Shown: piece after piece, positions 1 through 64,000 of the stretch
How the letters are laid out: each line of letters begins with the position of its first letter
How positions within the stretch are numbered: position 1 is the first letter of the stretch
DNA from: Fidelibacterota bacterium
GTDB taxonomy: Bacteria; Fidelibacterota; UBA2242; B5-G15
DNA: 64,000 nt
Direction of reading: 5' to 3'
NCBI GenBank assembly: GCA_017656425.1
Contig: JACDNV010000007.1
Span: 67,821-131,820, forward strand
Made by a program: the position numbers and the translations under genes
The notes under the pieces: generated by a model
The model's database searches: none
What the model was told of the DNA's origin: nothing
What the model saw: only the letters and a program-made list of their open reading frames with translations

Positions 1-2
1 TT

Positions 3-671
3 GGATGGATATTAAAAGATTGTATTGTAAGAGGAGACAAAAAATTTATTGATAGATGGTTTCGCAACAAACTTTATGTTTTTTATGACCTTGAAGGTAG
101 GATATATGAATCTGCTGATTATTCCTCGAATCCTATTTCTGATATTGTGATGGGAGGTATAGTCAAGTTTATAGGCAAAAAGGAGGATTGGATATTTATT
201 GAGTTGCCTGACAGGAGAAGAGGTTTTATTCCACGATACCAATTGATCAGTTATAATAAATATAAGTCTTTGACACCTTCCTCAAGTCGAGTAGTTCGTC
301 TTGCTAGGAGGATGCTTGGACGTCCATATCTATGGGGTGGGACTTCCACTAAATTCGTTGATTGTAGCGGATTAATACAATTCATTTTTCGCAATCTTGG
401 TATGCTTTTGCCAAGAGATGCTGATATGCAATCGAAGTTAGGAGAACCAGTAGATACCTCAGGAGGATTCTCTAATTTGAAGCCTGGCGATTTACTCTTT
501 TTTGGTAATCAATCAGGTGAAATCAATCATGTTGCTTTATATATCGGTAATCTCGAGTATATTCATGCATCTGGTATGGTCAGAGTAAATAGTCTTGACG
601 AGGAGTCTGAGAATTTTGATAGGAAAAGGAAAGAATCTTTAAAGTTTGTGAAAAGACTAACTATCGATTAG
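3..671 (+). CDS. NlpC/P60 (C40) family cell-wall peptidase, 5' end cut by window edge
   Basis: The frame is open from nt 3 with no stop before the listed ATG at 147, so the gene begins upstream of the window. The C-terminal domain has RPYLWGGTS..VDCSGL (catalytic Cys) and INHVALYIG (His) motifs typical of NlpC/P60. Confidence 0.85.
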   Translation, partial: GWILKDCIVRGDKKFIDRWFRNKLYVFYDLEGRIYESADYSSNPISDIVMGGIVKFIGKKEDWIFIELPDRRRGFIPRYQLISYNKYKSLTPSSSRVVRLARRMLGRPYLWGGTSTKFVDCSGLIQFIFRNLGMLLPRDADMQSKLGEPVDTSGGFSNLKPGDLLFFGNQSGEINHVALYIGNLEYIHASGMVRVNSLDEESENFDRKRKESLKFVKRLTID

Positions 672-696
672 ATAACTGACTCTGGCAAAATATTTA

Positions 697-2886
697 ATGA
701 CAACAAAAAATAATAAAAATATTTACTGGTTACTGTTCCCTATTTTTATCGGAGTAATTTCAATAATAACTCAGAATGTTTTTATCCGTGTCGGTTTAAG
801 TACCTTTCAGGGTAATGAAATAGCTCTATGTATTATAATTGGACACTGGCTTTTGTTGACAGGTCTTGGTAGTAGATTACGTCTGTATTTTAAAAGGAGT
901 TTGAAAAGTGAAAAACTATTTATAAAAATTTCTATGATATTTATTTTTTCCACAGCCGCATCAATTTTATTCTACATGTTTTCAAAAAGATTAATTGGAC
1001 TTCCTCAACAAGAAATTCTTGGAATAATACCTATTTTCGTTATCAGTTTTTCAGGGTTATTGCTACCATGTCTTGCTAATGGCATGTTTTTCCCTCTATT
1101 AGTGGGTGTTTACGAAGAAGACCAGATAGATTTCCCTATAAATAGAGTCTACTCGATGGAGACATTGGGCTCTGCTATAGGAAGTTTACTTTTATGGATT
1201 TTTTTGATATCGGGCATGAATTCTATTATGATAATATTTTTTACTCTCTTATTTTTTTCAATTATTCTTTACCTGGTCTCATGTGGGGAAAGAATAACAT
1301 TCCTGTTTTTGCTAATTATAATCAGTTTACTTCTTGTAGCTTCAAATAAGATTAATTCTTTGATATGGAAGCCTCAAAGATTAGTGGAATATAAGGAATC
1401 GGAGTATTCATCAATTGCGATTACAGATTACTATAATATGAAAACTCTTTATACTTCATCATCACCTGCCTGGATTTTTAATAATTCACAGAGTAGAGAA
1501 GAGATTGTTCATTTTCCGTTGTTACTTTGTGATAGACCAGAAAATATTCTTGTGATAGGTGTTGGAAATTATGAAATGGCATTTGAGATTGCAAAACATC
1601 CAACTATCAAGTATATTTTGATTCTGCAAAAGGATAAAATTCTGCAGGATAGACTTAATGAATACAGCTTTATGTACAGAGATAGTATCAGAAGAGATGT
1701 GAAAATTCAATTTTCGAGTCTTCGTGTTGATGATATTTTAAAGAACGATAGTTACCGTTTCGACGTTGTGATATTAAACCTTCCTTTACCATCGAGTGCT
1801 TATTTAAATAGTTTTTATACAAGTTGGTTTTTTGATAAGATAAAAGATATTATCACGCAAGATGGTATTTTGGCACTCCATTTTCCAGGTGGTGAAAATT
1901 ATTTAAGTGAGGAAAACATTGAATTTTTGAAAATAATAGAAAATACAGTGAAGAAAAGTTTTAAAAAGTTGGTATGGATTCCGGGGTCAACCATTCATCT
2001 TTTAGCTTCCGATAGCATTGTTAATATCTCCTATGATAAAATTATAGAAGAAATTAAAAATAGAAAATTAAACCTGAGATATATACGTGAATATTACCTT
2101 TTTGATAGATTAAATCCCCTGAGGTTTGATTTTCTGAATTCAAATTTAATGAGATGCGATGTAAGAATTACTAATTCACTCCACAAACCGATTGGTTATT
2201 ATTTTACTACCATACTATGGGATAAAAGGACTGGTGGTATTTTAAAGGATTTTTATAAGTTTTTAAATAATATCGATGAAAAAATTATTTACACCCCCTT
2301 AATTTTTTTATTGTTACCGATTTTATTTAGGAAAAGACGGGAAGCGTTGTTGAAAGAATTTATCTTTTCCATTGGATTTATTTCCATGTCAATGATTGGA
2401 TTATACATAATCATATATCAGAGTATGATTGGAGATATTTATATTAAAATTTTATTTTTGAATTTATCGTTTATGGTAGGAGCATCAATAGGTTCCTGGT
2501 TTGCAAAAATATATAATTCTTTCTTTAATAGAATTTATCGATGGTTTTTTTTGTTACTGTTAATGTTGATCCTTGCAGGTTATATTTTTGTTGGTGTGGA
2601 ATTACCAGATTTAATTTACACAGTTGTTATTCCTGCTTTAATTTTAATTACTGGAATTTCCTGTGGCATATTGTTTCCAGTGCTTACGCTAAAAATACGT
2701 TCAATTTCAGGAAGTGATGTCTCATCCAGTTCAGCAGTGGGTTATTCCCTTGATATATTTGGTGCATGTGCAGGTTTGTATCTAATATCCGTAATTATTT
2801 TGCCAGTTTACGGTTTATATGTGTCGCTGAATATTTTATCGGTATATACGATTATTTTATCAATTTTATGTTTCTTTTGTAAGTAA
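697..2886 (+). CDS. fused polytopic membrane / spermidine-synthase-like protein
   Basis: 729 aa. Multiple hydrophobic helices at both ends flank a central Rossmann-like domain (ILVIGVGNYE ... FDVVILNLPLP ... FY..FF ... DGILAL) laid out like SpeE. The architecture resembles what databases call fused MFS/spermidine synthase. Confidence 0.6.
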   Translation: MTTKNNKNIYWLLFPIFIGVISIITQNVFIRVGLSTFQGNEIALCIIIGHWLLLTGLGSRLRLYFKRSLKSEKLFIKISMIFIFSTAASILFYMFSKRLIGLPQQEILGIIPIFVISFSGLLLPCLANGMFFPLLVGVYEEDQIDFPINRVYSMETLGSAIGSLLLWIFLISGMNSIMIIFFTLLFFSIILYLVSCGERITFLFLLIIISLLLVASNKINSLIWKPQRLVEYKESEYSSIAITDYYNMKTLYTSSSPAWIFNNSQSREEIVHFPLLLCDRPENILVIGVGNYEMAFEIAKHPTIKYILILQKDKILQDRLNEYSFMYRDSIRRDVKIQFSSLRVDDILKNDSYRFDVVILNLPLPSSAYLNSFYTSWFFDKIKDIITQDGILALHFPGGENYLSEENIEFLKIIENTVKKSFKKLVWIPGSTIHLLASDSIVNISYDKIIEEIKNRKLNLRYIREYYLFDRLNPLRFDFLNSNLMRCDVRITNSLHKPIGYYFTTILWDKRTGGILKDFYKFLNNIDEKIIYTPLIFLLLPILFRKRREALLKEFIFSIGFISMSMIGLYIIIYQSMIGDIYIKILFLNLSFMVGASIGSWFAKIYNSFFNRIYRWFFLLLLMLILAGYIFVGVELPDLIYTVVIPALILITGISCGILFPVLTLKIRSISGSDVSSSSAVGYSLDIFGACAGLYLISVIILPVYGLYVSLNILSVYTIILSILCFFCK

Positions 2887-2888
2887 GG

Positions 2889-4418
2889 TTAGTCTCTATT
2901 TAAAGTTTCTCTTGAAAATACCTGTGCAGAGAATATACTAATTTCAGTATCTGGGTCTTTCCATGCATTACGAGGTAAACCAGCCTTTAGACATGTGTGT
3001 TCAAGAAAAGTTTCTCTATCCCAACCATATTCCACAGCAACCTGTGGAAGTAATAGTCCCTGATAAAATCCACGTTTTATAATCAGTCCATGTTTACCAA
3101 CCTCTATTTTTTCGGGGTCATCAATTTTTTCAGGAACTGTCAGTACCGATATTTCGACTTCAATATCATCTAATTCATCAGGTGATACTGGTTTGAATCT
3201 GGGGTCATGTAATGCAGCACCTGTAGCTGCTTCTATTACCGTTTTATATAGCGGGTAGACCGGTAGTACATAACCGATGCAACCTCTTAATTCTCCATGT
3301 TTATTTATTGTTACAAAGGCGCCTCTTTCTTCTTTTAACTTATCGGGTACATCATCAGGGTTTGGTTTTGGTTTACCATTTACAACTCTATTAATTGTTT
3401 CTTCTGCCAGTTCTATTAGATAGATCTGATCCTGTTTATTTAATTCCCCTTGTAAAAGAGTTTCTTTTTTATTTTTCTCCCGACTCATTTTGCCTCCACC
3501 TTTTGATTTAAAAATAGCAGCGGCCAAATATCCAACCACTCTATCTTTTGAAGTCGCAGGAACATCACCGCTATTGGCATGTTTTAAAATTTTAATAGAA
3601 TTTATCCCAGCCTTTTTTGCTGCTATTAACGCAGCGGTGATTGCGGCACCACCACAAGCTTCATAATCCTTGGATATTAGTCCATAATAAAATTTTTCTG
3701 GGTCCATATTTTTCAATTGTCTGATCAATCTTCCATCTATTTTATTGCATTCTTCATATGAGTGATAATGAGACAGATCGCTTGATACGACAATTAGGAT
3801 ATTATCATTTTTCAAAGTTTCTCCCAGCTTATTTCCAAGTGCCTGTATGACCTTATAATTCATTGTGCCGATTATAATTGGTACAATTTTGATATCTGAT
3901 TTTATCACCTGAATAAACGGCAATTCAACCTCAAGACAGTGTTCCCCTCTGTTAAATGCAGGACCTAAATGTCCCCTATTTGAAAGTTTGATGTATTTTT
4001 CGTTATTAGTTATTTCTTTCGAAAGATCTTTATTAATAGGTATTTTGCCAAGAGGTGTTTCGTAATAATCTCCATTGTATACTGATGCAAATTCGAAGTA
4101 ATCAATATGAGAAGGACCGATAAGAATTATTGTCCCGTAGTCGAAAGGTCTTATTTCCTTAAATGAATAGGCAGCAACCTGTCCACTATAAATGTAGCCT
4201 GCGTGGGGACAGATTAGAATATTAGGTTTGGATTTTAGTATTGGTTCTCCAGCTTTTTCTAAGAAGTTATTAATCATTGCTTTAAGTTCATATTTATTAG
4301 AAGGATAGAAAGCACCCGCAGCTACCGGTTTACGCACCTGTGGATAGGTATTTACAATAAAAATACAGAAAATAGCGATAATGATTAAAGCTACCTTTTT
4401 ACATAAATTGTCAATCAT
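2889..4418 (-). CDS. fused Memo-like (AmmeMemoRadiSam protein B) + AMMECR1 (protein A) protein with N-terminal hydrophobic leader
   Basis: The N-terminal half has Memo hallmarks (RKPVAAGAFYP, ICPHAGYIYSG, SSDLSHY). The C-terminal half has AMMECR1 hallmarks (GAFVTINKHGELRGCIGY, DPRF.PV, ISVL). I chose the ATG at 4418 because it forms an ATGA overlap with the upstream stop at 4415-4417. The leader is MIDNLCKKVALIIIAIFCIFIV. Confidence 0.85.
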   Translation of the reverse strand: MIDNLCKKVALIIIAIFCIFIVNTYPQVRKPVAAGAFYPSNKYELKAMINNFLEKAGEPILKSKPNILICPHAGYIYSGQVAAYSFKEIRPFDYGTIILIGPSHIDYFEFASVYNGDYYETPLGKIPINKDLSKEITNNEKYIKLSNRGHLGPAFNRGEHCLEVELPFIQVIKSDIKIVPIIIGTMNYKVIQALGNKLGETLKNDNILIVVSSDLSHYHSYEECNKIDGRLIRQLKNMDPEKFYYGLISKDYEACGGAAITAALIAAKKAGINSIKILKHANSGDVPATSKDRVVGYLAAAIFKSKGGGKMSREKNKKETLLQGELNKQDQIYLIELAEETINRVVNGKPKPNPDDVPDKLKEERGAFVTINKHGELRGCIGYVLPVYPLYKTVIEAATGAALHDPRFKPVSPDELDDIEVEISVLTVPEKIDDPEKIEVGKHGLIIKRGFYQGLLLPQVAVEYGWDRETFLEHTCLKAGLPRNAWKDPDTEISIFSAQVFSRETLNRD

Positions 4419-5545
4419 TTCCAGACTCCGGGAATATCTTTGCCACAAAATTTGCACTTTCCATCAACTATGTTATTTTCTTTTATTGAAAAACCAAGTC
4501 TTTGAATAAGTAGCTTATTGCAATTAGGGCAGTATGTATTTTCTGCTTGATGACCTGGAACATTGCCTATATAGACGAAATTTAGTCCAGCATCTTTTGC
4601 AGTATTATAAGCTATTTCAAGTGTTTTAACAGGAGTTGGAGGCAGATTGGTAAGTAAATACTCTGGATGAAATCTTGTGAAGTGAATCGGAACATCAGGA
4701 CCTAGATTACTCAATATCCATTTGGACATATTTGCTATTTCTTCTTTTTTATCGTTAAGAGTTGGTATAACCAGGTATACCATTTCAAACCATTTATTGC
4801 TTTCTTTAAGTGTGACGAGAGTATCAAGTACCGGTTTGAGTGTCCCCCTAACTATTTTTTTATAAAAATTATCATTAAATGATTTTAAATCTATTTTCAC
4901 AGCATCCAGTACACCACATAAATCCTGCATCGGCTTTTTATTTATATATCCATTGCTAATCATTACGCTGCGTACATTGTGGTTTTTCCCAAAAGAAGCA
5001 CAGTCATAGACATATTCAGTGAAAACTACAGGTTCTGTATAAGTAAAAGCCATTGTTGGTGATTTGTATTTTACCGCAAGTGATACTAATTGATCAGGTG
5101 GGACAAATTTTGATGGTACCTCTTCAGGTAGCGCCTGAGCAATATTCCAGTTCTGACAAAATTTGCAATCCACATTACAGCCTGCTGTGGCAACCGATAG
5201 AGCATTTGTACCGGGTAGAAAGTGAAATAGAGGTTTTTTTTCTATAGGATCGATATGAATTGCTACAAGCCTACCGTACACTAGTGTATAATATGTACCG
5301 TTTTGATTTTCCCTTACATCGCAATAACCTCGGTTTCCATCGGATACAAAACATTCTCTTGGGCAGAGCTGACATTGAACTATATTTTCTTCAATCTTCT
5401 TGTAATATCTTGCTTCTTTTTTATAAGGTTCTTTTAGGTCTGCCAGTAATTTTTCCGGGAGCAGCTTGGTGTAACTAACAGTCAGTGCTATCCCGGCTCC
5501 TGTGTATTTCAAAAATTTTCTTCTATCCAATACTTTGTTTGCCAT
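4415..5545 (-). CDS. AmmeMemoRadiSam-type radical SAM enzyme with twin-arginine signal-like N-terminus
   Basis: It has a CNVDCKFCQNW (CxxxCxxC) radical SAM cluster motif and the N-terminal Cys-rich CQLCPRECFV..GYC typical of this PflA-like subfamily. It is adjacent to, and translationally coupled with, the Memo/AMMECR1 gene. The N-terminus DRRKFLKYTGAGIALTV matches the Tat consensus (S/T)RRxFLK. Confidence 0.85.
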   Translation of the reverse strand: MANKVLDRRKFLKYTGAGIALTVSYTKLLPEKLLADLKEPYKKEARYYKKIEENIVQCQLCPRECFVSDGNRGYCDVRENQNGTYYTLVYGRLVAIHIDPIEKKPLFHFLPGTNALSVATAGCNVDCKFCQNWNIAQALPEEVPSKFVPPDQLVSLAVKYKSPTMAFTYTEPVVFTEYVYDCASFGKNHNVRSVMISNGYINKKPMQDLCGVLDAVKIDLKSFNDNFYKKIVRGTLKPVLDTLVTLKESNKWFEMVYLVIPTLNDKKEEIANMSKWILSNLGPDVPIHFTRFHPEYLLTNLPPTPVKTLEIAYNTAKDAGLNFVYIGNVPGHQAENTYCPNCNKLLIQRLGFSIKENNIVDGKCKFCGKDIPGVWK

Positions 5546-5631
5546 AATAAACTAAGATCAATTTATATAAACATAGTGTTTTTGTCAATTATGATGAAAA
5601 AGTTCCTATTAAAATGAAAAAATTTTTACAA

Positions 5632-7164
5632 TTATGTGGAGTAGCGTCTTTCACCTTCTCTAATCACTATGATCCCTGGCTCTCCATCGATGGGACATTT
5701 ATATTCGCAAATACCACAACCTATGCATAATTCCGGGATAACGTATGGGTAGTATACTTCCATGTATCGGTTGTATTGCTTATTAAAGACTGTTTTCCTT
5801 TCTAATTTTATAGCTTTTTCTGGTACAGGGCAGTGTTCTTCACAAACTATACAATTATCATCAAGTCTATAGGGTATGCATCTATCTTTCTGAATAACGG
5901 CGGTTCCCATTTTTACTTCTTTTTTTTCATCGATACTAAGAGGTCTTATTGCTCCAGTTGGACACACATTCCCGCATAAGTTACATTCATATTCACAGTA
6001 ACCAACATTATAATTATTTCTCGGTGTCATAAATCCCGTAACCCCAGTTGTTAATATGCTAAATTGGAGACATCCTCCAGAGGTTGAGCATGCTCTTATA
6101 CATCCACCACATCTGATGCATAAATCACGGAACTGATCTTCTTTCACTGCTCCGGGAGGTCTTATTAATCTATCATTGCTAGTTCTATCCGAGCTTACTT
6201 TTAAAATTCCTGCTCCGATTACTGAGAAAATACCAAATTTTAAAACGGCACGCCTAGTTGTACTTGGACCTTTCGCATAGATGAACGGAGAAGTAAACTT
6301 AAATGATATGCTATCCTTTGGACAGTCCTCTGTACAATTCAAACATAAAATACATTCTGATTTATCAGTTGATATATAGTCAGCATTTATGGCATCCATT
6401 TTACAATTTTTCTTGCATAAACTGCAATTAGTACATGTTTCATCAACTTTCCTTTTTAATATACTAAATCGTGAGATGAAACCCAGCAGCGCACCGAGCG
6501 GACATAGATTTCGACACCAGAACCTTTTTGAGATAAAATTTAATAATAATATTGTGATAAATATTAAAAATGGAACCATTAAGTTTGTAAAGGAAGGTGC
6601 ATTTATTGGGAAAAATAATGTTGATATTTTGTCAAATATACTATAGAAAAATTCGGGGAGTAAGTTAATCGAGATGAAAAATTCCGGAATACTTCCTATT
6701 ATTGAATAAAATACTGGGAGAATAAGAATGGCATAAGATCGCCATACTATTGGTATTGGATCAAAGTACCATGATAGTTGATATCCAAATAAGGCAATGG
6801 AGATAAAAAATATTAAAGCGAGGTATTTTACCTTCCTTGTTTTTATTGAACTGGTAGTTCTTTCTCTTTTTATTATATTATCAACAATGTCAATGGTAGT
6901 TCCAAGTGGGCAAATCCATCCACAAAAAGCTCTTCCAAAGATTATAGGGGATAATAGAATTATAATTGAAAGAAGTAATATAGGATTGAAATATCTCGAT
7001 GCAAAGAGGGGACCGACAAGATTGAGCGGGTCGAAGATTACAAATATTTTCGATAAAAAAAATAATTTAAATGGATAGACTGAAACTGCGATGGATATTA
7101 TTAAAAGCCCTAAAAAGGCTAATTGTACGAGTTTTCGAATAAGTATTAGTTTTTTATAGTTCAT
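5632..7164 (-). CDS. fused NapH/MauN-like membrane Fe-S protein + NapG/MauM-like polyferredoxin
   Basis: The N-terminal half has several TM helices and two FCGWICPLG / WCRNLCPLG motifs plus two CxxCxxCxxxCP motifs (NapH-like). Residues about 301-322 read STTRRAVLKFGIFSVIGAGILK, an internal Tat-like motif plus helix. RLIRPPGA and four more CxxCxxCxxxCP-type motifs follow (NapG-like). Confidence 0.75.
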   Translation of the reverse strand: MNYKKLILIRKLVQLAFLGLLIISIAVSVYPFKLFFLSKIFVIFDPLNLVGPLFASRYFNPILLLSIIILLSPIIFGRAFCGWICPLGTTIDIVDNIIKRERTTSSIKTRKVKYLALIFFISIALFGYQLSWYFDPIPIVWRSYAILILPVFYSIIGSIPEFFISINLLPEFFYSIFDKISTLFFPINAPSFTNLMVPFLIFITILLLNFISKRFWCRNLCPLGALLGFISRFSILKRKVDETCTNCSLCKKNCKMDAINADYISTDKSECILCLNCTEDCPKDSISFKFTSPFIYAKGPSTTRRAVLKFGIFSVIGAGILKVSSDRTSNDRLIRPPGAVKEDQFRDLCIRCGGCIRACSTSGGCLQFSILTTGVTGFMTPRNNYNVGYCEYECNLCGNVCPTGAIRPLSIDEKKEVKMGTAVIQKDRCIPYRLDDNCIVCEEHCPVPEKAIKLERKTVFNKQYNRYMEVYYPYVIPELCIGCGICEYKCPIDGEPGIIVIREGERRYST

Positions 7165-7177
7165 TCTATTTCTCTGT

Positions 7178-8086
7178 TTACGAAAAACTATAGACAGCAG
7201 GTTTGTATTTATTTATATCCATTCTACCAAGACCCTGCTCATAAGCATTTTTTATGAAACCTAAATTGGCTGGATTTATTCCAAATATTTGAGCTGACCA
7301 GGCTTCGATGAGTACCCTATCTGTTCCAGCAAGGATTATATTTGCATTTTCTACATCTTCTAATCTACCTCCCTGGGGTCCATGAGCCTTTAATATTCGG
7401 GTGGCATCAACGATAGTTAAAGTTGGCTTGATCACTTTATTTATATCAACGATTTTCTGATCAAAATTTCTATGGATTATTCCTCTATTACCACCTATTA
7501 TACCCATTGTATTTTTAAGCCCTACTGTGATTCCTGGTAACCCATGATGTTTTAAAATCGGTAGGTTTATGTATTTATCTGCTTCCAGAGCTGGCTTGAA
7601 AAATTCCCACTCTTTTAAATCTATACCATCAGGTATCCTTACAGTTGTAAAGTGATAGTCTCTTACATACATCACATCTGCACCAGCTTTACTGGCAGCT
7701 TCCTGAATGCCACTATTTATGTAGCATCTTTTTGTTTCCTGGCAGGTTCTATCTGCAACAATTACCTTTTTTGCGCCAGCATTTAAGCATTCTTCAACGA
7801 CAGTTCTGACTACTTCAGGGTGAGTATTTGCAGCATATTCTGGTGACCTATCCCAGCTTATATTCGGTTTTATAAATACCACATCTCCTCTATTTATGAA
7901 TTTTCTCATACTACCGAGCATTTCTAATGCTTTTTTTACCATTTGCTCTGGTGCCCCATTTTTTACCATTACAAGTTCTTCTGTAAGGGCTGAACCAGAT
8001 AATAATTTATTAATTCTAACAAGAGAGGTTGCTATTAGCAAAATAGAACTTTTTAAAAATTTTCTCCTGTCCATAATTATCCTCAA
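7178..8086 (-). CDS. DUF362 domain protein with twin-arginine signal
   Basis: The N-terminus MDRRKFLKSSILLIATSLV is a perfect RRxFLK motif; the start may be the Met at 8074. The body shares blocks with the paralog at 50011-51168: KPN(I/L), LP(I/K).KxH...GIT...KN..G, and IVDA......GP.GG. Confidence 0.75.
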   Translation of the reverse strand: MRIIMDRRKFLKSSILLIATSLVRINKLLSGSALTEELVMVKNGAPEQMVKKALEMLGSMRKFINRGDVVFIKPNISWDRSPEYAANTHPEVVRTVVEECLNAGAKKVIVADRTCQETKRCYINSGIQEAASKAGADVMYVRDYHFTTVRIPDGIDLKEWEFFKPALEADKYINLPILKHHGLPGITVGLKNTMGIIGGNRGIIHRNFDQKIVDINKVIKPTLTIVDATRILKAHGPQGGRLEDVENANIILAGTDRVLIEAWSAQIFGINPANLGFIKNAYEQGLGRMDINKYKPAVYSFS

Positions 8087-8148
8087 TTTTTAAATAAAAC
8101 CTCTCCATTATTATATTAAAGTGGATATTTATATGCAAGCTATATCTA

Positions 8149-8928
8149 TTAAATTTTTATTAGGAGAACTATTGGATCCTGTTTCTCCTGAATTATAGAA
8201 AATAGTTTAGACTTGTAGTTTTTATGTATTTCATATAATGAGTCATTATTTACATCGTCTGCTATTAGTATGCCATTATTTTTCAAAAGTTTAAATCCTA
8301 TTTCGCATTCCCTTTTCATGTAAAGGTAATTGTGATTTGAATCGTGTATGAAAATATCTATACCTTTAAATTTTTCCATTTGGTTTTTAATTATTCTTAG
8401 GCTTGGACCTCTAAGGAATATCCAGCTCTTTTTTAAGCATTCAGGAATATATAAACCTACCTCTTCTTCGTAGTTTTTGATCAGAGCTGGTAAATCTATG
8501 CTGTAAAGTTTACCCAAGCCATTTAACCTTAGTGCATTAAGTATATAATATGTACTTAATCCTCTTCCAACCCCTGTTTCCAGAATCTTTTCAGGTTTTT
8601 TAACTCGAACTATGAGATAAATTAAAAGGGCAAATTCCCAGCTGGCATCCGAATAGTTTGGGATTGATGATGTTACTTTTGTATCAGGGTAGGGTAATTC
8701 CTCAAACTCTTTAATTAGTTTTAATTCGTCAATTGGATTTATTGATACCTCAAACAATATCTTGTTTATATCGGCTTCATTTTTAATATAATAATCCAGG
8801 TATTTTGAATGCTTTTTAAGGCTATTAGATGGATTATAGCTTGAATACCAGGTATAATAAGCCAGCCATAGTGGATTTTTAAAAGATGTTTTTAAAAGCT
8901 CTTTTAATTCGGATACTTTTTCATTCAT
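8149..8928 (-). CDS. class I SAM-dependent methyltransferase (CmcI/Methyltransf_24-like)
   Basis: It has an ILETGVGRGLSTYY glycine-rich SAM-binding motif, later acidic motifs (YSIDL, IFIHDSNH) and LIADDV. Confidence 0.65.
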   Translation of the reverse strand: MNEKVSELKELLKTSFKNPLWLAYYTWYSSYNPSNSLKKHSKYLDYYIKNEADINKILFEVSINPIDELKLIKEFEELPYPDTKVTSSIPNYSDASWEFALLIYLIVRVKKPEKILETGVGRGLSTYYILNALRLNGLGKLYSIDLPALIKNYEEEVGLYIPECLKKSWIFLRGPSLRIIKNQMEKFKGIDIFIHDSNHNYLYMKRECEIGFKLLKNNGILIADDVNNDSLYEIHKNYKSKLFSIIQEKQDPIVLLIKI

Positions 8929-9060
8929 TTAAATCTTAAAATGACTTAAAAAATCAAATATAAATATACATTTGAGATGATAATTATGCAAAATTGTGGT
9001 TTTTAAAATTTTTAAAAAATAATTAGTTTAATCAGTTGAAATGAGGAGCAATTTATAAAA

Positions 9061-9621
9061 GTGAAAGAGAAGGCAGTTTTCCTTGATCGGGATGGTACTT
9101 TAAATAGGGACAGTTTAGATTATATTAAAAATTTAGCTGAGTTCGAACTCTTTGACTATACACCGGAAGCTTTGAAAATTTTAAAGGAACTCGGATTTAA
9201 ACTTATTATAATAACGAATCAATCTGTTATTGCAAGGGGGATGGCATCTACCGAAGAAGTAGAAGAGATTCATGATTATCTTAAAAAATATTTGTATAAA
9301 GAAGGAATAAAGATAGATGGGATATATTACTGTCCTCATCACCCTGAAGAAAATTGCGATTGTAGGAAACCAAATATAGGAAATATAGACAGAGCGATAA
9401 AAGATTTTAATATTGATCCCTTAAAATCGTATTTTGTTGGGGATTCAAAAAGGGATATCGAAGCAGGTAAGAGAGCGGGATGCAAGACTATAATGCTTTT
9501 AAGCGGAGAGAGGATTAAAGAGCCTGAAGAAATAAAGAGTTGGAACATAAAGCCAGATTATATTGAAGAAAATCTATTAACTGCAGCCATGCTTATAAGA
9601 AGATTGGAGAGCTCAGGATGA
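9061..9621 (+). CDS. gmhB: D-glycero-beta-D-manno-heptose-1,7-bisphosphate 7-phosphatase (HAD-IIIA)
   Basis: GTG start preceded by GAGGAG. Motifs are FLDRDGTLN (DxDGT), ITNQS, the Zn-binding YCPHHPE..CDCRKP, and GDS.RD. Confidence 0.85.
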   Translation: MKEKAVFLDRDGTLNRDSLDYIKNLAEFELFDYTPEALKILKELGFKLIIITNQSVIARGMASTEEVEEIHDYLKKYLYKEGIKIDGIYYCPHHPEENCDCRKPNIGNIDRAIKDFNIDPLKSYFVGDSKRDIEAGKRAGCKTIMLLSGERIKEPEEIKSWNIKPDYIEENLLTAAMLIRRLESSG

Positions 9622-10601
9622 AGATTGTTGTTCTGATGGGAGGGTCATCCCCGGAAAGAGACGTATCAATTGAGTCAGGGAGAAATGTTGCTGAGAGTTT
9701 AAAGAGTGCTGGGCATGAGGTACTAACTCTTGATACGGTATTACCGATAGAACAAATATATAAAAAAATTGAAATCGATTGTGATATAACTGGTAAGGAT
9801 GAAGAAAATTTAATTAAGTTATTGATAACAGATGAAGTGAAAAGTGCTGATTTCATATTTAACGCTTTACATGGTGGATCAGGAGAGAATGGTGTTGTGC
9901 AGGCTATATTGGATGCGTTAGGATATAAATATAATGGTTCAGGAGTAGAGGGTTGTGCTATAACAATGGATAAGATTGCTACTAAGCACATATTGAATAA
10001 TCTTGGTATACCAACTCCACGTAGCTTTTATTATAACTATAAAGAATACAAAAATATACCTATTGATAAAATTATTAATGGATTTTCCTTACCTCTAGTA
10101 ATTAAACCGGCAAATCAGGGTTCTACTGTTGGAGTATCTGTTGTTTATAATAAGGAAGAATTTAATAGAGGAATTGAGAAGGCATTCAGGTATGATACTG
10201 ACATTATAATTGAAGAGTTTATTGAAGGAAGAGAGATGACTGTAGGGATAATAGGTGATAGAGCAATGCCGGTATTGGAGATTATTCCCAAGCATGGTAT
10301 TTATGATTATGAATGTAAATATACCGATGGTATGAGCGAGTATATTGTACCGGCTAAAGTTCGTGAAAATGTAGCTAGACAGATGCAAGAGATGTCACTT
10401 ATGGCCTTTAAGGCTTTGAGATGTTATGGCTATGGTAGATTTGATATTCGACTTTCGAAAGATAATATACCATATTTTCTTGAATTTAATGCTCTTCCAG
10501 GAATGACAAGCCATAGCCTCGTACCAAAGGCAGCTGAAGCTATGGGAATGAGCTTCATTGAGTTGTTGGAAGAAATAATTAGATTAGGACTGGAAAGATA
10601 A
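9618..10601 (+). CDS. ddl: D-alanine--D-alanine ligase
   Basis: MKIVVLMGGSSPERDVSIESG at the N-terminus, FNALHGGSGENG, an ATP-grasp core, and EFNALPGMTSHSLVPKAA at the C-terminus. Confidence 0.92.
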   Translation: MKIVVLMGGSSPERDVSIESGRNVAESLKSAGHEVLTLDTVLPIEQIYKKIEIDCDITGKDEENLIKLLITDEVKSADFIFNALHGGSGENGVVQAILDALGYKYNGSGVEGCAITMDKIATKHILNNLGIPTPRSFYYNYKEYKNIPIDKIINGFSLPLVIKPANQGSTVGVSVVYNKEEFNRGIEKAFRYDTDIIIEEFIEGREMTVGIIGDRAMPVLEIIPKHGIYDYECKYTDGMSEYIVPAKVRENVARQMQEMSLMAFKALRCYGYGRFDIRLSKDNIPYFLEFNALPGMTSHSLVPKAAEAMGMSFIELLEEIIRLGLER

Positions 10602-10619
10602 AAGAGGGGCGAAGAACAG

Positions 10620-11198
10620 ATGAAAGAGAGAAATAATGCTGCTGAGGTACGATGGTATGCCGTTTACACAAAATCAAGGCATGAGAAAAAAGTTTATGAA
10701 ATGCTTGTTAAGAAAAATATTGAAGCATTTCTTCCGTTAAAAAGAGAGTATCATCAATGGTCTGATAGAAAAAAGATGGTTGAAGAGCCTTTAATTAGAA
10801 GCTATGTTTTTGTTCATATACCACTTCAGAGATCTCTTGATGTTTTGGAAACTCAGGGGGCTGTAAAGTTTGTCATGTTCAAAGGCAATTACGCTCCAAT
10901 ACCAGATTTCCAAATAGAAGCTCTAAAAAGAACTCTTCAGAATGGGGTTGTTCTTGAACCAGTATGTTACTTGAAAATTGGTCAGCTTGTGGAAGTTATA
11001 GACGGTCCATTAAAAGGTATAATTGGTCGAATACAGAGAATAAAAAGTCAGGATAGATTCGTAATTTCCCTTGATGCAATTCAGTACTCATTTCTTGTAG
11101 ATATAAATCCCATATTGTTAAAGCCTATTAGCGAGGAAAGGAAGGAGAAAATCTTTACATTGCCATTGGGGATTGGAGATGCCGACAATATTTTATAA
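10620..11198 (+). CDS. NusG-paralog transcription antiterminator (UpxY-like)
   Basis: It has an NGN-type N-terminus (WYAVYTKSRHEKKV...IEAFLP) and a KOW-like segment (GQLVEVIDGPLKGIIGRIQ). Confidence 0.75.
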   Translation: MKERNNAAEVRWYAVYTKSRHEKKVYEMLVKKNIEAFLPLKREYHQWSDRKKMVEEPLIRSYVFVHIPLQRSLDVLETQGAVKFVMFKGNYAPIPDFQIEALKRTLQNGVVLEPVCYLKIGQLVEVIDGPLKGIIGRIQRIKSQDRFVISLDAIQYSFLVDINPILLKPISEERKEKIFTLPLGIGDADNIL

Positions 11199-12600
11199 TA
11201 CACTAACTAGAAAGAAAGAGATATTTAAACCAATAACCCCTGGTATTGTAAAAATGTATACCTGTGGTCCCACTGTCTATAATTATGCTCATATTGGAAA
11301 TTTCAGAGCATATATTTTTGAGGACCTATTACGTCGATATCTAAAGTTCAAAGGCTATAAGGTTGTTCAAGTGATGAATATTACTGATGTTGACGATAAG
11401 ATAATCCGTAATGCAAGTCAGAAGGGGCTTTCCATTGAAGAATTCACAGAGCCGTATAAAAAAGCATTTTTTGAGGACCTCGATATCCTCGGTATTGAAC
11501 GAGCAGAATATTATCCTGAAGCAACAAAGCATATAGATGATATGGTTGGATTGATAAAAAAATTGATTGAGAATGGCTATGCCTATCAAGCTCCTGATGG
11601 CTCGTATTATTTCAAGGTCTCGAAGTTTGAAAAATATGGTATGCTTGCTAATTTAAATGTAAAAGAGATGAGAGTAGGGGAGAGGGTTATAAGTGATGAA
11701 TATGAAAAGGAGGAAATAAGGGATTTTGCTTTATGGAAGGCATGGAAAATGGAAGATGGAGATGTATACTGGGAAACAGAGATTGGGAAAGGAAGACCTG
11801 GTTGGCATATTGAATGTTCTGCAATGAGTATGAAATATCTTGGCAATCATTTTGATATACACACTGGTGGCGTTGATAATATATTCCCACATCATGAGAA
11901 TGAAATAGCTCAGAGTGAATGTGCAACAGGAGAAAAATTTGTAAACTACTGGTTGCACTGTGAGCATCTATTGATAAATGACGAAAAAATGAGCAAATCT
12001 CTTGGGAATGTCATTTTTCCGAGGGATTTAATAAAAAAAGGTGTTGACCCAGTCGTCATTAGATATGCTCTGATATCGACTCACTATAGGCAAAAGTTAA
12101 ATTTTAATGTGGAAAAGATTTATTCGTCCGCTTCAGCAGTTGATAGATTACTCGATTTTTATAATTCATTATCGGAATTTTCTGATTCTCAAATCAGTAA
12201 TCTTGATAGTCTGGTCAGAGACACAGATAAATCTTTTGAAGAAGCTTTTGATGATGATTTGAATATATCTGAAGCTCTTGCTAGTGTATTTGAATTAATA
12301 AAGGAGGTCAATAAATTCAGAATGAGGAATTTATTAACCAGAAAAGATGCTGAAAATATAAGAAATTTGCTGGATAGATTTGACAATATATTAAATATAT
12401 TTAGTCTGGGTAGTGTTAATGTAACTGATGAGATTAAAAATTTAGTGGAAAAAAGGTCACTGGCGAGATCAAAGAAAAACTGGCAGGAAGCGGATAGAAT
12501 AAGAGATTTTTTAATGGAAAATGGTATAATTCTTGAGGATACCCCATCAGGTACGCGAGTAAAGAAACTTCTAATAAGTGATAGCTTTAGATTACTATAA
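11179..12600 (+). CDS. cysS: cysteine--tRNA ligase
   Basis: YNTLTRKKE.F N-terminus, HIGN (HIGH motif), WHIECS, KMSKS. I chose the start at the second Met (11179), which follows GGAG. Confidence 0.95.
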   Translation: MPTIFYNTLTRKKEIFKPITPGIVKMYTCGPTVYNYAHIGNFRAYIFEDLLRRYLKFKGYKVVQVMNITDVDDKIIRNASQKGLSIEEFTEPYKKAFFEDLDILGIERAEYYPEATKHIDDMVGLIKKLIENGYAYQAPDGSYYFKVSKFEKYGMLANLNVKEMRVGERVISDEYEKEEIRDFALWKAWKMEDGDVYWETEIGKGRPGWHIECSAMSMKYLGNHFDIHTGGVDNIFPHHENEIAQSECATGEKFVNYWLHCEHLLINDEKMSKSLGNVIFPRDLIKKGVDPVVIRYALISTHYRQKLNFNVEKIYSSASAVDRLLDFYNSLSEFSDSQISNLDSLVRDTDKSFEEAFDDDLNISEALASVFELIKEVNKFRMRNLLTRKDAENIRNLLDRFDNILNIFSLGSVNVTDEIKNLVEKRSLARSKKNWQEADRIRDFLMENGIILEDTPSGTRVKKLLISDSFRLL

Positions 12601-13554
12601 ATTTATTTTATAATAATCTATATACCAATCAATGAATTTTTTAACACCTATGGCTATATCCACTTCTGGTTCGTATCCGAGAAGATCTCTGGCATGCTGA
12701 ATATCTGCATAGGTCTCTGGAACATCGCCCGGCTGGATTGGTAAGAAGTTAATTTCTGCCTTCTTGCCGAGATATTTCTCTATGAAATATATAAAGTCCA
12801 TTAGTTTTTCACTTTTACTCCTACCGAGATTAAAAATTTCATATTTAAATGGTTTGAATAAACATGAAATTACCCCTGAAACTATGTCATCAATGTATGT
12901 GAAATCCCTTTTCATCTTACCGAAATTGTATACGTCTATTGGTTTATCTTCAATAATGTTCTTTGTGAATTTAAATAATGCCATATCGGGTCTTCCATAA
13001 GGACCGTATACTGTGAAGAATCTTATTCCTGTACATGGTAAATTAAATAGATGTGAATATGTGTAGGCAATGAGCTCATTTGATTTTTTCGTAGCAGCAT
13101 ACAGAGAGATGGGATTATCTACACGATCTTTTTCAGAAAAGGGTAATTTTTTATTGTTCCCATATACACTGGAACTTGAGGCATATACAAAATTTTTTAC
13201 CCTATTGTTTTTAGCCAGTTCGATGATGTTTAAAAAACCTTCCAAATTGGATTTCTGATAACTGAAGGGATTTGTAAGAGAATATCTTACACCTGCTTGA
13301 GCAGCCAAGTGGCATATGCACTCTATTTTGTGGTTTCGGAAAACTTTATCCATCTCTTCGTATTCACACAAATCAATTTTATAGAATGTATAATTATTGT
13401 GATTTTTTAATATATTATTTCTTGCTTCTTTAAGGGTCGGATCATAATAATTATTCAGGTTGTCAATGCCGATTACATTGTGTCCCCTTTCTAGGAGTGA
13501 TTTCGAAACATGAAAACCAATAAATCCTGCGGATCCAGTGACCAATATGTTCAT
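12595..13554 (-). CDS. NAD-dependent epimerase/dehydratase (UDP-glucuronate 4-epimerase-like)
   Basis: MNILVTGSAGFIGFH (GxxGxxG), a YAATK catalytic YxxxK motif, and CapI/WbnF-like sequence throughout. The ATG at 13554 is preceded by AGGAGG; the longer ORF to 13596 is unlikely. Confidence 0.88.
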   Translation of the reverse strand: MNILVTGSAGFIGFHVSKSLLERGHNVIGIDNLNNYYDPTLKEARNNILKNHNNYTFYKIDLCEYEEMDKVFRNHKIECICHLAAQAGVRYSLTNPFSYQKSNLEGFLNIIELAKNNRVKNFVYASSSSVYGNNKKLPFSEKDRVDNPISLYAATKKSNELIAYTYSHLFNLPCTGIRFFTVYGPYGRPDMALFKFTKNIIEDKPIDVYNFGKMKRDFTYIDDIVSGVISCLFKPFKYEIFNLGRSKSEKLMDFIYFIEKYLGKKAEINFLPIQPGDVPETYADIQHARDLLGYEPEVDIAIGVKKFIDWYIDYYKINL

Positions 13555-13684
13555 AGAAATATACCTCCTAATAAAAACTAATACTTCGTCATTCATAATT
13601 TACTATTAAGCATATTTTTTACCAATTTTTGCTATATTTAATTAATGGTTGTAATTGTTAATAATGAGTTACAGGAGAAAAATT

Positions 13685-14134
13685 ATGAAAGTTAAGGTTA
13701 GAACTTTAATATTATTATCAATCATTGCACTAATTGCATTTAGTTGTGTGGATAGGAAACAAGAAGTGCGGTGGTATTCAGACATTGACTCAGTAGTTGC
13801 AATTGCGAAAGCCACGGGCAAACCTATCCTTGTTGAATTTTATGCCACATGGTGTCCATATTGTAAGGCACTTGAGGATTCTACTTTTACTGATAATATG
13901 GTAAAGGAATATTTTAAAAAATTTGTAAACGTAAGAATTGATGTGGATAAGAAACCTGAAGTTGCAAATCAAATGAATGCTAATGCAAGAAAATACGGTG
14001 GTGTGGGAATCCCCAATATCTTATTTCTTGATCCGGATAAAAATAAAATAAGGCATATAATCGGATATTATCTTCCTGATAAACTATGTGCAGTTATGGA
14101 TACTGTTTTAATGGGTTTTTATAAAAATAGATAA
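13685..14134 (+). CDS. thioredoxin-fold lipoprotein
   Basis: Signal peptide with a lipobox-like LIAFSC, and a WCPYC active site in a thioredoxin-like context (ILVEFYATWCPYCKAL). The start at the MKVKV Met is inferred. Confidence 0.75.
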   Translation: MKVKVRTLILLSIIALIAFSCVDRKQEVRWYSDIDSVVAIAKATGKPILVEFYATWCPYCKALEDSTFTDNMVKEYFKKFVNVRIDVDKKPEVANQMNANARKYGGVGIPNILFLDPDKNKIRHIIGYYLPDKLCAVMDTVLMGFYKNR

Positions 14135-14338
14135 CTATATTCTACCTAACATAACAAGTTCTGCGAATTTTTCAAATGATCTATTATAGGTTTTTTCAAC
14201 ATCATCGGGAAAGCAACAAGCTGGTAGTTGTCTCATTTTCAAATGATATTGAAGACAATCACAACAGGTACCTTTTCTTGAACACGGTTCATAAGAACAA
14301 TTGCAGAAATTCATATTTCTGTTGACCTTACACTCCAT
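14135..14338 (-). CDS. small cysteine-rich protein (9 Cys in first 42 residues)
   Basis: [44 protein letters not shown]... GGAGG lies 5-10 nt upstream of the ATG at 14338. It resembles a small Cys-rich family seen in anaerobes; family identity was not verified. Confidence 0.6.
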
Positions 14339-14392
14339 ATCAACCTCCCTCAATTTTTAGTCGTGAAATTTAATAAATCGCAATATAAAATG

Positions 14393-14420
14393 AAAAGCCC
14401 CACCGTTAGGTGGAGCTTTT
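14393..14420 (-). terminator. Rho-independent terminator after the T9SS cargo gene
   Basis: aaaagccccacc-gtta-ggtggagctttt forms a 12-bp stem with one mismatch and a 4-nt loop. On the minus-strand RNA a U-rich tract follows. It lies 27 nt downstream of the stop at 14447. Confidence 0.75.
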
Positions 14421-14446
14421 CATGGAAATTTCGCAGGATAGTAATA

Positions 14447-17400
14447 TTATTTCATCAACAGCATTTTTCCGCTGCTGGTAAACTTACCGCGTACATTTGT
14501 TCTGTAAATATAAATACCAGATGGTACTTTTAGTCCATTCGAATCGGTAGCATCCCAGATAACTTTATAGGTTCCTGGATTATAATTGGATGATGCGATA
14601 TTCTTGATTAGTCTACCGTTGATATCGTATATGGACAGTTGTACAAATCCTGCCTCAGGAAGGTCAAATTTAATATTAGTCGTTGGGTTGAATGGATTCG
14701 GAAAGTTCTGATAGAGTGCGAATTTCTCTGGTATTTTCCCTTCTTCAGCAATTGCTGTGTATGTTAGGCTTACTTCGGCGCTTGGAGCACTCTTATTACC
14801 ATTGGCGTCTACGGCAACTACAGTATAATAATAGGTATTTCCAACCTCAATGTCACTATCAATCACATTCGTCTCAATAGTTTTAAAAGCCGGTTCTGAT
14901 GTATAGCTACCCTGGGTTGTACTCTTATAAACTTCATAATATCCAAAATCTTCATCTGGAATAGCTTCCCAGCTTACTGAAATACCTTCAACGGAAGTTG
15001 AAGCAGTAACATTCCCAGGAACAGAAGGAACAATATTATCAACAGAATAACCAGCTTCCGGTCGTGAATCATAGAAATCCCACATTCCATATTGTGTATG
15101 ACCTGATACAACAAAAGTTGACCAGTATTCGCCAGTGTCATCGGTGTAAGCATTTGAATCTATTAATGTATGTGCATCAAGACGATATACAGTATCACCA
15201 TGGAATGGTATATAGGTAACAAAATCCCATTTATAGGCATATGGATCACCAAGTTGATCAATGGGTTTAAAGGTTTGAATTCTCCATACGCTCCATCCTT
15301 CAAATGGCATTTCATCCCAATCCAAACCACCCCAAAATACTATTCTTACCCATCTGCCCTGATCGTGTGGTATGTCACGAACGGCTAAAATTTTAGGTAG
15401 TCTTAACGCTGCTTCCAATCCGATATTAATTTCTACAGTGTTATCCGATATTGTAAAATCGATAGGCTCACTTGGTATAAATCCATAAGCACCAGCTGTG
15501 ATTTCAAAGTTACCATTCGGTAAGGGTATATAGTATCTACCTGAGTCATCGGTTCCTCCATAAAACCATTCATCAGTATCTACATTATAGACATCAACCC
15601 ATGCCCATTTTATAGGTCTGTTTGTGTAGCTGTCAAAAACTATTCCCTGCACAGCTCCGGCGGGTTCTCTTAATAATATATCAAGCCAGATTGAATCACC
15701 TTGAACATCGATCGTATCTATATGTACTGGTAGATATTGAAAGTCAGACCATATATCTAAAACATATGTGCCGTTTGGTACATGAAAGTTAAATTCTCCA
15801 TTATCATCTGTTTCCTTATGGTAATAGAATTCAGCAGGAGATGTTCTAAATATATTAACCATAATACTGGATACTGGATTATCTGATTCATCTTTTACCT
15901 GTCCCGCTATAATACTGAATTGTGTTAAAGGTGTTAGAGAAGCATCTTTTATGAGACCCATTTCAGGAACCCAGACGTCATATTCAATATATGGATAGTG
16001 TTTTTCGGCAAAAACTTTGAAAACGTAACTGCCAGGTTCAGTCCACAGGTTATATTCACCATTTTCATCTGTCATTGTTTCTTGATGCCATGGACCGTCG
16101 AAAACTACCAGTGCATCTGGTATGGGATTACCTGCTGTATCGGTAATTACGCCCTGGACTAATGGCAGTGTTTTTGGCTCGAGAAAAATGTCGTGTTGTA
16201 TCATTTCCCCTGATATCGTAATCGATGAATCTGTATAATCATCATAGCCGGGAGCTCCAGCATGGAGGATATAGTTACCATCAGGTAAATACATCATATA
16301 TTGTCTTGTTTCCCAATCTATACCTGAATAAAACCATTTTCCATCATCCATTCTCTCAGCTGATATCCATACATCCATTAGTGTATCAGAGGTTTCAGAG
16401 TCAATTACATATCCAAATAATCCTCCATTTACAGTGTAGGCATGGAAATCAATACCTTCAGAACCAGCTGGAATATTATCATATTGTTCTTCTACATAGA
16501 AGTTTTCAAAATCAAGTTCAAGATGTAAATGATATCCTTCAGGTCCTGATTTAACATTTAAGGTATAATTTCCGTTTTCATCTGTTTCATCTGCAGTTAT
16601 TCCATAGGTATCATGCCAGCAGAAGACTCTCGCACCCTCTATAGGATTATCATCTAAATATACTGTTCCAGAAATTGTTTCATCCGTCGGATATAAAATT
16701 AATTCTAAGTCTACAGTTTCACCTTCACTAATGTAGATCTCTTGACCCGGTGGGACTAGATACCCTTCAAGTGATAATGGATCAACTCCTATCCAGTATG
16801 CACCTTCCATAAGATTTATTGAAAAGTTACCCTGATCATCGGTAATTAGGTCGATGTGTATTGGTCCGTCTTTGCTGGATACATATATTTCCGCACCTGG
16901 TATTGGATTCCCATTGTCATCTTGTACTACTCCGGAGAGAGTACAATTTCCTTGGACCATTGTGAAGTCAAAACCTACCTCGTCCCCCATGACTGACTGA
17001 TTTTCATATAGAAACGGATCGGGATATAACCCTGGATATATCCCGAGATGATCAAAAGCCATTATATTGTAATACCCTTCATCTGGAACGTTTACACGAT
17101 ATGTTCCATCACTTTCTGTTAAAGTAATCCAAGAGACACCAGGGGCTGGAGGACCTTCAGTTCCACCAGTTGCTTCCGCATCTTCTACTATTATGACGAT
17201 ATAGGGTAAGGGATTACTGGACTCATCGGTGACTGTGCCCGAAACTGAGTAGATTGTTGAAAGATTCTGGAATGAGATGGATACCATTTCTTCCTCAGTA
17301 CCTGATGAAACGGCTACAATGAAATCCCATATAATATTAATAAATGATGCATCTTTCTCACCAATAGCACTCATATCCAGTTGATAGAAACCAGCAGTTG

Positions 17401-17971
17401 GATCGGAGTCATAAATATCGTTATCTTCTAGGTCCACAGAAAAAATAGTAGTATCAATACCACTATCGAAAATTCCATTTTTGTTAAAATCAACTATTAC
17501 TTCCAAAGTTGCCTGTGTCTCTCCTGTGGGGAATGTCCATGTTAAAATTGGCGCGGCTCCTACCTCAACAGTATCTGCAGTCACTCCATCAGCAAGTAAA
17601 TTTAGTGTCTCTTGTGTGACTTTAAATAACGGGGAGAGTTTAGATCTTTCCCTTCTGGATTTCTGGACATTCATGAAGTGTCCTTCTTCTGAGATACTTT
17701 GAATAGCGGAATTCATTTTAACATGAAATTGTGATTGATGTTTTAACTGGCTGAGATTCTGCTGAGATTTTTCCTTTAACTGAAACTGATTTACTTTCAA
17801 CATTTGATTTCTTACCTGTAGCTTCTGTCTGGCAGCCTTTAATTGATTGATTAGTTCCTGATTGTCAGTATCTTTTGCAAAAACATCTGGCAAGGAGAAC
17901 AGTAAGGCTACAAGAAGAAATGCTACAGAAAGCATTTTGAACGTTTTTGAGAATGCTTCTTTTCCTTCCAT
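14447..17971 (-). CDS. large secreted protein with carboxypeptidase-regulatory-like repeats, Fn3-like domain and T9SS C-terminal sorting domain
   Basis: Signal peptide KMLSVAFLLVALLFSLPDVFA. About 7 repeats of the G.V.D..GNPIP.A.V type (CarboxypepD_reg-like). The C-terminus FALYQNFPNPFNPTTNIKFDLPE...GIYIYR...KMLLMK is typical of T9SS type A sorting domains. The ORF extends to 18040; the ATG at 17971 follows GGAGGG. Confidence 0.8.
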   Translation of the reverse strand: MEGKEAFSKTFKMLSVAFLLVALLFSLPDVFAKDTDNQELINQLKAARQKLQVRNQMLKVNQFQLKEKSQQNLSQLKHQSQFHVKMNSAIQSISEEGHFMNVQKSRRERSKLSPLFKVTQETLNLLADGVTADTVEVGAAPILTWTFPTGETQATLEVIVDFNKNGIFDSGIDTTIFSVDLEDNDIYDSDPTAGFYQLDMSAIGEKDASFINIIWDFIVAVSSGTEEEMVSISFQNLSTIYSVSGTVTDESSNPLPYIVIIVEDAEATGGTEGPPAPGVSWITLTESDGTYRVNVPDEGYYNIMAFDHLGIYPGLYPDPFLYENQSVMGDEVGFDFTMVQGNCTLSGVVQDDNGNPIPGAEIYVSSKDGPIHIDLITDDQGNFSINLMEGAYWIGVDPLSLEGYLVPPGQEIYISEGETVDLELILYPTDETISGTVYLDDNPIEGARVFCWHDTYGITADETDENGNYTLNVKSGPEGYHLHLELDFENFYVEEQYDNIPAGSEGIDFHAYTVNGGLFGYVIDSETSDTLMDVWISAERMDDGKWFYSGIDWETRQYMMYLPDGNYILHAGAPGYDDYTDSSITISGEMIQHDIFLEPKTLPLVQGVITDTAGNPIPDALVVFDGPWHQETMTDENGEYNLWTEPGSYVFKVFAEKHYPYIEYDVWVPEMGLIKDASLTPLTQFSIIAGQVKDESDNPVSSIMVNIFRTSPAEFYYHKETDDNGEFNFHVPNGTYVLDIWSDFQYLPVHIDTIDVQGDSIWLDILLREPAGAVQGIVFDSYTNRPIKWAWVDVYNVDTDEWFYGGTDDSGRYYIPLPNGNFEITAGAYGFIPSEPIDFTISDNTVEINIGLEAALRLPKILAVRDIPHDQGRWVRIVFWGGLDWDEMPFEGWSVWRIQTFKPIDQLGDPYAYKWDFVTYIPFHGDTVYRLDAHTLIDSNAYTDDTGEYWSTFVVSGHTQYGMWDFYDSRPEAGYSVDNIVPSVPGNVTASTSVEGISVSWEAIPDEDFGYYEVYKSTTQGSYTSEPAFKTIETNVIDSDIEVGNTYYYTVVAVDANGNKSAPSAEVSLTYTAIAEEGKIPEKFALYQNFPNPFNPTTNIKFDLPEAGFVQLSIYDINGRLIKNIASSNYNPGTYKVIWDATDSNGLKVPSGIYIYRTNVRGKFTSSGKMLLMK

Positions 17972-18089
17972 TTTTCCCTCCATATAAAACTCATTTATAT
18001 TATAAGTTAATATATTTAAATAATTTGTGATTTCAAACACAATTTGATGTATTTTTATAAGTTTTTAAATGTAACTATATCATTATTTT

Positions 18090-18118
18090 TTAATCAAAGT
18101 GAATGATATTTTGATTAA
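18090..18118. promoter_or_regulatory. perfect 9-bp inverted repeat (TTAATCAAA-N11-TTTGATTAA) upstream of ferritin
   Basis: Read directly from the sequence. It sits about 35 nt upstream of the ferritin ORF, in the divergent intergenic region. It is a candidate operator for a dimeric regulator of the Fur/PerR class; that assignment is a guess. Confidence 0.35.
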
Positions 18119-18497
18119 AAAAATTCCTTTATATTTTTAAATTAATTATAGTTTGAATTTGGATCAAAATCTTAAAAGAAAGAGAGAAAAAGCCATTGAT
18201 CAAAATTTAAAGAAAGTATTTAATGAGCAGATAAAGCTTGAATTTGAATCTGCGTATATTTATTTGTCGATGGCGACATATTTCCATAATGTTGGATTGG
18301 ATGGTATGGCAAAATGGCTGCGTATGCAGGCTAAGGAAGAAGTAGAGCATGCCATGAAATTTTTTGATCATTTAATTGATAGGGATGAAAAAGTAGATTT
18401 AATGCGGGTAAATATCGAAAAAGTAAACTGGGCAAGCCCTCTTGAAGCATTTAAGGATGCCTATGAACATGAGAGGTTTGTTACAGGGAAGTTAATC

Positions 18498-18532
18498 GCA
18501 ATGTCCAAATGCAGAATGCAGAATGCAAATTG
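18498..18532 (+). repeat. left inverted-repeat arm, built from AATGCAG/AATGCAG/AATGCAA heptamers
   Basis: By hand alignment it pairs with 18903-18937 at about 28 Watson-Crick pairs plus 1 G-U out of 35 positions. It contains the ATG (18523-18525) of the enclosed ORF. Confidence 0.7.
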
Positions 18533-18897
18533 AAAAATGTCAAAATAGAAGCGATTTATCAGAAAGGCTATTAGAGTTCGCAGCAAGTAGCACTAAATTG
18601 ACAGTTAGACTTAAAAGAACTGCTGTAGTACAGTACATAGCAAATCAGCTAATGCGAGCTGCTTCGTCTTCTGGGGCAAATTATGAAGAGGCATGTGGAG
18701 CAGAAAGTAGAGCCGATTTTATAGATAAGATGCAACTCGTCTTGAAGGAATTACGAGAGTCTTTATATTGGCTGAAACTGGTGGAGAGAAGCGACTTAAT
18801 TTCTGGCAATGAGCTACAACCATTATTGGCTGAATCAAACGAATTGATCAAAATTGTTGCAAAATCGGTAATCACTGCGAAAGGAAGGGGAGAATGA
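18523..18897 (+). CDS. four-helix-bundle protein (23S rRNA intervening-sequence protein / Avd-like family)
   Basis: 124 aa. The pattern ERLLEFA....KL...L.RT.....IANQLMRAASSSGANYEEACGAESRADFIDKMQLVLKELRESLYWLKL matches the conserved core I recall for TIGR02436/PF05635 (..QL.RS..S..AN..EA.....S..DFI.K.....KEL.ET..WL.L). Confidence 0.8.
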   Translation: MQIEKCQNRSDLSERLLEFAASSTKLTVRLKRTAVVQYIANQLMRAASSSGANYEEACGAESRADFIDKMQLVLKELRESLYWLKLVERSDLISGNELQPLLAESNELIKIVAKSVITAKGRGE

Positions 18898-18899
18898 CT

Positions 18900-18937
18900 T
18901 TGCAATTTGCATATTGCAATCTTCATTTTGCAATTGC
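18900..18937 (+). repeat. right inverted-repeat arm, five 7-nt units (TTGCAAT TTGCATA TTGCAAT CTTCATT TTGCAAT)
   Basis: It is the reverse complement of the left arm with about 7 mismatches. It begins 3-6 nt after the TGA (18895-18897) of the enclosed ORF. Confidence 0.7.
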
Positions 18938-19212
18938 CGTAAGGCTATCTTGCCCTTCGGGAAATCGCCTTCGGCGACTTCGTGAATACAAGACGATAAA
19001 TGACCTGATGAAGCTTGCAATACAAGTTGAGGATTATCCTGCCAGGGTATTACTATACTGGTTTGTAACTGAGCAAGTTGAAGAAGAAGATCAGACTTCA
19101 AAGATTGTTGGGTTATTAGGAAGAATAGGGGGTTCACAGCAAATATCGATTATGCTGGATACTCAACTTGTAAAAAGAGAAGATTGATTGAAGTTATAGA
19201 AAGGAATAAAAA

Positions 19213-19683
19213 ATGGAAAGAATAAGTCTTGAAGAGGTATTTAAAATTGCGATTGAAATAGAAAGAAATGGTCAGAGATTTTATCGTAATTATGCGGAAA
19301 AAAATGATGATGAAAAAATAAAAGAAGTTTTTAATAATCTTGCTGATATGGAAAGTGATCATGAAAGAGCTTTTATTGAGATGAAAAATAGACTTGTTAC
19401 AGATTATGATAGAATTGAAGCAGATACAGAGGGATTATTGAATGCCTATATAAAAGCCTTTGCCGGTGGTTATATTTTCACTTCAGATGATAAAATAGTT
19501 GAGGCTGGAAGCCCTGATGATATTCTAAAATATGCAATAGGTAAGGAGAAAGATTCCATATCATATTATCTTGCTGTAAAGGAGTTTGTTGTTGGGGAAG
19601 ATAATAAAGATAAGGTTGATAGAATTATAAAAGAGGAAATGAAACATATCATAATTTTATCTGACCTGATCGCTTCATATTAG
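19213..19683 (+). CDS. rubrerythrin/ferritin-like di-iron protein (no rubredoxin domain)
   Basis: Two ExxH-type motifs (LADMESDHERAF and IKEEMKHI) lie in a four-helix layout; the protein begins EEVFKIAIEIERNGQRFY. Confidence 0.7.
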   Translation: MERISLEEVFKIAIEIERNGQRFYRNYAEKNDDEKIKEVFNNLADMESDHERAFIEMKNRLVTDYDRIEADTEGLLNAYIKAFAGGYIFTSDDKIVEAGSPDDILKYAIGKEKDSISYYLAVKEFVVGEDNKDKVDRIIKEEMKHIIILSDLIASY

Positions 19684-19687
19684 GAAT

Positions 19688-20401
19688 GTGGAGAAAATTG
19701 TGGATTATATAGAATTTCAAAAAATTTTGGACTACTTTAGTTATGGATTATACGCAGTTTGTTCCAATAAAAATGGAAAATTGAATGGGCAAATATCAAA
19801 TGCTGTAATGCAGGTCACTGCATTACCTCCCAGAGTAGTAGTTTGTATTAATAAGGTTGAGTTAACCTGGGAATATATAAAAGAGTCCGGTACATTCACA
19901 ATAAATATACTATCTGAAGATGCTCCAATGAAATATATAGGGATACTTGGATATCGGTCTGGTCGAGATTCAGATAAGTTCAGCAAGTTAAAATACAAGT
20001 TAAGTCCGAATGGTAACCCTATTCTTACTGAATATTGTATAGGAGTGATTGAAGCAAATGTTATTGGGGAGATGGATGTTAATAGTCATACATTATTTTT
20101 GGGTGAGGTGATTTATGGTGAAAAATTGGATGAAGGAGTTCCTCTTACATATGACTATTTCAAAAAAATAAAAGGAGGGAAAGCGCCGAAGAATGCTCCA
20201 ACGTATAGATTCAGTGAGAAAGAATTGAGCAAAAAGACGTCCATTCTTTATGAATGTGCAAAGTGCCGATACATATATAATTCTGAAAAAGGTGATCCTG
20301 ATAATAATGTTGAGCCAGGGACTCTTTTCGAAAATTTGCCAGATTTCTGGACTTGCCCCTTATGTGGTAATGGGAAAAGGAATTTTAGAAAATTGGGTTA
20401 A
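19688..20401 (+). CDS. flavin reductase-like domain fused to C-terminal rubredoxin (high-molecular-weight rubredoxin type)
   Basis: GTG start. The N-terminal part is a FMN-binding split-barrel-like region (GQISNAVMQVTALPPRVVVCINK). The C-terminus YECAKCRYIY...PGT.FE.LP.FWTCPLCG is a canonical rubredoxin with 2x CxxC. Confidence 0.8.
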   Translation: MEKIVDYIEFQKILDYFSYGLYAVCSNKNGKLNGQISNAVMQVTALPPRVVVCINKVELTWEYIKESGTFTINILSEDAPMKYIGILGYRSGRDSDKFSKLKYKLSPNGNPILTEYCIGVIEANVIGEMDVNSHTLFLGEVIYGEKLDEGVPLTYDYFKKIKGGKAPKNAPTYRFSEKELSKKTSILYECAKCRYIYNSEKGDPDNNVEPGTLFENLPDFWTCPLCGNGKRNFRKLG

Positions 20402-20403
20402 AA

Positions 20404-21171
20404 ATGTTATCTATTGAGAATCTAACCGTTTCTATTGATGGAAAGAAAATTTTAAGTAATATTAACCTTCAGATAGAAGATGGAAGAGCAGTTGTCCTTT
20501 TTGGTCCTAATGGTTCCGGGAAGACCACCCTATTGATGACTATAATAGGAATCGGCGATTACAAAATAGAATCAGGGAAAATTTATTTTAAAGGTGTAGA
20601 TATTACAAATCTGCCACCTTATGAAAGAGTAAGAATGGGAATAGGTGTAATGTTTCAAAGACCTCCAACTGTCAGAGGCATTACGATCAGGGATATTATT
20701 AAACTTTTTAAAAATTTTACTGAAGAAGAATTTGAAAAATATATTAAAGAATTGAAGGCAGAGCATTTAATTGATCGTTCAATAAATGATGGATTTTCAG
20801 GGGGTGAAATAAAAAGATCGGAATTATTACAACTTTTAATTCAGAAACCTGGACTATCTCTGATTGATGAGCCAGAGTCTGGGGTTGATGTTGAAAATAT
20901 CGAAATTGTAGGTAAGGCAATAAAAAAATTATTGGATAAAGAATTTTTGGATTTGAAAGACAGTGAAACCATGAAAAATCACAAAAAGGGTAGAAAGAGT
21001 TCTGGTTTAATAATTACTCATACTGGAATTATTCTGGATTATGTTCCAGCTGATGAGGGACTGGTATTGGTCAATGGAAGAATTGTATGTAAGGGGAACC
21101 CTTATGAAATATTTGATCTTATAAAAAATAAAGGGTTTGATGAATGTCTAAGGTGCGCGATAAAGGATTAG
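20404..21171 (+). CDS. sufC: Fe-S cluster assembly ATPase SufC
   Basis: Walker A GPNGSGKTT, signature-like FSGGEIKR, Walker B LSLIDEPESGVD and H-loop ITH. It lies directly upstream of, and overlaps, a SufB/D gene. Confidence 0.88.
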   Translation: MLSIENLTVSIDGKKILSNINLQIEDGRAVVLFGPNGSGKTTLLMTIIGIGDYKIESGKIYFKGVDITNLPPYERVRMGIGVMFQRPPTVRGITIRDIIKLFKNFTEEEFEKYIKELKAEHLIDRSINDGFSGGEIKRSELLQLLIQKPGLSLIDEPESGVDVENIEIVGKAIKKLLDKEFLDLKDSETMKNHKKGRKSSGLIITHTGIILDYVPADEGLVLVNGRIVCKGNPYEIFDLIKNKGFDECLRCAIKD

Positions 21172-22349
21172 ATATAAAGTTTCCACATGAGGTTAACCTT
21201 AAAGAATATAAGATAGAAAATTTAAATGAACACCCTGCAATAGACAATCTGGAACAGATCTCAGAACAGGACAAGGAAATAATGATTCATGCTGGTATAG
21301 ACACCGGTGATGAAAAGGGTGGTACTTTTTTAATGAAAGATCAGTCTGTGATACATACGAGGGTTAAACAACCTGGTATTGAATTACTATCTATTCATGA
21401 TGCAAAAGAAAAGTATCCGGAATTTTTCCAGAAATATTATTGGAAATTAATAGCTCCTGATACTGATAAGTATACTAAATTTGTTCATGATAATATTGAG
21501 TCAGGATATTTTATTTATATAAAAAAAGGTGTAAAAGGATTTTTCCCCATACAGTCATGTTTATTTCTTGAACATCCAGGGATTGTGCAAAATGTTCACA
21601 ACCTGATTGTACTTGAGGAAAACTCATCTCTGGAAATTATAACTGGATGCACGTCGAAAGATTTACTTTCAGAAGGTGGAGCTCACCTTGGTATTACAGA
21701 GATATATGTTGGTAAGGGAGCACAGCTTACTTATTCGATGATTCATAACTGGCATGAGATTGTACGAGTTAGACCCAGGACCTCTATATACGTTGAGGAA
21801 GGCGGAACTTTCGTTTCAAATTATGTACTCTTAAAAAAGGTGAAAGATGTACAGATGAATCCGATAGCTTATCTCGCCGGGAGGGGTGCCAAAGTAAGAT
21901 TTAACAGTATAATAGTATCCTATGAGGACTCATATCTCGATATAGGTGCAAGAGTTGTACTTGATGCACCAGAAACATCTACAGAGATTATATCCCGTGT
22001 TGTCAATAGGGGAGGAAAAGTAATAGCTAGGGGATTAATTTCCGGTAATGTGCCAGGTGTCAGGGGTCATCTCGAATGCCAGGGACTAATTTTAAATGAA
22101 GGGGGAGAAATTTACACGATTCCACAGCTAAATGGATTATCCCCAGATATAATGCTCTCCCATGAAGCAGCTGTAGGCAAGATAGCACGTGAAGAAGTGG
22201 AGTATCTAATGGCGAGAGGAATTGAAGAAGACGATGCAGTTGGTCTTATTATAAGAGGATTTTTATACGAGGGTCTTGAAAATTTTCCCAGTGTATTGAA
22301 ACTAGAAATCGATAGAGTAATTGAGGAAACAAAAAGAAAAGGTTACTGA
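21144..22349 (+). CDS. sufB: Fe-S cluster assembly scaffold SufB/SufD family protein
   Basis: 401 aa. The C-terminal beta-helix region has the typical ..HLECQGLIL......IPQL......LSHEAAVGKI..E...YLMARGI....A...I..GF. Confidence 0.85.
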   Translation: MSKVRDKGLDIKFPHEVNLKEYKIENLNEHPAIDNLEQISEQDKEIMIHAGIDTGDEKGGTFLMKDQSVIHTRVKQPGIELLSIHDAKEKYPEFFQKYYWKLIAPDTDKYTKFVHDNIESGYFIYIKKGVKGFFPIQSCLFLEHPGIVQNVHNLIVLEENSSLEIITGCTSKDLLSEGGAHLGITEIYVGKGAQLTYSMIHNWHEIVRVRPRTSIYVEEGGTFVSNYVLLKKVKDVQMNPIAYLAGRGAKVRFNSIIVSYEDSYLDIGARVVLDAPETSTEIISRVVNRGGKVIARGLISGNVPGVRGHLECQGLILNEGGEIYTIPQLNGLSPDIMLSHEAAVGKIAREEVEYLMARGIEEDDAVGLIIRGFLYEGLENFPSVLKLEIDRVIEETKRKGY

Positions 22350-22434
22350 ACCATCGTTGAAGTATTCTGTTATCAGATGAAAATAAAATAACCTGGATAA
22401 ACATTAGAAATAATTGATTTTATTTTTAATTTAG

Positions 22435-24514
<2,080 letters not shown>

Positions 24515-24518
24515 TAAA

Positions 24519-26171
24519 ATGACAAAAAGAAAATTTTTAACAATAAGTTTGTCGTTAATTTTTATGAATATTTTAGTATTAGGACAAAATCCTAATAGAA
24601 TATATGATATTGATGATTGGATTACATATAAAAACTGTAATTATGTAACAAGTTTATGTGAAACTCCAGAATATGTCTATTTTGGTACGAGTGGAGGTAT
24701 AATCCCTTATCATAAATTTAAAAGATGCTTTGAAGACCCTATTACGAGGAGCAATGGTCTAAGCGGTGATATCATTAAGAGTATTTGCTATGATTGGACT
24801 ACAGGATATTTATGGGTTGTACACGAAAATGGGATAAGTTACAGGAATCCATCAGATAGGAGGTGGAATAATCTTCCATTTACATCAATTGGTATAACTC
24901 AACCGAGTAATCTTCTAAGGATTGGTTCTGATGGTGCCTATATATGGGTCCAGATAAATGGTAATGAATACATAAAACTTGACAAATTTGTGGGTTACAG
25001 GTTGGGTAAAGAAATTCCACATGATTCTGTCCACTGGAGTATATCATCAGCTGATTATTTCCGTGATTATAGTGCATATACCGTTGATGGTAATTATCAA
25101 TGTTATTCAGATGGTATGGTTGTAGATCCATTATTCAGGAAATATTCAATATCAGTTTTTTATGTAGCAAGTGATGGGAAAATATATGGAGGACTCACTG
25201 GAGGTGGAATCATAATTGGTGATGAAAATACGAAGTTTTTATCGATTAAACAGCTTGGTCCATTAAACAATAATGTAACGACCGTCGCTGTAGGTAGAGA
25301 CAGAATATTTCTTGGTAGCAGTGAGTCAACGGGATATCTTTTTTCTCAGAGAACTGGAGTTTCTTCTTTTGATTTAAATGGATATGTATGGGAATATTTT
25401 GAGAGTGGTTATATATTTGAATTAGCAGATAAAATTGTTAATAAGATTTGTTTTAATGGTGAAAGTCTTGTAATAGGTACTTCGCAGGGAGTAGTTGTGT
25501 ATGAAATTTCCAGGGGATTGTGGGATATTGAATTTTTAGATAAGTATTTGCCCGATCAAAAGGTGATATCGCTTGCTTTTAATGATTCTTTGGTATTTGC
25601 CGGGACTGAGTATGGGTTATTAGCTTTTAGTTTACCATACTTGAAGCTGGAAGAAAGAATATCGACAATTCCTGTATATACGAATGTCTTAGATATGGTT
25701 ATTAATCAAAATGATTTATGGATTGCAACATCCAATGGAATATATTTGATTAACACCTCGACGGGTGAGATGTCTCATTATGATATGTATTTTAAAAGAA
25801 TTGATAATGATGACATAGTGGCTTTTAGTGTTGATGCTATTGAATATTCCAATGGAAGAGTATTTTATAATCGAAGACAGGATTTATATCTGTATAATAT
25901 CGAAAATAATAAGGTTGTTGATTTGCCGACTATTTCAAGTAATAAAAATCTTATAATCTTGGATATGAAGGTGTATGATAACTATTTATGTGTTGCAACT
26001 AATGATGGAATATTTATGATTAATCTTGAAGATAATTATTATGAGCATCTAACAATTGATGACGGAATCGGCGGAGAGCTGGTTTATGAGGTATGTTTTT
26101 ATAATGATTATTTGTGGCTTGCGACTAATAATGGTTTGACTAAATTTAATTGGAGGAAATATTATGATTAA
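24519..26171 (+). CDS. secreted beta-propeller protein (two-component-regulator-propeller-like repeats)
   Basis: Signal peptide, then recurring blades of the type LW(I/L)AT.NG(I/L)..(I/F)N (for example LWIATSNGIYLIN, LWLATNNGLTKFN, VFAGTEYGLLAF, LCVATNDGIFMINL). Confidence 0.55.
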   Translation: MTKRKFLTISLSLIFMNILVLGQNPNRIYDIDDWITYKNCNYVTSLCETPEYVYFGTSGGIIPYHKFKRCFEDPITRSNGLSGDIIKSICYDWTTGYLWVVHENGISYRNPSDRRWNNLPFTSIGITQPSNLLRIGSDGAYIWVQINGNEYIKLDKFVGYRLGKEIPHDSVHWSISSADYFRDYSAYTVDGNYQCYSDGMVVDPLFRKYSISVFYVASDGKIYGGLTGGGIIIGDENTKFLSIKQLGPLNNNVTTVAVGRDRIFLGSSESTGYLFSQRTGVSSFDLNGYVWEYFESGYIFELADKIVNKICFNGESLVIGTSQGVVVYEISRGLWDIEFLDKYLPDQKVISLAFNDSLVFAGTEYGLLAFSLPYLKLEERISTIPVYTNVLDMVINQNDLWIATSNGIYLINTSTGEMSHYDMYFKRIDNDDIVAFSVDAIEYSNGRVFYNRRQDLYLYNIENNKVVDLPTISSNKNLIILDMKVYDNYLCVATNDGIFMINLEDNYYEHLTIDDGIGGELVYEVCFYNDYLWLATNNGLTKFNWRKYYD

Positions 26172-27441
26172 AAAAACAATAAAGATTGTCATTACTATAA
26201 TTTTTATTTTTGTTCTTTGTAATGGACAGAGTGGATTGAGGGAAAATTTTCAATATAGTCAGGAGACTGAATCTCCATTTTTCTATTATGATGTTATATA
26301 TTATCCACTTGTGACGCGTGATTCTGTAGATATTGAGATTATAATTAAGGTGCCTTTCGATGCTGTGGTATTTGTTAAAGATGGAGATTATTTTGTGGGA
26401 AAGTATGAGATAAATATACTACTTTTGGATGAGCAGGAAGCTCAAGTGGCTTCAAAAATATGGACACAGGAAATAAGGACGAAGAATTATGATGAGACAA
26501 ATTCAACCGAGCATTATGATGTTAGTAAAATTGTTTTCCGTGAAGGACCATCAAATTATTTTCTGACGATTGGCATTATGGATTTGGAAACAAAAAAAAG
26601 TAGCTTTAGAAAGAAGAAATTAAATTTAAAAGATTTTTATAGTAGAACCCTTACAATCAGTAAAATCTTTATTGTAGACCAGGTCATAACTCATGAGGAC
26701 GGTACTATAGAGTTAATACCGTCTATTAATAATAGTGTAAAAAATGAAAATGATTACTTTTATATAGGATTTGTATTGTTATCAGATAGTGGGTATGCAA
26801 ATTTTAATTATACCATTTCGGATATGGATAATAATATAATTCTTCAAGGTGAATACAATAAGTATTTGAAAAAAGGGCGAACACAGGAACTTGTTAAAAT
26901 AAAAAGGCAAAAATTAGGCTATAATAGGTACAAATTCCATCTTAGAATAAATATCAATAATGAAACGGTAGAACAGAACCTTGTCTTCAATGTAAGATGG
27001 TATGGAATGTCGAATTATATAAATAATCTTGATGAAGCTATTCAACAATTGAGGTATATTGCCTCAGCCAAGACGATAAGGGATATGCTCAAAAGTTCAG
27101 AAGAGGAGAAAAAGGAGAAGTTTAAAAAGTTTTGGGCTGACCTTGATCCAAGTCCTGGTACAGAGAAAAATGAATTAATGGAAGAGTATTATAGAAGAGT
27201 AGCCTATGCTAATGAACATTTTTCTAACTTTCTTCCCGGCTGGAAAACAGATAGAGGTATGATTTTTATACTTTTTGGTCCGCCAAGTGAAGTTGAAAGA
27301 CATCCTTTTGAAATGAATACAAGGCCATATGAGATCTGGTACTATTATGAGATAAACAGAACATTCGTATTTGTTGATGAGACTGGGTTTGGCGATTATA
27401 GACTAGTTTCACCCATTTATGATGTTCCAGGGATTTATTAA
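26164..27441 (+). CDS. GWxTD domain protein (paralog 1)
   Basis: Signal peptide. The C-terminal motif is PGWKTDRGMIFILFGPPSEVERHP......PYEIWYY....R.FVFVDETGFGDYRLV. The start overlaps the upstream propeller gene by 8 nt. Confidence 0.8.
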   Translation: MIKKTIKIVITIIFIFVLCNGQSGLRENFQYSQETESPFFYYDVIYYPLVTRDSVDIEIIIKVPFDAVVFVKDGDYFVGKYEINILLLDEQEAQVASKIWTQEIRTKNYDETNSTEHYDVSKIVFREGPSNYFLTIGIMDLETKKSSFRKKKLNLKDFYSRTLTISKIFIVDQVITHEDGTIELIPSINNSVKNENDYFYIGFVLLSDSGYANFNYTISDMDNNIILQGEYNKYLKKGRTQELVKIKRQKLGYNRYKFHLRININNETVEQNLVFNVRWYGMSNYINNLDEAIQQLRYIASAKTIRDMLKSSEEEKKEKFKKFWADLDPSPGTEKNELMEEYYRRVAYANEHFSNFLPGWKTDRGMIFILFGPPSEVERHPFEMNTRPYEIWYYYEINRTFVFVDETGFGDYRLVSPIYDVPGIY

Positions 27442-27464
27442 TTTCATGATCAAAAAAAAGAAGA

Positions 27465-28424
27465 TTAATTTTCCAGATACGTTATCTTTTGTATTAATAT
27501 TTTCCCTGAATTAAATAAACTATATACAATCCATTTACCATCAGGAGACCATGAGGGAGATAGCTCAATTTTGTCAGGAGTATTTGTAATCTGAAAGAGG
27601 TTTTTACCATCCCATGTAGAAATATATATATCCGATGATATAAAGTTATGTCCGTCATCGGTTGACTTACAAAAAACCAGATGTTTGCTGTCTGGCGACC
27701 AGGATACGCTGTTAGCATCAGGAAGTTTATATGTAATGTTCTCCCGAAGTGATAGTATATAAACCAGTGATGCAGTTGTTTCAATAGCGATTTTATTATG
27801 ATCTGGAGATATTGCTGTGTCGATTATTCTAAAATTTGAAAGCTCAATTTTTAATTGATCTAAGATGTTGATTTCAGTGTCTTTTTGTGGATTATAGAGG
27901 TATAACTTATTGTCTTTTACATAGATAAGATTCTCATATCCATTTTGTTCTTGCTTATTAAAAACAGGGAACATCTTGAGTTGATCATAAAAATTTAAAT
28001 ATATGCTTTTCCCATCTTTCGTCCATAATGGGAATCCGCTGTCGTCTTTATTGTATTCCTTTATTATTATAAATTTCCCGGAAGGTATTTCAAAAATTTT
28101 TATTGCAGAATAAATCTTATCAAATTGTTTTTTATTTACTTTAGCCGCTATGAATTTACCATCGGGGCTCCATTGGTATTTGTATCCAGCGCTTAGCTCA
28201 TCAGTAATTTGATGGATTTTTTTATCTTTCAAAGATATAACATAAATACCATTGTATTTTGGTTCGGTTACGCTTATATATTTTAAATTTGGTGACCATT
28301 TCGGTGATATAAAATATTTATCTTTTGGCGAGACTATTATTGGGACGCCAACAATTTTTATTGGCTGTGCTGTTAAAAAATTGATTATTGATAGAATTAG
28401 TATAATTGCGTTATTTATTTTCAT
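27465..28424 (-). CDS. PD40/TolB-like beta-propeller protein
   Basis: Signal peptide MKINNAIILILSIINFLTAQP and repeated WSPDGK/WSPDSK/WSPNLK blades. The start at the Met at 28424 gives a 14-nt overlap with the upstream gene. Confidence 0.75.
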   Translation of the reverse strand: MKINNAIILILSIINFLTAQPIKIVGVPIIVSPKDKYFISPKWSPNLKYISVTEPKYNGIYVISLKDKKIHQITDELSAGYKYQWSPDGKFIAAKVNKKQFDKIYSAIKIFEIPSGKFIIIKEYNKDDSGFPLWTKDGKSIYLNFYDQLKMFPVFNKQEQNGYENLIYVKDNKLYLYNPQKDTEINILDQLKIELSNFRIIDTAISPDHNKIAIETTASLVYILSLRENITYKLPDANSVSWSPDSKHLVFCKSTDDGHNFISSDIYISTWDGKNLFQITNTPDKIELSPSWSPDGKWIVYSLFNSGKILIQKITYLEN

Positions 28425-29889
28425 ACTTGAATTTAATTGGATCAGACATTTGTGAGATATTACCAAATCTGTCAATCGTAGCTATTGAGAAAAATTTTCG
28501 ATTATATGTGCTTTTGTAATTTGTTAAAAATGAGTCTGTTTTTCCTGAAACTATGGCAAAGATAAGTTCAGGTTTTATTTTTTCTATTTTTTTCTTTTTA
28601 GAGTATATAATAATATAATTTTTAATCATATGGTTTTTGTTACTCTTTGTATGATTCCAGGTAAAAAGAATTGTATCCCCTTTTTGAATTATTTGAAAGT
28701 TTTCCGGTGGCTGTGAAAAAGTATCTTCGTTTGGAATTTTAGGTGTTAGCGCCGGATATTGGAAACAATTCTTTTTATATATCTGCCATAATCCCTTCAT
28801 ATAGGAAGAGGCAAAGATTGAAATACCATGTAGTCTATTTTTTCTAGCTATCTTGATTTGTTTTATCCCATCTATAGGGTTTATTCTATACAGTCCAATA
28901 CCTGCAATTATTGGAGTGGTTACAGGTACAATTTCTTTATATTCCATAATAGCTTCTTTAAATCTAGAAGTATTAAAATACATCATAGGAATGATGAAGT
29001 CTATTTTACCAATTCTTGCCCATCTAGCAGGATCCTGGTAAACACTATGATATGCATTCCAGTTTGTATTCTTATAATTTCCAATTACAGCAGCCGAAAC
29101 TTTTATCCATGGTTTTTTGCTTTTTATCAGATTATAGGCGCGAGAAATAAAAATTGTAATCTGTTCTCGTTGCCAGTCATCCCATTTAAGCCCCAGAGGA
29201 TTGTTCTGTTCCGATTGATACCTTTTTACGCTAATAGGATCATGTGAATACCCAGTTTTATCTGCTCCGTCTGGATACCTGATATAATCAAAATGAATTC
29301 CATCTACATCATAATTTGTTATAATGTCGTCAATAACTTTTAATATATGATCATGGACATACGGAATACCTGGGCTGAAAGAAATATACCCATTATTTTT
29401 TCTCATTGGCTTACCTGATCTATCGCAAACTAACCATTGAGGATGTTTCTGCAATGGATGAGGTGGATTGGTTTTCTGAATTTTTCCTCGTCCTCTCCAT
29501 GCAGGAAATACATTAATCCATGCATGCAACTCTAACCCAAGCTTTTTAGTTTCATCTATTGCGTATTGAAGGGGGTCCCACCCGGGTTCCTTCCCAAGTT
29601 TGCCTGTTAAAAGTTCACTCCATGGTTCATATTTTGACTTATAAAAAGCATCGGCATTACCTCTGACCTGAAAAAATATAGTGTTGAAATTCGAAATTTT
29701 AGCATTTTGGAATATGCTGGAGATAAATCTTTTTATACTGTCTGGATCATGTACTTTCCCTGAAGCTGTATATTCAAACCGGCTTACCCATATCCCTCTT
29801 AGTTCATACAGTGGGTTTTCCTCAGAGCAGGATTTAATAATAGAGGAAACTGAAAGAATAAAAATTATTGCAAATTTTAGTTTAGTCAT
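28411..29889 (-). CDS. glycoside-hydrolase-like family 10 (GHL10/YngK-type, UPF0748) lipoprotein
   Basis: Signal plus lipobox (SIIKSC), then LRGIWVSRFEY, TIFFQVRGNADAFY.S..EPWS, LELHAWINVF and DGIHFDYIRYP motifs characteristic of this TIM-barrel family. Confidence 0.75.
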   Translation of the reverse strand: MTKLKFAIIFILSVSSIIKSCSEENPLYELRGIWVSRFEYTASGKVHDPDSIKRFISSIFQNAKISNFNTIFFQVRGNADAFYKSKYEPWSELLTGKLGKEPGWDPLQYAIDETKKLGLELHAWINVFPAWRGRGKIQKTNPPHPLQKHPQWLVCDRSGKPMRKNNGYISFSPGIPYVHDHILKVIDDIITNYDVDGIHFDYIRYPDGADKTGYSHDPISVKRYQSEQNNPLGLKWDDWQREQITIFISRAYNLIKSKKPWIKVSAAVIGNYKNTNWNAYHSVYQDPARWARIGKIDFIIPMMYFNTSRFKEAIMEYKEIVPVTTPIIAGIGLYRINPIDGIKQIKIARKNRLHGISIFASSYMKGLWQIYKKNCFQYPALTPKIPNEDTFSQPPENFQIIQKGDTILFTWNHTKSNKNHMIKNYIIIYSKKKKIEKIKPELIFAIVSGKTDSFLTNYKSTYNRKFFSIATIDRFGNISQMSDPIKFKYENK

Positions 29890-30033
29890 TTTAAAACCCT
29901 ATAATATCATTAAAATATAATGTTTTTGGTCAACAATTTCGCATCTTTTATGGTAATTATTTAAATTCTGTTTGAAAAAATTTATGGAAATTTTTGTCGG
30001 AGATTGAAATCGAAGTTTTGAAAGGTAATAAAA

Positions 30034-30777
30034 ATGAATAGTAATTTAGTTTGCAATTCAGATTACGATCCAGTGTATATTTGTAAAAATTGTCAAAGTT
30101 TTTTATTCAGGTTTCAAGATCTGGAAGAGATAAAATCGAGCAAATTAGAATTTTATGATAGGGAAATTAATATTTTTTCAGATGGAGATTTGATACAATG
30201 TGATAAATGTGGTACAGAAGTAGGAGTAAAATCTGGTGGTATTGAGCTGTATGTTAACAAAATTACAGAAGTAGATAATAAAATATTCAGTGAATATTTT
30301 CAGGAGGCGATTTTCGCTGCTGGATGCTTCTGGGGTGTGGAATATCATTATAAAAGATTAAAAGGAGTGATTTATACTACCGTAGGATATACCGGGGGTG
30401 AAAAGTCATATCCCACCTATGAAGAAGTAAAAAAGGGGAATACAGGTCATAAGGAAGCTGTTCATATCTTGTTTGATCCAGAGATTATTACCTATGAAGA
30501 ACTTATAAAGGTCTTTTTTGAAATCCACGATTTTACCCAAATGGATGGGCAGGGAACCGATATAGGCAGTCAATATCTATCATATATTTTTTACATTGAT
30601 CAAATACAAAGGAAAACAGCGGAACTTTATATAAAAATTCTCAGGGAAATGGGATATAAAGTGGCTACAAGACTTGAAAAAGCGACAAGATTCTGGAAAG
30701 CAGAAGATTATCATCAGGATTATTATGACATAAGAAATGAAAAACCTTACTGCCATATAAGAAGGAAAATTTTTTAG
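30034..30777 (+). CDS. msrA: peptide-methionine (S)-S-oxide reductase MsrA with about 90-aa N-terminal 2x CxxC extension
   Basis: The MsrA core starts near residue 91 (AIFAAGCFWGVEYHY, GYTGG....PTYEEV..G.TGH.EAV). The N-terminal region has CKNC (17-20) and CDKC (56-59). Confidence 0.88.
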   Translation: MNSNLVCNSDYDPVYICKNCQSFLFRFQDLEEIKSSKLEFYDREINIFSDGDLIQCDKCGTEVGVKSGGIELYVNKITEVDNKIFSEYFQEAIFAAGCFWGVEYHYKRLKGVIYTTVGYTGGEKSYPTYEEVKKGNTGHKEAVHILFDPEIITYEELIKVFFEIHDFTQMDGQGTDIGSQYLSYIFYIDQIQRKTAELYIKILREMGYKVATRLEKATRFWKAEDYHQDYYDIRNEKPYCHIRRKIF

Positions 30778-30813
30778 ATAAATAGTCCCCGAAAGAACCA
30801 GAGGGAGTTGATT

Positions 30814-33800
30814 TTATCTTTCTGGATAAGGTGGCGGAGGTGGTATGGTTTTCTCTTTTGTCTTTAATTCTTCCATAATTACTTCAATAGCTTTATTCAA
30901 CTGTTGGTCTATTCCTTCGTATTCGAGGGCTGGATCATTGTCAACGTATATATCTGGTTCTACACCATAACCTTCGATAATCCATCTTTTACCCTCTATA
31001 TCATACCTTGAAAATTCTGGTTTGTAGAGGTAACCACCATCGAGTAGAGGCAAGCTCGATCTTATACCTACAACGCCTCCCCAGGTTCTTTTACCCACAA
31101 CTTTCCCAAGTTTATATTTTTTAAACCTGTATGTAAATATATCTCCATCTGATGCGGAGAATTCGTCGCAAAGACATACCATGGGTCCCCAAACAGTACC
31201 GTCGGGATTGACAGAGGGTTTTGTATTTCGTGCGATAGTAATCATTGCCACTTCCCTTCTTAGTCTTTCAATTATCATTGGAGATACATTACCACCTCCA
31301 TTCCCTCTTACATCAATAATCAATCCTTTTTTAGTTATTTGCGGATAATAGTATTTTACAAACTCATTAAGTCCTTCTGATCCCATGTCAGGGATATGTA
31401 TGTATCCCACTTTACCACCGGTTGCTTTATTGACTTTTTCTATATTATTTTGAACCCAATTGTAGTAGTATAATTTAGATTCGTCATGTATCGGTATTAC
31501 TATTGTCTCTCGTGCATTTGAAGTCGAAGGTATATCATTGAGTTTAATTTTTATCTGTTTGCCAGCTTTACCTACAAGCAATTTATAAATATTGTTTACA
31601 GTATCTGTTCGTATCCCATCGATTTGGATTATAAAGTCGCCTTCTTTTGCCTTGACACCTGGTTCCATAAGCGGAGATTTTAACTCCTTATTCCAGTTGG
31701 CTCCTTTGAGTATTTTTACTATCCTGAAATATCCACTTTTTTTATCCTTTACTATTTTTGCTCCAAGGAGTCCCGTTTTGATTCTTTCTGGTTTTGGATA
31801 ATCGCCTCCACCAACATAAGTATGGCCTACGTTTAATTCGCCTATCATCTCTCCAATGATGTATGTGAGTTCGGCTCTATGAATGACATAGTCAACAAGG
31901 GGTAAGTATCTTTTTCTTATTGAATTCCAATCTACACCGTGCATATTTGGGGCGTAGAAAAATTCTCTCATCTGGCGCCAACATTCATTGTATATCTGTA
32001 ACCATTCTTTTCTCCGCTCGAGTTTTACTGTCATATCGTTAAGATTTAATGGTTTATCTATGGATATAGAGGATTTAGGTAAGTCGATAATAGCATAAGT
32101 ATTATTTTTTCTTATTAGCATTTTTTTATTGTCAAAAGAAATTATGTAATTATTTATTTCACCAAGCTCCTTTTCTTCTTTTTTCTCAAGGTCAAACATA
32201 AATAGTTTGTTTTTATCGTCAGTTGTTCCTTTGCGGATATAGTAGATTTTATTGTTGGCAAAAGATAGATTTCTATAGCGTGATGCTTTTATGGGAAGGG
32301 AAACAATTCGGTCCTTTATCCCATCTGTATCTATTGTTACAGATATTTCGTCTTTTTTTCTTTTTTCTTTCTTTTCCTTTTTCTTACCGCTTTCATCAAT
32401 AGTAACTTCATCATTTTCAGGCTTGAATGGATTTTCAGTATCATTGGCTAAAAGCACGAGGTATATTTTGGCCATATCGAAATAAGCATGATTCCATTCT
32501 GTCCAACTATATACGGGATGGAAATCTCTATCAGAAATAAAAGCTATGTATTTTCCATCATCACTGAAAACCGGGGAATAAGAATTATACCAGTTGTCAG
32601 TCAATTCATATTTTTTACCATTTTCAATGGAGAATAGATATATTTTATTCATATCATTTTCTTCTAATTTTGAATAAACAATCCATTTACTATCCGGTGA
32701 CCATGAGTAATCCCTTATTTCCCAATATTCCGATTGATCCACATCGATAATTTTTCCTGTTGTTATATTTACATATCTGAGTCTTTGCATTCTATCACTC
32801 CAGAGGAGTTTTTTTGAATCAGGTGACCATAGAATTTTATATCTGTATGTTTCTGCTTTTTTTGTAATCTGTTTTGGTGGTAAGCTGCCGTCTTGAGCTA
32901 TTATATATATTTCATCTTCACCAGTTCTATCTGAAATAAATGCTATCCATTTCCCATCTGGGGACCAAACAGGGTTTCTATCGTGAACTCCAGGTGTTCT
33001 TGTAACATTTCTTATAATCCCCTCATTTGCCGGTAGGGTAAATATATCACCCCTTGCACACAGCACAGCCCTTTTCCCATCAGGCGAAATATCACCACCT
33101 GTAATATAGTCTTTTACGTTAATTATTTTATCACGACCGATAAACATATCGTCTTTTACCACTATGTTTATTTTTTTATAAGTATTATTGTTTATGTCAT
33201 ATTTATATATATATCCACCATATTCAAAGACTATTGCTTTTTTACCTATCGATGGAAATTTGATATCGTAATCTTTAAAAAAGGTTAGTTGTTTTGTCTC
33301 TTTAGTATTTAAATCATATACATAAAGATTCATCCTTTTATTTTCATCCCTATCGGATAAAAAGAATATTTTAGATTCATACCACATAGGGATGATGTCC
33401 TGTGCTTCGTTATTTGTTATATTGATTGTTTTTTTGGTTTCAAAATCATAAACCCATATATCATCAGCCATACCTCCACGATATCTTTTCCATGTTCTGA
33501 ATTCTCTGAATACCCTATTATAGGCTAGTTTTTTGTCATCAGGCGAAAAAGAACAGAACCCTCCACGTGGTAGAGGTAATTCCTCTGGCATGTCACCGTT
33601 AATATTCACAAGATATAGTTTTCCGAGAAATGGATTCCATGAATGCATCCTTGATCTAAATACAATTTTATTATCTGTGTTTGTCCATCCCATCACGATA
33701 TTATTTGGTCCCATTCTATCGGAGACATCATCTCTGGAAAGGGTAGCAGTATAGGTGAGTCTTATAGGATAACCCCCTTCGGAGGGCATTAAATAAACTT

Positions 33801-34065
33801 CGGTATTGCCATCGTATTGTGCTGTAAATGCTACCCATTTGCCATCCGGCGAAAATCTTGGGAACATTTCGTATCCTTCATGGGAGGTTAATTTTCTAGC
33901 GATGCCGCCCTCGGATGATACAAGATACAAATCACCCCCATAAGAAAATACTACCTTGTCCTCGTGAATTGCGGGAAATCTAAATAATCTGTCAATATTT
34001 TGAGGAAAGAGAATATCAAAAAGTAGTATTAGGTATATAACTATCAAAACAATTTTGGATTTCAT
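30814..34065 (-). CDS. tricorn protease homolog (PD40 propellers + PDZ + S41 peptidase domain)
   Basis: 1083 aa with a signal peptide. FRFPAIHEDKVVFSYGGDLYLVSSEGG at the start, many SPDGKW blades, and a C-terminal IIDVRGNGGGNVS ... DEFSASDGDIF S41-type core. Confidence 0.85.
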   Translation of the reverse strand: MKSKIVLIVIYLILLFDILFPQNIDRLFRFPAIHEDKVVFSYGGDLYLVSSEGGIARKLTSHEGYEMFPRFSPDGKWVAFTAQYDGNTEVYLMPSEGGYPIRLTYTATLSRDDVSDRMGPNNIVMGWTNTDNKIVFRSRMHSWNPFLGKLYLVNINGDMPEELPLPRGGFCSFSPDDKKLAYNRVFREFRTWKRYRGGMADDIWVYDFETKKTINITNNEAQDIIPMWYESKIFFLSDRDENKRMNLYVYDLNTKETKQLTFFKDYDIKFPSIGKKAIVFEYGGYIYKYDINNNTYKKINIVVKDDMFIGRDKIINVKDYITGGDISPDGKRAVLCARGDIFTLPANEGIIRNVTRTPGVHDRNPVWSPDGKWIAFISDRTGEDEIYIIAQDGSLPPKQITKKAETYRYKILWSPDSKKLLWSDRMQRLRYVNITTGKIIDVDQSEYWEIRDYSWSPDSKWIVYSKLEENDMNKIYLFSIENGKKYELTDNWYNSYSPVFSDDGKYIAFISDRDFHPVYSWTEWNHAYFDMAKIYLVLLANDTENPFKPENDEVTIDESGKKKEKKEKRKKDEISVTIDTDGIKDRIVSLPIKASRYRNLSFANNKIYYIRKGTTDDKNKLFMFDLEKKEEKELGEINNYIISFDNKKMLIRKNNTYAIIDLPKSSISIDKPLNLNDMTVKLERRKEWLQIYNECWRQMREFFYAPNMHGVDWNSIRKRYLPLVDYVIHRAELTYIIGEMIGELNVGHTYVGGGDYPKPERIKTGLLGAKIVKDKKSGYFRIVKILKGANWNKELKSPLMEPGVKAKEGDFIIQIDGIRTDTVNNIYKLLVGKAGKQIKIKLNDIPSTSNARETIVIPIHDESKLYYYNWVQNNIEKVNKATGGKVGYIHIPDMGSEGLNEFVKYYYPQITKKGLIIDVRGNGGGNVSPMIIERLRREVAMITIARNTKPSVNPDGTVWGPMVCLCDEFSASDGDIFTYRFKKYKLGKVVGKRTWGGVVGIRSSLPLLDGGYLYKPEFSRYDIEGKRWIIEGYGVEPDIYVDNDPALEYEGIDQQLNKAIEVIMEELKTKEKTIPPPPPYPER

Positions 34066-34247
34066 TTTTTAACCCCTGATTAATTTTGTCGATTTGCTTT
34101 TTCTGTTTTAACATAAACAGCAGAAAATTGAACATAAAAAATTTTATTGTAAAGTAAATTTTCTTAAAAATTTTTATCATTATTCGGTGCATAAAAAACT
34201 TGATTTTGTGGTAATTTTTGGGATAAAATTCTTAGCTTTTTAAAAAT

Positions 34248-34320
34248 GCCCTCGTAGTTCAACAGGATAGAACGGAGGATTCCTAATCCTCTGATCTGGG
34301 TTCGAGTCCCGGCGAGGGTA
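34248..34320 (+). tRNA. tRNA-Arg (anticodon CCU)
   Basis: Hand-folded cloverleaf: acceptor GCCCTCG/CGAGGGT (G1-U72 wobble), D arm GTTC-AACAGGATA-GAAC, anticodon arm GAGGA-TTCCTAA-TCCTC, T arm CTGGG-TTCGAGT-CCCGG. No encoded CCA. Confidence 0.9.
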
Positions 34321-34351
34321 CGAGATTGTTAATTTTCTATGTGGAGACTCT

Positions 34352-35032
34352 ATGTTAAGACCAAAAAAGAAGCTAACAAAGAAAGAGATTAAGAAGGACC
34401 CTGTGCTTGAAGTTATCGCAAAGGCTGAGGTGTTTCTCAGATCTAAGGGTAAATGTGTTACATATGCTTTGGTTGGAATTTTCATTGTGATTATGGTTAT
34501 ATTCCTTGTGATAAGATCAAAGCATCAGGCAAATTACGAAGCAAAGGGTGAGCTAGGGCTTGCAGAGTTATCAATAGTACGTGAGGATTACGATGATGCT
34601 ATTGTGAAATTAAATAAGTTAATTGACAATTACGATGGTACTAAAGCTGGTGGGATTGCTACTTTATTGCTTGCTCAATGTTATTTTTATAAATCTGATT
34701 TTGATAATGCGTATTTATTTTACAAAAAATTTATAGATAAATATAAATTTGATAAATTTTTAACTGCCTGTGCGTACAATGGAATGGGAATTGTCGAGGA
34801 GAGCAGAGGAAACTATGAATTAGCAGCCAGTTATTATAAGAAGGCAACTGATATATCACCTTATGAATTTCAGAGACACGAATATTTACTAAACTATGCA
34901 GATATTCTGATTAAATTGAAACAATATGATGAAGCTGAAAAAATATTATCGAAATTACTTGAAGAAAATCTTGAAAAGAATAACAAAGATAGGGCAGAAG
35001 TCTTACTTGGTAAAATCAAATCTGCCGTCTAA
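34352..35032 (+). CDS. membrane-anchored tetratricopeptide-repeat protein (YfgM-like layout)
   Basis: Basic N-terminus, a single TM helix (YALVGIFIVIMVIFLVI), then TPR-like helical repeats (AQCYFYKSDFDNAYLFYKKF, GMGIVEESRGNYELAASYYKKA). Confidence 0.6.
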   Translation: MLRPKKKLTKKEIKKDPVLEVIAKAEVFLRSKGKCVTYALVGIFIVIMVIFLVIRSKHQANYEAKGELGLAELSIVREDYDDAIVKLNKLIDNYDGTKAGGIATLLLAQCYFYKSDFDNAYLFYKKFIDKYKFDKFLTACAYNGMGIVEESRGNYELAASYYKKATDISPYEFQRHEYLLNYADILIKLKQYDEAEKILSKLLEENLEKNNKDRAEVLLGKIKSAV

Positions 35033-35082
35033 CTTTAAATTGAGATTGATTATTAAACATAATATAAATAAATTACGGACCG

Positions 35083-35106
35083 AAGTGGGTAAATCCCACT
35101 TTTTTA
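35083..35106 (+). terminator. Rho-independent terminator
   Basis: aagtggg-taaat-cccactt (7-bp stem) followed by TTTTT, downstream of the TPR gene stop and upstream of rimP. Confidence 0.7.
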
Positions 35107-35128
35107 GTTTGAGCAAGGTGGATTTTAG

Positions 35129-35584
35129 ATGATATATGATGAATTGGAAGTAAAGAGAATTGTAAATAATGTGGTCGAGAAAAATAATTGTTATTTACTC
35201 GATGTTATTATAAATCAGAGAGGTAGTAAATTATTTATTAAGGTAGTAGCAGACAATATGAAAGGTATTGATTTAAATACATTAACTTCAATAACGAATG
35301 AATTGAGAGATAGTCATGAATTTAATGAAGTAGTTCATCTGGATTATGAACTTGAGGTTACCTCACCGGGTGTGGATTGGCCATTAAGAGAGTATCGTGA
35401 TTTTTACAAGCATATTGGCAGGGAAATTGAAATTTTTCATAATTTGCCTGATTGTAAATCTCCAGAATTGGGTAAGTTAGTTGATGTGGATATCGATGGT
35501 ATTATTGTTGAGACAAAGGGTGGTGAAAACAAAAAATATTTATATAGTGAAATAGATCATGGTAGAGTTAAATTAAGGTGGTAA
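35129..35584 (+). CDS. rimP: ribosome maturation factor RimP
   Basis: Its position immediately upstream of nusA is conserved synteny. It has an LEVTSPGVDWPL motif and is about 150 aa. Confidence 0.85.
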   Translation: MIYDELEVKRIVNNVVEKNNCYLLDVIINQRGSKLFIKVVADNMKGIDLNTLTSITNELRDSHEFNEVVHLDYELEVTSPGVDWPLREYRDFYKHIGREIEIFHNLPDCKSPELGKLVDVDIDGIIVETKGGENKKYLYSEIDHGRVKLRW

Positions 35585-35599
35585 AAAAGGGGGATAAAA

Positions 35600-36994
35600 T
35601 TGATAGATAAAGAAGTTATTGAACAGTTAATTAGGGAAAAAAATATAGATAAGAATTTACTATCTGAGATAATCCAGAAGATTTTTATAAATTTGATAGA
35701 ACGGAAATATGGTGATGCTTCAAACTTTGATGTTATTGTTAACATGGATAAAGGCGAGATTGAAATATATCATCAAAAATCTATTGTGGATAAGGTTACT
35801 GATGAGGTAAATGAGATTGATATAAAGGAGGCCAAAAAAGTTGAGCCGGATCTGGATATAGGAGATACATATATTGAAATAGTTAATCCAGAAAGCTTTG
35901 GCAGGAGGCTTATAAATTTAGCAAAGCAGAGATTAATACAGGAAATAGTCAAAGTAGAAAAACATACTATTTTTGAAGAGTATAAGAAAAAGATAGGTCA
36001 AATCGTTTCCGGTGATATAAGGCAGATAAAGAGAGATGCGGTATATATCTATATTGGGAAAGCGGAGCTAAAGCTACCACGAGAGGAGCAAATACCTGGT
36101 GAGAGGTATAGACGAGGTCGTGAGATAAGGGTTTTAATTAAAGACGCAGTAATGGGGAAAGCAGGACCAGAAATAATAGCGTCAAGATCCGATCCACAGT
36201 TTTTAATAAAATTGTTTGAAAATGAAGTTCCTGAAATAGCCGATGGGACAGTGGAGATTGTTGCTGTAGCAAGGCATCCAGGTGATAGAAGTAAAGTTGT
36301 AGTAAAGTCAAATAATAAAAGAGTTGATGCTGTCGGAGCCTGCGTAGGTATAAAGGGTAGTCGAATTCAGGCTATAGTGCGAGAATTAAACAACGAAAAA
36401 ATTGATATAATAAATTATAGTACCGAGCCGGAGGTTCTGATAACAAGAGCTTTATCCCCTGCGAGACCTTATGTATTGGAGATTGATGAGGAAAAGAAAA
36501 CAGCCCTGGCAGTTTTTGAGGACGAAGAGATACCTGTTGCAATCGGTAAGAATGGTCAGAATATAAAACTGGCATCGGAAGTTACTGGATATAATATTGA
36601 TGCGATTAAAAGGAGTGAATATGAGCTAACAACAAGTGAGATAATATATCTTGAAGATATTGAAAATCTGAGTGAACATGCATGGAAGCTTCTTTATAGT
36701 GTGGGTATTGAAACTGCGGATGAGTTTTTAGATACACCACGGGAAGAATTATTGAAAATAAATGGTATAGGCGAAAAAACGCTTGAAAAAATAACTGCTA
36801 TTATTCAGGAAGCAGTTGAGAAAAGAAAGAAAGAATTAGAGGAAGCAAGAAAGAAAGCTGAAGAGGGTGTTGTTTCATCAGAAGAAGCCACCGCCATGGA
36901 GGAAGAGGCAGAAAAAGAAAAAGAATTCGAATTCAGTGAAGAAGAGATTAAGAAATATCTTGATGACTATCAGAAAGATAGTGATAATAAGTGA
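35600..36994 (+). CDS. nusA: transcription termination/antitermination factor NusA
   Basis: TTG start. S1-like and two KH domains (GACVGIKGSRIQAIVRELNNEKIDII, AIGKNGQNIKLASEVTGYNIDA), a C-terminal HhH region and an acidic tail. Confidence 0.95.
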   Translation: MIDKEVIEQLIREKNIDKNLLSEIIQKIFINLIERKYGDASNFDVIVNMDKGEIEIYHQKSIVDKVTDEVNEIDIKEAKKVEPDLDIGDTYIEIVNPESFGRRLINLAKQRLIQEIVKVEKHTIFEEYKKKIGQIVSGDIRQIKRDAVYIYIGKAELKLPREEQIPGERYRRGREIRVLIKDAVMGKAGPEIIASRSDPQFLIKLFENEVPEIADGTVEIVAVARHPGDRSKVVVKSNNKRVDAVGACVGIKGSRIQAIVRELNNEKIDIINYSTEPEVLITRALSPARPYVLEIDEEKKTALAVFEDEEIPVAIGKNGQNIKLASEVTGYNIDAIKRSEYELTTSEIIYLEDIENLSEHAWKLLYSVGIETADEFLDTPREELLKINGIGEKTLEKITAIIQEAVEKRKKELEEARKKAEEGVVSSEEATAMEEEAEKEKEFEFSEEEIKKYLDDYQKDSDNK

Positions 36995-37017
36995 TTAAAT
37001 AAGGAAAGTTAAGGATA

Positions 37018-39588
37018 ATGGCAAAAAAGAGAAGAGTATACGAGGTAGCAAAGGAATTAAACATATCTCATAAAGAGATAATGGATTATCTTGAGTCTAT
37101 AGGGGTAGAATGCCAGTCTCATATGTCTCCCATAGATGATGATACGTATTTTAAAATTTTGAAGAGGTTTGCTAAGGAGAAGTCACTGGTTGAGGAGTTA
37201 GAAAAAGAACGGGAACGTAAAGAGGCAGAAATAAAACGAAAAATTGAGGAGGAGCTCAGGAAACAGGCTGAGAGGGAGAGAGAACAGATTGAAAAAGAAG
37301 TTTTTGAGATGGCATTACCAATATTTAACAATGCTATAATTGATGTTTATGCAGTAGGAGAAAACGTAACAAAAGCTCTTGTATCCGAGGTAATAGAGGA
37401 ACAGGAACGTTTTGAAGTTATCCCAGAGAAAGAGAAGGGAGAAATTGAGGAAGAATTTAAGGAGATTTTGAAATCAAAATTTAAGAGGGTGAAAGAAAGA
37501 GAGGAACTTGAACAAGAAGGAAGTGAAATTATAAATATAGATTTAGATAAAGAAAAGATCAGATTAAGGAAAGAAAAACAAAAGAAGAAAGAAAAAAAGA
37601 CAATCAGAAGGATAATTACGCGCGAAGAGTTAGAAGAAAAGCTGGGGCTTCACGGGAAGGATTTTGAAGAGGAAACACGAATAAAGGGTGGTCGAAAAAG
37701 AAAACGTGAAGAGATAGATGAAAAGAAGGTTGAGGATCTGATCCGACGTACAAAAGCTAAAATGGTTTCAAAGAGTACAAAGAAGAAATACAGGAAGCAG
37801 ACAGAAGAGGGTGAAATAGTAGAAGAGAAAGAGAAAATTAAAGTAATGGAGTTTACTACTGTGGAGAATCTTGCGAATCTTATGGATGTTGAGCCCAGTG
37901 ATGTCATTCAGAAATGTATAGAAATGGGATTATTTGTAACTATTAATCAACGACTTGATTTTGAAACTATATCCCTAATAGCGGATGAATTTGGATATGA
38001 AGTTGAACAGGCTACAGAATACGACGAGGAAATTTTTAAAATTGAGGATACTGAAGAAGATAAGAAGAAAGCAACTCCAAGACCACCTGTAGTTGTTGTA
38101 ATGGGTCATGTTGATCATGGTAAAACCTCATTACTTGATTACATTAGGCGTTCAAATGTTGTAGCTGGAGAAGCGGGTGGTATTACACAACACATAGGTG
38201 CATACGAGGTAGAAATTGATAATAACAAAAAAATAACTTTCATAGATACGCCGGGTCATGAGGCATTTACAGAAATGAGGGCAAGAGGGGCCCAGGTAAC
38301 TGATATAGTTGTCCTTGTGGTTGCCGCCGATGATGGAGTAATGCCTCAGACAATTGAAGCTATAAACCATGCTAAGGCAGCAAATGTACCGATAGTTGTT
38401 GCTATAAATAAGATTGATAAGCCTAATGCCGATCCAGAGAGAGTAAAGAGGGAATTGTCAGAGCACGGGGTACTTGTTGAGGATTGGGGTGGTAATGTGC
38501 AGTGTGCTGAAATTTCGGCAAAAACGGGTAAGGGAATAGATGAACTACTTGAAAAAATACTACTTGAAGCTGAATTATTGGATTTGAAAGCAAATGCGAA
38601 TACTTTAGCAAGAGGGACAGTAATTGAAGCAAAACTTGATAGAAGACATGGTCCAGTAGCAACTATACTTATTCGTAAAGGTACTTTGCGAATAGGTGAG
38701 CCTTTTGTATGTGGTGCAACTTCAGGTAAGGTGAGACTCTTACTCGATGAGAGGGGAAATAGAAAAACAGATGCAAAACCATCAGATCCCGTTCAGGTAG
38801 TCGGATTTGATAGCCTGCCTCAGGCTGCGGACATTTTCGCTGTTGTAAATGATGAAAAAGAAGCAAGAAGAATAGCTTTTGAAAGACAGAGAGTTCTCAG
38901 AGAGCAGCAGCTGCGTAAGGCAACTGAATTAACCCTTGATAAACTTTCGCAGAAGATAGCTGAAGGAGAAGTAAAGCAATTGCCAGTTATAGTAAAGGCA
39001 GATGTGGATGGATCTCTTGAAGCTGTATGTCAGTCTCTACAGGATCTTGGCAATGAGGAGGTTAGTGTGAATATTATTCATAGAGCTGTAGGTCAAGTTT
39101 CAGATAATGATATCCTTCTGGCAAAGGCATCCCAGGCTATTATAATCACATTTAATTTAAGTCCAACAGCAAGAATAAGGGACCTCGCGAAACGTGAAAA
39201 TGTTGAAATCCGCTCTTATAATGTTATATATGAAATGATAGATGATGTAAAAGCTGCCCTTGGAGGAATGCTGAAGCCAGAGAAAGTGGAAGAGTCCCTT
39301 GGCGTAGTGGAAGTGAGACAGATATTTAAAGTACCAAAAGTAGGTTTGGTGGCTGGATGCTATGTAACCAGTGGGAAAGTCGTTAGAAATGCTCATGCCA
39401 GAATTAAGAGAAACGGGGAAGTAATATTTGACGGTTTTATTGAATCTTTGAAACGATTCAAAGATGATGTAAGAGAAGTTCATGAAGGGTTTGAATGCGG
39501 TATATCTCTCGCTGGATTTGACGACTATAAAGAAGGTGATGAAATTGAAGTTTATGATGTTAAATCGGTGAAAAGAACTTTAGAATAG
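37018..39588 (+). CDS. infB: translation initiation factor IF-2
   Basis: K/E-rich N-terminal region, then the G domain GHVDHGKTSLLD, DTPGHEAF, NKID, and C-terminal IF-2 domains. Confidence 0.97.
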   Translation: MAKKRRVYEVAKELNISHKEIMDYLESIGVECQSHMSPIDDDTYFKILKRFAKEKSLVEELEKERERKEAEIKRKIEEELRKQAEREREQIEKEVFEMALPIFNNAIIDVYAVGENVTKALVSEVIEEQERFEVIPEKEKGEIEEEFKEILKSKFKRVKEREELEQEGSEIINIDLDKEKIRLRKEKQKKKEKKTIRRIITREELEEKLGLHGKDFEEETRIKGGRKRKREEIDEKKVEDLIRRTKAKMVSKSTKKKYRKQTEEGEIVEEKEKIKVMEFTTVENLANLMDVEPSDVIQKCIEMGLFVTINQRLDFETISLIADEFGYEVEQATEYDEEIFKIEDTEEDKKKATPRPPVVVVMGHVDHGKTSLLDYIRRSNVVAGEAGGITQHIGAYEVEIDNNKKITFIDTPGHEAFTEMRARGAQVTDIVVLVVAADDGVMPQTIEAINHAKAANVPIVVAINKIDKPNADPERVKRELSEHGVLVEDWGGNVQCAEISAKTGKGIDELLEKILLEAELLDLKANANTLARGTVIEAKLDRRHGPVATILIRKGTLRIGEPFVCGATSGKVRLLLDERGNRKTDAKPSDPVQVVGFDSLPQAADIFAVVNDEKEARRIAFERQRVLREQQLRKATELTLDKLSQKIAEGEVKQLPVIVKADVDGSLEAVCQSLQDLGNEEVSVNIIHRAVGQVSDNDILLAKASQAIIITFNLSPTARIRDLAKRENVEIRSYNVIYEMIDDVKAALGGMLKPEKVEESLGVVEVRQIFKVPKVGLVAGCYVTSGKVVRNAHARIKRNGEVIFDGFIESLKRFKDDVREVHEGFECGISLAGFDDYKEGDEIEVYDVKSVKRTLE

Positions 39589-39591
39589 GAT

Positions 39592-39873
39592 ATGACGATT
39601 GGATATTTGCAGCTTGATCTATATTTACCGGGAGTAAATTCTATAAAGCATAAGAGATCTGTAGTGAGTAGTATAAAAAATAGGTTGAGGAACAAATATA
39701 ATATTGCCATAGCAGAAATGAATGCAAACAGTCACTGGAGTAGAGTAAGCCTTGGAATCACCACGCTAAGTGATAGTTATAATATTGTCAATAATATATT
39801 AAATGATGTTGAACGTTATATAGAAGCAAATTTTGAAGTTTCTATTATTAACAGAAACATAGAGTTTTTATAA
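39592..39873 (+). CDS. DUF503 (YlxP-like) protein
   Basis: 93 aa. It begins L.L.LYLPGVNSIKHKRSVV..IKNRLRNKYN.A.AE, and lies between infB and rbfA as in many bacteria. Confidence 0.8.
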   Translation: MTIGYLQLDLYLPGVNSIKHKRSVVSSIKNRLRNKYNIAIAEMNANSHWSRVSLGITTLSDSYNIVNNILNDVERYIEANFEVSIINRNIEFL

Positions 39874-39874
39874 T

Positions 39875-40243
39875 ATGTCATTTTCGAGGGTAAAAAGAGT
39901 TTCTGACGAATTACAGAAGATATTAAGTGAGATTATTGTTGTTGATGATCCATTTGATTTGGGTACGATGGTAACAATATCAAAGGTTGAACTATCCAAA
40001 GATTTTAAACAGGCAAAGGTGTATATCAGCATATATGACGAGAATTCTGCTAAAAGGGACGAAGTTATTAACAAGTTACGTGAAAAAGCAGGTAAGATAA
40101 GGTATGAACTCGGTAGAAAAGTGAGATTAAAATATATACCTAGGTTAATATTTTATGAAGATGAAACATTGCAATATGTTGAGCGGATTGAGAATATAAT
40201 TAAGGAGCTAAAATATTCGGACAATGAAGATGGAAATGAATAA
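39875..40243 (+). CDS. rbfA: ribosome-binding factor A
   Basis: RVKRVSDELQKILSEII N-terminus, VTISKVELSKDFKQAKVY, and conserved synteny. Confidence 0.92.
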   Translation: MSFSRVKRVSDELQKILSEIIVVDDPFDLGTMVTISKVELSKDFKQAKVYISIYDENSAKRDEVINKLREKAGKIRYELGRKVRLKYIPRLIFYEDETLQYVERIENIIKELKYSDNEDGNE

Positions 40244-40907
40244 CACAATATTGAATATATATAAACCAGTTGGTATCACATCTTTCGATGTTGTTAGAAT
40301 TATACGCAGAGCTACTGGCATAAAGAAGGTAGGACATGGTGGTACGCTGGATCCCTTTGCCGAGGGTGTTCTCTTGATAATGACCGGAAATAAGACAAAG
40401 AAAATGCAGGAAATTCTAATGTATAATAAAGTTTATGAAGCTATTTTAAAATTAGGTCAATCCACCGAAACAGGTGATCCAACGGGAAGAATAATTGGTA
40501 GATGTGATATTCCAGAAATTGAGGTTAATTTGTTGGAGGAAGTACAGAAAAAATTTACTGGTAAGATTTTGCAAGAACCCCCAATTTATTCTGCAAAAAA
40601 AATTAATGGTATTCCAGCCTATAAATATGCTAGAAGGGGAGAAAAGATAAAGCTCGAAACTAAGGAAGTAAACATTTTAGATTTATCCCTACGGAAGATT
40701 AGTCATGATAAAATTAGTATATACGTTGAATGTGGATCTGGAACCTATATAAGAAAACTTGGTGAGGATATTGCTAGGGAGCTTGGTACATGTGGTTATC
40801 TCGTCAATCTAAAAAGGTTACGAGTGGGACCTTATAAAATAGAAGATTCAATAAAAATAGATAGATTTTTAAAATTAATAGAGGTTGATACTAAAAAGAG
40901 AGTTTAA
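40224..40907 (+). CDS. truB: tRNA pseudouridine(55) synthase
   Basis: NIYKPVGITSFDVV, catalytic GHGGTLDPFAEG, and PPIYSAKKING. The start may be an internal Met (40230 or 40236). Confidence 0.93.
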   Translation: MKMEMNNTILNIYKPVGITSFDVVRIIRRATGIKKVGHGGTLDPFAEGVLLIMTGNKTKKMQEILMYNKVYEAILKLGQSTETGDPTGRIIGRCDIPEIEVNLLEEVQKKFTGKILQEPPIYSAKKINGIPAYKYARRGEKIKLETKEVNILDLSLRKISHDKISIYVECGSGTYIRKLGEDIARELGTCGYLVNLKRLRVGPYKIEDSIKIDRFLKLIEVDTKKRV

Positions 40908-40908
40908 A

Positions 40909-41883
40909 ATGCAGGTATTCTTTGGACTGAACACATTTCCAAAACATTATGCAAGCTCTGTTGCTACAATTGGTGTGTTTGATGGTCTGCATAGAGCACA
41001 TATGGAAATTATAAGAAATGTAGTTCAAAGAGCGAAAGAGTTAAATACTCATCCGATATTGATTAACTTTGAGCCTCATCCCAAAGTTATAAAAGGGGAA
41101 ATGGAATCTATAGGCGGAATATTGACTTCACCTAAGGAAAAAATGAAAATTCTGAAAAATTCTGGATTGGAGGCTATACTGTTTTTAAATACCGACAGAG
41201 AATTACTCGACATTGCCCCTGAGGACTTTGTAAAAACCATACTAGTGGGGCACATAAGAGTTAAGGAATTAATAGTTGGTTTTGATTACAGGTTTGGGAA
41301 AGATAGAAGCGGCGATATCTATGATTTAAAGAAATTCGGGAAAAAATTTGGGTTTAATGTTAATATAATTAATCCTATAAAGGATAGCAATTTTATGATT
41401 AAGTCTTCCAGAATAAGAGAACATTTACTTAAAGGAAATATAAAAGAGGCGAACAGATTACTCGGAAGGTATTACGGGATAACTGGTTTTGTGGTAAGAG
41501 GTGAAGGTAGGGGAAGAGAGTTAGGATATCCAACTGCCAATCTGCGGCTAACATATAAACATAAACTTGTTCCTAAATCAGGTACGTACCTGACTTTATC
41601 TCACTTTAAGGGATTTTATAGGTATGGTTTATGCAATATAGGTTATAGACCTACTTTTGAAGGGACAGAGCTTTCTATAGAGGTGTATATTTTCGAGCCC
41701 ATAGAAGGTGAATTGTACGGAACAGAGATGGAGGTATTTTTCATTGAAAGAATGAGGGATGAGAAAAAATTCAGCTCTGTTGAGGAATTGAAAAAACAAA
41801 TAGAAAAAGATAGGATGGAGGGTCTAAAATTAATTGAATCCATAAAGGAAGAAAGGGAGGTGGAGTTAGATGTCATTAACTAA
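40909..41883 (+). CDS. ribF: bifunctional riboflavin kinase / FAD synthetase
   Basis: IGVFDGLHRAH (FMN adenylyltransferase) and GRELGYPTANL plus EVFFIERMRDEKKF (riboflavin kinase). The ATG at 40909 directly follows the truB stop. Confidence 0.93.
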   Translation: MQVFFGLNTFPKHYASSVATIGVFDGLHRAHMEIIRNVVQRAKELNTHPILINFEPHPKVIKGEMESIGGILTSPKEKMKILKNSGLEAILFLNTDRELLDIAPEDFVKTILVGHIRVKELIVGFDYRFGKDRSGDIYDLKKFGKKFGFNVNIINPIKDSNFMIKSSRIREHLLKGNIKEANRLLGRYYGITGFVVRGEGRGRELGYPTANLRLTYKHKLVPKSGTYLTLSHFKGFYRYGLCNIGYRPTFEGTELSIEVYIFEPIEGELYGTEMEVFFIERMRDEKKFSSVEELKKQIEKDRMEGLKLIESIKEEREVELDVIN

Positions 41884-42139
41884 GGAAGTGAAAAGAGAAT
41901 TAGTTGAGAAATTTGGTAGTAATCCCTCGGATACAGGAAGAACGGAAGTACAGATTGCAATTCTAACGAAGCGAATACAGAGACTAACGGAGCATTTTAA
42001 AAAGAATAAGAAAGATTTTGGTTCTATTAGGGGGTTGTATAAGCTGGTTGGTAGAAGAAAAAGGCTATTGGAATATCTTAAGAGGAAGGATATTAAAAGA
42101 TATGAAAATATAGTAAATGAATTAAATCTTAGGAAATAA
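41870..42139 (+). CDS. rpsO: 30S ribosomal protein S15
   Basis: 89 aa. It has G.....DTGRTEVQIAILT.RI..LTEHFK..KKD..S.RGL..LVG.R..LL.YL, with GGAGG upstream. Confidence 0.97.
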   Translation: MSLTKEVKRELVEKFGSNPSDTGRTEVQIAILTKRIQRLTEHFKKNKKDFGSIRGLYKLVGRRKRLLEYLKRKDIKRYENIVNELNLRK

Positions 42140-42148
42140 GGAGGAATC

Positions 42149-44326
42149 TTGTTGATTCAAAAGAAAACAATATTTTCTGGGAGGGAGTTGATTTTAGAGT
42201 CTGGCAGAATGGCAAAACAGGCAAACGGGTCTGTTGTTGTAAGATATGGAGACACGATGGTTCTTATTACCGCCACATCAAATTTTTTTAGCAGTCCGAA
42301 TCAGGATTTTTTCCCATTACAAGTTGATTATATTGATAAAGCCTATGCTGCTGGTCGCATACCCGGTGGTTTTTTTAAAAGGGAAGGTAAACCTTCAGAA
42401 AAGGAGATATTAAGTGCCAGGTTGATAGATAGATCAATTAGACCGTTATTCCCCGATGGTTTTTTATCTGAAACTCAAATAATTGTTAATGTAATATCAA
42501 GTGATCAAAAAAACCCTGGAGATATACTTGGGATTCTTGGAGCCTCTGCTGCATTATCAATATCTAACATTCCTTTTAATGGTCCAATAGCCGGTGTAAG
42601 AGTTGGACGCATAGACAATCGATTTGTTTTGAATCCTACACTTCAGGAGCTGGAGCAGAGTCAGATGGATATTGTTGTAGCAGGGAGTGAAAATTCAGTC
42701 ATAATGGTAGAAGGCGAAGCAAAGGAAATTCCTGAGGATATATTCATATCTGCTATTGAATTTGCCCAAGAAGGAATAAGGGAATTAATTAGATTTCAAA
42801 ATGAATTTAGTAATTCCTTTAACGTTGATAAATATTCTTTTGAACCCAGAGTACCATCAGAAGAGTTTGTAAATCTGGTAACTGAGAAGGTGTTACCTCA
42901 TTTAAATGAATGGAGAGAGAAAGCAAAAATATCTAAAAAATTAAGATCGGATAGTATAAATCAATTTATAGCTAAACTTACAGATGAACTCGCTGATCAG
43001 TTCCCTGAGGATGTAGTATTTGTTCAAACTATTGTTGAAGATATTGTGAAAAAAGATATGCGAAAACTGATTTCTGAGAAGACGATTAGACTTGACGGAA
43101 GGGGACTAAGTGACATTCGACCGATTACATGTGAGGTAGGTGTTTTACCAAGAGCTCACGGATCAAGCCTTTTTACCAGAGGAGAGACTCAAAGTCTATG
43201 TAGTGTGACTCTTGGGACGAAATTTGATGAGCAAATAATTGATGATATAGATAAAGAAATTGCTACAAAAAGGTATATGCTACATTACAATTTTCCTCCT
43301 TTCTGTGTTGGTGAAGTCAGACCCTTAAGAGGTCCTGCAAGAAGGGAAATAGGACATGGGAATCTTGCTGAAAGGGCATTGAAATTCCAGATACCTTCTG
43401 AGGAAGAGTTTCCATACACAATCAGAGTTGTATCTGACATACTGGAATCCAATGGAAGCTCATCTATGGCTACGGTGTGTGCTGGTTCTATGGCATTAAT
43501 GGATGCGGGTGTACCCATTAAGAAGACAGTGGCTGGTATCGCAATGGGGCTTGTGAAAGAAAATGATGAATATTTCATTCTTTCTGATATAATAGGTGCT
43601 GAGGATCATTATGGTGATATGGATTTTAAGGTTGCTGGCACAAGGGAAGGAATTACTGCTATACAGATGGACTTAAAAATTGAAGGAATATCTCATGATA
43701 TTATGAAAAAAATTCTTCATCAGGCCAAGATAGGAAGATTGAGTATAATTGATATAATGGAGCAGACAATAAGTGCTCCAAGAAGTTCAATTTCTCCTTA
43801 TGCACCGAAAATTACTACTCTAAAAATAGATACAACATTAATTGGAGAGGCAATTGGACCTGGTGGTAAAAACGTTAAACATATTTTTTCGACTACGGGA
43901 GCAACAATTGAAATTGCCGATGATGGGACTGCGTTTATAAGTGGACCGACAATGGAAGCTATTGAACAAGCAAAGAAAATGTTATCCGAATCTGTAGTAA
44001 AACCTGTAGAAGGAGAAAAATATAAGGGAGTGGTGAAAAGAATAGAAAAATATGGCGCTTTTGTAGAGTTTTTGCCAGGCAAAGAAGGGTTATTACACAT
44101 TTCTGAAATTGACCATAAGAGGATACCTGATATAAGTAAAATTTTAAAAGTAGGTGACGTAATTGAGGTTAAGTTAAAGAAGATAAATGGTCTGGGTAGA
44201 TATGAATTGACAAGGAAGGAACTTATACCAGCGCCGGATAACCACCATCCTATGGGAAAGAGATTTCCTCATTCAGAGAATAGAAGAAAATTTAATTCCG
44301 ACAAAAAAAGATTTCATAGAGAATAG
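42149..44326 (+). CDS. pnp: polyribonucleotide nucleotidyltransferase (PNPase)
   Basis: TTG start after AAGGAGG. Two RNase PH domains (RPLFP, SDILESNGSSSMATVC), then KH (IGPGGKNVK) and S1 (G.V..I..YGAFVEF.PGKEGLLHISE). Confidence 0.97.
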   Translation: MLIQKKTIFSGRELILESGRMAKQANGSVVVRYGDTMVLITATSNFFSSPNQDFFPLQVDYIDKAYAAGRIPGGFFKREGKPSEKEILSARLIDRSIRPLFPDGFLSETQIIVNVISSDQKNPGDILGILGASAALSISNIPFNGPIAGVRVGRIDNRFVLNPTLQELEQSQMDIVVAGSENSVIMVEGEAKEIPEDIFISAIEFAQEGIRELIRFQNEFSNSFNVDKYSFEPRVPSEEFVNLVTEKVLPHLNEWREKAKISKKLRSDSINQFIAKLTDELADQFPEDVVFVQTIVEDIVKKDMRKLISEKTIRLDGRGLSDIRPITCEVGVLPRAHGSSLFTRGETQSLCSVTLGTKFDEQIIDDIDKEIATKRYMLHYNFPPFCVGEVRPLRGPARREIGHGNLAERALKFQIPSEEEFPYTIRVVSDILESNGSSSMATVCAGSMALMDAGVPIKKTVAGIAMGLVKENDEYFILSDIIGAEDHYGDMDFKVAGTREGITAIQMDLKIEGISHDIMKKILHQAKIGRLSIIDIMEQTISAPRSSISPYAPKITTLKIDTTLIGEAIGPGGKNVKHIFSTTGATIEIADDGTAFISGPTMEAIEQAKKMLSESVVKPVEGEKYKGVVKRIEKYGAFVEFLPGKEGLLHISEIDHKRIPDISKILKVGDVIEVKLKKINGLGRYELTRKELIPAPDNHHPMGKRFPHSENRRKFNSDKKRFHRE

Positions 44327-44334
44327 TAAAATAG

Positions 44335-45570
44335 ATGGTTTTCCCGGAAAATATTAAGCTAACGACCCTTGATAATGGTCTAAGGATTGTAACAGAAAAA
44401 GTAGATTATGTAAAGTCAGTATCCCTTGGAATATGGGTAAAAGCTGGATCGATATATGAGAATAAGGAAAATAATGGAATTTCCCACCTTATAGAACATT
44501 TATTATTTAAAGGTACAAAAAAGCGTTCTTCATTTCAAATTGCCTACGATGTAGAATCACTTGGTGGTGCTATTAATGCATTTACAACAAAGGATATAAC
44601 CTGTTATTATGTAAGAACAATTGATGAACATTTATCAAACATATTTGATGTTATAACTGACATTGTTAGAAATTATGACTTAAATGATGGAAAGCTTAAT
44701 TTTGAGAAAAAAGTTGTATATGAGGAGATAAAAGAATCAGAGGATGATCCATTTGAGTATCTTAATGATTGTTTTGGACTTTGTTTGTATCCTGATCATC
44801 CTTACGGTTTCCCAATACAGGGTACAATTGAAAGTGTTAAAAGAATCAGTCTGGAAGATGTGCAGGATTTCATAAGTAGATTTTATAGACCCGAAAACAT
44901 AGTTGTTTCTGCAGCTGGAAACTTGGATCATGATGAAGTATTAAAATTGTCTGAAAAATTAATATTTACTACTAAAAATATAAAAGATGAGTTTAAAATA
45001 CCATCATTAACTTATCCAAAGGAAAAGACTTATATTTTTAACAAAGACATAAAGCAGGCACACGTAATCCTAGGACGCAGGACATTTCCGATCTGGGATG
45101 ATCGAAGGTACGTGTTGAACCTATTTAATATCATGTTAAGTGGTGGGATGAGTTCAAGATTATTTCAAAATATAAGAGAAAAATACGGTTATGTCTATTC
45201 AATCAACTCTTTTATTGATTTTTTTGATAATCAGGGTGTTTTTGGCCTTTATGCTGGAGTTAATAGTAAAAAAATAGAGAGAGTTATAGACCTTATGTAT
45301 AATGAGATGGAGAAATTCATAAAGGGTGATTTGAAACACGATGAAATAAAGAAAGCAAAGGAGCAATTAAAGAGTTCGATAATTTTCTCCTTTGAGAGTA
45401 TGTCATCGAGGATGAATCGTTTGGCAAAAATGTTAATATACGAGAATAAAATATACTCTATTGATGATATAATTTCTAAAGTAGAGATAATAGATATCGA
45501 TGATATAGTAGAACTTTCCCGATTCCTGTATAATAAAAACGAAATGATTGAAGTAATTTTAAAAAGGTGA
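44335..45570 (+). CDS. M16 family (pitrilysin-like) zinc peptidase
   Basis: It has the HLIEHLLFKGT (HxxEH) motif and an inactive-like second half. Its position after pnp is common synteny. Confidence 0.88.
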   Translation: MVFPENIKLTTLDNGLRIVTEKVDYVKSVSLGIWVKAGSIYENKENNGISHLIEHLLFKGTKKRSSFQIAYDVESLGGAINAFTTKDITCYYVRTIDEHLSNIFDVITDIVRNYDLNDGKLNFEKKVVYEEIKESEDDPFEYLNDCFGLCLYPDHPYGFPIQGTIESVKRISLEDVQDFISRFYRPENIVVSAAGNLDHDEVLKLSEKLIFTTKNIKDEFKIPSLTYPKEKTYIFNKDIKQAHVILGRRTFPIWDDRRYVLNLFNIMLSGGMSSRLFQNIREKYGYVYSINSFIDFFDNQGVFGLYAGVNSKKIERVIDLMYNEMEKFIKGDLKHDEIKKAKEQLKSSIIFSFESMSSRMNRLAKMLIYENKIYSIDDIISKVEIIDIDDIVELSRFLYNKNEMIEVILKR

Positions 45571-45704
45571 AATAATACTAAATTTCTCTCTATTTAACCA
45601 TCCATTTCTAATTCATTTCTCTCAAACTTAATTAAATTAATTTTTGTATTGGTGAAATATAAAAATATTATAAATTGTAATTATGATAGTGTGAGGGTGA
45701 AGAA

Positions 45705-46856
45705 ATGTTAATAGGTGTACCAAAGGAGATTAAAAAGAGTGAAAATCGTGTTTCTTTAACACCAATGGGTGTGGAGGTTTTAGTCCAGGAAGGTCATAAG
45801 GTATTGGTTGAAAAAAATGCTGGATTAGGAAGTGGGTTTGCGGATAGAGAATATGAGAAAAACGGTGCCATAATTGTAGAGACTGCAAGAGAAATATTTG
45901 AAAAAGCGGAGATGATAGTAAAGGTAAAAGAACCGCAGAAAGAAGAACTAGAGATGATAAAACCAGGGCAGATTGTCTTTACATATTTTCATTTTGCAGC
46001 CTCTGAAGAGTTGACTGTGGGTTTTTTAAAAACGGGCTCAATTGCAGTAGCTTATGAGACACTGGAGCTAGAAGATGGTACTCTGCCTCTTTTAGTTCCG
46101 ATGAGCGAGGTGGCAGGAAGGATGGCGGTACAGGAGGGTGCGAAATATCTTGAAAAGGCTCAGGGTGGTAAAGGTATTCTTCTTGGCGGTGTACCTGGTG
46201 TGAAGCCAGCGGTCGTTACTATTATTGGGGGAGGTGTAGTTGGTACAAATGCAGCAAAGATGGCTGCGGGGCTTGGAGCAAATGTTTTTATACTCGACAT
46301 TAATCTTGATAGGTTAAGATATCTTGATGATGTCATGCCCAAAAATGTAACCACACTTTATTCTAATCCATATAATATAAGGAGCCTTTTGTCGGATACA
46401 GATCTTTTAATAGGTGCTGTTTTAATAGTTGGGGGTAAAGCACCGAAACTTGTAACTAGGGATATGTTAAAATTAATGAGAAAGGGGTCTGTAATTGTAG
46501 ACGTTGCAGTAGACCAGGGAGGATGCATAGAAACAACCAGACCAACTACTCATGATGATCCAGTATATGTTGTTGACGGTATACTACACTATTGTGTTGC
46601 TAATATGCCAGGTGCTGTTCCCTATACTTCGACGATTGCTTTAACTAATGCAACATTTCCCTACATTAAATTGCTGGCAAATAAAGGCATTATCAATGCT
46701 CTTAAAGAATCGCGTGAGCTACGTACGGCTTTAAATATTTATAGAAGTAAAATAACCCATCCTAATGTTGCAAAATCTTTTTATCTTGATTATATTGAAC
46801 CCGAGAAAGCAATTTTGGAGGATAACAATAGTAAATCGAGTATTAGTTTATCATAA
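45705..46856 (+). CDS. ald: alanine dehydrogenase
   Basis: MLIGVPKEIKKSENRVSLTP N-terminus, the NAD-binding motif IIGGGVVGTNAA, and MPGAVP.TST. Confidence 0.93.
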   Translation: MLIGVPKEIKKSENRVSLTPMGVEVLVQEGHKVLVEKNAGLGSGFADREYEKNGAIIVETAREIFEKAEMIVKVKEPQKEELEMIKPGQIVFTYFHFAASEELTVGFLKTGSIAVAYETLELEDGTLPLLVPMSEVAGRMAVQEGAKYLEKAQGGKGILLGGVPGVKPAVVTIIGGGVVGTNAAKMAAGLGANVFILDINLDRLRYLDDVMPKNVTTLYSNPYNIRSLLSDTDLLIGAVLIVGGKAPKLVTRDMLKLMRKGSVIVDVAVDQGGCIETTRPTTHDDPVYVVDGILHYCVANMPGAVPYTSTIALTNATFPYIKLLANKGIINALKESRELRTALNIYRSKITHPNVAKSFYLDYIEPEKAILEDNNSKSSISLS

Positions 46857-47583
46857 AATAGATTATATAAGAGAAATCGGTTTTAACAACATAAAGCCAG
46901 AGCAATTTCGTTTCCAGATAAAAATGTTAAAAGAGAGGGGATATATATTTAAAAATATCTCTCAACTGAATGATGACGGTGAAATATCTATTAACTTTGA
47001 CGATTCATACCAGTGTATTTATAGAAATGCTTTCCCTATATTACAGGAAATGAATATCCCAGCTACTTTTTTTGTTATTACTGATTATATAGGTAGAAAA
47101 AATATGTGGGATGTAAAATTATCAAAAGACAGAGCAAAACATTTAGACGATTTGCAAATAAAGGAATTAATAAGATACGGATGGGAATTAGGTTCACATA
47201 CAAGAAGCCATCGTTGTTTGACATTACTCGCACGAGATGAACTGATTAAAGAAATAAAATTGTCTAAGGAGGAATTGGAGAATCGATTTGGTGTTAAAGT
47301 AAGGTCTTTATCTGTACCTTTTGGTAGATTAAACCAGAGGGTTATAGAACTTGCTCTGGAGTTTGGTTATGAGAAAATTTGCGGATTTTTCCCTTTTAAA
47401 TACTATTTCAACGGAGTTAATAAATTCATTGTTCCAAGGATAGCAGTATATTCAGTAGATAATATAGGAAATATTGTAAATAAAATCTCCAGTGATCGGA
47501 AGAGATTGTTTTTTGAAGTTTTAAAGCAGAATGTTATAAATTTCTGTGCAAATGGAACTATTTTAACGAAATCAATTAGCTAA
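46765..47583 (+). CDS. polysaccharide deacetylase (NodB-homology) family protein
   Basis: LVYHKI, INFDDSY (Asp-Asp region) and GSHTRSH (His-His) motifs. The true start is uncertain: the listed ATG overlaps ald by 92 nt, and in-frame TTG codons at 46786 and 46795 are alternatives. Confidence 0.75.
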   Translation: MLQNLFILIILNPRKQFWRITIVNRVLVYHKIDYIREIGFNNIKPEQFRFQIKMLKERGYIFKNISQLNDDGEISINFDDSYQCIYRNAFPILQEMNIPATFFVITDYIGRKNMWDVKLSKDRAKHLDDLQIKELIRYGWELGSHTRSHRCLTLLARDELIKEIKLSKEELENRFGVKVRSLSVPFGRLNQRVIELALEFGYEKICGFFPFKYYFNGVNKFIVPRIAVYSVDNIGNIVNKISSDRKRLFFEVLKQNVINFCANGTILTKSIS

Positions 47584-47592
47584 TGAAAATAC

Positions 47593-47621
47593 TTGACAGA
47601 ACGGTTAATTATGGCTATAAT
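47593..47621 (+). promoter_or_regulatory. sigma70-consensus promoter (TTGACA-17 nt-TATAAT)
   Basis: -35 TTGACA at 47593-47598 and -10 TATAAT at 47616-47621 with an exact 17-nt spacer, 42 nt upstream of the ATG at 47664. Confidence 0.7.
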
Positions 47622-47663
47622 ATTAAAGTTTTAGTTTAAGTGCTATTGAAATTCGTTTGAGGT

Positions 47664-48041
47664 ATGGTTAGAACGATTAAGAAACTTTATTATTCAATTG
47701 GTGAGGTAAGCAAGATTACTGGATTGAAGCCACACGTTCTAAGGTATTGGGAGTCGGAATTTTCTCAATTATCTCCAGCAAAAAATAGAGCCGGTAATCG
47801 TATATATAGAGAAAAGGATATAGAATTAATCCATCTAATCAAAAACCTATTATATGAAAAAAAATTTACAATAGAAGGAGCAAAAAAATATTTAAAGGAA
47901 ATGAAGAGAAATGTTTCAATATCATCGGTTGATGTTAGTAAAGAAGAGTCTCTATCAAAAAAAAGAATTTTGGAAGTATTACAAAAAATTAAATTAGAGT
48001 TGATAGAAATAGCAAATTTGTTAGATAAAATTGATATATAA
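47664..48041 (+). CDS. MerR family transcriptional regulator
   Basis: N-terminal winged HTH YYSIGEVSKITGLKPHVLRYWESEF...R...G.R.Y...DIE, followed by a coiled-coil tail. Confidence 0.85.
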   Translation: MVRTIKKLYYSIGEVSKITGLKPHVLRYWESEFSQLSPAKNRAGNRIYREKDIELIHLIKNLLYEKKFTIEGAKKYLKEMKRNVSISSVDVSKEESLSKKRILEVLQKIKLELIEIANLLDKIDI

Positions 48042-48077
48042 TTTTTAAATTTGCTATAGCTTTTTGTTATATGAATA

Positions 48078-48152
48078 CGGAGCGTGGCGCAGTCAGGATA
48101 GCGCACCTGAATGGGGTTCAGGAGGTCGTCGGTTCGAATCCGACCGCTCCGA
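48078..48152 (+). tRNA. tRNA-Pro (anticodon GGG)
   Basis: Hand-folded: acceptor CGGAGCG/CGCTCCG, D arm GCGC-AGTCAGGATA-GCGC, anticodon arm CCTGA-ATGGGGT-TCAGG (G37), T arm GTCGG-TTCGAAT-CCGAC, discriminator A. No CCA. Confidence 0.9.
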
Positions 48153-48180
48153 CTAGTATTTCTTTCTATGGTATCAAAAG

Positions 48181-49041
48181 TTGGAATTTTATCATATTTG
48201 CAAGGATATAAATAAAGTAATCAGTGGTAAAGAAGGGGATAATTATTTAATCGTAGAGTTTACAAATGAGATAGATTACGAAACAATTGAAAAGAGGATT
48301 TCCAGTATCAAAGAGATTTATAAAGAATCAAAAATAGGACTCTATTTTAATTGTTTTGAAAATGAGTCCTTATATCAGAAAAGTTCATTTTATTCACCCG
48401 TTAATTATAGAGGTATTAATTATATACCTAAAAATAGTTATCATCCAGTTTGTCCAAACTATCCTGAGGTGAGAGAAAATTTTTATTCTTTTTTAGAAAA
48501 AGCTCAAATTATCAGACCTGATGTAATTTATTTTGACAATCTTGGATATCCTTTTGACTGGATAAATGACCCATTGGATGTTAAGGACCCGATGCCAAGG
48601 TATTGTTATTGTCCCTATTGTCTTGTCGGATTTTCCAGTGTTGTTGGAAAAATTATCTCAAATGAAGAACAAATGATGGATTATATGGAGGAATGGTTGG
48701 AATGGAGAATAACTACAATATCCAATCTGGTTAGTGATATAAGAGAGTATTATGGAGGCAAGGCAATTATATCACTGCTTCCTCTATTTTTGATCGATAT
48801 ACCCTTTGTTACAGGACAGGAAATTTTTGGGTTTCTGGGGAAAAATTTTTATTTGTCAACAAAGTTTTTTATCTGGGATAGGAAAAGGATTATTGGATGG
48901 TATAAAAATATTTTGGAGCAGATTAATATTGAAATCCCAAAGGAAAAATTTCTGTTTAGTGTAAGAATAACAGATATTGAAAAGTTGTGGAGAATGGTTC
49001 CTAATATCGAAAATTATCATGGTGTTGTAGTATTTGATTGA
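48181..49041 (+). CDS. hypothetical protein, possibly glycoside-hydrolase-like TIM-barrel fold
   Basis: TTG start. HPVCPNYPEVRENFYSFLEK....PDVIYFDNLGYPFDW and a CYCPYC motif resemble GHL-type putative hydrolases. The assignment is weak. Confidence 0.3.
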   Translation: MEFYHICKDINKVISGKEGDNYLIVEFTNEIDYETIEKRISSIKEIYKESKIGLYFNCFENESLYQKSSFYSPVNYRGINYIPKNSYHPVCPNYPEVRENFYSFLEKAQIIRPDVIYFDNLGYPFDWINDPLDVKDPMPRYCYCPYCLVGFSSVVGKIISNEEQMMDYMEEWLEWRITTISNLVSDIREYYGGKAIISLLPLFLIDIPFVTGQEIFGFLGKNFYLSTKFFIWDRKRIIGWYKNILEQINIEIPKEKFLFSVRITDIEKLWRMVPNIENYHGVVVFD

Positions 49042-49163
49042 TTATAAGTATTATAAATAATTCTTTTCACTAACACGATTAAACAATTTCTTGACAATGT
49101 AGTTTATTAAATTCTATGTTATGAATGTTTATTTAAATTAATATATGATCAGGTTCGTTAAGT

Positions 49164-50006
49164 ATGCCCAAGAGACGAGGTCTTATATATAAATTTTTTA
49201 TAATATTAATTCTTTTTATAGCTGTTGCTGCTGGATATTATGTTTTTAAAAAGAGACCAGAAAAAAACATAAGGAAAATACTTTATCGAGATTATATAAA
49301 TATTATAAGCTATAACATTAATCATGCAATTGGAACTGATGGTAATTATAGTATTTCAAGAATTATAAGAGCTCTAAGACGTAAGCCTTCTGATTTAATA
49401 TTTTTATTTGATGTTGATTATAAACTGGGTAGAACTTTTTATGATGATCAAGCTAGAATAATAGCTGCAAACCTAGGAATGGAGTTTACATTTGGAAAGC
49501 TTATAGAACATGATGGTGGATGGAACGGTTTTGCTATTCTTACCAGATATCCAATAGAGTTTTCGGAATTACAGGTAAATAAGGAAGGTAACAACATCAC
49601 CTACGGCATACTTCATGCGACTACAAAAATAGGATATAAAAAAATTCATTCTTATGGCATCTATTTCTTAGGTGATTCGTCCTCTTTTCATGACGATTTT
49701 AAGAAAATAATTGATTTGATTATGAAAAGAGGAATTAATAATTATATCGTTGCTTCAACATGTTTTAAGAATCCTCCAGATGATAAAATAATGAGTGACA
49801 TGTCTTATTATCTATACGAAATGAGTTCAGCCAGAATTGATGCTGAAAGTGTTGACTATGTAAATGATTTAGTGAATATAATGAACTTTATTTATATAAA
49901 TGATTATTTTGAGCCCGTGGAGTTTTTGATTATGAATGAAGATATAGCTCAGGAGGCGAGTGATTATTCCCCAATCTGGGCAAAAGTAAAAATAAAAATA
50001 GAATAA
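49164..50006 (+). CDS. endonuclease/exonuclease/phosphatase (EEP) fold protein with N-terminal membrane anchor
   Basis: TM anchor (LIYKFFIILILFIAVAAGYYVF), then ISYNINHAIGTDG, DLIFLFDVD, NGFAILTRYPI and a C-terminal SDYSPIWAKV, laid out like EEP motifs. Confidence 0.6.
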   Translation: MPKRRGLIYKFFIILILFIAVAAGYYVFKKRPEKNIRKILYRDYINIISYNINHAIGTDGNYSISRIIRALRRKPSDLIFLFDVDYKLGRTFYDDQARIIAANLGMEFTFGKLIEHDGGWNGFAILTRYPIEFSELQVNKEGNNITYGILHATTKIGYKKIHSYGIYFLGDSSSFHDDFKKIIDLIMKRGINNYIVASTCFKNPPDDKIMSDMSYYLYEMSSARIDAESVDYVNDLVNIMNFIYINDYFEPVEFLIMNEDIAQEASDYSPIWAKVKIKIE

Positions 50007-50010
50007 AAAT

Positions 50011-51168
50011 ATGGGAAAAATGAGATCCAGGGTTGTCATTATTGGATGTGAAGGATATAATTTTAATAAGCTTGTTTCCAAGATTCATTACGGTATTGAG
50101 CTTGCAGGTGGGGTTGAGAGGTTTTTTAAAAAAGGAGAGAAGATTTTACTAAAGCCAAATCTATTAAAAGCATCTTTACCTGAAAAATGTGTTACTACCT
50201 ATCCATTGTTTTTTAAAGCAGTGGCAAAAGTACTGAGGGATTTTGGTGTTCAGTTGGTGTATGGTGACTCTCCTGGATTTGGAAAACCAGAAAAAGTTGC
50301 TCAGAGAGCGGGACTTAAAGAAGTTGCTGATGAGATGGGAATTCCTTTTGTTGACTTTGAAAATGGTAAAGAGGTTTTTGCTTCTAATACTTATAGGAGT
50401 AAGAGATTATTTATTGCCAATGGTGTACTTGAAGCAGATGGTATCGTAAGCTTACCTAAATTTAAAACTCACCAGTTGACAGGGATTACCTGTGCTGTAA
50501 AGAATCAGCTTGGTTGTATTCCAGGCTTGAAAAAAGCTGAGCTTCATGTCATTTTCTCCAATCCTGAGAGTTTTTCTCAAATGCTTATAGATTTAAACCT
50601 AATAATAAAGCCTCGATTATATATCGTTGATGCTATTGATGCAATGGAAGGTAATGGTCCTGGAGCTGGTAAAAGATACAATCTTGGGCTAATAGTAATT
50701 TCTGACGATCCGGTTGCTATTGATTCCGTGTTATCTTATATTGTTAACATTGATCCGCAAGAAATTCCGACCAATAAATGGGGAGAGATTCTTGGTCTTG
50801 GTGTATCAAGGTTAGAAGACATTGAAGTAATAGGAGATTCTATAGAAAACTTTAGAACATTAAGCTTTAATACAAGCAGTGTTTCTAGAATTGGAATGGG
50901 TAATTTAGCAAGTATTCCGTTTCTAAGGAGATTATTAATAAGGAAACCTGTGGTTGATCACAATAGATGTAAAAAGTGTGGGATTTGTATTAACCAGTGT
51001 TCGGTAGACCCAAAAGCAATTAATTGGGTGTCCAAGAACGGGGAAAAATTTTTGAGATTTGATTATAATTTGTGTATTGGGTGTTTTTGCTGTCAGGAAG
51101 CTTGTCCCTTTGACGCAATATACGTTAAAACCCCGATATTGAACAGGATTCTAGATTGGATTGGTTGA
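50011..51168 (+). CDS. DUF362 domain protein fused to C-terminal 2x[4Fe-4S] ferredoxin domain
   Basis: It shares blocks with 7178-8086. The C-terminus has CKKCGICINQC and CIGCFCCQEACP. There is no signal peptide. Confidence 0.75.
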   Translation: MGKMRSRVVIIGCEGYNFNKLVSKIHYGIELAGGVERFFKKGEKILLKPNLLKASLPEKCVTTYPLFFKAVAKVLRDFGVQLVYGDSPGFGKPEKVAQRAGLKEVADEMGIPFVDFENGKEVFASNTYRSKRLFIANGVLEADGIVSLPKFKTHQLTGITCAVKNQLGCIPGLKKAELHVIFSNPESFSQMLIDLNLIIKPRLYIVDAIDAMEGNGPGAGKRYNLGLIVISDDPVAIDSVLSYIVNIDPQEIPTNKWGEILGLGVSRLEDIEVIGDSIENFRTLSFNTSSVSRIGMGNLASIPFLRRLLIRKPVVDHNRCKKCGICINQCSVDPKAINWVSKNGEKFLRFDYNLCIGCFCCQEACPFDAIYVKTPILNRILDWIG

Positions 51169-51181
51169 ATAGGAAGTATTT

Positions 51182-51550
51182 ATGGTCTTGTATTATGTTA
51201 TTATTGGGTTAATATTTTTAACTATTTTTATAGTTTCATTACTATTTCCTGAATTTGTGAAAAATCTAATGAAATACATTATAAAAAGGGAATTTTTTAT
51301 ACCAATTGGAATTGCTGAAATAATATTGGGACTTGGGATATTATATTTTAGACACCGGACTAAACTAAAGATATTTATCCTCATTATAGGTTTATTTTTG
51401 TTTATAGATGGTGTAATGTATTTGATTTCTGGTGAAAGAGTAAGGAAGTCCTATAGTAGATTCCTTGAAGAGGGTGACAGAATATTTAGATTCTACTTTT
51501 TATTCATTGGAATAATAGGATTGGGATTAATTTTAGCTGGATTTTATTGA
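51182..51550 (+). CDS. small integral membrane protein (about 4 TM helices)
   Basis: Hydrophobicity pattern only; I recognise no family. Confidence 0.4.
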   Translation: MVLYYVIIGLIFLTIFIVSLLFPEFVKNLMKYIIKREFFIPIGIAEIILGLGILYFRHRTKLKIFILIIGLFLFIDGVMYLISGERVRKSYSRFLEEGDRIFRFYFLFIGIIGLGLILAGFY

Positions 51551-51619
51551 TATTTTTAAAGATTATATGAATTGTAAAAGGGTATGAATTTTTATAAATT
51601 AAGTAATTGTTTTTTGAAT

Positions 51620-51692
51620 GGCGACGTACCCAAGTGGCTAAGGGAGCGGTCTGCAAAACCGCGATTCGCCGGTTCGAATCCGGCCGTCGCCT
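51620..51692 (+). tRNA. tRNA-Cys (anticodon GCA)
   Basis: Acceptor GGCGACG/CGTCGCC, anticodon arm GCGGT-CTGCAAA-ACCGC, T arm GCCGG-TTCGAAT-CCGGC, discriminator U as expected for Cys. No CCA. Confidence 0.9.
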
Positions 51693-51707
51693 CTTGGGTT
51701 GACATTT

Positions 51708-51793
51708 GCCGAGGTGGCGGAATTGGTAGACGCAAGGGACTTAAAATCCCTCGGGGTTTTTACTCCGTGCGAGTTCGAGTCTCGCCCTCGGCA
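51708..51793 (+). tRNA. tRNA-Leu (anticodon UAA), long variable arm
   Basis: Acceptor GCCGAGG/CCTCGGC, anticodon arm AGGGA-CTTAAAA-TCCCT, an extended variable arm, T arm GCGAG-TTCGAGT-CTCGC, discriminator A. It lies 15 nt after tRNA-Cys. Confidence 0.9.
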
Positions 51794-51909
51794 CTAAAAC
51801 CTTGGAAAAACTTAGTCATTCATGTAATTTTATTAATACCAAAGAAAATTAGGATTTAATTTTTACTTATATAAATGTAAATTAGTATTGTATATGATTT
51901 TGGTGAATT

Positions 51910-52515
51910 ATGAAGAGATGGATAATAATTGGTTTGCTATTATTTGAATGTGTTTACATAGCTAAGGCAGATGAAAAATTTGAATTGAAGACGAGGAGAA
52001 ATGTTTTTGGTGTAAATGCTGGTATATATCAATATGGAACAGGTATAGGTTTATTCTATGATTATGTTTTAAAGAAAGGGTGGGTACTTGAACCATTTCT
52101 TTCATTTATAATAGTTAGGGATGAGATCGATATCCCTTATTATGATTATTATTATATGACATATGTTCAGAGGGGAGATGCGAAGAGACTAAACTTCTTA
52201 CCTGTGATGGTGGGTATTAAAAAATATCTATTTATAAATAAATTAGAAGGCAATTTTAAACCACATGCTTGCTTTGCTGGCGGTGCAGTAGTTTATTTTG
52301 ACCCTCCGAACATTTATGATTTTGTTGAAAGAATAAAAAAGATGAGAACTGGTATCTCGCAAGGGATTGAGTCGTATATTGGTGTTGAGTTTTTGAGCAT
52401 GTTCGGTGGAGTAATATCGATAGATCTTGGATACCAGGCTTATTTTTTTAACAAAAAATTAGAGGGTAGTAGGGTATATAGTGGAATGTTTGTTAAATTC
52501 CAATTCGGTAGATAG
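51910..52515 (+). CDS. hypothetical secreted protein, possible small outer-membrane beta-barrel
   Basis: Signal peptide (MKRWIIIGLLLFECVYIAKA), an alternating aromatic/glycine pattern, and an aromatic-rich C-terminus FVKFQFGR. Confidence 0.35.
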   Translation: MKRWIIIGLLLFECVYIAKADEKFELKTRRNVFGVNAGIYQYGTGIGLFYDYVLKKGWVLEPFLSFIIVRDEIDIPYYDYYYMTYVQRGDAKRLNFLPVMVGIKKYLFINKLEGNFKPHACFAGGAVVYFDPPNIYDFVERIKKMRTGISQGIESYIGVEFLSMFGGVISIDLGYQAYFFNKKLEGSRVYSGMFVKFQFGR

Positions 52516-52520
52516 TCTAA

Positions 52521-53234
52521 ATGCATGACTTTCTATTTTACTCTGATGATATTGACCTTAAGAATAAAAGGTTAATTTTGAAAGGTGATGAATTCAAACA
52601 TGCCTTTAAAATTTTAAGAAAAAAGGTAGGAGACACTTTAACTATATTTGATGGTTTGGGTGTGAAATACAAGGTGTTAGTGAATAAGATCGAAAAAAAT
52701 AGAGCGATTTGTAGTGTTACCGATATTTTTACTTGTAATGAGGTGTATCCTGAATTACAAGTTGGAGTTGGATTGCTAAAATCTAAGGCTATGGTAGAGG
52801 TTATAAAGGATTGTAGCGCACTTGGTATTTCGGAAATATTGTTATTTAGATCTAAAAATTCGGTAGTGAAGGAGGTAAACTTAGAAAGATTAAAGAAAAT
52901 CTCTATTGAATCTGTAAAACAATCAAATGGGTTTAGAATTCCAGCTATAAAGTATATGGACAGATTTGACGCATGTTTAAAAGAAATGTCAGAAGATGGA
53001 TTAAAGCTTATAGCGGATATGGATGGGGAAGTTGCAATTAGTAGTATCTTTGACAAGGACGGTCTCCCGGAAAAAGTGTGTATATTGTTTGGTCCTGAAG
53101 GGGGATTTACAAAAGAAGAGATAGAAAAAGCAAAAGACTTTGGTTTTGAGACAGTGAAATTAATTGATAGGAGATTGAGAACTGAGTTAGCAATAATCAC
53201 TGCAGTTTCATATATTTTATACAGTTATTATTAG
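52521..53234 (+). CDS. rsmE: 16S rRNA (uracil1498-N3)-methyltransferase
   Basis: A PUA-like N-terminus (L.G.E.KH....LR...GD....FDG) and a SPOUT C-terminus (ILFGPEGGFT.EE......GF....L..R.LR.E.A). Confidence 0.88.
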   Translation: MHDFLFYSDDIDLKNKRLILKGDEFKHAFKILRKKVGDTLTIFDGLGVKYKVLVNKIEKNRAICSVTDIFTCNEVYPELQVGVGLLKSKAMVEVIKDCSALGISEILLFRSKNSVVKEVNLERLKKISIESVKQSNGFRIPAIKYMDRFDACLKEMSEDGLKLIADMDGEVAISSIFDKDGLPEKVCILFGPEGGFTKEEIEKAKDFGFETVKLIDRRLRTELAIITAVSYILYSYY

Positions 53235-53244
53235 GAGGCAAAAA

Positions 53245-53592
53245 TTGGATAAAGAATGTATCTTTTGTAAAATAGTGGATAAAGAGATCAAAGCGGGTAT
53301 AGTTTACGAAGATGATGAAATTATTGCGTTCAAAGATATTAATCCAAAGGCACCTGTACATATTTTAATAATTCCCAAGTCTCATATCCCTTCTATTAAT
53401 GATATTAACGAAACCGATTATCTTGTACTGGGGAAGATGTTTGGTGTTGCCAAAAAAGTAGCTGTTGATAATGGTATATCAGAATCCGGTTACCGATTGG
53501 TTGTAAATTGTAAGAGGAATGCAGGACAAGAGGTTTTTCATATTCATATGCACCTTTTAGGTGGGCGTAAAATGAGATGGCCTCCTGGTTAG
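53245..53592 (+). CDS. histidine triad (HIT) family protein
   Basis: TTG start; CIFCKI, AFKDINPKAPVHILIIPK and HIHMHLLGG motifs. Confidence 0.92.
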   Translation: MDKECIFCKIVDKEIKAGIVYEDDEIIAFKDINPKAPVHILIIPKSHIPSINDINETDYLVLGKMFGVAKKVAVDNGISESGYRLVVNCKRNAGQEVFHIHMHLLGGRKMRWPPG

Positions 53593-53596
53593 GGAT

Positions 53597-56500
53597 ATGT
53601 ATATTTCAAAGTTAAATATATTTGGATTCAAATCTTTTTATAAAAAATCGGAAATCGATTTCGATAGAGGGATCACCGCAATTGTTGGTCCAAATGGATG
53701 TGGAAAATCGAATATAGTCGATGCGATTAGATGGGTGATAGGAGAGCAAAAACCGACGGTTCTTCGTGTAGATAAAGGTACGGATGTAATTTTTAACGGT
53801 ACGGAAAAGGTCAAGCCTTTAAACCTTGCTGAAGTATCATTGGTAATTCATAACGAAAGTGGTAAAATTCCGATAGCTCTTTCTGATATAGTAATTACGC
53901 GAAGAATGTATCGAAGTGGTGATAGTGAATATTTAATTAATAACCATGTTTGCCGTCTTAAGGATATAAATGATCTTTTTATTGATACTGGAATGGGGGC
54001 AAATGCCTATTCCATCATGGAATTGAAGATGGTTGAGGAGATTTTAAGTGAAAATCCCGAAGAGAGAAAACAGTTATTTGAAGAAGCAGCAGGAGTTAAT
54101 AAATACCGAATACAAAGGAAATCTGCTCTGAGGAAACTGGAGGCTACTGAAAATGATCTATTGCGTTTAAGTGATATTATCCAGGAAGTAGAATCTAAGG
54201 TTAGAAAGCTTCGTTCACAACTAAAAAAATATGAAAAGTATCGTGATTATACAAAGAAGTTAATTGAATCAGAAATTTTATTAACCTCAAGGAAGATAAT
54301 AGCTATTCGTTCATCAATTGATCCTCTTAAGGAGAGGCTGAATTCACTAATTGGAGATAGAGATAAGCTTGAGGTGGAAATAAGCCAGAATGAGGAAAAA
54401 CTGAAAGAGAAGGAGGCTCTATTAAATAGCCTTGAAAATGAACACTTGCAATATATTGAGGACCGAAATTCCATAATGGAGAATAAATCTGAATTGGAAA
54501 AAGAACTTGTGTTGTTAAGAGAGAAATTGAAAAATATTGAGTTGAATATTGATAGGGAAAATAATGAGATGAATTCTCTAAGGTCCGAAATATTGAAAAG
54601 AAAACAGGAAAACGAAGTTTTAAGCAAAAAGATACAGGATGTAAGGAAAAGTATTGCCAATAACCAGAGTAGACATTCGATTAAGGAAAAGGATCTTGAA
54701 AAGCTTAGTAACATATATGAAAACCTTAGAGAGAAGCTTACGGAATTGAAAGATAAGAAATTTTCGCTAATGAGAGAAAGAAGTGAAATCCAGGAAAGGA
54801 TAAAGAATCTTCGAGAAAATATCACTACCCGAGAAAATGAAAATAAAGGAATTGAAGAAAGAATCATTAGAGACGAGGAGAAGTTAAAGAATATTTCTTC
54901 TGATGTTAAGAGGCTTTCTGAAAAAGTTGCAAAGTTGCAAAATGCTCTTGGAAATTATATATCTGCACAAAATCAGGAGAGAAATAGACTTGATAAGCTA
55001 ATAAAAAAAGAGGAAATCCTGACTAAAAAGTTGAATCAGACAAAAGTGGAGATAGAGAGTATAGGAGAAAAAATAGAGTTTTATGATAAATTAATTGAAA
55101 ATATAGGCTCTGATAATGAGTTGCTGAATGTACTGCTGAAAAATCAAAAAGGGACATCGGGTTTTAAGGGAGCATTATTTGATTTAATTGATGTTGATCA
55201 GGGATATCGTCATCTGATAGAAATAGTACTTGGTGATATTGAGAACATTATCGTTGTGAAGGATTTGAAAAATATTTTAGATAAAATAAATAACATAGAA
55301 GATTCGCTTAAGGGTAAGGTTACCATACTAACTGAAGAATTAGTGCGAAAAGATAAAAGTAAAAAGGTTAGTGACGAATTTGTACCGATTTTAAATTTTA
55401 TTAAATCAACTCCGGATGCAAGTAAAGTTGTATCGTATATTTTTGGAAATATTTATATAGTTAATGATGATGTATTCGATAAAATAGCATCAAAAGCAGA
55501 ATATCATGGTGTTGGCCTCTTATCGAAATCTGGGAAGTACAAGAGGCCGGATGATTCAATAATAGTAACTAAGGGTTATAAAAAAGAGAACGTTCTAATT
55601 GGAAGAAAAATGGTTTTGAATAGATTAAGGGAGAAGCTGGATATACTCAAAACGAGATACGATGCTCAGCAATCAGATTTGGAAGAAGTTGTTGAAAATA
55701 AGAAAAATTCCCAGCTTGTATTAAAACAGATTGATTCTAAAATAAAAGAAATAGATATAAAGCTAAAAGAAAGTAGAGAAAGGTTGAATAAATTACATAT
55801 AGAAAACGGGAAACTTACATCATCAATTGATGCATTAAATGACAGTCTAATGGCTAACAAGGTTGCTATAGATTCTTTTAAGAGTAGATTGAAAAAAGAG
55901 TTGGAAATAATTGAGGAATTCGATAAAAAAATAAAAGCGCTGGAGGATGAAATAATTGAAAAAGAACAAAGCTTTTCAGAAGTGAGTAATGAATATGAAA
56001 ATATTTCCAACGAAATCTCTGAGCTAAAAATAAGTCTTGTTAATCTGAAAAATGATCTTGAAAATCTTGAACGGAGATTTGAGGTAAATAAACGTTTTCT
56101 AAGTAGTTCTGATGACCGATTAAAAGAAATTATAGATAGAATAGAAATATTAAATGCTGATAAAGAGTCAATTGGTAAGAATATTGAAGAAAGGTCAGCT
56201 TTGGTCGAGGATGTTGATGGTAACTTCTCAAAGGTGCAGCGAGATATAAAAGATATTGAGAATAAAATTAGAAATATAAAGGAAGAAACCAGTAGCATTA
56301 ATATGAGGCTTTATAAATTTAGACATCAAAGAGATAGATTAATCGAAGAAATAAAGAAAACTGAATTGGAAATAAGAGAACTTGAAAGTAAGGAAAATGA
56401 GCTCCGAACTGTAATAAGGGAGAAATACAAAAGAGAGATTGATATAGATAATATTAATGAGGATATTTCAGTAGAACAGATAGAAAGGAACATAGAGCGG

Positions 56501-57115
56501 TATAAAAGAGAGCTGGAGATACTTGGTTCAATAAATCTTAGTGTGGAAGAAGAATACAAGTCTGAGAGTGAAAGATTAAAATTTTTGAAAGAACAAATGA
56601 ATGATTTAATCAAGTCTGGGGAAAGTTTGAAGAATATTATTGCTGAGATAGATAAAGTGGCTAGGGAACAATATTTATCAGTATTCAGGAAAATTCAGGT
56701 GAATTTTGAAGAAACATTTAAAGCATTTTTTGGTGGTGGAACCGCTGAGCTAAGACTTGAAGGTGGCGATGATCCATTAGAATCGAAGGTAGAAATTTAC
56801 GCCTGTCCTAGAGGCAAAAAGCTTCAGTCTCTAAAAATGTTATCTGCAGGTGAAAAAGCTTTAACGGCTATTTCTCTACTATTCGCTATATATCAGGTGA
56901 AACCAAGTCCTTTTTGTGTACTGGATGAGGTAGATGCTCCGCTTGATGATGAAAATATTAAAAGGTTTGCTAATGTGATAAAAACATTTTCCAAAAACAC
57001 ACAATTCATTATAGTAACACATAACAAATTAACAATGAACATGGCGGATGTTCTATATGGGGTCACTATGCCCCAACATGGTATTAGTCAGATTGTATCT
57101 GTTAAAATGAAGTAA
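53597..57115 (+). CDS. smc: chromosome segregation protein SMC
   Basis: 1172 aa. Walker A GPNGCGKSN, long coiled coils flanking a hinge (GF.G.L.DLI.V...Y..IE..LG), signature LSAGEKAL and Walker B FCVLDEVDAPLD. Confidence 0.96.
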   Translation: MYISKLNIFGFKSFYKKSEIDFDRGITAIVGPNGCGKSNIVDAIRWVIGEQKPTVLRVDKGTDVIFNGTEKVKPLNLAEVSLVIHNESGKIPIALSDIVITRRMYRSGDSEYLINNHVCRLKDINDLFIDTGMGANAYSIMELKMVEEILSENPEERKQLFEEAAGVNKYRIQRKSALRKLEATENDLLRLSDIIQEVESKVRKLRSQLKKYEKYRDYTKKLIESEILLTSRKIIAIRSSIDPLKERLNSLIGDRDKLEVEISQNEEKLKEKEALLNSLENEHLQYIEDRNSIMENKSELEKELVLLREKLKNIELNIDRENNEMNSLRSEILKRKQENEVLSKKIQDVRKSIANNQSRHSIKEKDLEKLSNIYENLREKLTELKDKKFSLMRERSEIQERIKNLRENITTRENENKGIEERIIRDEEKLKNISSDVKRLSEKVAKLQNALGNYISAQNQERNRLDKLIKKEEILTKKLNQTKVEIESIGEKIEFYDKLIENIGSDNELLNVLLKNQKGTSGFKGALFDLIDVDQGYRHLIEIVLGDIENIIVVKDLKNILDKINNIEDSLKGKVTILTEELVRKDKSKKVSDEFVPILNFIKSTPDASKVVSYIFGNIYIVNDDVFDKIASKAEYHGVGLLSKSGKYKRPDDSIIVTKGYKKENVLIGRKMVLNRLREKLDILKTRYDAQQSDLEEVVENKKNSQLVLKQIDSKIKEIDIKLKESRERLNKLHIENGKLTSSIDALNDSLMANKVAIDSFKSRLKKELEIIEEFDKKIKALEDEIIEKEQSFSEVSNEYENISNEISELKISLVNLKNDLENLERRFEVNKRFLSSSDDRLKEIIDRIEILNADKESIGKNIEERSALVEDVDGNFSKVQRDIKDIENKIRNIKEETSSINMRLYKFRHQRDRLIEEIKKTELEIRELESKENELRTVIREKYKREIDIDNINEDISVEQIERNIERYKRELEILGSINLSVEEEYKSESERLKFLKEQMNDLIKSGESLKNIIAEIDKVAREQYLSVFRKIQVNFEETFKAFFGGGTAELRLEGGDDPLESKVEIYACPRGKKLQSLKMLSAGEKALTAISLLFAIYQVKPSPFCVLDEVDAPLDDENIKRFANVIKTFSKNTQFIIVTHNKLTMNMADVLYGVTMPQHGISQIVSVKMK

Positions 57116-57125
57116 AAGGTCAATA

Positions 57126-58457
57126 ATGAGAAAGTTAATAATATACATTCTATTAATATTTTCCAATCTTCTTTCCCAAGTTTTTGATATGGATTGTGCA
57201 GTCTTTAAAGGAGATGAAAACGTATCAGTGATTGAAGTGATCTTACTTATCCCACGGAATATTTTTAAGTTTGTTCGTTCTGATGATGGTTTTTATAGGG
57301 CTGACGTAGAGATACGAGTTGCTCTCAGTAAAGATGATACAGTTAAAGCGTGGGATATGTGGCGTATTGTTGATAAAACAGATGATACTACAAAGATTAA
57401 AGCTTCTCAAAAAATCCCTGAAATGACAACATTAACAATAGAGCCAGGTGAATATGAGTTGTATGGCGTAATAATAGATATGAACAAGAATATAAAATAT
57501 GTGAGAAAGGAAAAAGTTAATATCCGGTCATTTGCATCGAGAGAACCAATTATTAGCGATATTGAGCTTTGTTCGTCAATAAGTAAGACGGAGAGTAAAA
57601 ATAAATTTTCTAGATATTTTGGATATGATCTTGTTCCAAATGCAAGTTCTGTATTTGGGCTTCATGCGCCAATATTGTATCCCTATTGCGAAATTTATAA
57701 TATAAAATTTGGTGAAAATTATAGAGACCAATATTCCATTAATTACCAGATTTTAGATATAAATGACAATATTATTCAAGATTATGGGATAGTTAAAAAG
57801 AATAAACCTGGTAATTCTGTAGTAGAAATTGGTAGTGTTAATGTGAGCAGTTTAAGAAGTGGAATATATAAATTAAAAATAAGTTTTATCGATGAAGGTG
57901 ATACAATATTCGCGGTGAAAAAATTTTACGTTGTAAATGAAACAGAAGAGAAAAATGTGGAACAGCTACTTGTGGATTTTATGTATTCAGGTATGAGTGA
58001 AGAAGAACTTGACAGGATATTTGGGCCTCTTAAATATATTGCAACTGATAACGAAATAAAGAGGTATAAGAAGGCTAATATAGAGGGGAAAAGGCAGATT
58101 CTTATTCATTTTTGGGATAGCCGAGATCCTGATCCAACAACTGAGGTTAATGAGGCAAAATTGGAATTTATGAAGAGGCTGGAGTATGCCAATACTAATT
58201 TCGGGAATGCTTATACAGAAGGCTGGAAAACAGATATGGGACGTATAATAATTCAATATGGTTTCCCATCAGAAATAGAAAGGTATCCGAGTTCAATGGA
58301 GTTGAAACCGTATCAGATTTGGCACTATTATAATGTTGAAGGCGGGGTGGTATTCATATTCGTTGATAAATCAGGTTTTGGTGTTATGGAACTTGTTCAT
58401 TCTACTGCCAGGAAAGAGATCCATGATGAAGAATGGCAGCGATGGATAAACCAATAA
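57126..58457 (+). CDS. GWxTD domain protein (paralog 2)
   Basis: Signal peptide. The C-terminal motif is EGWKTDMGRIIIQYGFPSEIERYP......PYQIWHY......VFIFVDKSGFGVMELV. It starts 10 nt after the smc stop. Confidence 0.8.
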   Translation: MRKLIIYILLIFSNLLSQVFDMDCAVFKGDENVSVIEVILLIPRNIFKFVRSDDGFYRADVEIRVALSKDDTVKAWDMWRIVDKTDDTTKIKASQKIPEMTTLTIEPGEYELYGVIIDMNKNIKYVRKEKVNIRSFASREPIISDIELCSSISKTESKNKFSRYFGYDLVPNASSVFGLHAPILYPYCEIYNIKFGENYRDQYSINYQILDINDNIIQDYGIVKKNKPGNSVVEIGSVNVSSLRSGIYKLKISFIDEGDTIFAVKKFYVVNETEEKNVEQLLVDFMYSGMSEEELDRIFGPLKYIATDNEIKRYKKANIEGKRQILIHFWDSRDPDPTTEVNEAKLEFMKRLEYANTNFGNAYTEGWKTDMGRIIIQYGFPSEIERYPSSMELKPYQIWHYYNVEGGVVFIFVDKSGFGVMELVHSTARKEIHDEEWQRWINQ

Positions 58458-58475
58458 ATAGGAGGTGATATATTC

Positions 58476-59354
58476 ATGGGATTTAGATTAGGAGTTGATT
58501 TAGGCGGTACGAAGGTAAGTGTGGGACTGGTTAATAATGGCAGAATAATCGGTGATACAGAGAGATTCCTTGTTGCCGAATGTAAGGACGCCGATGATCT
58601 TGTAGAATCAATGGTTAGATCAATGGAGCAGATTCTTAAAAGGGAAAGGATAAAGTGGGAAGACATTGAAATTATCGGTATTGGATCACCGGGTCCACTT
58701 GACCCATACACTGGGGTTGTTTTAAATACTCCAAACCTTGTTATGTTAAGAAATTATCCACTGGGTCCAAGCGTGAAAGATTTGACTGGCGTAGAAACAA
58801 TTATAGATAACGATGCAAATTGTTTTACACTGGGTGAACAAATAGCAGGAAAAGCAAGAGGAATGGATTATGTGATTGGCGTTACCTTAGGTACTGGTTA
58901 TGGACTTGGATTTGTATATAAAGGCAAAATTTATAGAGGGGCTACAGGGACAGCTATGGAATATGCTCTTTCCCCTTATAAGGATGGGGTATTTGAAGAT
59001 TATATTTCGGGAAGAGGTTTGAATAAAATTTACAAAGAGCTATATAATAAGGATTTGACTCCTACACAGATATATTCCGAAGCAGAAAAAAATAATCCAA
59101 AGGCATTAAAAGCATGGGAAGAGTTTGGCAAACATTTGGGGTTTTCGCTTATCTATCTTGTAAATGTCCTTGATCCGCAAATTATAGTCATTGGTGGTTC
59201 TGTATCAAGAGGATATAGATTTTTTTATGAGTCTATGCAAAGTGAATTATATAATAGAATTCACGACAAACCACGTGAGACGCTTAAAGTAGAGTTAAGT
59301 ACACTCGGTGAGGCAGCCGGCATTATAGGATCATCGGCATTGAATCCACTTTAG
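58476..59354 (+). CDS. ROK family sugar kinase (glucokinase-like)
   Basis: LGVDLGGTKV N-terminus, IDNDANCF.LGE, GVTLGTGYG, and a C-terminal GEAAGIIGS. Confidence 0.85.
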   Translation: MGFRLGVDLGGTKVSVGLVNNGRIIGDTERFLVAECKDADDLVESMVRSMEQILKRERIKWEDIEIIGIGSPGPLDPYTGVVLNTPNLVMLRNYPLGPSVKDLTGVETIIDNDANCFTLGEQIAGKARGMDYVIGVTLGTGYGLGFVYKGKIYRGATGTAMEYALSPYKDGVFEDYISGRGLNKIYKELYNKDLTPTQIYSEAEKNNPKALKAWEEFGKHLGFSLIYLVNVLDPQIIVIGGSVSRGYRFFYESMQSELYNRIHDKPRETLKVELSTLGEAAGIIGSSALNPL

Positions 59355-60035
59355 ATGTTTAGTTCTATAATAAAAGGTCTTATTGGCTTTTTATATCCTC
59401 CATTTTGTATTTGTTGTGGAAAAAGTATAAATACATCTTTTGAGAAAGTTTGTAATAATTGTTGGGAAGGCTTGCAAAAAATCGATGGCTATAGACCGCC
59501 AAAAAAAGTCTATGTGAATTATCTTGAAGATGCTATTTCCTGTTTTGTTTTTGATACGACTCTCAAGAAATTAATTCATTTTATGAAGTATAATAAGTTT
59601 AAATCTATTGGATTCAGACTGGGATTCTTAGCAGGTGAAGAGATAAGAAGTAATTTATCATGGTTAATGAGCTACGATCTTCTAATCCCGATCCCCCTAA
59701 ATTCGGTTAAAAAGAGAGAGAGAAGTTATAATCAGTCAGAGCTCATCGCTAATGGTATCTCTGCTGTAACAGGTCTTCCAGTGAATAATAAATTATTAGT
59801 AAGAAAGAAATATACAATGTCTCAGACTAATCTTGATTTACATGAAAGGAAAATCAATGTGGAGGATGCTTTTAAGGTAGAAAAGGAGAAACATTCAATA
59901 GAAAATAAGAATATAATACTTGTTGATGACGTAATTACCACCGGTGCTACTTTGAATTTTGCTGCCAAAGAACTTGTGGAATCAGGGGCAGAAAAAGTGA
60001 TAGGGTTTGCTGTAGCTTCTCCGCTAATGCTATAA
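59355..60035 (+). CDS. comF: ComF family protein (phosphoribosyltransferase domain)
   Basis: N-terminal Cys pairs (CICCG, CNNCW) and a C-terminal PRT motif ILVDDVITTGATL. Confidence 0.85.
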   Translation: MFSSIIKGLIGFLYPPFCICCGKSINTSFEKVCNNCWEGLQKIDGYRPPKKVYVNYLEDAISCFVFDTTLKKLIHFMKYNKFKSIGFRLGFLAGEEIRSNLSWLMSYDLLIPIPLNSVKKRERSYNQSELIANGISAVTGLPVNNKLLVRKKYTMSQTNLDLHERKINVEDAFKVEKEKHSIENKNIILVDDVITTGATLNFAAKELVESGAEKVIGFAVASPLML

Positions 60036-60111
60036 ATAACTTATATCTTTCTTAAAATTGGAAAAGAAGAATTAAAAGAATAAATTTTATATGTTGAAAG
60101 GGGGTGAAATA

Positions 60112-61257
60112 ATGCTTAGAGTTGCAACCATTGAAGATATAAAAGAAGGAAAGGTAACAGATATATATTTTAAAAGGACCGAAAGAATTTTAAGAGAAAA
60201 GGGTATAGATAAAGAGGTTGTCGTAGAATTTACTGCGAAGTCACTGCCAAACGATTACAGCTGGGCGATTTTTTCGGGTTTATCAGATGTATTGAGCTTA
60301 ATGGAAGGGAAATCGTTAACAATAGAAGCAATTCCTGAGGGAAGTATTTTCATTCCTGATACTCCTGTAATGAAAATAAAAGGTAGATATCTGGATTTTG
60401 GAAAATATGAAACAACAATTCTTGGGTTAATCTGTCAGGCTTCTGGTATTGCAACTCAGTCAGCCAGGTTTTATAAAGCAGCTAAAGGTAAGCCGATACT
60501 TTCTTTTGGTACAAGAAGAATGCATCCAAGTATTTGTACAATAATAGACAGAAACGCATATATAGGAGGTTGCTCAGGAATTTCTACGAGTTTTTCTGCC
60601 GAAGTGTTAGGTATTGAGGCAACGGGGACAATACCTCATGCTTTGGTATTACTTGTAGGAGATACTGTTGAAGCAATAAAATGTTTTGATGATGTAATAC
60701 CAGTAAATGTGCCTCGAGTTGCTTTGATTGACACCTTTAACGATGAAAAATTTGAAGCTATAAGAGTAGCTGAAGCATTGGGTGACAAGCTCTACGCTAT
60801 AAGACTTGATACGCCTTCATCAAGACGTGGAAATTTTAAAAAAATATTGGAAGAGATAAGGTGGGAACTCGATATCAGAGGATATAAAGATGTTAAAATT
60901 GTAGTTTCAGGAGGTTTAAGTATAGATGATGTATCTGAATTGAGTGGTATTGCTGATATGTTCGGTGTCGGAACCAGTATCAGCAATGCACCGGTAATTG
61001 ACTTTGCTATGGATATTGTTGAAATAGGAGGTGAAAAGATTTCGAAAAAAGGGAAAAAGTCTGGTAGTAAGGATGTCTATATAGGTAATAATCCATTAGA
61101 TTTGAGTGTTTATCCCTCAGATTCCGATAATATTGAAAAAAATCTTACTAAACTAAACATCGAATATATAAGAGATGGCCGGATAGTGCATTCTGTCCCC
61201 GATGATTTTGAAATAAGAAAGTATGTTTTAAAACAGATTTCTGAATTAGAACTGTAG
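60112..61257 (+). CDS. pncB: nicotinate phosphoribosyltransferase (archaeal/Thermoplasma-like short type)
   Basis: DIYF.RT..IL, FGTRR.HP, GTIPHA and IRLDTPSSRRG motifs. The ATG at 60112 follows AGGGGGTG. Confidence 0.8.
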   Translation: MLRVATIEDIKEGKVTDIYFKRTERILREKGIDKEVVVEFTAKSLPNDYSWAIFSGLSDVLSLMEGKSLTIEAIPEGSIFIPDTPVMKIKGRYLDFGKYETTILGLICQASGIATQSARFYKAAKGKPILSFGTRRMHPSICTIIDRNAYIGGCSGISTSFSAEVLGIEATGTIPHALVLLVGDTVEAIKCFDDVIPVNVPRVALIDTFNDEKFEAIRVAEALGDKLYAIRLDTPSSRRGNFKKILEEIRWELDIRGYKDVKIVVSGGLSIDDVSELSGIADMFGVGTSISNAPVIDFAMDIVEIGGEKISKKGKKSGSKDVYIGNNPLDLSVYPSDSDNIEKNLTKLNIEYIRDGRIVHSVPDDFEIRKYVLKQISELEL

Positions 61258-61261
61258 AAAC

Positions 61262-61684
61262 ATGGAACATTTAAAATATAAATTAATTAATCATTCGTCG
61301 GATATTGGAATTAATGTATTTGGTAAAAGTTTGGCAGAACTATTTGAAAACGGAGGTTATGCTCTTTTTGATTTGATAACAGATATAACGGATGTGGACC
61401 CAAAAATAGATCGTGAGATGAGAATTAAAGCAGAACAGATAGATCTATTGTTTCACGATTGGCTTAGTGAATTATTATTTTTATTTTATGCAGAAAATAT
61501 GCTCTTTAAGCAATTTAAATTTAAGAAGCTTGATTACCATAGCCTCGAAAGTGTGATAAGTGGAGAGGTCTTTGACCCAATGAGGCATATTGTTAAGAGA
61601 GAGATAAAAAGCGTTACTTATCATAAACTTGAGGTTAAAAGGGTAGGTGGATTGTGGAGGTCCACTGTAATATTTGACGTATAA
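61262..61684 (+). CDS. archease
   Basis: 140 aa. H.SDIGI.VFG.SL.ELFENGGYALFDL, and a C-terminal KSVTYHKLEV....G.W...VIFDV. It is directly upstream of rtcB. Confidence 0.85.
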   Translation: MEHLKYKLINHSSDIGINVFGKSLAELFENGGYALFDLITDITDVDPKIDREMRIKAEQIDLLFHDWLSELLFLFYAENMLFKQFKFKKLDYHSLESVISGEVFDPMRHIVKREIKSVTYHKLEVKRVGGLWRSTVIFDV

Positions 61685-61700
61685 TTTTAGGGGACTAATA

Positions 61701-63146
61701 ATGGAAAACAGAGATTTAAAAAAGATAAATGAATTTACATGGGAAATCCCAAAAGAAGCTGGTATGCATGTGCCGGGCAGGATTTATGCCAGCGAGAAGC
61801 TATTGAAGCAAATTTTGAAGGATGAAAGCATAAAACAAGTAAAAAATGTTGCCTATTTACCAGGGATAGTTGGATATTCAATGGCAATGCCAGATATTCA
61901 TTGGGGATATGGGTTCCCTATTGGAGGTGTCGCAGCTACGGATGTAAACAATGGGGTAATTTCACCGGGAGGTGTAGGATATGATATTAATTGTGGTGTT
62001 CGTCTAATAAGGACTAATCTGGAATATAGTGATATTCAGGATAAAATTGAACATATTATAAGTGATTTATTTAGCGCTATACCAACTGGAGTAGGTTCAC
62101 ATGGAGCCATAAAAAAACTGTCGAAGCAGGAGGTGAGGAAAGTACTTTTGGAAGGGGCTGAATGGGCGGTTAAAAATGGCTATGGTAAATCTGAGGATTT
62201 AAAATTTATAGAGGAAAAGGGTAAGATCCATGATGCCGATCCAGATGTTGTTTCCAATAAAGCATATGAAAGAGGAGCTCCTCAGCTCGGGACACTTGGT
62301 TCAGGTAATCATTTCGTAGAGCTATCTGTAGTGGCTGATATTTATGACAGTAAATCCGCAAATATTTTGGGTTTGTGGAAAGATCAGGTAGTGTTTTTAA
62401 TCCATACTGGTTCGAGAGGCTTAGGATACCAAATTTGTGATGATTATTTAAGAGTTACAATTAATGCAGTAAGAAAATATGGAATAAATATCCCAGATCG
62501 TCAGCTTGCTTGTGCTCCTATCCAATCAAAAGAAGGACAGGATTATCTCTCAGCAATGAGGGCAGCTGCCAATTTTGCTTTTTCCAACAGGCAGGTTATA
62601 TCATCACTTATAGAAAACCAATTATTAAAAAGTCTAAATATATCTCCTGTTGATCTAGGGTTTCAATTAATATGGGATATTGCGCATAATATAGCAAAAA
62701 TAGAAGAACATGAATGGAAGGGAAAGAATGTAAAAGTTTGTGTGCATCGGAAAGGAGCAACTCGTGCATTTGGTCCTAATTCACCTGATTTGCCTGATAT
62801 TTATAAGTCTATAGGTCAGCCTGTTTTGGTTCCCGGAGATATGGGTACTGAGTCCTATATCTGTGTCGGAACACAACGAGCAATGGAGGAAACATTTGGT
62901 AGCTCATGTCACGGTGCTGGTCGAGTGCTATCACGAAGGCAGGCAAAGATTGAAAGCGGTAAAGTTGATTTGAATAATGAATTGAAAAAATATGGAATTT
63001 ACGTTCTGGCAGATTCTCGTGGTACTATAGCGGAAGAAATGCCACATGCCTATAAGGATGTAGGTGAAGTAGTTGACACGATGCATAAGACCGGGATTAT
63101 TAAGAAGGTAGCACGCTTGAGACCATTAGGTGTAATAAAAGGATAG
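61701..63146 (+). CDS. rtcB: RtcB family RNA 3'-phosphate/5'-OH ligase
   Basis: MPDIHWGYGFPIGGVAA, GVGYDINCGVR, GSGNHF.E, HTGSRGLG and CHGAGR motifs. The ATG at 61701 lies just after the archease stop. Confidence 0.95.
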   Translation: MENRDLKKINEFTWEIPKEAGMHVPGRIYASEKLLKQILKDESIKQVKNVAYLPGIVGYSMAMPDIHWGYGFPIGGVAATDVNNGVISPGGVGYDINCGVRLIRTNLEYSDIQDKIEHIISDLFSAIPTGVGSHGAIKKLSKQEVRKVLLEGAEWAVKNGYGKSEDLKFIEEKGKIHDADPDVVSNKAYERGAPQLGTLGSGNHFVELSVVADIYDSKSANILGLWKDQVVFLIHTGSRGLGYQICDDYLRVTINAVRKYGINIPDRQLACAPIQSKEGQDYLSAMRAAANFAFSNRQVISSLIENQLLKSLNISPVDLGFQLIWDIAHNIAKIEEHEWKGKNVKVCVHRKGATRAFGPNSPDLPDIYKSIGQPVLVPGDMGTESYICVGTQRAMEETFGSSCHGAGRVLSRRQAKIESGKVDLNNELKKYGIYVLADSRGTIAEEMPHAYKDVGEVVDTMHKTGIIKKVARLRPLGVIKG

Positions 63147-63157
63147 GGGGAAATTTT

Positions 63158-63628
63158 ATGAGAACAAAGACAATTGGATTGGTTGCTCATGATAACAGAA
63201 AAAAAGATCTAGTAGAATGGTTCAACTTTAATATTGAAACTCTTATTAGGCATAAATTTGTGTGTACTGGCACTACAGGAACTCTTTTAAAAAAAGAGGT
63301 GGAAAAAAGGTTTGGCAGTAATTTCAATTTTGAAGATAAATTTACAATTCTAAAATCAGGTCCTTTAGGAGGCGATCAGCAGCTAGGTTCGATGATTGCT
63401 GAAGGTAAAATAAATATATTGATCTTCTTGTGGGACCCAATGGAGCCAATGCCTCACGATGTGGATGTAAAAGCGCTTTTAAGACTGGCGACGTTATATA
63501 ATATACCTATTGCATGTAATAGATCAACAGCAGACTTCATCATATCATCTCCTCTTTTTGAAAGTGATTATAAGCCAATTATAAAAGATTACACAAGTTA
63601 TTTAAAAAGGAGAGTTGATTTAAACTAA
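63158..63628 (+). CDS. mgsA: methylglyoxal synthase
   Basis: IGLVAHDNRKKDLVEW, C.GTTGT.L, GPLGGDQQ.G, and FLWDP...PHD.DV.ALLR...L.NIP.A.N. Confidence 0.92.
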   Translation: MRTKTIGLVAHDNRKKDLVEWFNFNIETLIRHKFVCTGTTGTLLKKEVEKRFGSNFNFEDKFTILKSGPLGGDQQLGSMIAEGKINILIFLWDPMEPMPHDVDVKALLRLATLYNIPIACNRSTADFIISSPLFESDYKPIIKDYTSYLKRRVDLN

Positions 63629-63790
63629 AATGATTTGTGAAAAAGTCGACAGTGTTAATGGATTAATTATATAAATACATTGAATACAATTTAAAAACAA
63701 ATTTACTTATACGTATTTTTTTTATAATATTTGGTCGATTTTATTCAGTGAAGAAGGATTCTCGAATTTTGGTTTGAAAGGAGTAGTAGT

Positions 63791-64000
63791 ATGAGGGAAA
63801 TTAATGTTGGGATACTTGGAGCAACTGGTATAGTAGGTCAGTCTTTCGTTTTTCTTCTAAGCAGGCACCCATATTTTAGGATAAAAAAACTTATAGCATC
63901 GGGAAAAAGAGATGGTATGCTGTATGGTGATACGGTTAAATGGATGTTACCTGTAAACTATACAGAAGAAGTCAATAAAATTAGGCTTTATTCAATTGAT
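63791..64000 (+). CDS. asd: aspartate-semialdehyde dehydrogenase, 3' end cut by window edge
   Basis: ATG at 63791 after GGAG. My translation is MREINVGILGATGIVGQSFVFLLSRHPYF...LIASGKRDG, the N-terminal NAD(P)-binding motif of the archaeal-type ASD family. The frame is open to nt 64000. Confidence 0.75.
   Translation, partial: MREINVGILGATGIVGQSFVFLLSRHPYFRIKKLIASGKRDGMLYGDTVKWMLPVNYTEEVNKIRLYSID

Follow-up and report, generated by a model that had tools for sequence, protein, structure and literature searches.

The AMMECR1, Memo and radical SAM trio, known as the AmmeMemoRadiSam system, is usually assumed to be cytoplasmic. Anaerobic sulfatase-maturating enzymes are likewise cytoplasmic, leaderless radical SAM enzymes, acting on exported sulfatases, and the NapGH, MauM/MauN and NosR/NirI modules serve Tat-exported periplasmic redox enzymes or the maturation of these. 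The only published functional prediction that we found for AmmeMemoRadiSam is cytoplasmic RNA base modification (PMC2034487). For the NapH-NapG fusion polyferredoxins, experiment has demonstrated joint Sec and Tat insertion with the NapG-like half outside (PMC5449189).

The window, a 64,000-nt stretch of a Fidelibacterota contig, contains a locus that probably, at a confidence only a little above even, encodes an AmmeMemoRadiSam variant facing the envelope, with a redox module (Table 1). All three components (TIGR04335, A; TIGR04336, B; TIGR04337) score above curated cutoffs and are encoded side by side, A and B as a fusion; the motifs CX3CX2C and RGCIG and those of the Memo metal site are preserved. 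Unlike the usual system, every component carries an export signal, and the genes are linked to a 14-TM SpeE-like protein and to periplasm-directed redox partners. Profile matches bore out the four families proposed in an earlier note on this DNA (Memo-AMMECR1 fusion, TIGR04337 radical SAM enzyme, NapH-NapG fusion and DUF362), and the ORF coordinates agree exactly with its four co-directional minus-strand genes, with their 4-nt overlap (ATGA) and gaps of 86 and 13 nt. The 86-nt gap holds one promoter-like match (TTGACA-17-TAAATT, 5588..5560), such matches being as numerous across the scanned region as expected by chance; no terminator-like hairpin was found in the gap.

Table 1. Positions of genes, domains and targeting signals in the window
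Feature	Position	Strand	Basis or remark
SpeE-like 14-TM membrane protein gene	697..2886	+	729 aa; PF01564
Memo-AMMECR1 fusion gene	2889..4418	-	ATG start, 509 aa; alternative start GTG at 4457
AMMECR1 domain	2916-3413	-	profile match
Memo domain	3519-4328	-	profile match
Sec-type hydrophobic leader or signal anchor of Memo-AMMECR1 (MIDNLCKKVALIIIAIFCIFIVNTYP)	4341..4418	-	hydrophobicity, homologues
Radical SAM gene (AmmeMemoRadiSam)	4415..5545	-	376 aa; TIGR04337
Twin-arginine leader of radical SAM enzyme (MANKVLDRRKFLKYTGAGIALTVSYTKLLPEKLLA)	5441..5545	-	TIGR01409 above cutoff, conserved RR
Intergenic gap, 86 nt	5546..5631	-	between radical SAM and polyferredoxin genes
Polyferredoxin gene	5632..7164	-	510 aa; NapH-like/NapG-like fusion
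Internal Tat motif TTRRAVLKF and fifth TM helix of polyferredoxin	6193..6264	-	RR = aa 304-305
DUF362 gene	7178..8074	-	ATG start, 298 aa; alternative start TTG at 8086
Twin-arginine leader of DUF362 (MDRRKFLKSSILLIATSLVRINKLLSGSA)	7988..8074	-	RR and h-region

The radical SAM protein belongs to the AmmeMemoRadiSam family (TIGR04337, 383 bits; cutoff 220) and is PflA-like, of the activase type that acts on proteins. Its CX3CX2C motif lies at aa 123-130 (nt 5156-5179), and there are two more four-Cys groups (C58/61/65/75 and C339/342/364/367). Since the profile begins at residue 45, a 44-aa N-terminal extension precedes it, with the N-terminus DRRKFLKYTGAGIALTV that the earlier note had quoted. 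The leader scores 17.9 bits on TIGR01409 (cutoff 16.7) and 18.3 bits on PF10518, below the cutoff of 22.7, and the best 19-aa Kyte-Doolittle mean of its h-region is 0.86. Among homologues R8, R9 and F11 hardly vary, unlike the remaining leader positions; retention of RR-x-F only is the pattern expected of a signal peptide. Tat motifs, whose co-occurrence the note had proposed to test, recur on homologues more often than chance would give: based on database gene calls, RR and an uncharged stretch fall within the first 45 residues of 112/120 of the closest radical SAM homologues and 117/120 of the closest DUF362 homologues.

Related loci with export signals on system components span more than 25 phyla. 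Among 164 of them, picked by similarity to a leader-bearing query, phylogenetically non-independent and classified by a home-made rule run on stop-to-stop ORFs, 105 have a Tat leader on the radical SAM gene, 28 a Sec-type leader and 25 no leader, so that 133 carry an export leader of either type. The classified radical SAM genes of the genome set comprise 62/85 with an RR leader, 3 with KR and 14 with a Sec-type leader. Leaders are missing from a short-N clade of the enzyme, where the adjoining Memo-AMMECR1 protein has a Sec-type leader in 12 of 13 scored loci.

Both parts of the Memo-AMMECR1 fusion match their families well (Memo: PF01875 215 bits, TIGR04336 262 bits; AMMECR1: PF01871 204 bits, TIGR04335 198 bits), and the active-site motifs PHAGYIYSG, GPSH, SSDLSH, ACG and RGCIG are all intact. 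The hydrophobic leader described in the note does precede the conserved Memo start VRKPVAAGAFYP, with a 19-aa Kyte-Doolittle mean of 2.42. No clear AxA site was found in the leader of the window's copy; at the equivalent place the leaders of homologues carry an AxA site or a lipobox. Of the 51 Tat-type loci with a scored Memo gene, 47 have a Sec-type leader on it, one has a Tat-type leader, two have a weak one, and in one the gene is truncated at a contig end. The leader is of the Sec type in 13/13 such Sec-type loci, and about 20 of the scored Sec-type leaders have recognisable lipoboxes. In three Tat-type loci (among them L004, L094 and L129) a stand-alone AMMECR1 gene without a leader adjoins the radical SAM gene.

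The polyferredoxin has two Fer4_5 motifs, a NapH-like part (aa 192-289) and a NapG-like part (aa 309-501). The NapH-like half comprises TM helices, two CxxxCP motifs (C81, C217) and a 2x[4Fe-4S] domain predicted to be cytoplasmic; in the NapG-like half, LIRPPGA is followed by four Cys clusters (aa 349-490). Between them lies the internal STTRRAVLKFG and helix that the note had pointed out; the fifth TM helix (aa 306-324) is weakly hydrophobic and is followed by R327, R332 and R335, and the RR and helix are kept in homologues L009, L010, L013, L139, L145 and L164-L166. The protein resembles NapGH, MauM/MauN and NosR/NirI in being ferredoxin-type with membrane-bound and periplasmic parts. Its best NCBIfam matches, NapG (95 bits) and NapH (83 bits), are far under the equivalog cutoffs (269; 213-234), its two halves are fused, unlike NapGH, and no nap, mau or nos genes were found in the locus. 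In architecture it is like the MLMS-1 polyferredoxin Q1NSB0 (Tooke et al. 2017, eLife, PMC5449189), which likewise begins with a NapH-like half containing CxxxCP motifs and cytoplasmic clusters, has an RR directly ahead of a weakly hydrophobic last TM helix with positive charges after it, and ends in a NapG-like half with four clusters. By analogy, Sec and Tat insertion with four clusters outside is predicted for the window's protein. Unlike the MLMS-1 gene, the window's gene pairs with a Tat-type DUF362 gene and adjoins an AmmeMemoRadiSam cluster, a context outside that paper's discussion (PMC5449189).

The DUF362 protein (PF04015, 185 bits) has, on its AF2 model (pLDDT 93.2), a LarA-like fold, the best Foldseek matches being the lactate racemase (LarA) family (E ~1e-7, TMq ~0.5); Pfam clan CL0471 holds both DUF362 and DUF2088, the LarA superfamily (PMC11770544). 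No PDB chain matches it detectably in sequence, and it is shorter than LarA (298 against about 420 aa) with a Tat leader. Its invariant residues include K69, K175, H177, H201 and D223. The N-terminus, MDRRKFLKSS and a hydrophobic stretch, reads as the note quoted it; it scores 14.2 bits on PF10518 (below cutoff), has low pLDDT (55-75, against >94 for the domain) and a best 19-aa Kyte-Doolittle mean of 1.31.

The accessory gene follows the export route, DUF362 going with Tat leaders (33/105 Tat-type against 1/28 Sec-type loci) and CcdA with Sec leaders (0/105 against 16/28; p = 2e-13, inflated by the similarity-based choice of loci, made with a leader-bearing query, and by their lack of phylogenetic independence). 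Of 25 DUF362 neighbours of radical SAM genes, 22-23 are Tat-type (about 90%), and DUF362 genes often overlap the start codon of the radical SAM gene. Conservation of the neighbourhood, which the note proposed to check, was found: the same juxtaposition occurs in Fidelibacterota (L166), where a MAG has identical gene order, and in Acidobacteriota (L008-L010, L013, L139), where polyferredoxin, DUF362 and the radical SAM cluster occur together. DUF362 and polyferredoxin are also a separate two-gene module, found without the radical SAM system: they are adjacent in Geothermobacter ehrlichii, with no AmmeMemoRadiSam genes within 8 kb, and share one neighbourhood in Trichlorobacter.

The best-conserved partner, missed by the earlier note, is a gene lying 2 nt beyond the region that it covered, tail-to-tail with the Memo-AMMECR1 gene. 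No other neighbour of the radical SAM gene is as well conserved: this SpeE-like gene adjoins it in 44/84 genome-set loci and in 63/105 Tat-type loci; reciprocally, a radical SAM gene adjoins two of the three SpeE-like homologues checked. The protein (PF01564, 46 bits, far under the SpeE equivalog cutoffs) consists of seven TM helices, a spermidine-synthase-fold domain (aa ~225-495) and seven more TM helices. Like spermidine/spermine synthases, it is modelled with the full aminopropyltransferase fold (AF2 pLDDT 89.6; best Foldseek matches aminopropyltransferases, TMt 0.71-0.78), and the family consensus retains GGGxGG, VELD, DGR and E..xH. Unlike them, it has NLPxP in place of the catalytic DSxDP, and its domain, between two 7-TM bundles, is predicted to face the periplasm by the positive-inside rule (K+R 20.3 against 3.0, a direction shared by 26/26 homologues). 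The window's copy has lost G293, E311 and D343, consensus nucleotide-binding residues. In some relatives the protein is fused to a NosR-like FMN_bind and Fer4_5 module, with the FMN_bind domain predicted outside.

Conserved targeting signals were thus found on all four products, which the earlier note had suggested may be membrane-targeted. In the reading that we prefer, the radical SAM enzyme would be exported by Tat already folded, with its Fe-S clusters in place, and the Memo-AMMECR1 fusion would be exported or anchored via Sec, probably as a lipoprotein in many relatives. The 14-helix protein would turn its spermidine-synthase-fold domain to the periplasm. The added redox module, a Tat-exported DUF362 protein of putative LarA-like fold and a NapH-NapG polyferredoxin with four [4Fe-4S] clusters outside, would most likely conduct electrons across or along the membrane to periplasmic partners. 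The radical SAM enzyme would then act outside the cytoplasm on Memo-AMMECR1 or an envelope substrate, and electrons may flow to its cluster from the polyferredoxin and/or DUF362, the polyferredoxin being a plausible supplier.

Several observations tell against this export reading. We know of no source from which a radical SAM enzyme outside the cytoplasm would obtain SAM or a low-potential electron, and quinol is far too oxidising to reduce a radical SAM cluster. The leaderless clade is a further difficulty, and it is difficult to see how an enzyme with several clusters could receive its cofactors if exported behind a Sec-type leader, as in 28 loci. Also against this reading is the loss of consensus nucleotide-binding residues from the window's SpeE-like domain. 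The note's more specific proposal, electrons from the quinone pool reaching the radical SAM enzyme via polyferredoxin and DUF362, is conjectural: these occur in only 9 (about 9%) and 33 of 105 Tat-type loci, respectively, and the pair also occurs alone. It is possible, if rather doubtful, that the pair acts on a substrate of its own as a separate periplasmic redox enzyme, neighbouring AmmeMemoRadiSam without feeding it electrons. The scarcity of the polyferredoxin, the pair's separate existence in Geothermobacter and its shared neighbourhood in Trichlorobacter agree with such independence, as does the 86-nt gap, whose promoter-like match sets the pair apart from the radical SAM gene. Yet the juxtaposition recurs in distant phyla, DUF362 genes accompany Tat-type radical SAM genes almost exclusively and often overlap the start codon of the radical SAM gene, and the SpeE-like partner carries fused NapH/NosR-like modules in L083 and P0148.

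The SAM and reductant problem would be solved if the radical SAM enzyme were a cytoplasmic maturase that modifies Memo-AMMECR1 (or AMMECR1 lacking a leader) either ahead of export or in its course, with no radical chemistry outside; its Tat leader would let a bound partner hitchhike through the membrane or would dock the enzyme there. We consider this unlikely. The enzyme is of the protein-acting type, its leaderless clade retains a leader-bearing Memo-AMMECR1 neighbour, and leaderless stand-alone AMMECR1 beside a Tat-type enzyme is as expected of a hitchhiker. The genetic tie to an exported protein partner also recalls sulfatase-maturating enzymes and other radical SAM maturases; unlike those enzymes, the one here has its own Tat leader (Sec in some lineages). 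However, most Memo-AMMECR1 partners use Sec and therefore cross the membrane unfolded, separately from the radical SAM enzyme, and such a maturase would give no obvious reason for export leaders on most radical SAM genes or for linkage to periplasm-directed redox partners (polyferredoxin, CcdA). Access to SAM and reductant would equally be accounted for by uncleaved anchors, the alternative raised in the earlier note, or by vestigial Tat motifs like the chaperone-binding remnant of NarG, either of which would hold a cytoplasm-facing complex at the membrane. The ambiguous flanking charges and missing AxA site of the window's Memo-AMMECR1 leader fit it, and the cytoplasmic clusters of the NapH half could serve a cytoplasmic enzyme. 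We nevertheless regard it as improbable: the h-regions of the radical SAM and DUF362 proteins lack the hydrophobicity needed to span a membrane as a helix, lipoboxes or AxA cleavage sites occur in many Memo-AMMECR1 homologues, and positive residues on the N-side would leave even an anchored domain outside. The SpeE-like and fused FMN_bind domains are also predicted outside, and the CcdA linkage is meaningful only with an extracytoplasmic target.

The export signals on the components, here and in relatives, point to a radical SAM enzyme acting at or beyond the cytoplasmic membrane. If this is true, it would be an Fe-S radical SAM enzyme in a location previously undescribed.

Open reading frame (ORF) calls returned the four minus-strand genes at the positions that the earlier note had given them, with the same 4-nt ATGA overlap and gaps of 86 and 13 nt. 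The proposal of a four-gene cluster stood as far as these genes go, but its extent left out the best-conserved partner, a fifth component on the plus strand that encodes a SpeE-like membrane protein and ends 2 nt from the Memo-AMMECR1 stop codon. In profile searches the Memo part of the fusion scored 215 bits on PF01875 and 262 bits on TIGR04336 (cutoff 26; aa 29-301), and the AMMECR1 part 204 bits on PF01871 and 198 bits on TIGR04335 (cutoff 99; aa 334-501). The radical SAM enzyme fell in the AmmeMemoRadiSam family, as had been supposed, with 383 bits on TIGR04337 (cutoff 220); the match begins at residue 45, leaving a 44-residue N-terminal extension. Its CX3CX2C motif is CNVDCKFC (aa 123-130), accompanied by two more four-Cys groups, and the fusion has intact PHAGYIYSG, GPSH, SSDLSH, ACG and RGCIG motifs. 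With the A and B genes fused, the fusion overlapping the radical SAM gene by 4 nt and this pairing kept in related loci, the trio qualifies as a genuine AmmeMemoRadiSam system. The remaining minus-strand product, the DUF362 protein, matched PF04015 with 185 bits.

Features of the window and of related loci (L handles denote radical SAM-containing loci or related neighbourhoods)
Feature	Position or loci	Strand	Basis or remark
SpeE-like membrane protein, 729 aa	697..2886	+	Spermine_synth match, 46 bits
Memo-AMMECR1 fusion	2889..4418 (or 4457)	-	ORF and profile searches
Radical SAM enzyme	4415..5545	-	ORF and profile searches
Polyferredoxin, 510 aa	5632..7164	-	ORF and profile searches
DUF362 protein	7178..8074 (or 8086)	-	ORF and profile searches
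Apparent NlpC/P60-type gene	147-671		Sequence look
SAM-dependent methyltransferase	8149-8928	-	Methyltransf_24
Apparent UpxY-type NusG paralogue	10620-11198	+	Sequence look alone
1197-aa protein	14447-18040	-	CarboxypepD_reg repeats, C-terminal FlgD_ig-like domain
Protein with PorZ-like beta-propeller	24519-26171	+	
Extended SpeE-like proteins	L083:7182-11126 (Pirellulales); L169:6001-8877 (P0148)		One more TM helix and FMN_bind
FGE-sulfatase-domain gene	L166:15923-16768 (Fidelibacterota MAG); L167:5042-5878		Adjoins SpeE-like gene
Small DUF6599 lipoprotein-like gene	L013:8254-8760; L001:6531-7001		
CcdA/DsbD_2 gene (PF13386)	L031:2863-3555		
Tandem radical SAM paralogues	L062:8679-11125 (Omnitrophota genome)		
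Short-N leaderless radical SAM clade	L046, L070, L083, L103, L108, L111, L112, L118, L125, L128, L131, L149, L155		

Elsewhere in the window, the apparent NusG paralogue lies upstream of a gene resembling cysS, and the CarboxypepD_reg/FlgD_ig-like and PorZ-like proteins are features that we link to the type IX secretion of the FCB group. Most of the remaining large ORFs profiled downstream are housekeeping genes (NusA, IF-2, PNPase, SMC, RtcB and a tricorn-like protease).

Leaders in the window were assigned by rule-based judgement. The radical SAM leader (MANKVLDRRKFLKYTGAGIALTVSY..LLA) scored 17.9 bits on TIGR01409, above the cutoff of 16.7, and 18.3 bits on PF10518 (Pfam TAT_signal), under the cutoff of 22.7. 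Where the Tat motif S/T-R-R-x-F-L-K was sought, it has DRRKFLK followed by the h-region YTGAGIALTVSY. The DUF362 leader (MDRRKFLKSSILLIATSLV..SGSA) likewise joins a DRRKFLK motif to an h-region and SGSA, with just 14.2 bits on PF10518 and no match to TIGR01409; in the AF2 model it lies outside the fold, at pLDDT 55-75. The best 19-residue Kyte-Doolittle means were 0.86 for the radical SAM leader, 1.31 for the DUF362 leader and 2.42 for the Memo-AMMECR1 leader, and neither of the first two contains a 19-residue stretch hydrophobic enough for a membrane helix. A TatA-like motif was not found within the 64-kb window, a result that is uninformative.

The targeting signals that had been noted on all four products are present in the window and conserved in relatives. 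Using the databases' own gene calls, an RR-x-hydrophobic motif followed by at least 11 uncharged residues was found within the first 45 residues of 112 of the 120 closest radical SAM homologues; most of the other eight have a charge-interrupted RR motif or a truncated gene call. Only R8, R9 and F11 are near-invariant in the aligned leaders while the remainder varies freely, which is the signature of a signal peptide. Of the 120 homologues nearest to the window DUF362 protein, 117 likewise keep the RR motif and h-region.

With each species represented by a single genome, the scan returned 80 loci spread over more than 25 phyla, among them KSB1, Acidobacteriota, Planctomycetota, Verrucomicrobia, Latescibacterota, Zixibacteria, Omnitrophota, Thermodesulfobacteriota, Nitrospiraceae, Elusimicrobia, Chlamydiae, Ignavibacteriaceae and Altiarchaeota. 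Together with three loci fetched earlier, the window and 80 metagenome loci, this made 164 classified loci, with leaders called Tat-type (RR, or a lineage-specific S/T-K-R-x-F) or Sec-type (strongly hydrophobic without RR). The radical SAM leader was Tat-type in 105, Sec-type in 28 and absent in 25, and the rest were weak or cut by contig ends. Neighbouring DUF362 genes were Tat-type in 22 to 23 of 25 cases. Among the scored Memo(-AMMECR1) neighbours, a Sec-type leader was present at every one of 13 Sec-type loci and at 47 of the 51 Tat-type loci; of the other four, one was Tat-type, two were weak and one ran into a contig end. About 20 Memo-AMMECR1 leaders carry a clear lipobox (for example LVGC|TT, PLGC|KA, TQGC|SG, VPGC|AE, LTAC|NP) followed by a Ser/Gly/Pro-rich linker, and many others an AxA-type site immediately before the conserved R-x-P-x-x-A-G-x-F-Y start.

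The radical SAM N-terminus also varies. The Omnitrophota tandem pair consists of one paralogue with an RR leader and one leaderless. In one clade (L049, L055, L068, L073, L075, L076, L082) the Tat leader is accompanied by an insert of about 55 aa with a conserved ARYW..CxxCH..H, which might either bind heme c or have arisen by duplication of, and divergence from, the ARYY..CxxCPxxC motif of the enzyme; because it resembles the latter, we set it aside as a heme-c marker of periplasmic location.

Among the 84 genome-set loci, 44 have a homologue of the SpeE-like gene beside the radical SAM gene, as do 63 of the 105 Tat-type loci; the homologue occurs in both orientations, and the figures are minima since many loci are truncated. 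In the reverse direction, two of the three SpeE-like homologues checked directly adjoin a radical SAM gene. Counts were taken from phmmer matches because single-linkage clustering merged shadow ORFs into the family. The AF2 model of the window protein (pLDDT 89.6, pTM 0.89) places a soluble domain between two sets of seven TM helices. This domain has the whole aminopropyltransferase fold, with Foldseek TMt of 0.71-0.78 to 1uir, 6bq2, 3o4f and 1inl, the matches being Thermus, E. coli, Thermotoga and plant enzymes. A Foldseek search with the whole model returned aminopropyltransferases and none for the TM part, for which weak, sub-threshold MFS profile matches are the only transporter hints. In a positive-inside analysis with the domain assumed to be periplasmic, the mean K+R count is 20.3 in the predicted cytoplasmic loops versus 3.0 in those opposite, and the direction is the same in 26 of 26 homologues.

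The protein does not reach the level of the SpeE equivalog profile (71 bits versus a cutoff of 472). Whereas SpeE has GGGDGG and DSxDP as catalytic and dcSAM motifs, the family consensus keeps the nucleotide-binding GGGxGG, VELD and DGR and replaces the catalytic DSxDP by NLPxP. The window copy has NLPLP and departs further from its family, with GVGNYE for GGGxGG, Q311 for E, R343 where 25 of 26 have D, and S372 for R; from these substitutions, its domain may no longer bind a nucleotide. The two extended SpeE-like proteins continue C-terminally into one more TM helix and an FMN_bind domain, and the one from Pirellulales additionally has NosR/NapH-type Fer4_5 motifs. Counting helices by hand on the hydropathy profile puts eight of them between the SpeE-like domain and the FMN_bind domain, so that both would lie on the same side of the membrane; the FMN_bind domain of NosR, RnfG and NqrC is periplasmic. 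Among other neighbours, the position occupied by the FGE-sulfatase-domain gene in two loci is held in the window by the apparent NlpC/P60-type gene.

The polyferredoxin is made up of NapH-like and NapG-like halves and gave two Fer4_5 matches. Its CxxxCP motifs (C81..C85-P and C217..C221-P) follow two of the TM helices and are succeeded by a cytoplasmic two-cluster ferredoxin domain (Cys groups 244-254 and 271-281). An internal TTRRAVLKF (RR at 304-305) precedes a weakly hydrophobic helix at aa 306-324, with a Kyte-Doolittle mean of 1.70 versus 2.2-2.4 for the strongest earlier helices. Positive charges (R327, R332, R335) and LIRPPGA come after this last helix, then four four-Cys groups (349-359, 390-401, 429-445, 480-490), with the NapG profile match spanning aa 309-501. 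The order of RR, h-region, positive charges and RPPG is kept in the homologues found. The MLMS-1 polyferredoxin has been described as a fusion of NapH and NapG that has five TM helices, with three clusters on the inside and four on the outside, and reporter fusions showed its last helix to be Tat-dependent (Tooke et al. 2017, PMC5449189). The window protein has the same architecture and all three sequence features sought, and by these features it belongs to this known dual Sec/Tat family. A Nap system was considered and rejected: NapG scored 95 bits (cutoff 269) and NapH 76-83 bits (cutoffs 213-234), and ORF calling over the initial 14 kb of the window, which covers both flanks of the cluster, turned up no nap gene.

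The AF2 model of the DUF362 protein (pLDDT 93.2) had LarA-family nickel-pincer enzymes as its best Foldseek matches (E 6e-8 to 5e-5). Its invariant residues include K175, H177 and H201; the LarA residues that would be compared for a nickel-pincer tether and ligands are K184 and H200. A putative bound cofactor would explain the use of Tat. No match was found among PDB sequences; DUF362 and the LarA family are in the same Pfam clan (PMC11770544), in agreement with the fold matches. DUF362 and the polyferredoxin also form a module by themselves: the two genes are adjacent in Geothermobacter ehrlichii, with no AmmeMemoRadiSam genes within 8 kb, and share a neighbourhood on a Trichlorobacter contig. 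The pair and the trio also occur together, in keeping with the clustering noted earlier, both in a Fidelibacterota MAG that has the window order (DUF362, polyferredoxin, a 155-aa ORF, radical SAM, Memo-AMMECR1, convergent SpeE-like) and in Acidobacteriota (polyferredoxin, DUF6599, a second-type DUF362, radical SAM, Memo-AMMECR1, SpeE-like, window-type DUF362). Terriglobia and Acidobacteriaceae carry the whole cluster. The closest named homologues come from Marinimicrobia (= Neomarinimicrobiota / Fidelibacterota). In Tat-type clusters the small DUF6599 lipoprotein-like gene lies just upstream of DUF362 or radical SAM, in L013, L001 and about ten loci. In the window, the Methyltransf_24 gene is co-directional and 62-74 nt upstream of DUF362; it is not kept in the Fidelibacterota relative L166.

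The kind of accessory gene follows the export route: DUF362 goes with Tat and CcdA with Sec. DUF362 was linked to 33 of 105 Tat-type versus 1 of 28 Sec-type loci, while a CcdA/DsbD_2 gene was linked to none of the 105 Tat-type versus 16 of the 28 Sec-type loci (Fisher p = 2e-13, a value that overstates the evidence because the loci are phylogenetically related). The CcdA/DsbD_2 gene occurs only where the radical SAM leader is Sec-type, in L031 and 15 other loci, mostly from Omnitrophota, and is placed either between the radical SAM and SpeE-like genes or next to them. The established role of CcdA is to pass reducing equivalents to the outer side of the membrane, so the linkage is sensible only if the Sec-type proteins are truly outside. 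It is probable that the radical SAM and DUF362 proteins are Tat substrates, that Memo-AMMECR1 is a Sec or lipoprotein substrate and that both the NapG-like half and the SpeE-like domain lie on the periplasmic side, and with these predicted positions the system would operate on the outer face of the cytoplasmic membrane. Within this reading we rate somewhat below even the chance that the polyferredoxin, perhaps via DUF362, supplies the electron for the radical SAM cluster. The interpretation given in the earlier note is supported in part.

A rival reading keeps the chemistry inside: the radical SAM enzyme would work before or during export, like anaerobic sulfatase maturases, and its Tat leader would carry a bound partner across. 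The leaderless enzymes speak for it. A metagenome scan with leaderless radical SAM queries failed as a leaderless control set, the relatives being again mostly leader-bearing, and exposed instead a short-N clade (start M..VQCELCP) from Nitrospiraceae, Omnitrophota, Pirellulales and many metagenome contigs, whose enzymes are leaderless and whose Memo-AMMECR1 neighbour, where scored, has a Sec-type leader in 12 of 13 loci. Stand-alone leaderless AMMECR1 genes also adjoin Tat-type radical SAM genes in three loci (L004, L094, L129). A Sec-type leader on a multi-cluster enzyme implies cofactor insertion outside the cell, for which we know of no machinery; a radical SAM cluster needs a far more reducing donor than quinol, and we know of no source of periplasmic SAM. 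The leaderless clade, the Sec-type leaders and the quinol and SAM problems together keep this rival alive, and the CcdA linkage weighs on the other side. The SpeE-like gene is found in 6 of 25 leaderless loci. The only apparently fully leaderless pairs seen, L080 (Paludibacteraceae) and L084, both lack it, two cases being too few to conclude that leaderless systems do without this partner.

Extracytoplasmic radical SAM chemistry across a widespread clade, taken with all of its steps, we put forward tentatively and consider rather unlikely. The 14-TM SpeE-like protein would, speculatively, provide or handle SAM or a related nucleoside, transferring it through the membrane both to the domain that it bears on the periplasmic side and to the radical SAM enzyme outside; an equally speculative alternative is that the enzyme already carries bound SAM on export and uses it catalytically. 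Electrons would come from the NapH-NapG/NosR-type polyferredoxins and DUF362 in Tat lineages and from CcdA in Sec lineages. The target might, again speculatively, be an envelope molecule or Memo-AMMECR1 itself, the latter suggested by the PflA-like character of the enzyme.

In the searchable literature we found no description of an exported form of AmmeMemoRadiSam, no Tat- or Sec-targeted radical SAM enzyme and no link of AmmeMemoRadiSam to a SpeE-like membrane protein, DUF362, polyferredoxin or CcdA; a search on membrane spermidine synthases also gave nothing on an exported system. The results place the dual Sec/Tat polyferredoxin family and DUF362, neither of which, to our knowledge, has a known function, in a natural genomic setting. 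The only functional prediction found for AmmeMemoRadiSam is cytoplasmic RNA base modification (PMC2034487), and our finding argues against such a universal role for bacterial AMMECR1. The uncharacterised Memo/AMMECR1/radical SAM trio gains a cellular address and testable partners in the SpeE-like protein, DUF362, the polyferredoxin and CcdA. As far as we know, it is taken as a rule that radical SAM enzymes work only in the cytoplasm, since they depend on SAM, on Fe-S assembly and on a low-potential electron. That rule is challenged by a clade that spans more than 25 phyla and reaches an Altiarchaeota genome, and in which the enzyme, both partners and the redox accessories bear export signals.

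Follow-up and report, generated by a model that had tools for sequence, protein, structure and literature searches.

The interrupted ferritin gene and its insert

In a 64-kb stretch of DNA, hereafter called the window, a ferritin gene is split between codons 113 and 114 by an insert of 504 nt (18492-18995), the position of which is ambiguous by a single nucleotide, a G. The gene carried by the insert is flanked by the two ferritin halves, a gene for a T9SS protein, a rubrerythrin-like gene and a flavin-reductase/rubredoxin gene. The ORF that begins with the first half of ferritin (18153-18533) runs past the ferritin part for 13 unrelated codons (LIAMSKCRMQNAN) and ends at a TGA; in the ORF that contains the second half, the match to the Ferritin profile starts at nt 18996. 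The joined protein consists of 176 residues. It matches PF00210 in a single stretch (128.6 bits, profile positions 4-141) and the non-heme ferritin model NF007638 with 89.6 bits, and is 54-67% identical to full-length ferritins of 162-183 residues. Uninterrupted orthologs, among them P0122 (67% identity), P0123, P0126 and P0160, read F(I/V)TGK-IN(D/E)L(M/V)KLA at the junction, where zero residues are gained or lost; the empty site of the window, without the insert, would be GGGAAGATAAAT. The breakpoints are as precise as claimed in the preliminary description of the locus. None of the ferritin nucleotides was lost, and a by-eye comparison with the orthologs found the conserved motifs of both halves intact. 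L086 (JGI 3300033150), a contig that was assembled independently, shows 99.15% identity along 4612 nt; it encodes the same truncated ferritin (P0121). It stops within the insert; the 5' junction has thus been seen independently, and the 3' junction is known from the window alone, where it obeys the rule deduced below from other insertions of the cassette.

Table 1. Features of the interrupted ferritin gene and of the cassette, in window coordinates; arrows mark junctions between host and cassette
Feature	Position	Strand	Evidence
Ferritin 5' part, codons 1-113, helices A to mid-C, ending ...ERFVTGK	18153..18491	+	Pfam Ferritin profile positions 4-99
Left junction G↓TTAATC: host G, then the 6-nt remainder of the cassette's core site R' (GTTRRRY-like)	18491..18497	+	First bases conserved in at least 10 contexts
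5' inverted arm, AATGCAR heptads, with the start codon of the cassette gene and TGA 18531-18533	18498..18536	+	Repeat search; conserved in relatives
Cassette gene, 124-aa four-helix-bundle protein, TIGR02436/PF05635, '23S rRNA intervening sequence protein' family	18523..18897	+	
Shine-Dalgarno-like GGAAGGGGAG and ATG overlapping the stop codon of the cassette gene (ATGA)	18881..18896	+	Sequence reading; AAAGGAGGGGGAAAATGA conserved in sister copies
97-aa ORF: ferritin codons 114-176, preceded in frame by a 34-residue leader that spans 3' arm and tail	18894..19187	+	ORF list
3' inverted arm, TTTGCAW heptads	18899..18937	+	Repeat search
Window-specific replacement TGCCGTAAGGCTAT, small GCC-GTAA-GGC hairpin	18935..18948	+	Comparison with L087, L001, L089, L090
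3' half of attC-like site	18949..18995	+	96% over 50 nt to L001-5, L007; 94-98% among L087-L090
Right junction G↓ATA, GWT-type target triplet	18995..18998	+	3' flanks of independent insertions
Ferritin 3' part, codons 114-176 and stop	18996..19187	+	Pfam Ferritin positions 97-141; tblastn with joined protein

The insert is organized as a cassette. Two inverted arms of 39 nt, 79% complementary to each other, enclose most of the cassette gene, and the TGA in the 5' arm terminates the reading frame of the N-terminal ferritin fragment. The preliminary assignment of the cassette protein to the TIGR02436/PF05635 family was confirmed by a profile search, in which it scored 77.1 bits against TIGR02436 (cut-off 24) and 55.1 bits against PF05635 (cut-off 33.8); it also matches PDB 2RLD (E = 1.9e-14). 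Family-wide dN/dS values of 0.05-0.36 point to purifying selection, and the window copy of the gene carries derived changes at conserved residues. Downstream of the gene, TGCCGTAAGGCTAT stands in place of approximately 57 nt of the full-length copies, including the boxes R'' (GCCTAAC) and L'' (GTATTCACG). Retained are two C(UUCG)G-type hairpins (18953-18961 and 18965-18977), which constitute the variable terminal structure, the box L' CGTGAATAC (18981-18989), the spacer AAGAC and the terminal G (18995). Since the R''/L'' half is lost and the site is unable to fold, the cassette in the window is probably fixed in place, and its classification depends on its relatives. There are no further copies of the insert within the window.

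Copies of the cassette and their junctions

The same cassette, with 76-92% DNA identity, occurs at ten or more further sites in metagenomes and MAGs of bacteria, in agreement with the earlier proposal that a mobile cassette interrupts the ferritin gene. It follows codon 2 of an ATP-sulfurylase-like gene, sat (L087), lies at the rbfA-truB junction (L001-5, L007, L092-94), within a nuclease gene with an SNase domain, the joined product of which gives a single Pfam stretch over the junction (L160, L115), at the start of a DUF488 gene (L100), at the start of uvrD (L006/L091), between the genes of an ABC ATPase and permease (L095/96) and in intergenic regions (L088, L089, L090). The insertion inside a coding gene is thus not unique: sister copies split the SNase-family gene and enter the first codons of others. 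The rbfA/truB junction of the window itself is empty. Mini-derivatives of the cassette that have no ORF were found in L011 and L091. Most loci contain a single, solitary copy and not an array. One Neomarinimicrobiota MAG in NCBI apparently contains three near-identical copies (MBO8130913.1, MBO8131379.1 and MBO8131555.1), which is more reminiscent of an element that proliferates than of a typical cassette.

The cassette is 91% identical, with 96% identity in the tail, between two genomes that show only 67-72% identity in their housekeeping genes; on the evidence of such sequence comparisons the cassette has spread horizontally. Archaeal MAGs contain close homologs (65-83% protein identity), one of them in a clearly archaeal context. 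A second subfamily of cassettes, with approximately 62% protein identity, is represented by L138, L028, L134 and L135. In an archaeal locus (L170) and in Anabaena (L169), a module of arms plus gene occurs without the attC-like tail. A plasmid collection yielded only distant cyanobacterial homologs (31-46% identity), and those examined lay outside recognisable integrons. A scan of viral contigs for the cassette tail gave 0 matches, and exact-sequence look-ups with the window protein and with P0002-P0004 retrieved no contigs on record. The literature was also searched for descriptions of this protein family as a mobile cassette, and nothing relevant emerged.

All copies follow one junction rule. 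On the left, a host G precedes TTRRRY of the cassette (G↓TTRRRY); on the right, the cassette ends with a G that is mostly followed by AT or TT of the host. The left ends of the first subfamily read TTAAGC, TTAATC (in the window) or TTAGGC after the host G, and its right ends read AAGACG↓AT, AAGACG↓TT or AAGACG↓CT. The right flank is G↓AT in the window, L087, L160/L115 and L100, and G↓TT in L088/89, L138, L028 and L134/135; the exceptions are G↓CT (L090) and an A in place of the G, A↓AT (L001), so that G↓AT and G↓TT together account for approximately 10 of 12 junctions. A target-site duplication was ruled out, as had been noted before: the window has GTTA on the left and GATA on the right, and the two sides differ in most insertions.

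Whatever the context, the tail is joined to the cassette at the same point. In full-length copies it consists, in this order, of R'' GCCTAAC, AAA, L'' GTATTCACG, a variable structure, L' CGTGAATAC, AAGAC and G↓TTAAGC. R'' is complementary in 7/7 positions to the left end GTTAGGC of L160 and in 6/7 positions to GTTAAGC. The whole site measures approximately 84 nt, with spacers AAA and AAGAC and a terminal structure of approximately 43 nt, and may be compared with what is expected of an attC site, namely L''/L' boxes, an unpaired central spacer, a variable terminal structure and a length of approximately 57-141 nt, folded as a single-strand hairpin. When the L001 site is reconstituted, its bottom strand adopts a fold with R box, loop, L box and terminal structure. 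The palindrome of the second subfamily contains R'' GTATAAC and the boxes L'' GTGTTTGCGA and L' TCGCAAACAC; its left end, G↓TTATAC, is 7/7 complementary to its own R'', and its right end is AACCG↓ or GAACG↓ followed by TT. The R boxes of the two subfamilies thus differ by a compensatory change. When reconstituted, the site of the second subfamily folds better as bottom strand (-19.2 kcal/mol, z = -4.1) than as top strand (-12.5 kcal/mol, z = -1.8). In a control with swapped flanks, 3-9 loci passed the test of R''/R' pairing in 20 permutations, compared with 15 loci with their true flanks. The folds of the reconstituted sites contain only an asymmetric internal loop (3 vs 5 nt, or 4 vs 0 nt); extrahelical bases, which in attC sites mark the recombinogenic bottom strand, are not clearly recognisable as a G or T of the L box. 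In L089 a second attC-like palindrome, GCGTATAAC...GGGAAC↓GTTATGCG, follows the neighbouring gene pair, with repeated ..AC↓GTTA.. junctions. Sequence upstream of the L134 copy that resembled an attC site was rejected, as it does not fold as one.

The assignment as attC-like is based on these rules and on covariation, and not on the covariance model of IntegronFinder. A crude rule-based scan of all loci for attC sites was not enriched over the controls (20 vs 16 matches), nor was a scan downstream of every family member (12 vs 5-16 in controls). The attC-like tail is accordingly documented for only the two subfamilies with defined ends.

Origin of the insert

To judge from its anatomy, its junction rule and its multiple independent insertion sites, the insert probably represents a gene cassette of the integron type, composed of a promoterless gene and an attC-like site, which resides at a secondary attG site in ferritin. 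The folded attC of the cassette would have recombined site-specifically with the triplet G↓AT at ferritin codons 113/114, with an integron integrase that presumably acted in trans. A crossover immediately after the G would result in a precise, duplication-free insertion with an invariant G↓TTRRRY left end and a G at the right end. In the window copy, the R''/L'' half of the recombination site has been deleted, with 14 nt in its place. At secondary (attG) sites, GNT or GWT is all that integron integrases require, and they cleave G↓W. Cassettes become inserted throughout genomes and disrupt genes; their folded attC sites are easily deleted later. Integrons and cassette arrays also occur in Archaea, and integrons move genes between domains. 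Known examples of secondary-site insertion are the aadB cassette in RSF1010/pIE723 and genome-wide attC x attG insertions (Loot et al.). The preliminary description had considered a mobile cassette of a hitherto unrecognised type. The boundaries, the attC-like palindrome of the full-length relatives and the GWT target rather fit off-target insertion of an integron cassette, an already described gene-disrupting process that would make a new type of mobile element unnecessary.

With solitary integron cassettes (SALIN) at secondary attG sites, the cassette shares a single promoterless gene ahead of an imperfect palindrome that has RYYYAAC/GTTRRRY ends, the G↓TT crossover, the GWT/GNT target, the lack of a duplication, the disruption of genes and the later decay of attC. 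It differs from them in its host, an uncultured marine Neomarinimicrobiota bacterium, in its cargo, an IVS-type four-helix-bundle gene within heptad-repeat inverted arms, and in its many solitary copies across phyla, with homologs in Archaea; moreover, a frame opened by a Shine-Dalgarno sequence and an ATG crosses the recombination site into the host gene. A further difference is that the window and the fetched loci yielded no integrase. As stated previously for the window, tblastn with IntI1 revealed no IntI1-like tyrosine recombinase in its 64 kb, and there was none among the scanned window ORFs. The fetched loci contained no integron integrase; the only IntI1-like matches were XerC-type genes, in topA-xerC-(cassette)-hslV operons.

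The failure to find intI in the window and in the fetched loci would also be accounted for by a non-autonomous element of another or undescribed class whose ends merely resemble integron core sites, such as an IS200/IS605-like element mobilized by a Y1 transposase in trans or a transposon of the IVS module, but we consider such an element unlikely. It would be in accord with the missing duplication, the subterminal hairpins, the position of the element, read on the bottom strand, 3' of TATC/TAAC-like tetranucleotides, the solitary copies that are apparently multiple in one MAG, and the tail-less module in the wider family (archaeal L170, Anabaena L169). However, the G↓TT crossover and the GWT targets are specific for recombination of an integron attC with a secondary site, as are the RYYYAAC/GTTRRRY pair with its compensatory change between subfamilies and the way in which R box, spacer and L box are spaced. 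The ORFs adjoining the examined copies revealed no transposase. Elements of the MITE/PATE type share with the cassette the small size, the hairpins, the lack of an own transposase and, in view of L011 and L091, the ORF-less mini-derivatives. In contrast to them, the cassette contains a conserved gene under family-wide purifying selection and integron-core-like ends, is devoid of terminal inverted repeats at its true ends and causes no duplication.

It is much less probable that the insert is tolerated and ferritin remains active, either by removal of the insert from the RNA in the manner of an IVS or an intron, perhaps with RtcB and archease, or by assembly of the fragments. In favour of tolerance, the ferritin sequence is complete, with the checked motifs intact, and the arms are able to pair like the stems of 23S rRNA IVS. 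The restart frame in phase with the C-terminal part of ferritin would suit an assembly of fragments, and genes for RtcB and archease lie in the window (61262-63146). Arguing against removal at the RNA level, which the preliminary description had envisaged, is the lack of any match to group I, group II or small ribozymes in an Rfam search of 18300-19250 at E values up to 10, at which the insert matched no RNA family at all, and no bulge-helix-bulge or intron-like feature is evident. A search of L001, L006, L008 and L011 gave nothing at E values up to 0.1 except one tRNA elsewhere in L006. A hammerhead motif (CUGAUGA/GAAA) was rejected, as the order of its elements does not fit. In the predicted fold of 18462-19025 the arms pair, yet the fold is no better than that of shuffled sequences (z = -0.5). 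Excision of the RNase III type, as in IVS, leaves the RNA unligated. The ferroxidase site of ferritin, as in E. coli FtnA, draws residues from both halves, and the cut falls halfway along helix C. The N-terminal part of ferritin differs between the two strains by 3 non-synonymous and 2 synonymous changes, and its divergence of 1.5% exceeds the 0.6% of the neighbouring gene, a pattern that counts against retained ferritin function but is no more than suggestive. The interrupted gene would yield an N-terminal fragment of 126 residues and possibly, by restart, a C-terminal fragment of 97 residues. Most likely, the ferritin gene of the window is a young pseudogene.

An assembly chimera, in which a repeated cassette was mis-joined to ferritin reads, is very improbable even though the cassette is repeated in metagenomes, is probably multi-copy in related genomes and has a 3' junction seen in no second independent assembly, since L086 carries the identical 5' junction, both junctions follow the junction rule and restore the exact ferritin frame, and a truncated tail and derived substitutions set the window copy apart from all others seen.

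Related intervening sequences and the restart frame

The cassette gene belongs to the same family, PF05635/TIGR02436, as the ORFs in intervening sequences of 23S rRNA (Leptospira; S23p of Coxiella burnetii). Common to both are an ORF inside terminal inverted repeats of 28-39 nt, a size of approximately 430-500 nt and a sporadic, horizontally transferred occurrence; the stem of the Coxiella IVS has 28 bp, compared with the 39-nt arms of the cassette. Unlike the IVS, the cassette has an attC-like tail outside its arms, and it resides in an mRNA, in which excision by RNase III would not restore function. Rfam identified only 4 tRNAs in the window, and no 23S segments were present in the fetched loci that were searched. 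Heptad-repeat arms are not a usual feature of integron cassettes. The preliminary description had placed the cassette protein in a four-helix-bundle family (IVS/Avd-type) to which the accessory proteins Avd of diversity-generating retroelements (DGRs) also belong. PF05635 is mentioned in a DGR review; in contrast to DGRs, no reverse transcriptase gene adjoins the cassette gene.

At the end of the cassette gene, the Shine-Dalgarno-like sequence and the ATG open a frame through the 3' arm and the tail that enters the second half of ferritin in phase. The frame of the tail also enters the host gene in phase in L087 (sat), L001 (truB) and L100 (DUF488). Such a read-through frame may serve to retain ribosomes on the mRNA of an interrupted operon, and restart at the ATG is a possible means by which the insert in ferritin might be tolerated. 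The frame offers a small, testable idea, namely that a mobile cassette might lower polarity.

More speculatively, and in our opinion rather doubtful, the IVS-type module might be a selfish cargo of integron-type cassettes that spreads in solitary form into bacterial operons and genes, with close homologs in Archaea. Its own Shine-Dalgarno sequence and ATG, with a frame across the recombination site, would restart translation of the host gene and limit the harm, and the ORF-bearing IVSs of 23S rRNA would be the same cassettes at GNT sites in rRNA helices.

Off-target insertion of cassettes has so far been characterized mainly in laboratory assays and on a few resistance plasmids; the ferritin locus would add a natural case from uncultured environmental bacteria in which chromosomal genes are disrupted. 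The '23S rRNA intervening sequence protein' family is annotated in thousands of genomes and has, to our knowledge, no known role. It is now linked to cassette-type mobility. For genome annotation, this link accounts for such genes wedged in conserved operons (infB-rbfA-truB, xerC-hslV, cas1-cas2), and for odd N-terminal extensions or fragment calls in neighbouring genes.

The interrupted ferritin gene and its insert

The preliminary description had reported a ferritin gene split in frame at exact breakpoints, and the profile searches bore this out. The 5' open reading frame reads ...AYEHERFVTGK (K codon 18489-18491), followed by 13 unrelated codons and a TGA; joined to the 3' part it yields a protein of 176 aa that matches PF00210 in one stretch (128.6 bits) and the non-heme ferritin model with 89.6 bits. 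The uninterrupted orthologs for which a search had been proposed were found: P0122 (67% identity), P0123, P0126 and P0160 are full-length proteins with a gap-free F(I/V)TGK-IN(D/E)L(M/V)KLA at the break point. Because the halves join and the orthologs cross the break point ungapped, the limits of the 504-nt insert are defined as listed in the table.

An assembly chimera at the 5' junction is unlikely, since L086, an independently assembled JGI contig (3300033150) from a close strain that ends inside the insert, is 99.15% identical over 4.6 kb and shares with the window the 5' junction as well as the truncated ferritin (P0121). Compared with L086, the window differs at 5 of 339 nt in the ferritin N-part (3 non-synonymous) and at 22 of 3594 nt in the neighbouring T9SS gene (8 non-synonymous), counts that are suggestive of relaxed constraint on the ferritin N-part and too small for significance. 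In E. coli FtnA the ferroxidase centre is built from residues of both halves. As this is so and the break lies in the middle of helix C, a functional protein is unlikely to arise from the split gene. No second ferritin is encoded within the 64-kb window.

The protein encoded by the insert, assigned in the preliminary description to the TIGR02436/PF05635 four-helix-bundle family, scored far above the cut-offs of both profiles and also matched PDB entry 2RLD. The gene lies between arms built of 7-nt units (left arm AATGCAR, right arm TTTGCAW); the left arm contains its start codon and, in all three frames, stop codons for upstream translation. At its other end the stop codon overlaps an ATG (ATGA, 18894-18897) with GGAAGGGGAG just before it. 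The 58-nt tail, in which no intrinsic terminator was predicted, contains three short hairpins rich in G+C, with loops that are GTAA or of the TTCG type, and ends in CGTGAATACAAGACG. Across the family the cassette gene is under purifying selection (dN/dS 0.05-0.36). At 18571-18768 it differs from L086 at 9 of 198 nt (4.5%), in strains that are 99.15% identical overall; derived non-synonymous changes are present in both lineages, and of the five changes derived in L086, four are A-to-G and fall within 34 nt. This could be the result of directed mutagenesis or of gene conversion by paralogous copies.

Features of the window and of the fetched loci
Feature	Sequence	Position	Strand	Remarks
Ferritin 5' part ORF	window	18153-18533	+	Pfam Ferritin profile positions 4-99
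Insert	window	18492-18995		placement ambiguous by one base (G)
Imperfect 39-nt inverted repeat around cassette ORF	window	18498-18536 / 18899-18937		arms
Cassette gene	window	18523-18897		124 aa; TIGR02436 77.1 bits, PF05635 55.1 bits
97-aa ORF	window	18894-19187		from ATG at cassette stop via right arm and tail, in phase into ferritin remainder
Ferritin 3' part	window	from 18996	+	same frame, INDLMKLAIQVEDYPARVLLYWFVTEQVEEE...; Ferritin profile positions 97-141
Rubrerythrin-like, flavin-reductase/rubredoxin fusion, sufC, sufBD-type genes	window		+	closely downstream of ferritin
rimP-nusA-infB-DUF503-rbfA-truB-ribF-rpsO-pnp operon	window	35129-44326		rbfA 39875-40243, truB 40224-40907
Archease gene	window	61262-61684
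RtcB RNA ligase gene	window	61674-63146		directly after archease gene
Cassette context	L001-5, L007, L092-94			rbfA/truB junction
Cassette context	L087			past codon 2 of ATP-sulfurylase-like gene (sat): ATG TC|cassette|G ATA CCA AAA CCA CAT GGA GGA
Cassette context	L160, L115			mid SNase-domain gene; joined protein is a single Pfam SNase stretch over the junction
Cassette context	L100			DUF488 gene start
Cassette context	L006/L091			uvrD-type helicase gene start
Cassette context	L095/96			between ABC ATPase gene and its permease gene
Cassette context	L088, L089, L090			intergenic DNA
ORF-less mini cassette copies (arms only) or tiny unrelated hairpin sequences	L011, L091, L141, L100, L001	3350-3470; 2975-3100; 2470-2505; 205-250; 3388-3462		mini copies nested beside full copies
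ISL3-like transposase gene end	L135	350-520		adjoins and truncates 5' part of subfamily-2 cassette
Family gene at xerC/hslV	L054, L064, L161	958-1323; 2980-3354; 2435-2896
67%-identical homolog	L170 (also L171-L175)	6540-7130		between hisI and alba
Four-helix-bundle gene	L169	1290-2080		between cas2 and cas1, opposite strand

Recurrence of the unit and its attC-like site

Proteins 80-98% identical to the cassette protein were found in Marinimicrobia MAGs and many metagenomes, and proteins 65-83% identical in MAGs labelled Dehalococcoidales, Chloroflexota, Sedimentisphaerales, Methanophagales, Thermoplasmatales, Nitrosotalea and others. The search for further copies by DNA comparison, proposed earlier, showed that unrelated contexts contain the entire unit together with its tail, bounded by the same ends. 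The rbfA/truB junction, occupied in L001 and its relatives, is empty in the window (about 40224-40243). As the operon housekeeping DNA of the window and L001 is only 67-72% identical whereas the cassettes are 91% and the tails 96% identical, the comparison provides direct evidence for horizontal mobility.

In all contexts a host G immediately precedes the cassette, which starts with TTAAGC (in the window TTAATC, in L160 TTAGGC) and ends in ...ATACAAGACG, with A for the terminal G in L001. The host sequence then continues with AT (window, L087, L160/L115, L100), TT (L088/89) or CT (L090). None of the compared junctions has a target duplication, in agreement with the earlier view of the insertion. 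Full-length tails consist of GCCTAAC-AAA-GTATTCACG-(about 43 nt, two hairpins)-CGTGAATAC-AAGAC-G, to which TTAAGC would be joined by circularisation. Read as an attC site, they comprise an R'' of the form RYYYAAC, a short unpaired spacer, an L''/L' pair with perfect 9-bp complementarity, a variable terminal structure and an R' of the form GTTRRRY with the crossover at G|TT. GCCTAAC is perfectly complementary to GTTAGGC, the left end of L160, and in 6/7 positions to GTTAAGC. When the L001 site is reconstituted, its bottom strand folds into R box, loop, L box and terminal structure.

The loci L138, L028, L134 and L135 form a second subfamily (protein about 62% identical) with a tail of other sequence and identical layout, GTATAAC-AGC-GTGTTTGCGA-...-TCGCAAACAC-ACAAACC-G. 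The left end of these cassettes, G|TTATAC, is complementary to their own R'' in 7/7 positions, and their right flanks are G|TT throughout. The reconstituted site folds with -19.2 kcal/mol on the bottom strand (z = -4.1) and -12.5 on the top strand (z = -1.8). The R-box pair thus differs on both sides between the subfamilies while AAC/GTT stays constant, and subfamily 2 lends independent support to the integron cassette rule. In L089 a second attC-like palindrome (GCGTATAAC...GGGAAC|GTTATGCG) past the neighbouring gene pair makes this locus look like a piece of a small array. L088 and L089 have the cassette and the 3' flank in common and differ in their 5' flanks (the end of a HicB-like gene in L088, a palindrome with a 19-bp stem in L089), a pattern that would be expected from cassette shuffling or inter-copy recombination. 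Tiny unrelated hairpin sequences, listed in the table together with the mini copies, interrupt arms or separate an arm from the tail.

In the window, 14 nt (TGCCGTAAGGCTAT, 18935-18948) replace about 57 nt of the full-length copies, R'' and L'' included. As R and L boxes cannot form, the window cassette would no longer be excisable. Similar decay is seen in L008, L011, L105 and L112, the tails of which are shortened between two GTATTCAC repeats, and in L160 and L115, where the tail is almost wholly lost.

Identity of the element

Integron integrases acting at secondary sites are reported to require no more than GNT/GWT, with cleavage after the G, G|AT included. Cassettes integrate at such 'attG' sites genome-wide and disrupt genes; later, folded attC sites are prone to deletion. 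The element behaves like and, on the features tested, probably is an integron gene cassette at an attG site; its cargo belongs to a family familiar from the intervening sequences of 23S rRNA. Archaea, too, have integrons and cassette arrays, and these mediate transfer between domains, which fits the close homologs of the cassette protein in archaeal MAGs, although the archaeal locus L170 lacks an attC-like tail. No description of the family in the role of cassette cargo, or of cassettes like this one within coding genes, was found in the literature covered.

Mobilisation by a different hairpin-recognising enzyme is a live alternative because no integron integrase is encoded in the window or any fetched flank, where IntI1-like matches were confined to XerC-type genes, because most copies are solitary, because the family as a whole shows no enrichment of generic attC-like structures downstream of its genes, and because proliferation within a genome is suggested by three near-identical copies. 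The latter (MBO8130913.1, MBO8131379.1 and MBO8131555.1; 95-98% identical to the window protein, on contigs of 187, 147 and 77 kb) have close accession numbers and probably belong to one Neomarinimicrobiota MAG. The same alternative is favoured by L170 and the Anabaena locus L169, which have arms without a recognisable attC. The site folds show an asymmetric internal loop and no clear extrahelical base in the L box.

The insert shares its cargo family with 23S rRNA intervening sequences but is not one of them, because no rRNA is involved; nor does its gene, which has no adjoining reverse transcriptase gene, belong to the DGR accessory genes. Removal of the insert at the RNA level, considered earlier, finds no support in spite of the archease/RtcB pair in the window, as the insert contains no Rfam family, its fold is no better than random and excision of intervening sequences proceeds without religation. 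The pair itself is an RNA repair/ligation pair with no link to the ferritin transcript.

Read-through frame and distant relatives

The SD and ATG at the cassette-gene stop are kept in sister copies as AAAGGAGGGGGAAAATGA, and the frame that they open has no stops across arm and tail. The reading frames of ferritin in the window, sat in L087 and truB in L001 are in phase with it; for truB the gene caller placed the start inside the cassette. The tail frame of L100 is in phase with DUF488, but its ATG comes from an arm-like piece within the tail; in L160 the frame would match the host phase but for the tail truncation. All gene-internal insertions have the phase ...NN G|AT N..., and in L006 the start codon of uvrD is replaced by the ATG of an arm. 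Translation through attC sites is reported to aid expression of downstream cassettes. By selection among insertions or as a property of the cassette, the frame may keep ribosomes on the interrupted gene and avoid downstream polarity. A further conjecture, which we consider rather improbable, is that IVS-type modules in general, the rRNA intervening sequences included, are selfish cargo carried by cassettes and equipped to restart translation.

In contigs of the WOR-3/Stahlbacteria type with a topA-xerC-hslV arrangement, more distant homologs have a XerC-like recombinase gene on one side and hslV on the other. The setting of L170, the single archaeal copy read, is archaeal (FtsZ, Spt5-NGN, Alba, archaeosine TGT), and its arms are followed by a 15-bp hairpin. 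In L169, from the Anabaena cylindrica plasmid pANACY.01 (NC_019772.1), the heptad GTAAAAA is repeated in inverted orientation on the two sides of the gene. Arms of heptad repeats appear to be a family trait with variable heptad sequence, and the placement of the L169 gene may be the source of reported associations of the PF05635/TIGR02436 family with CRISPR loci.
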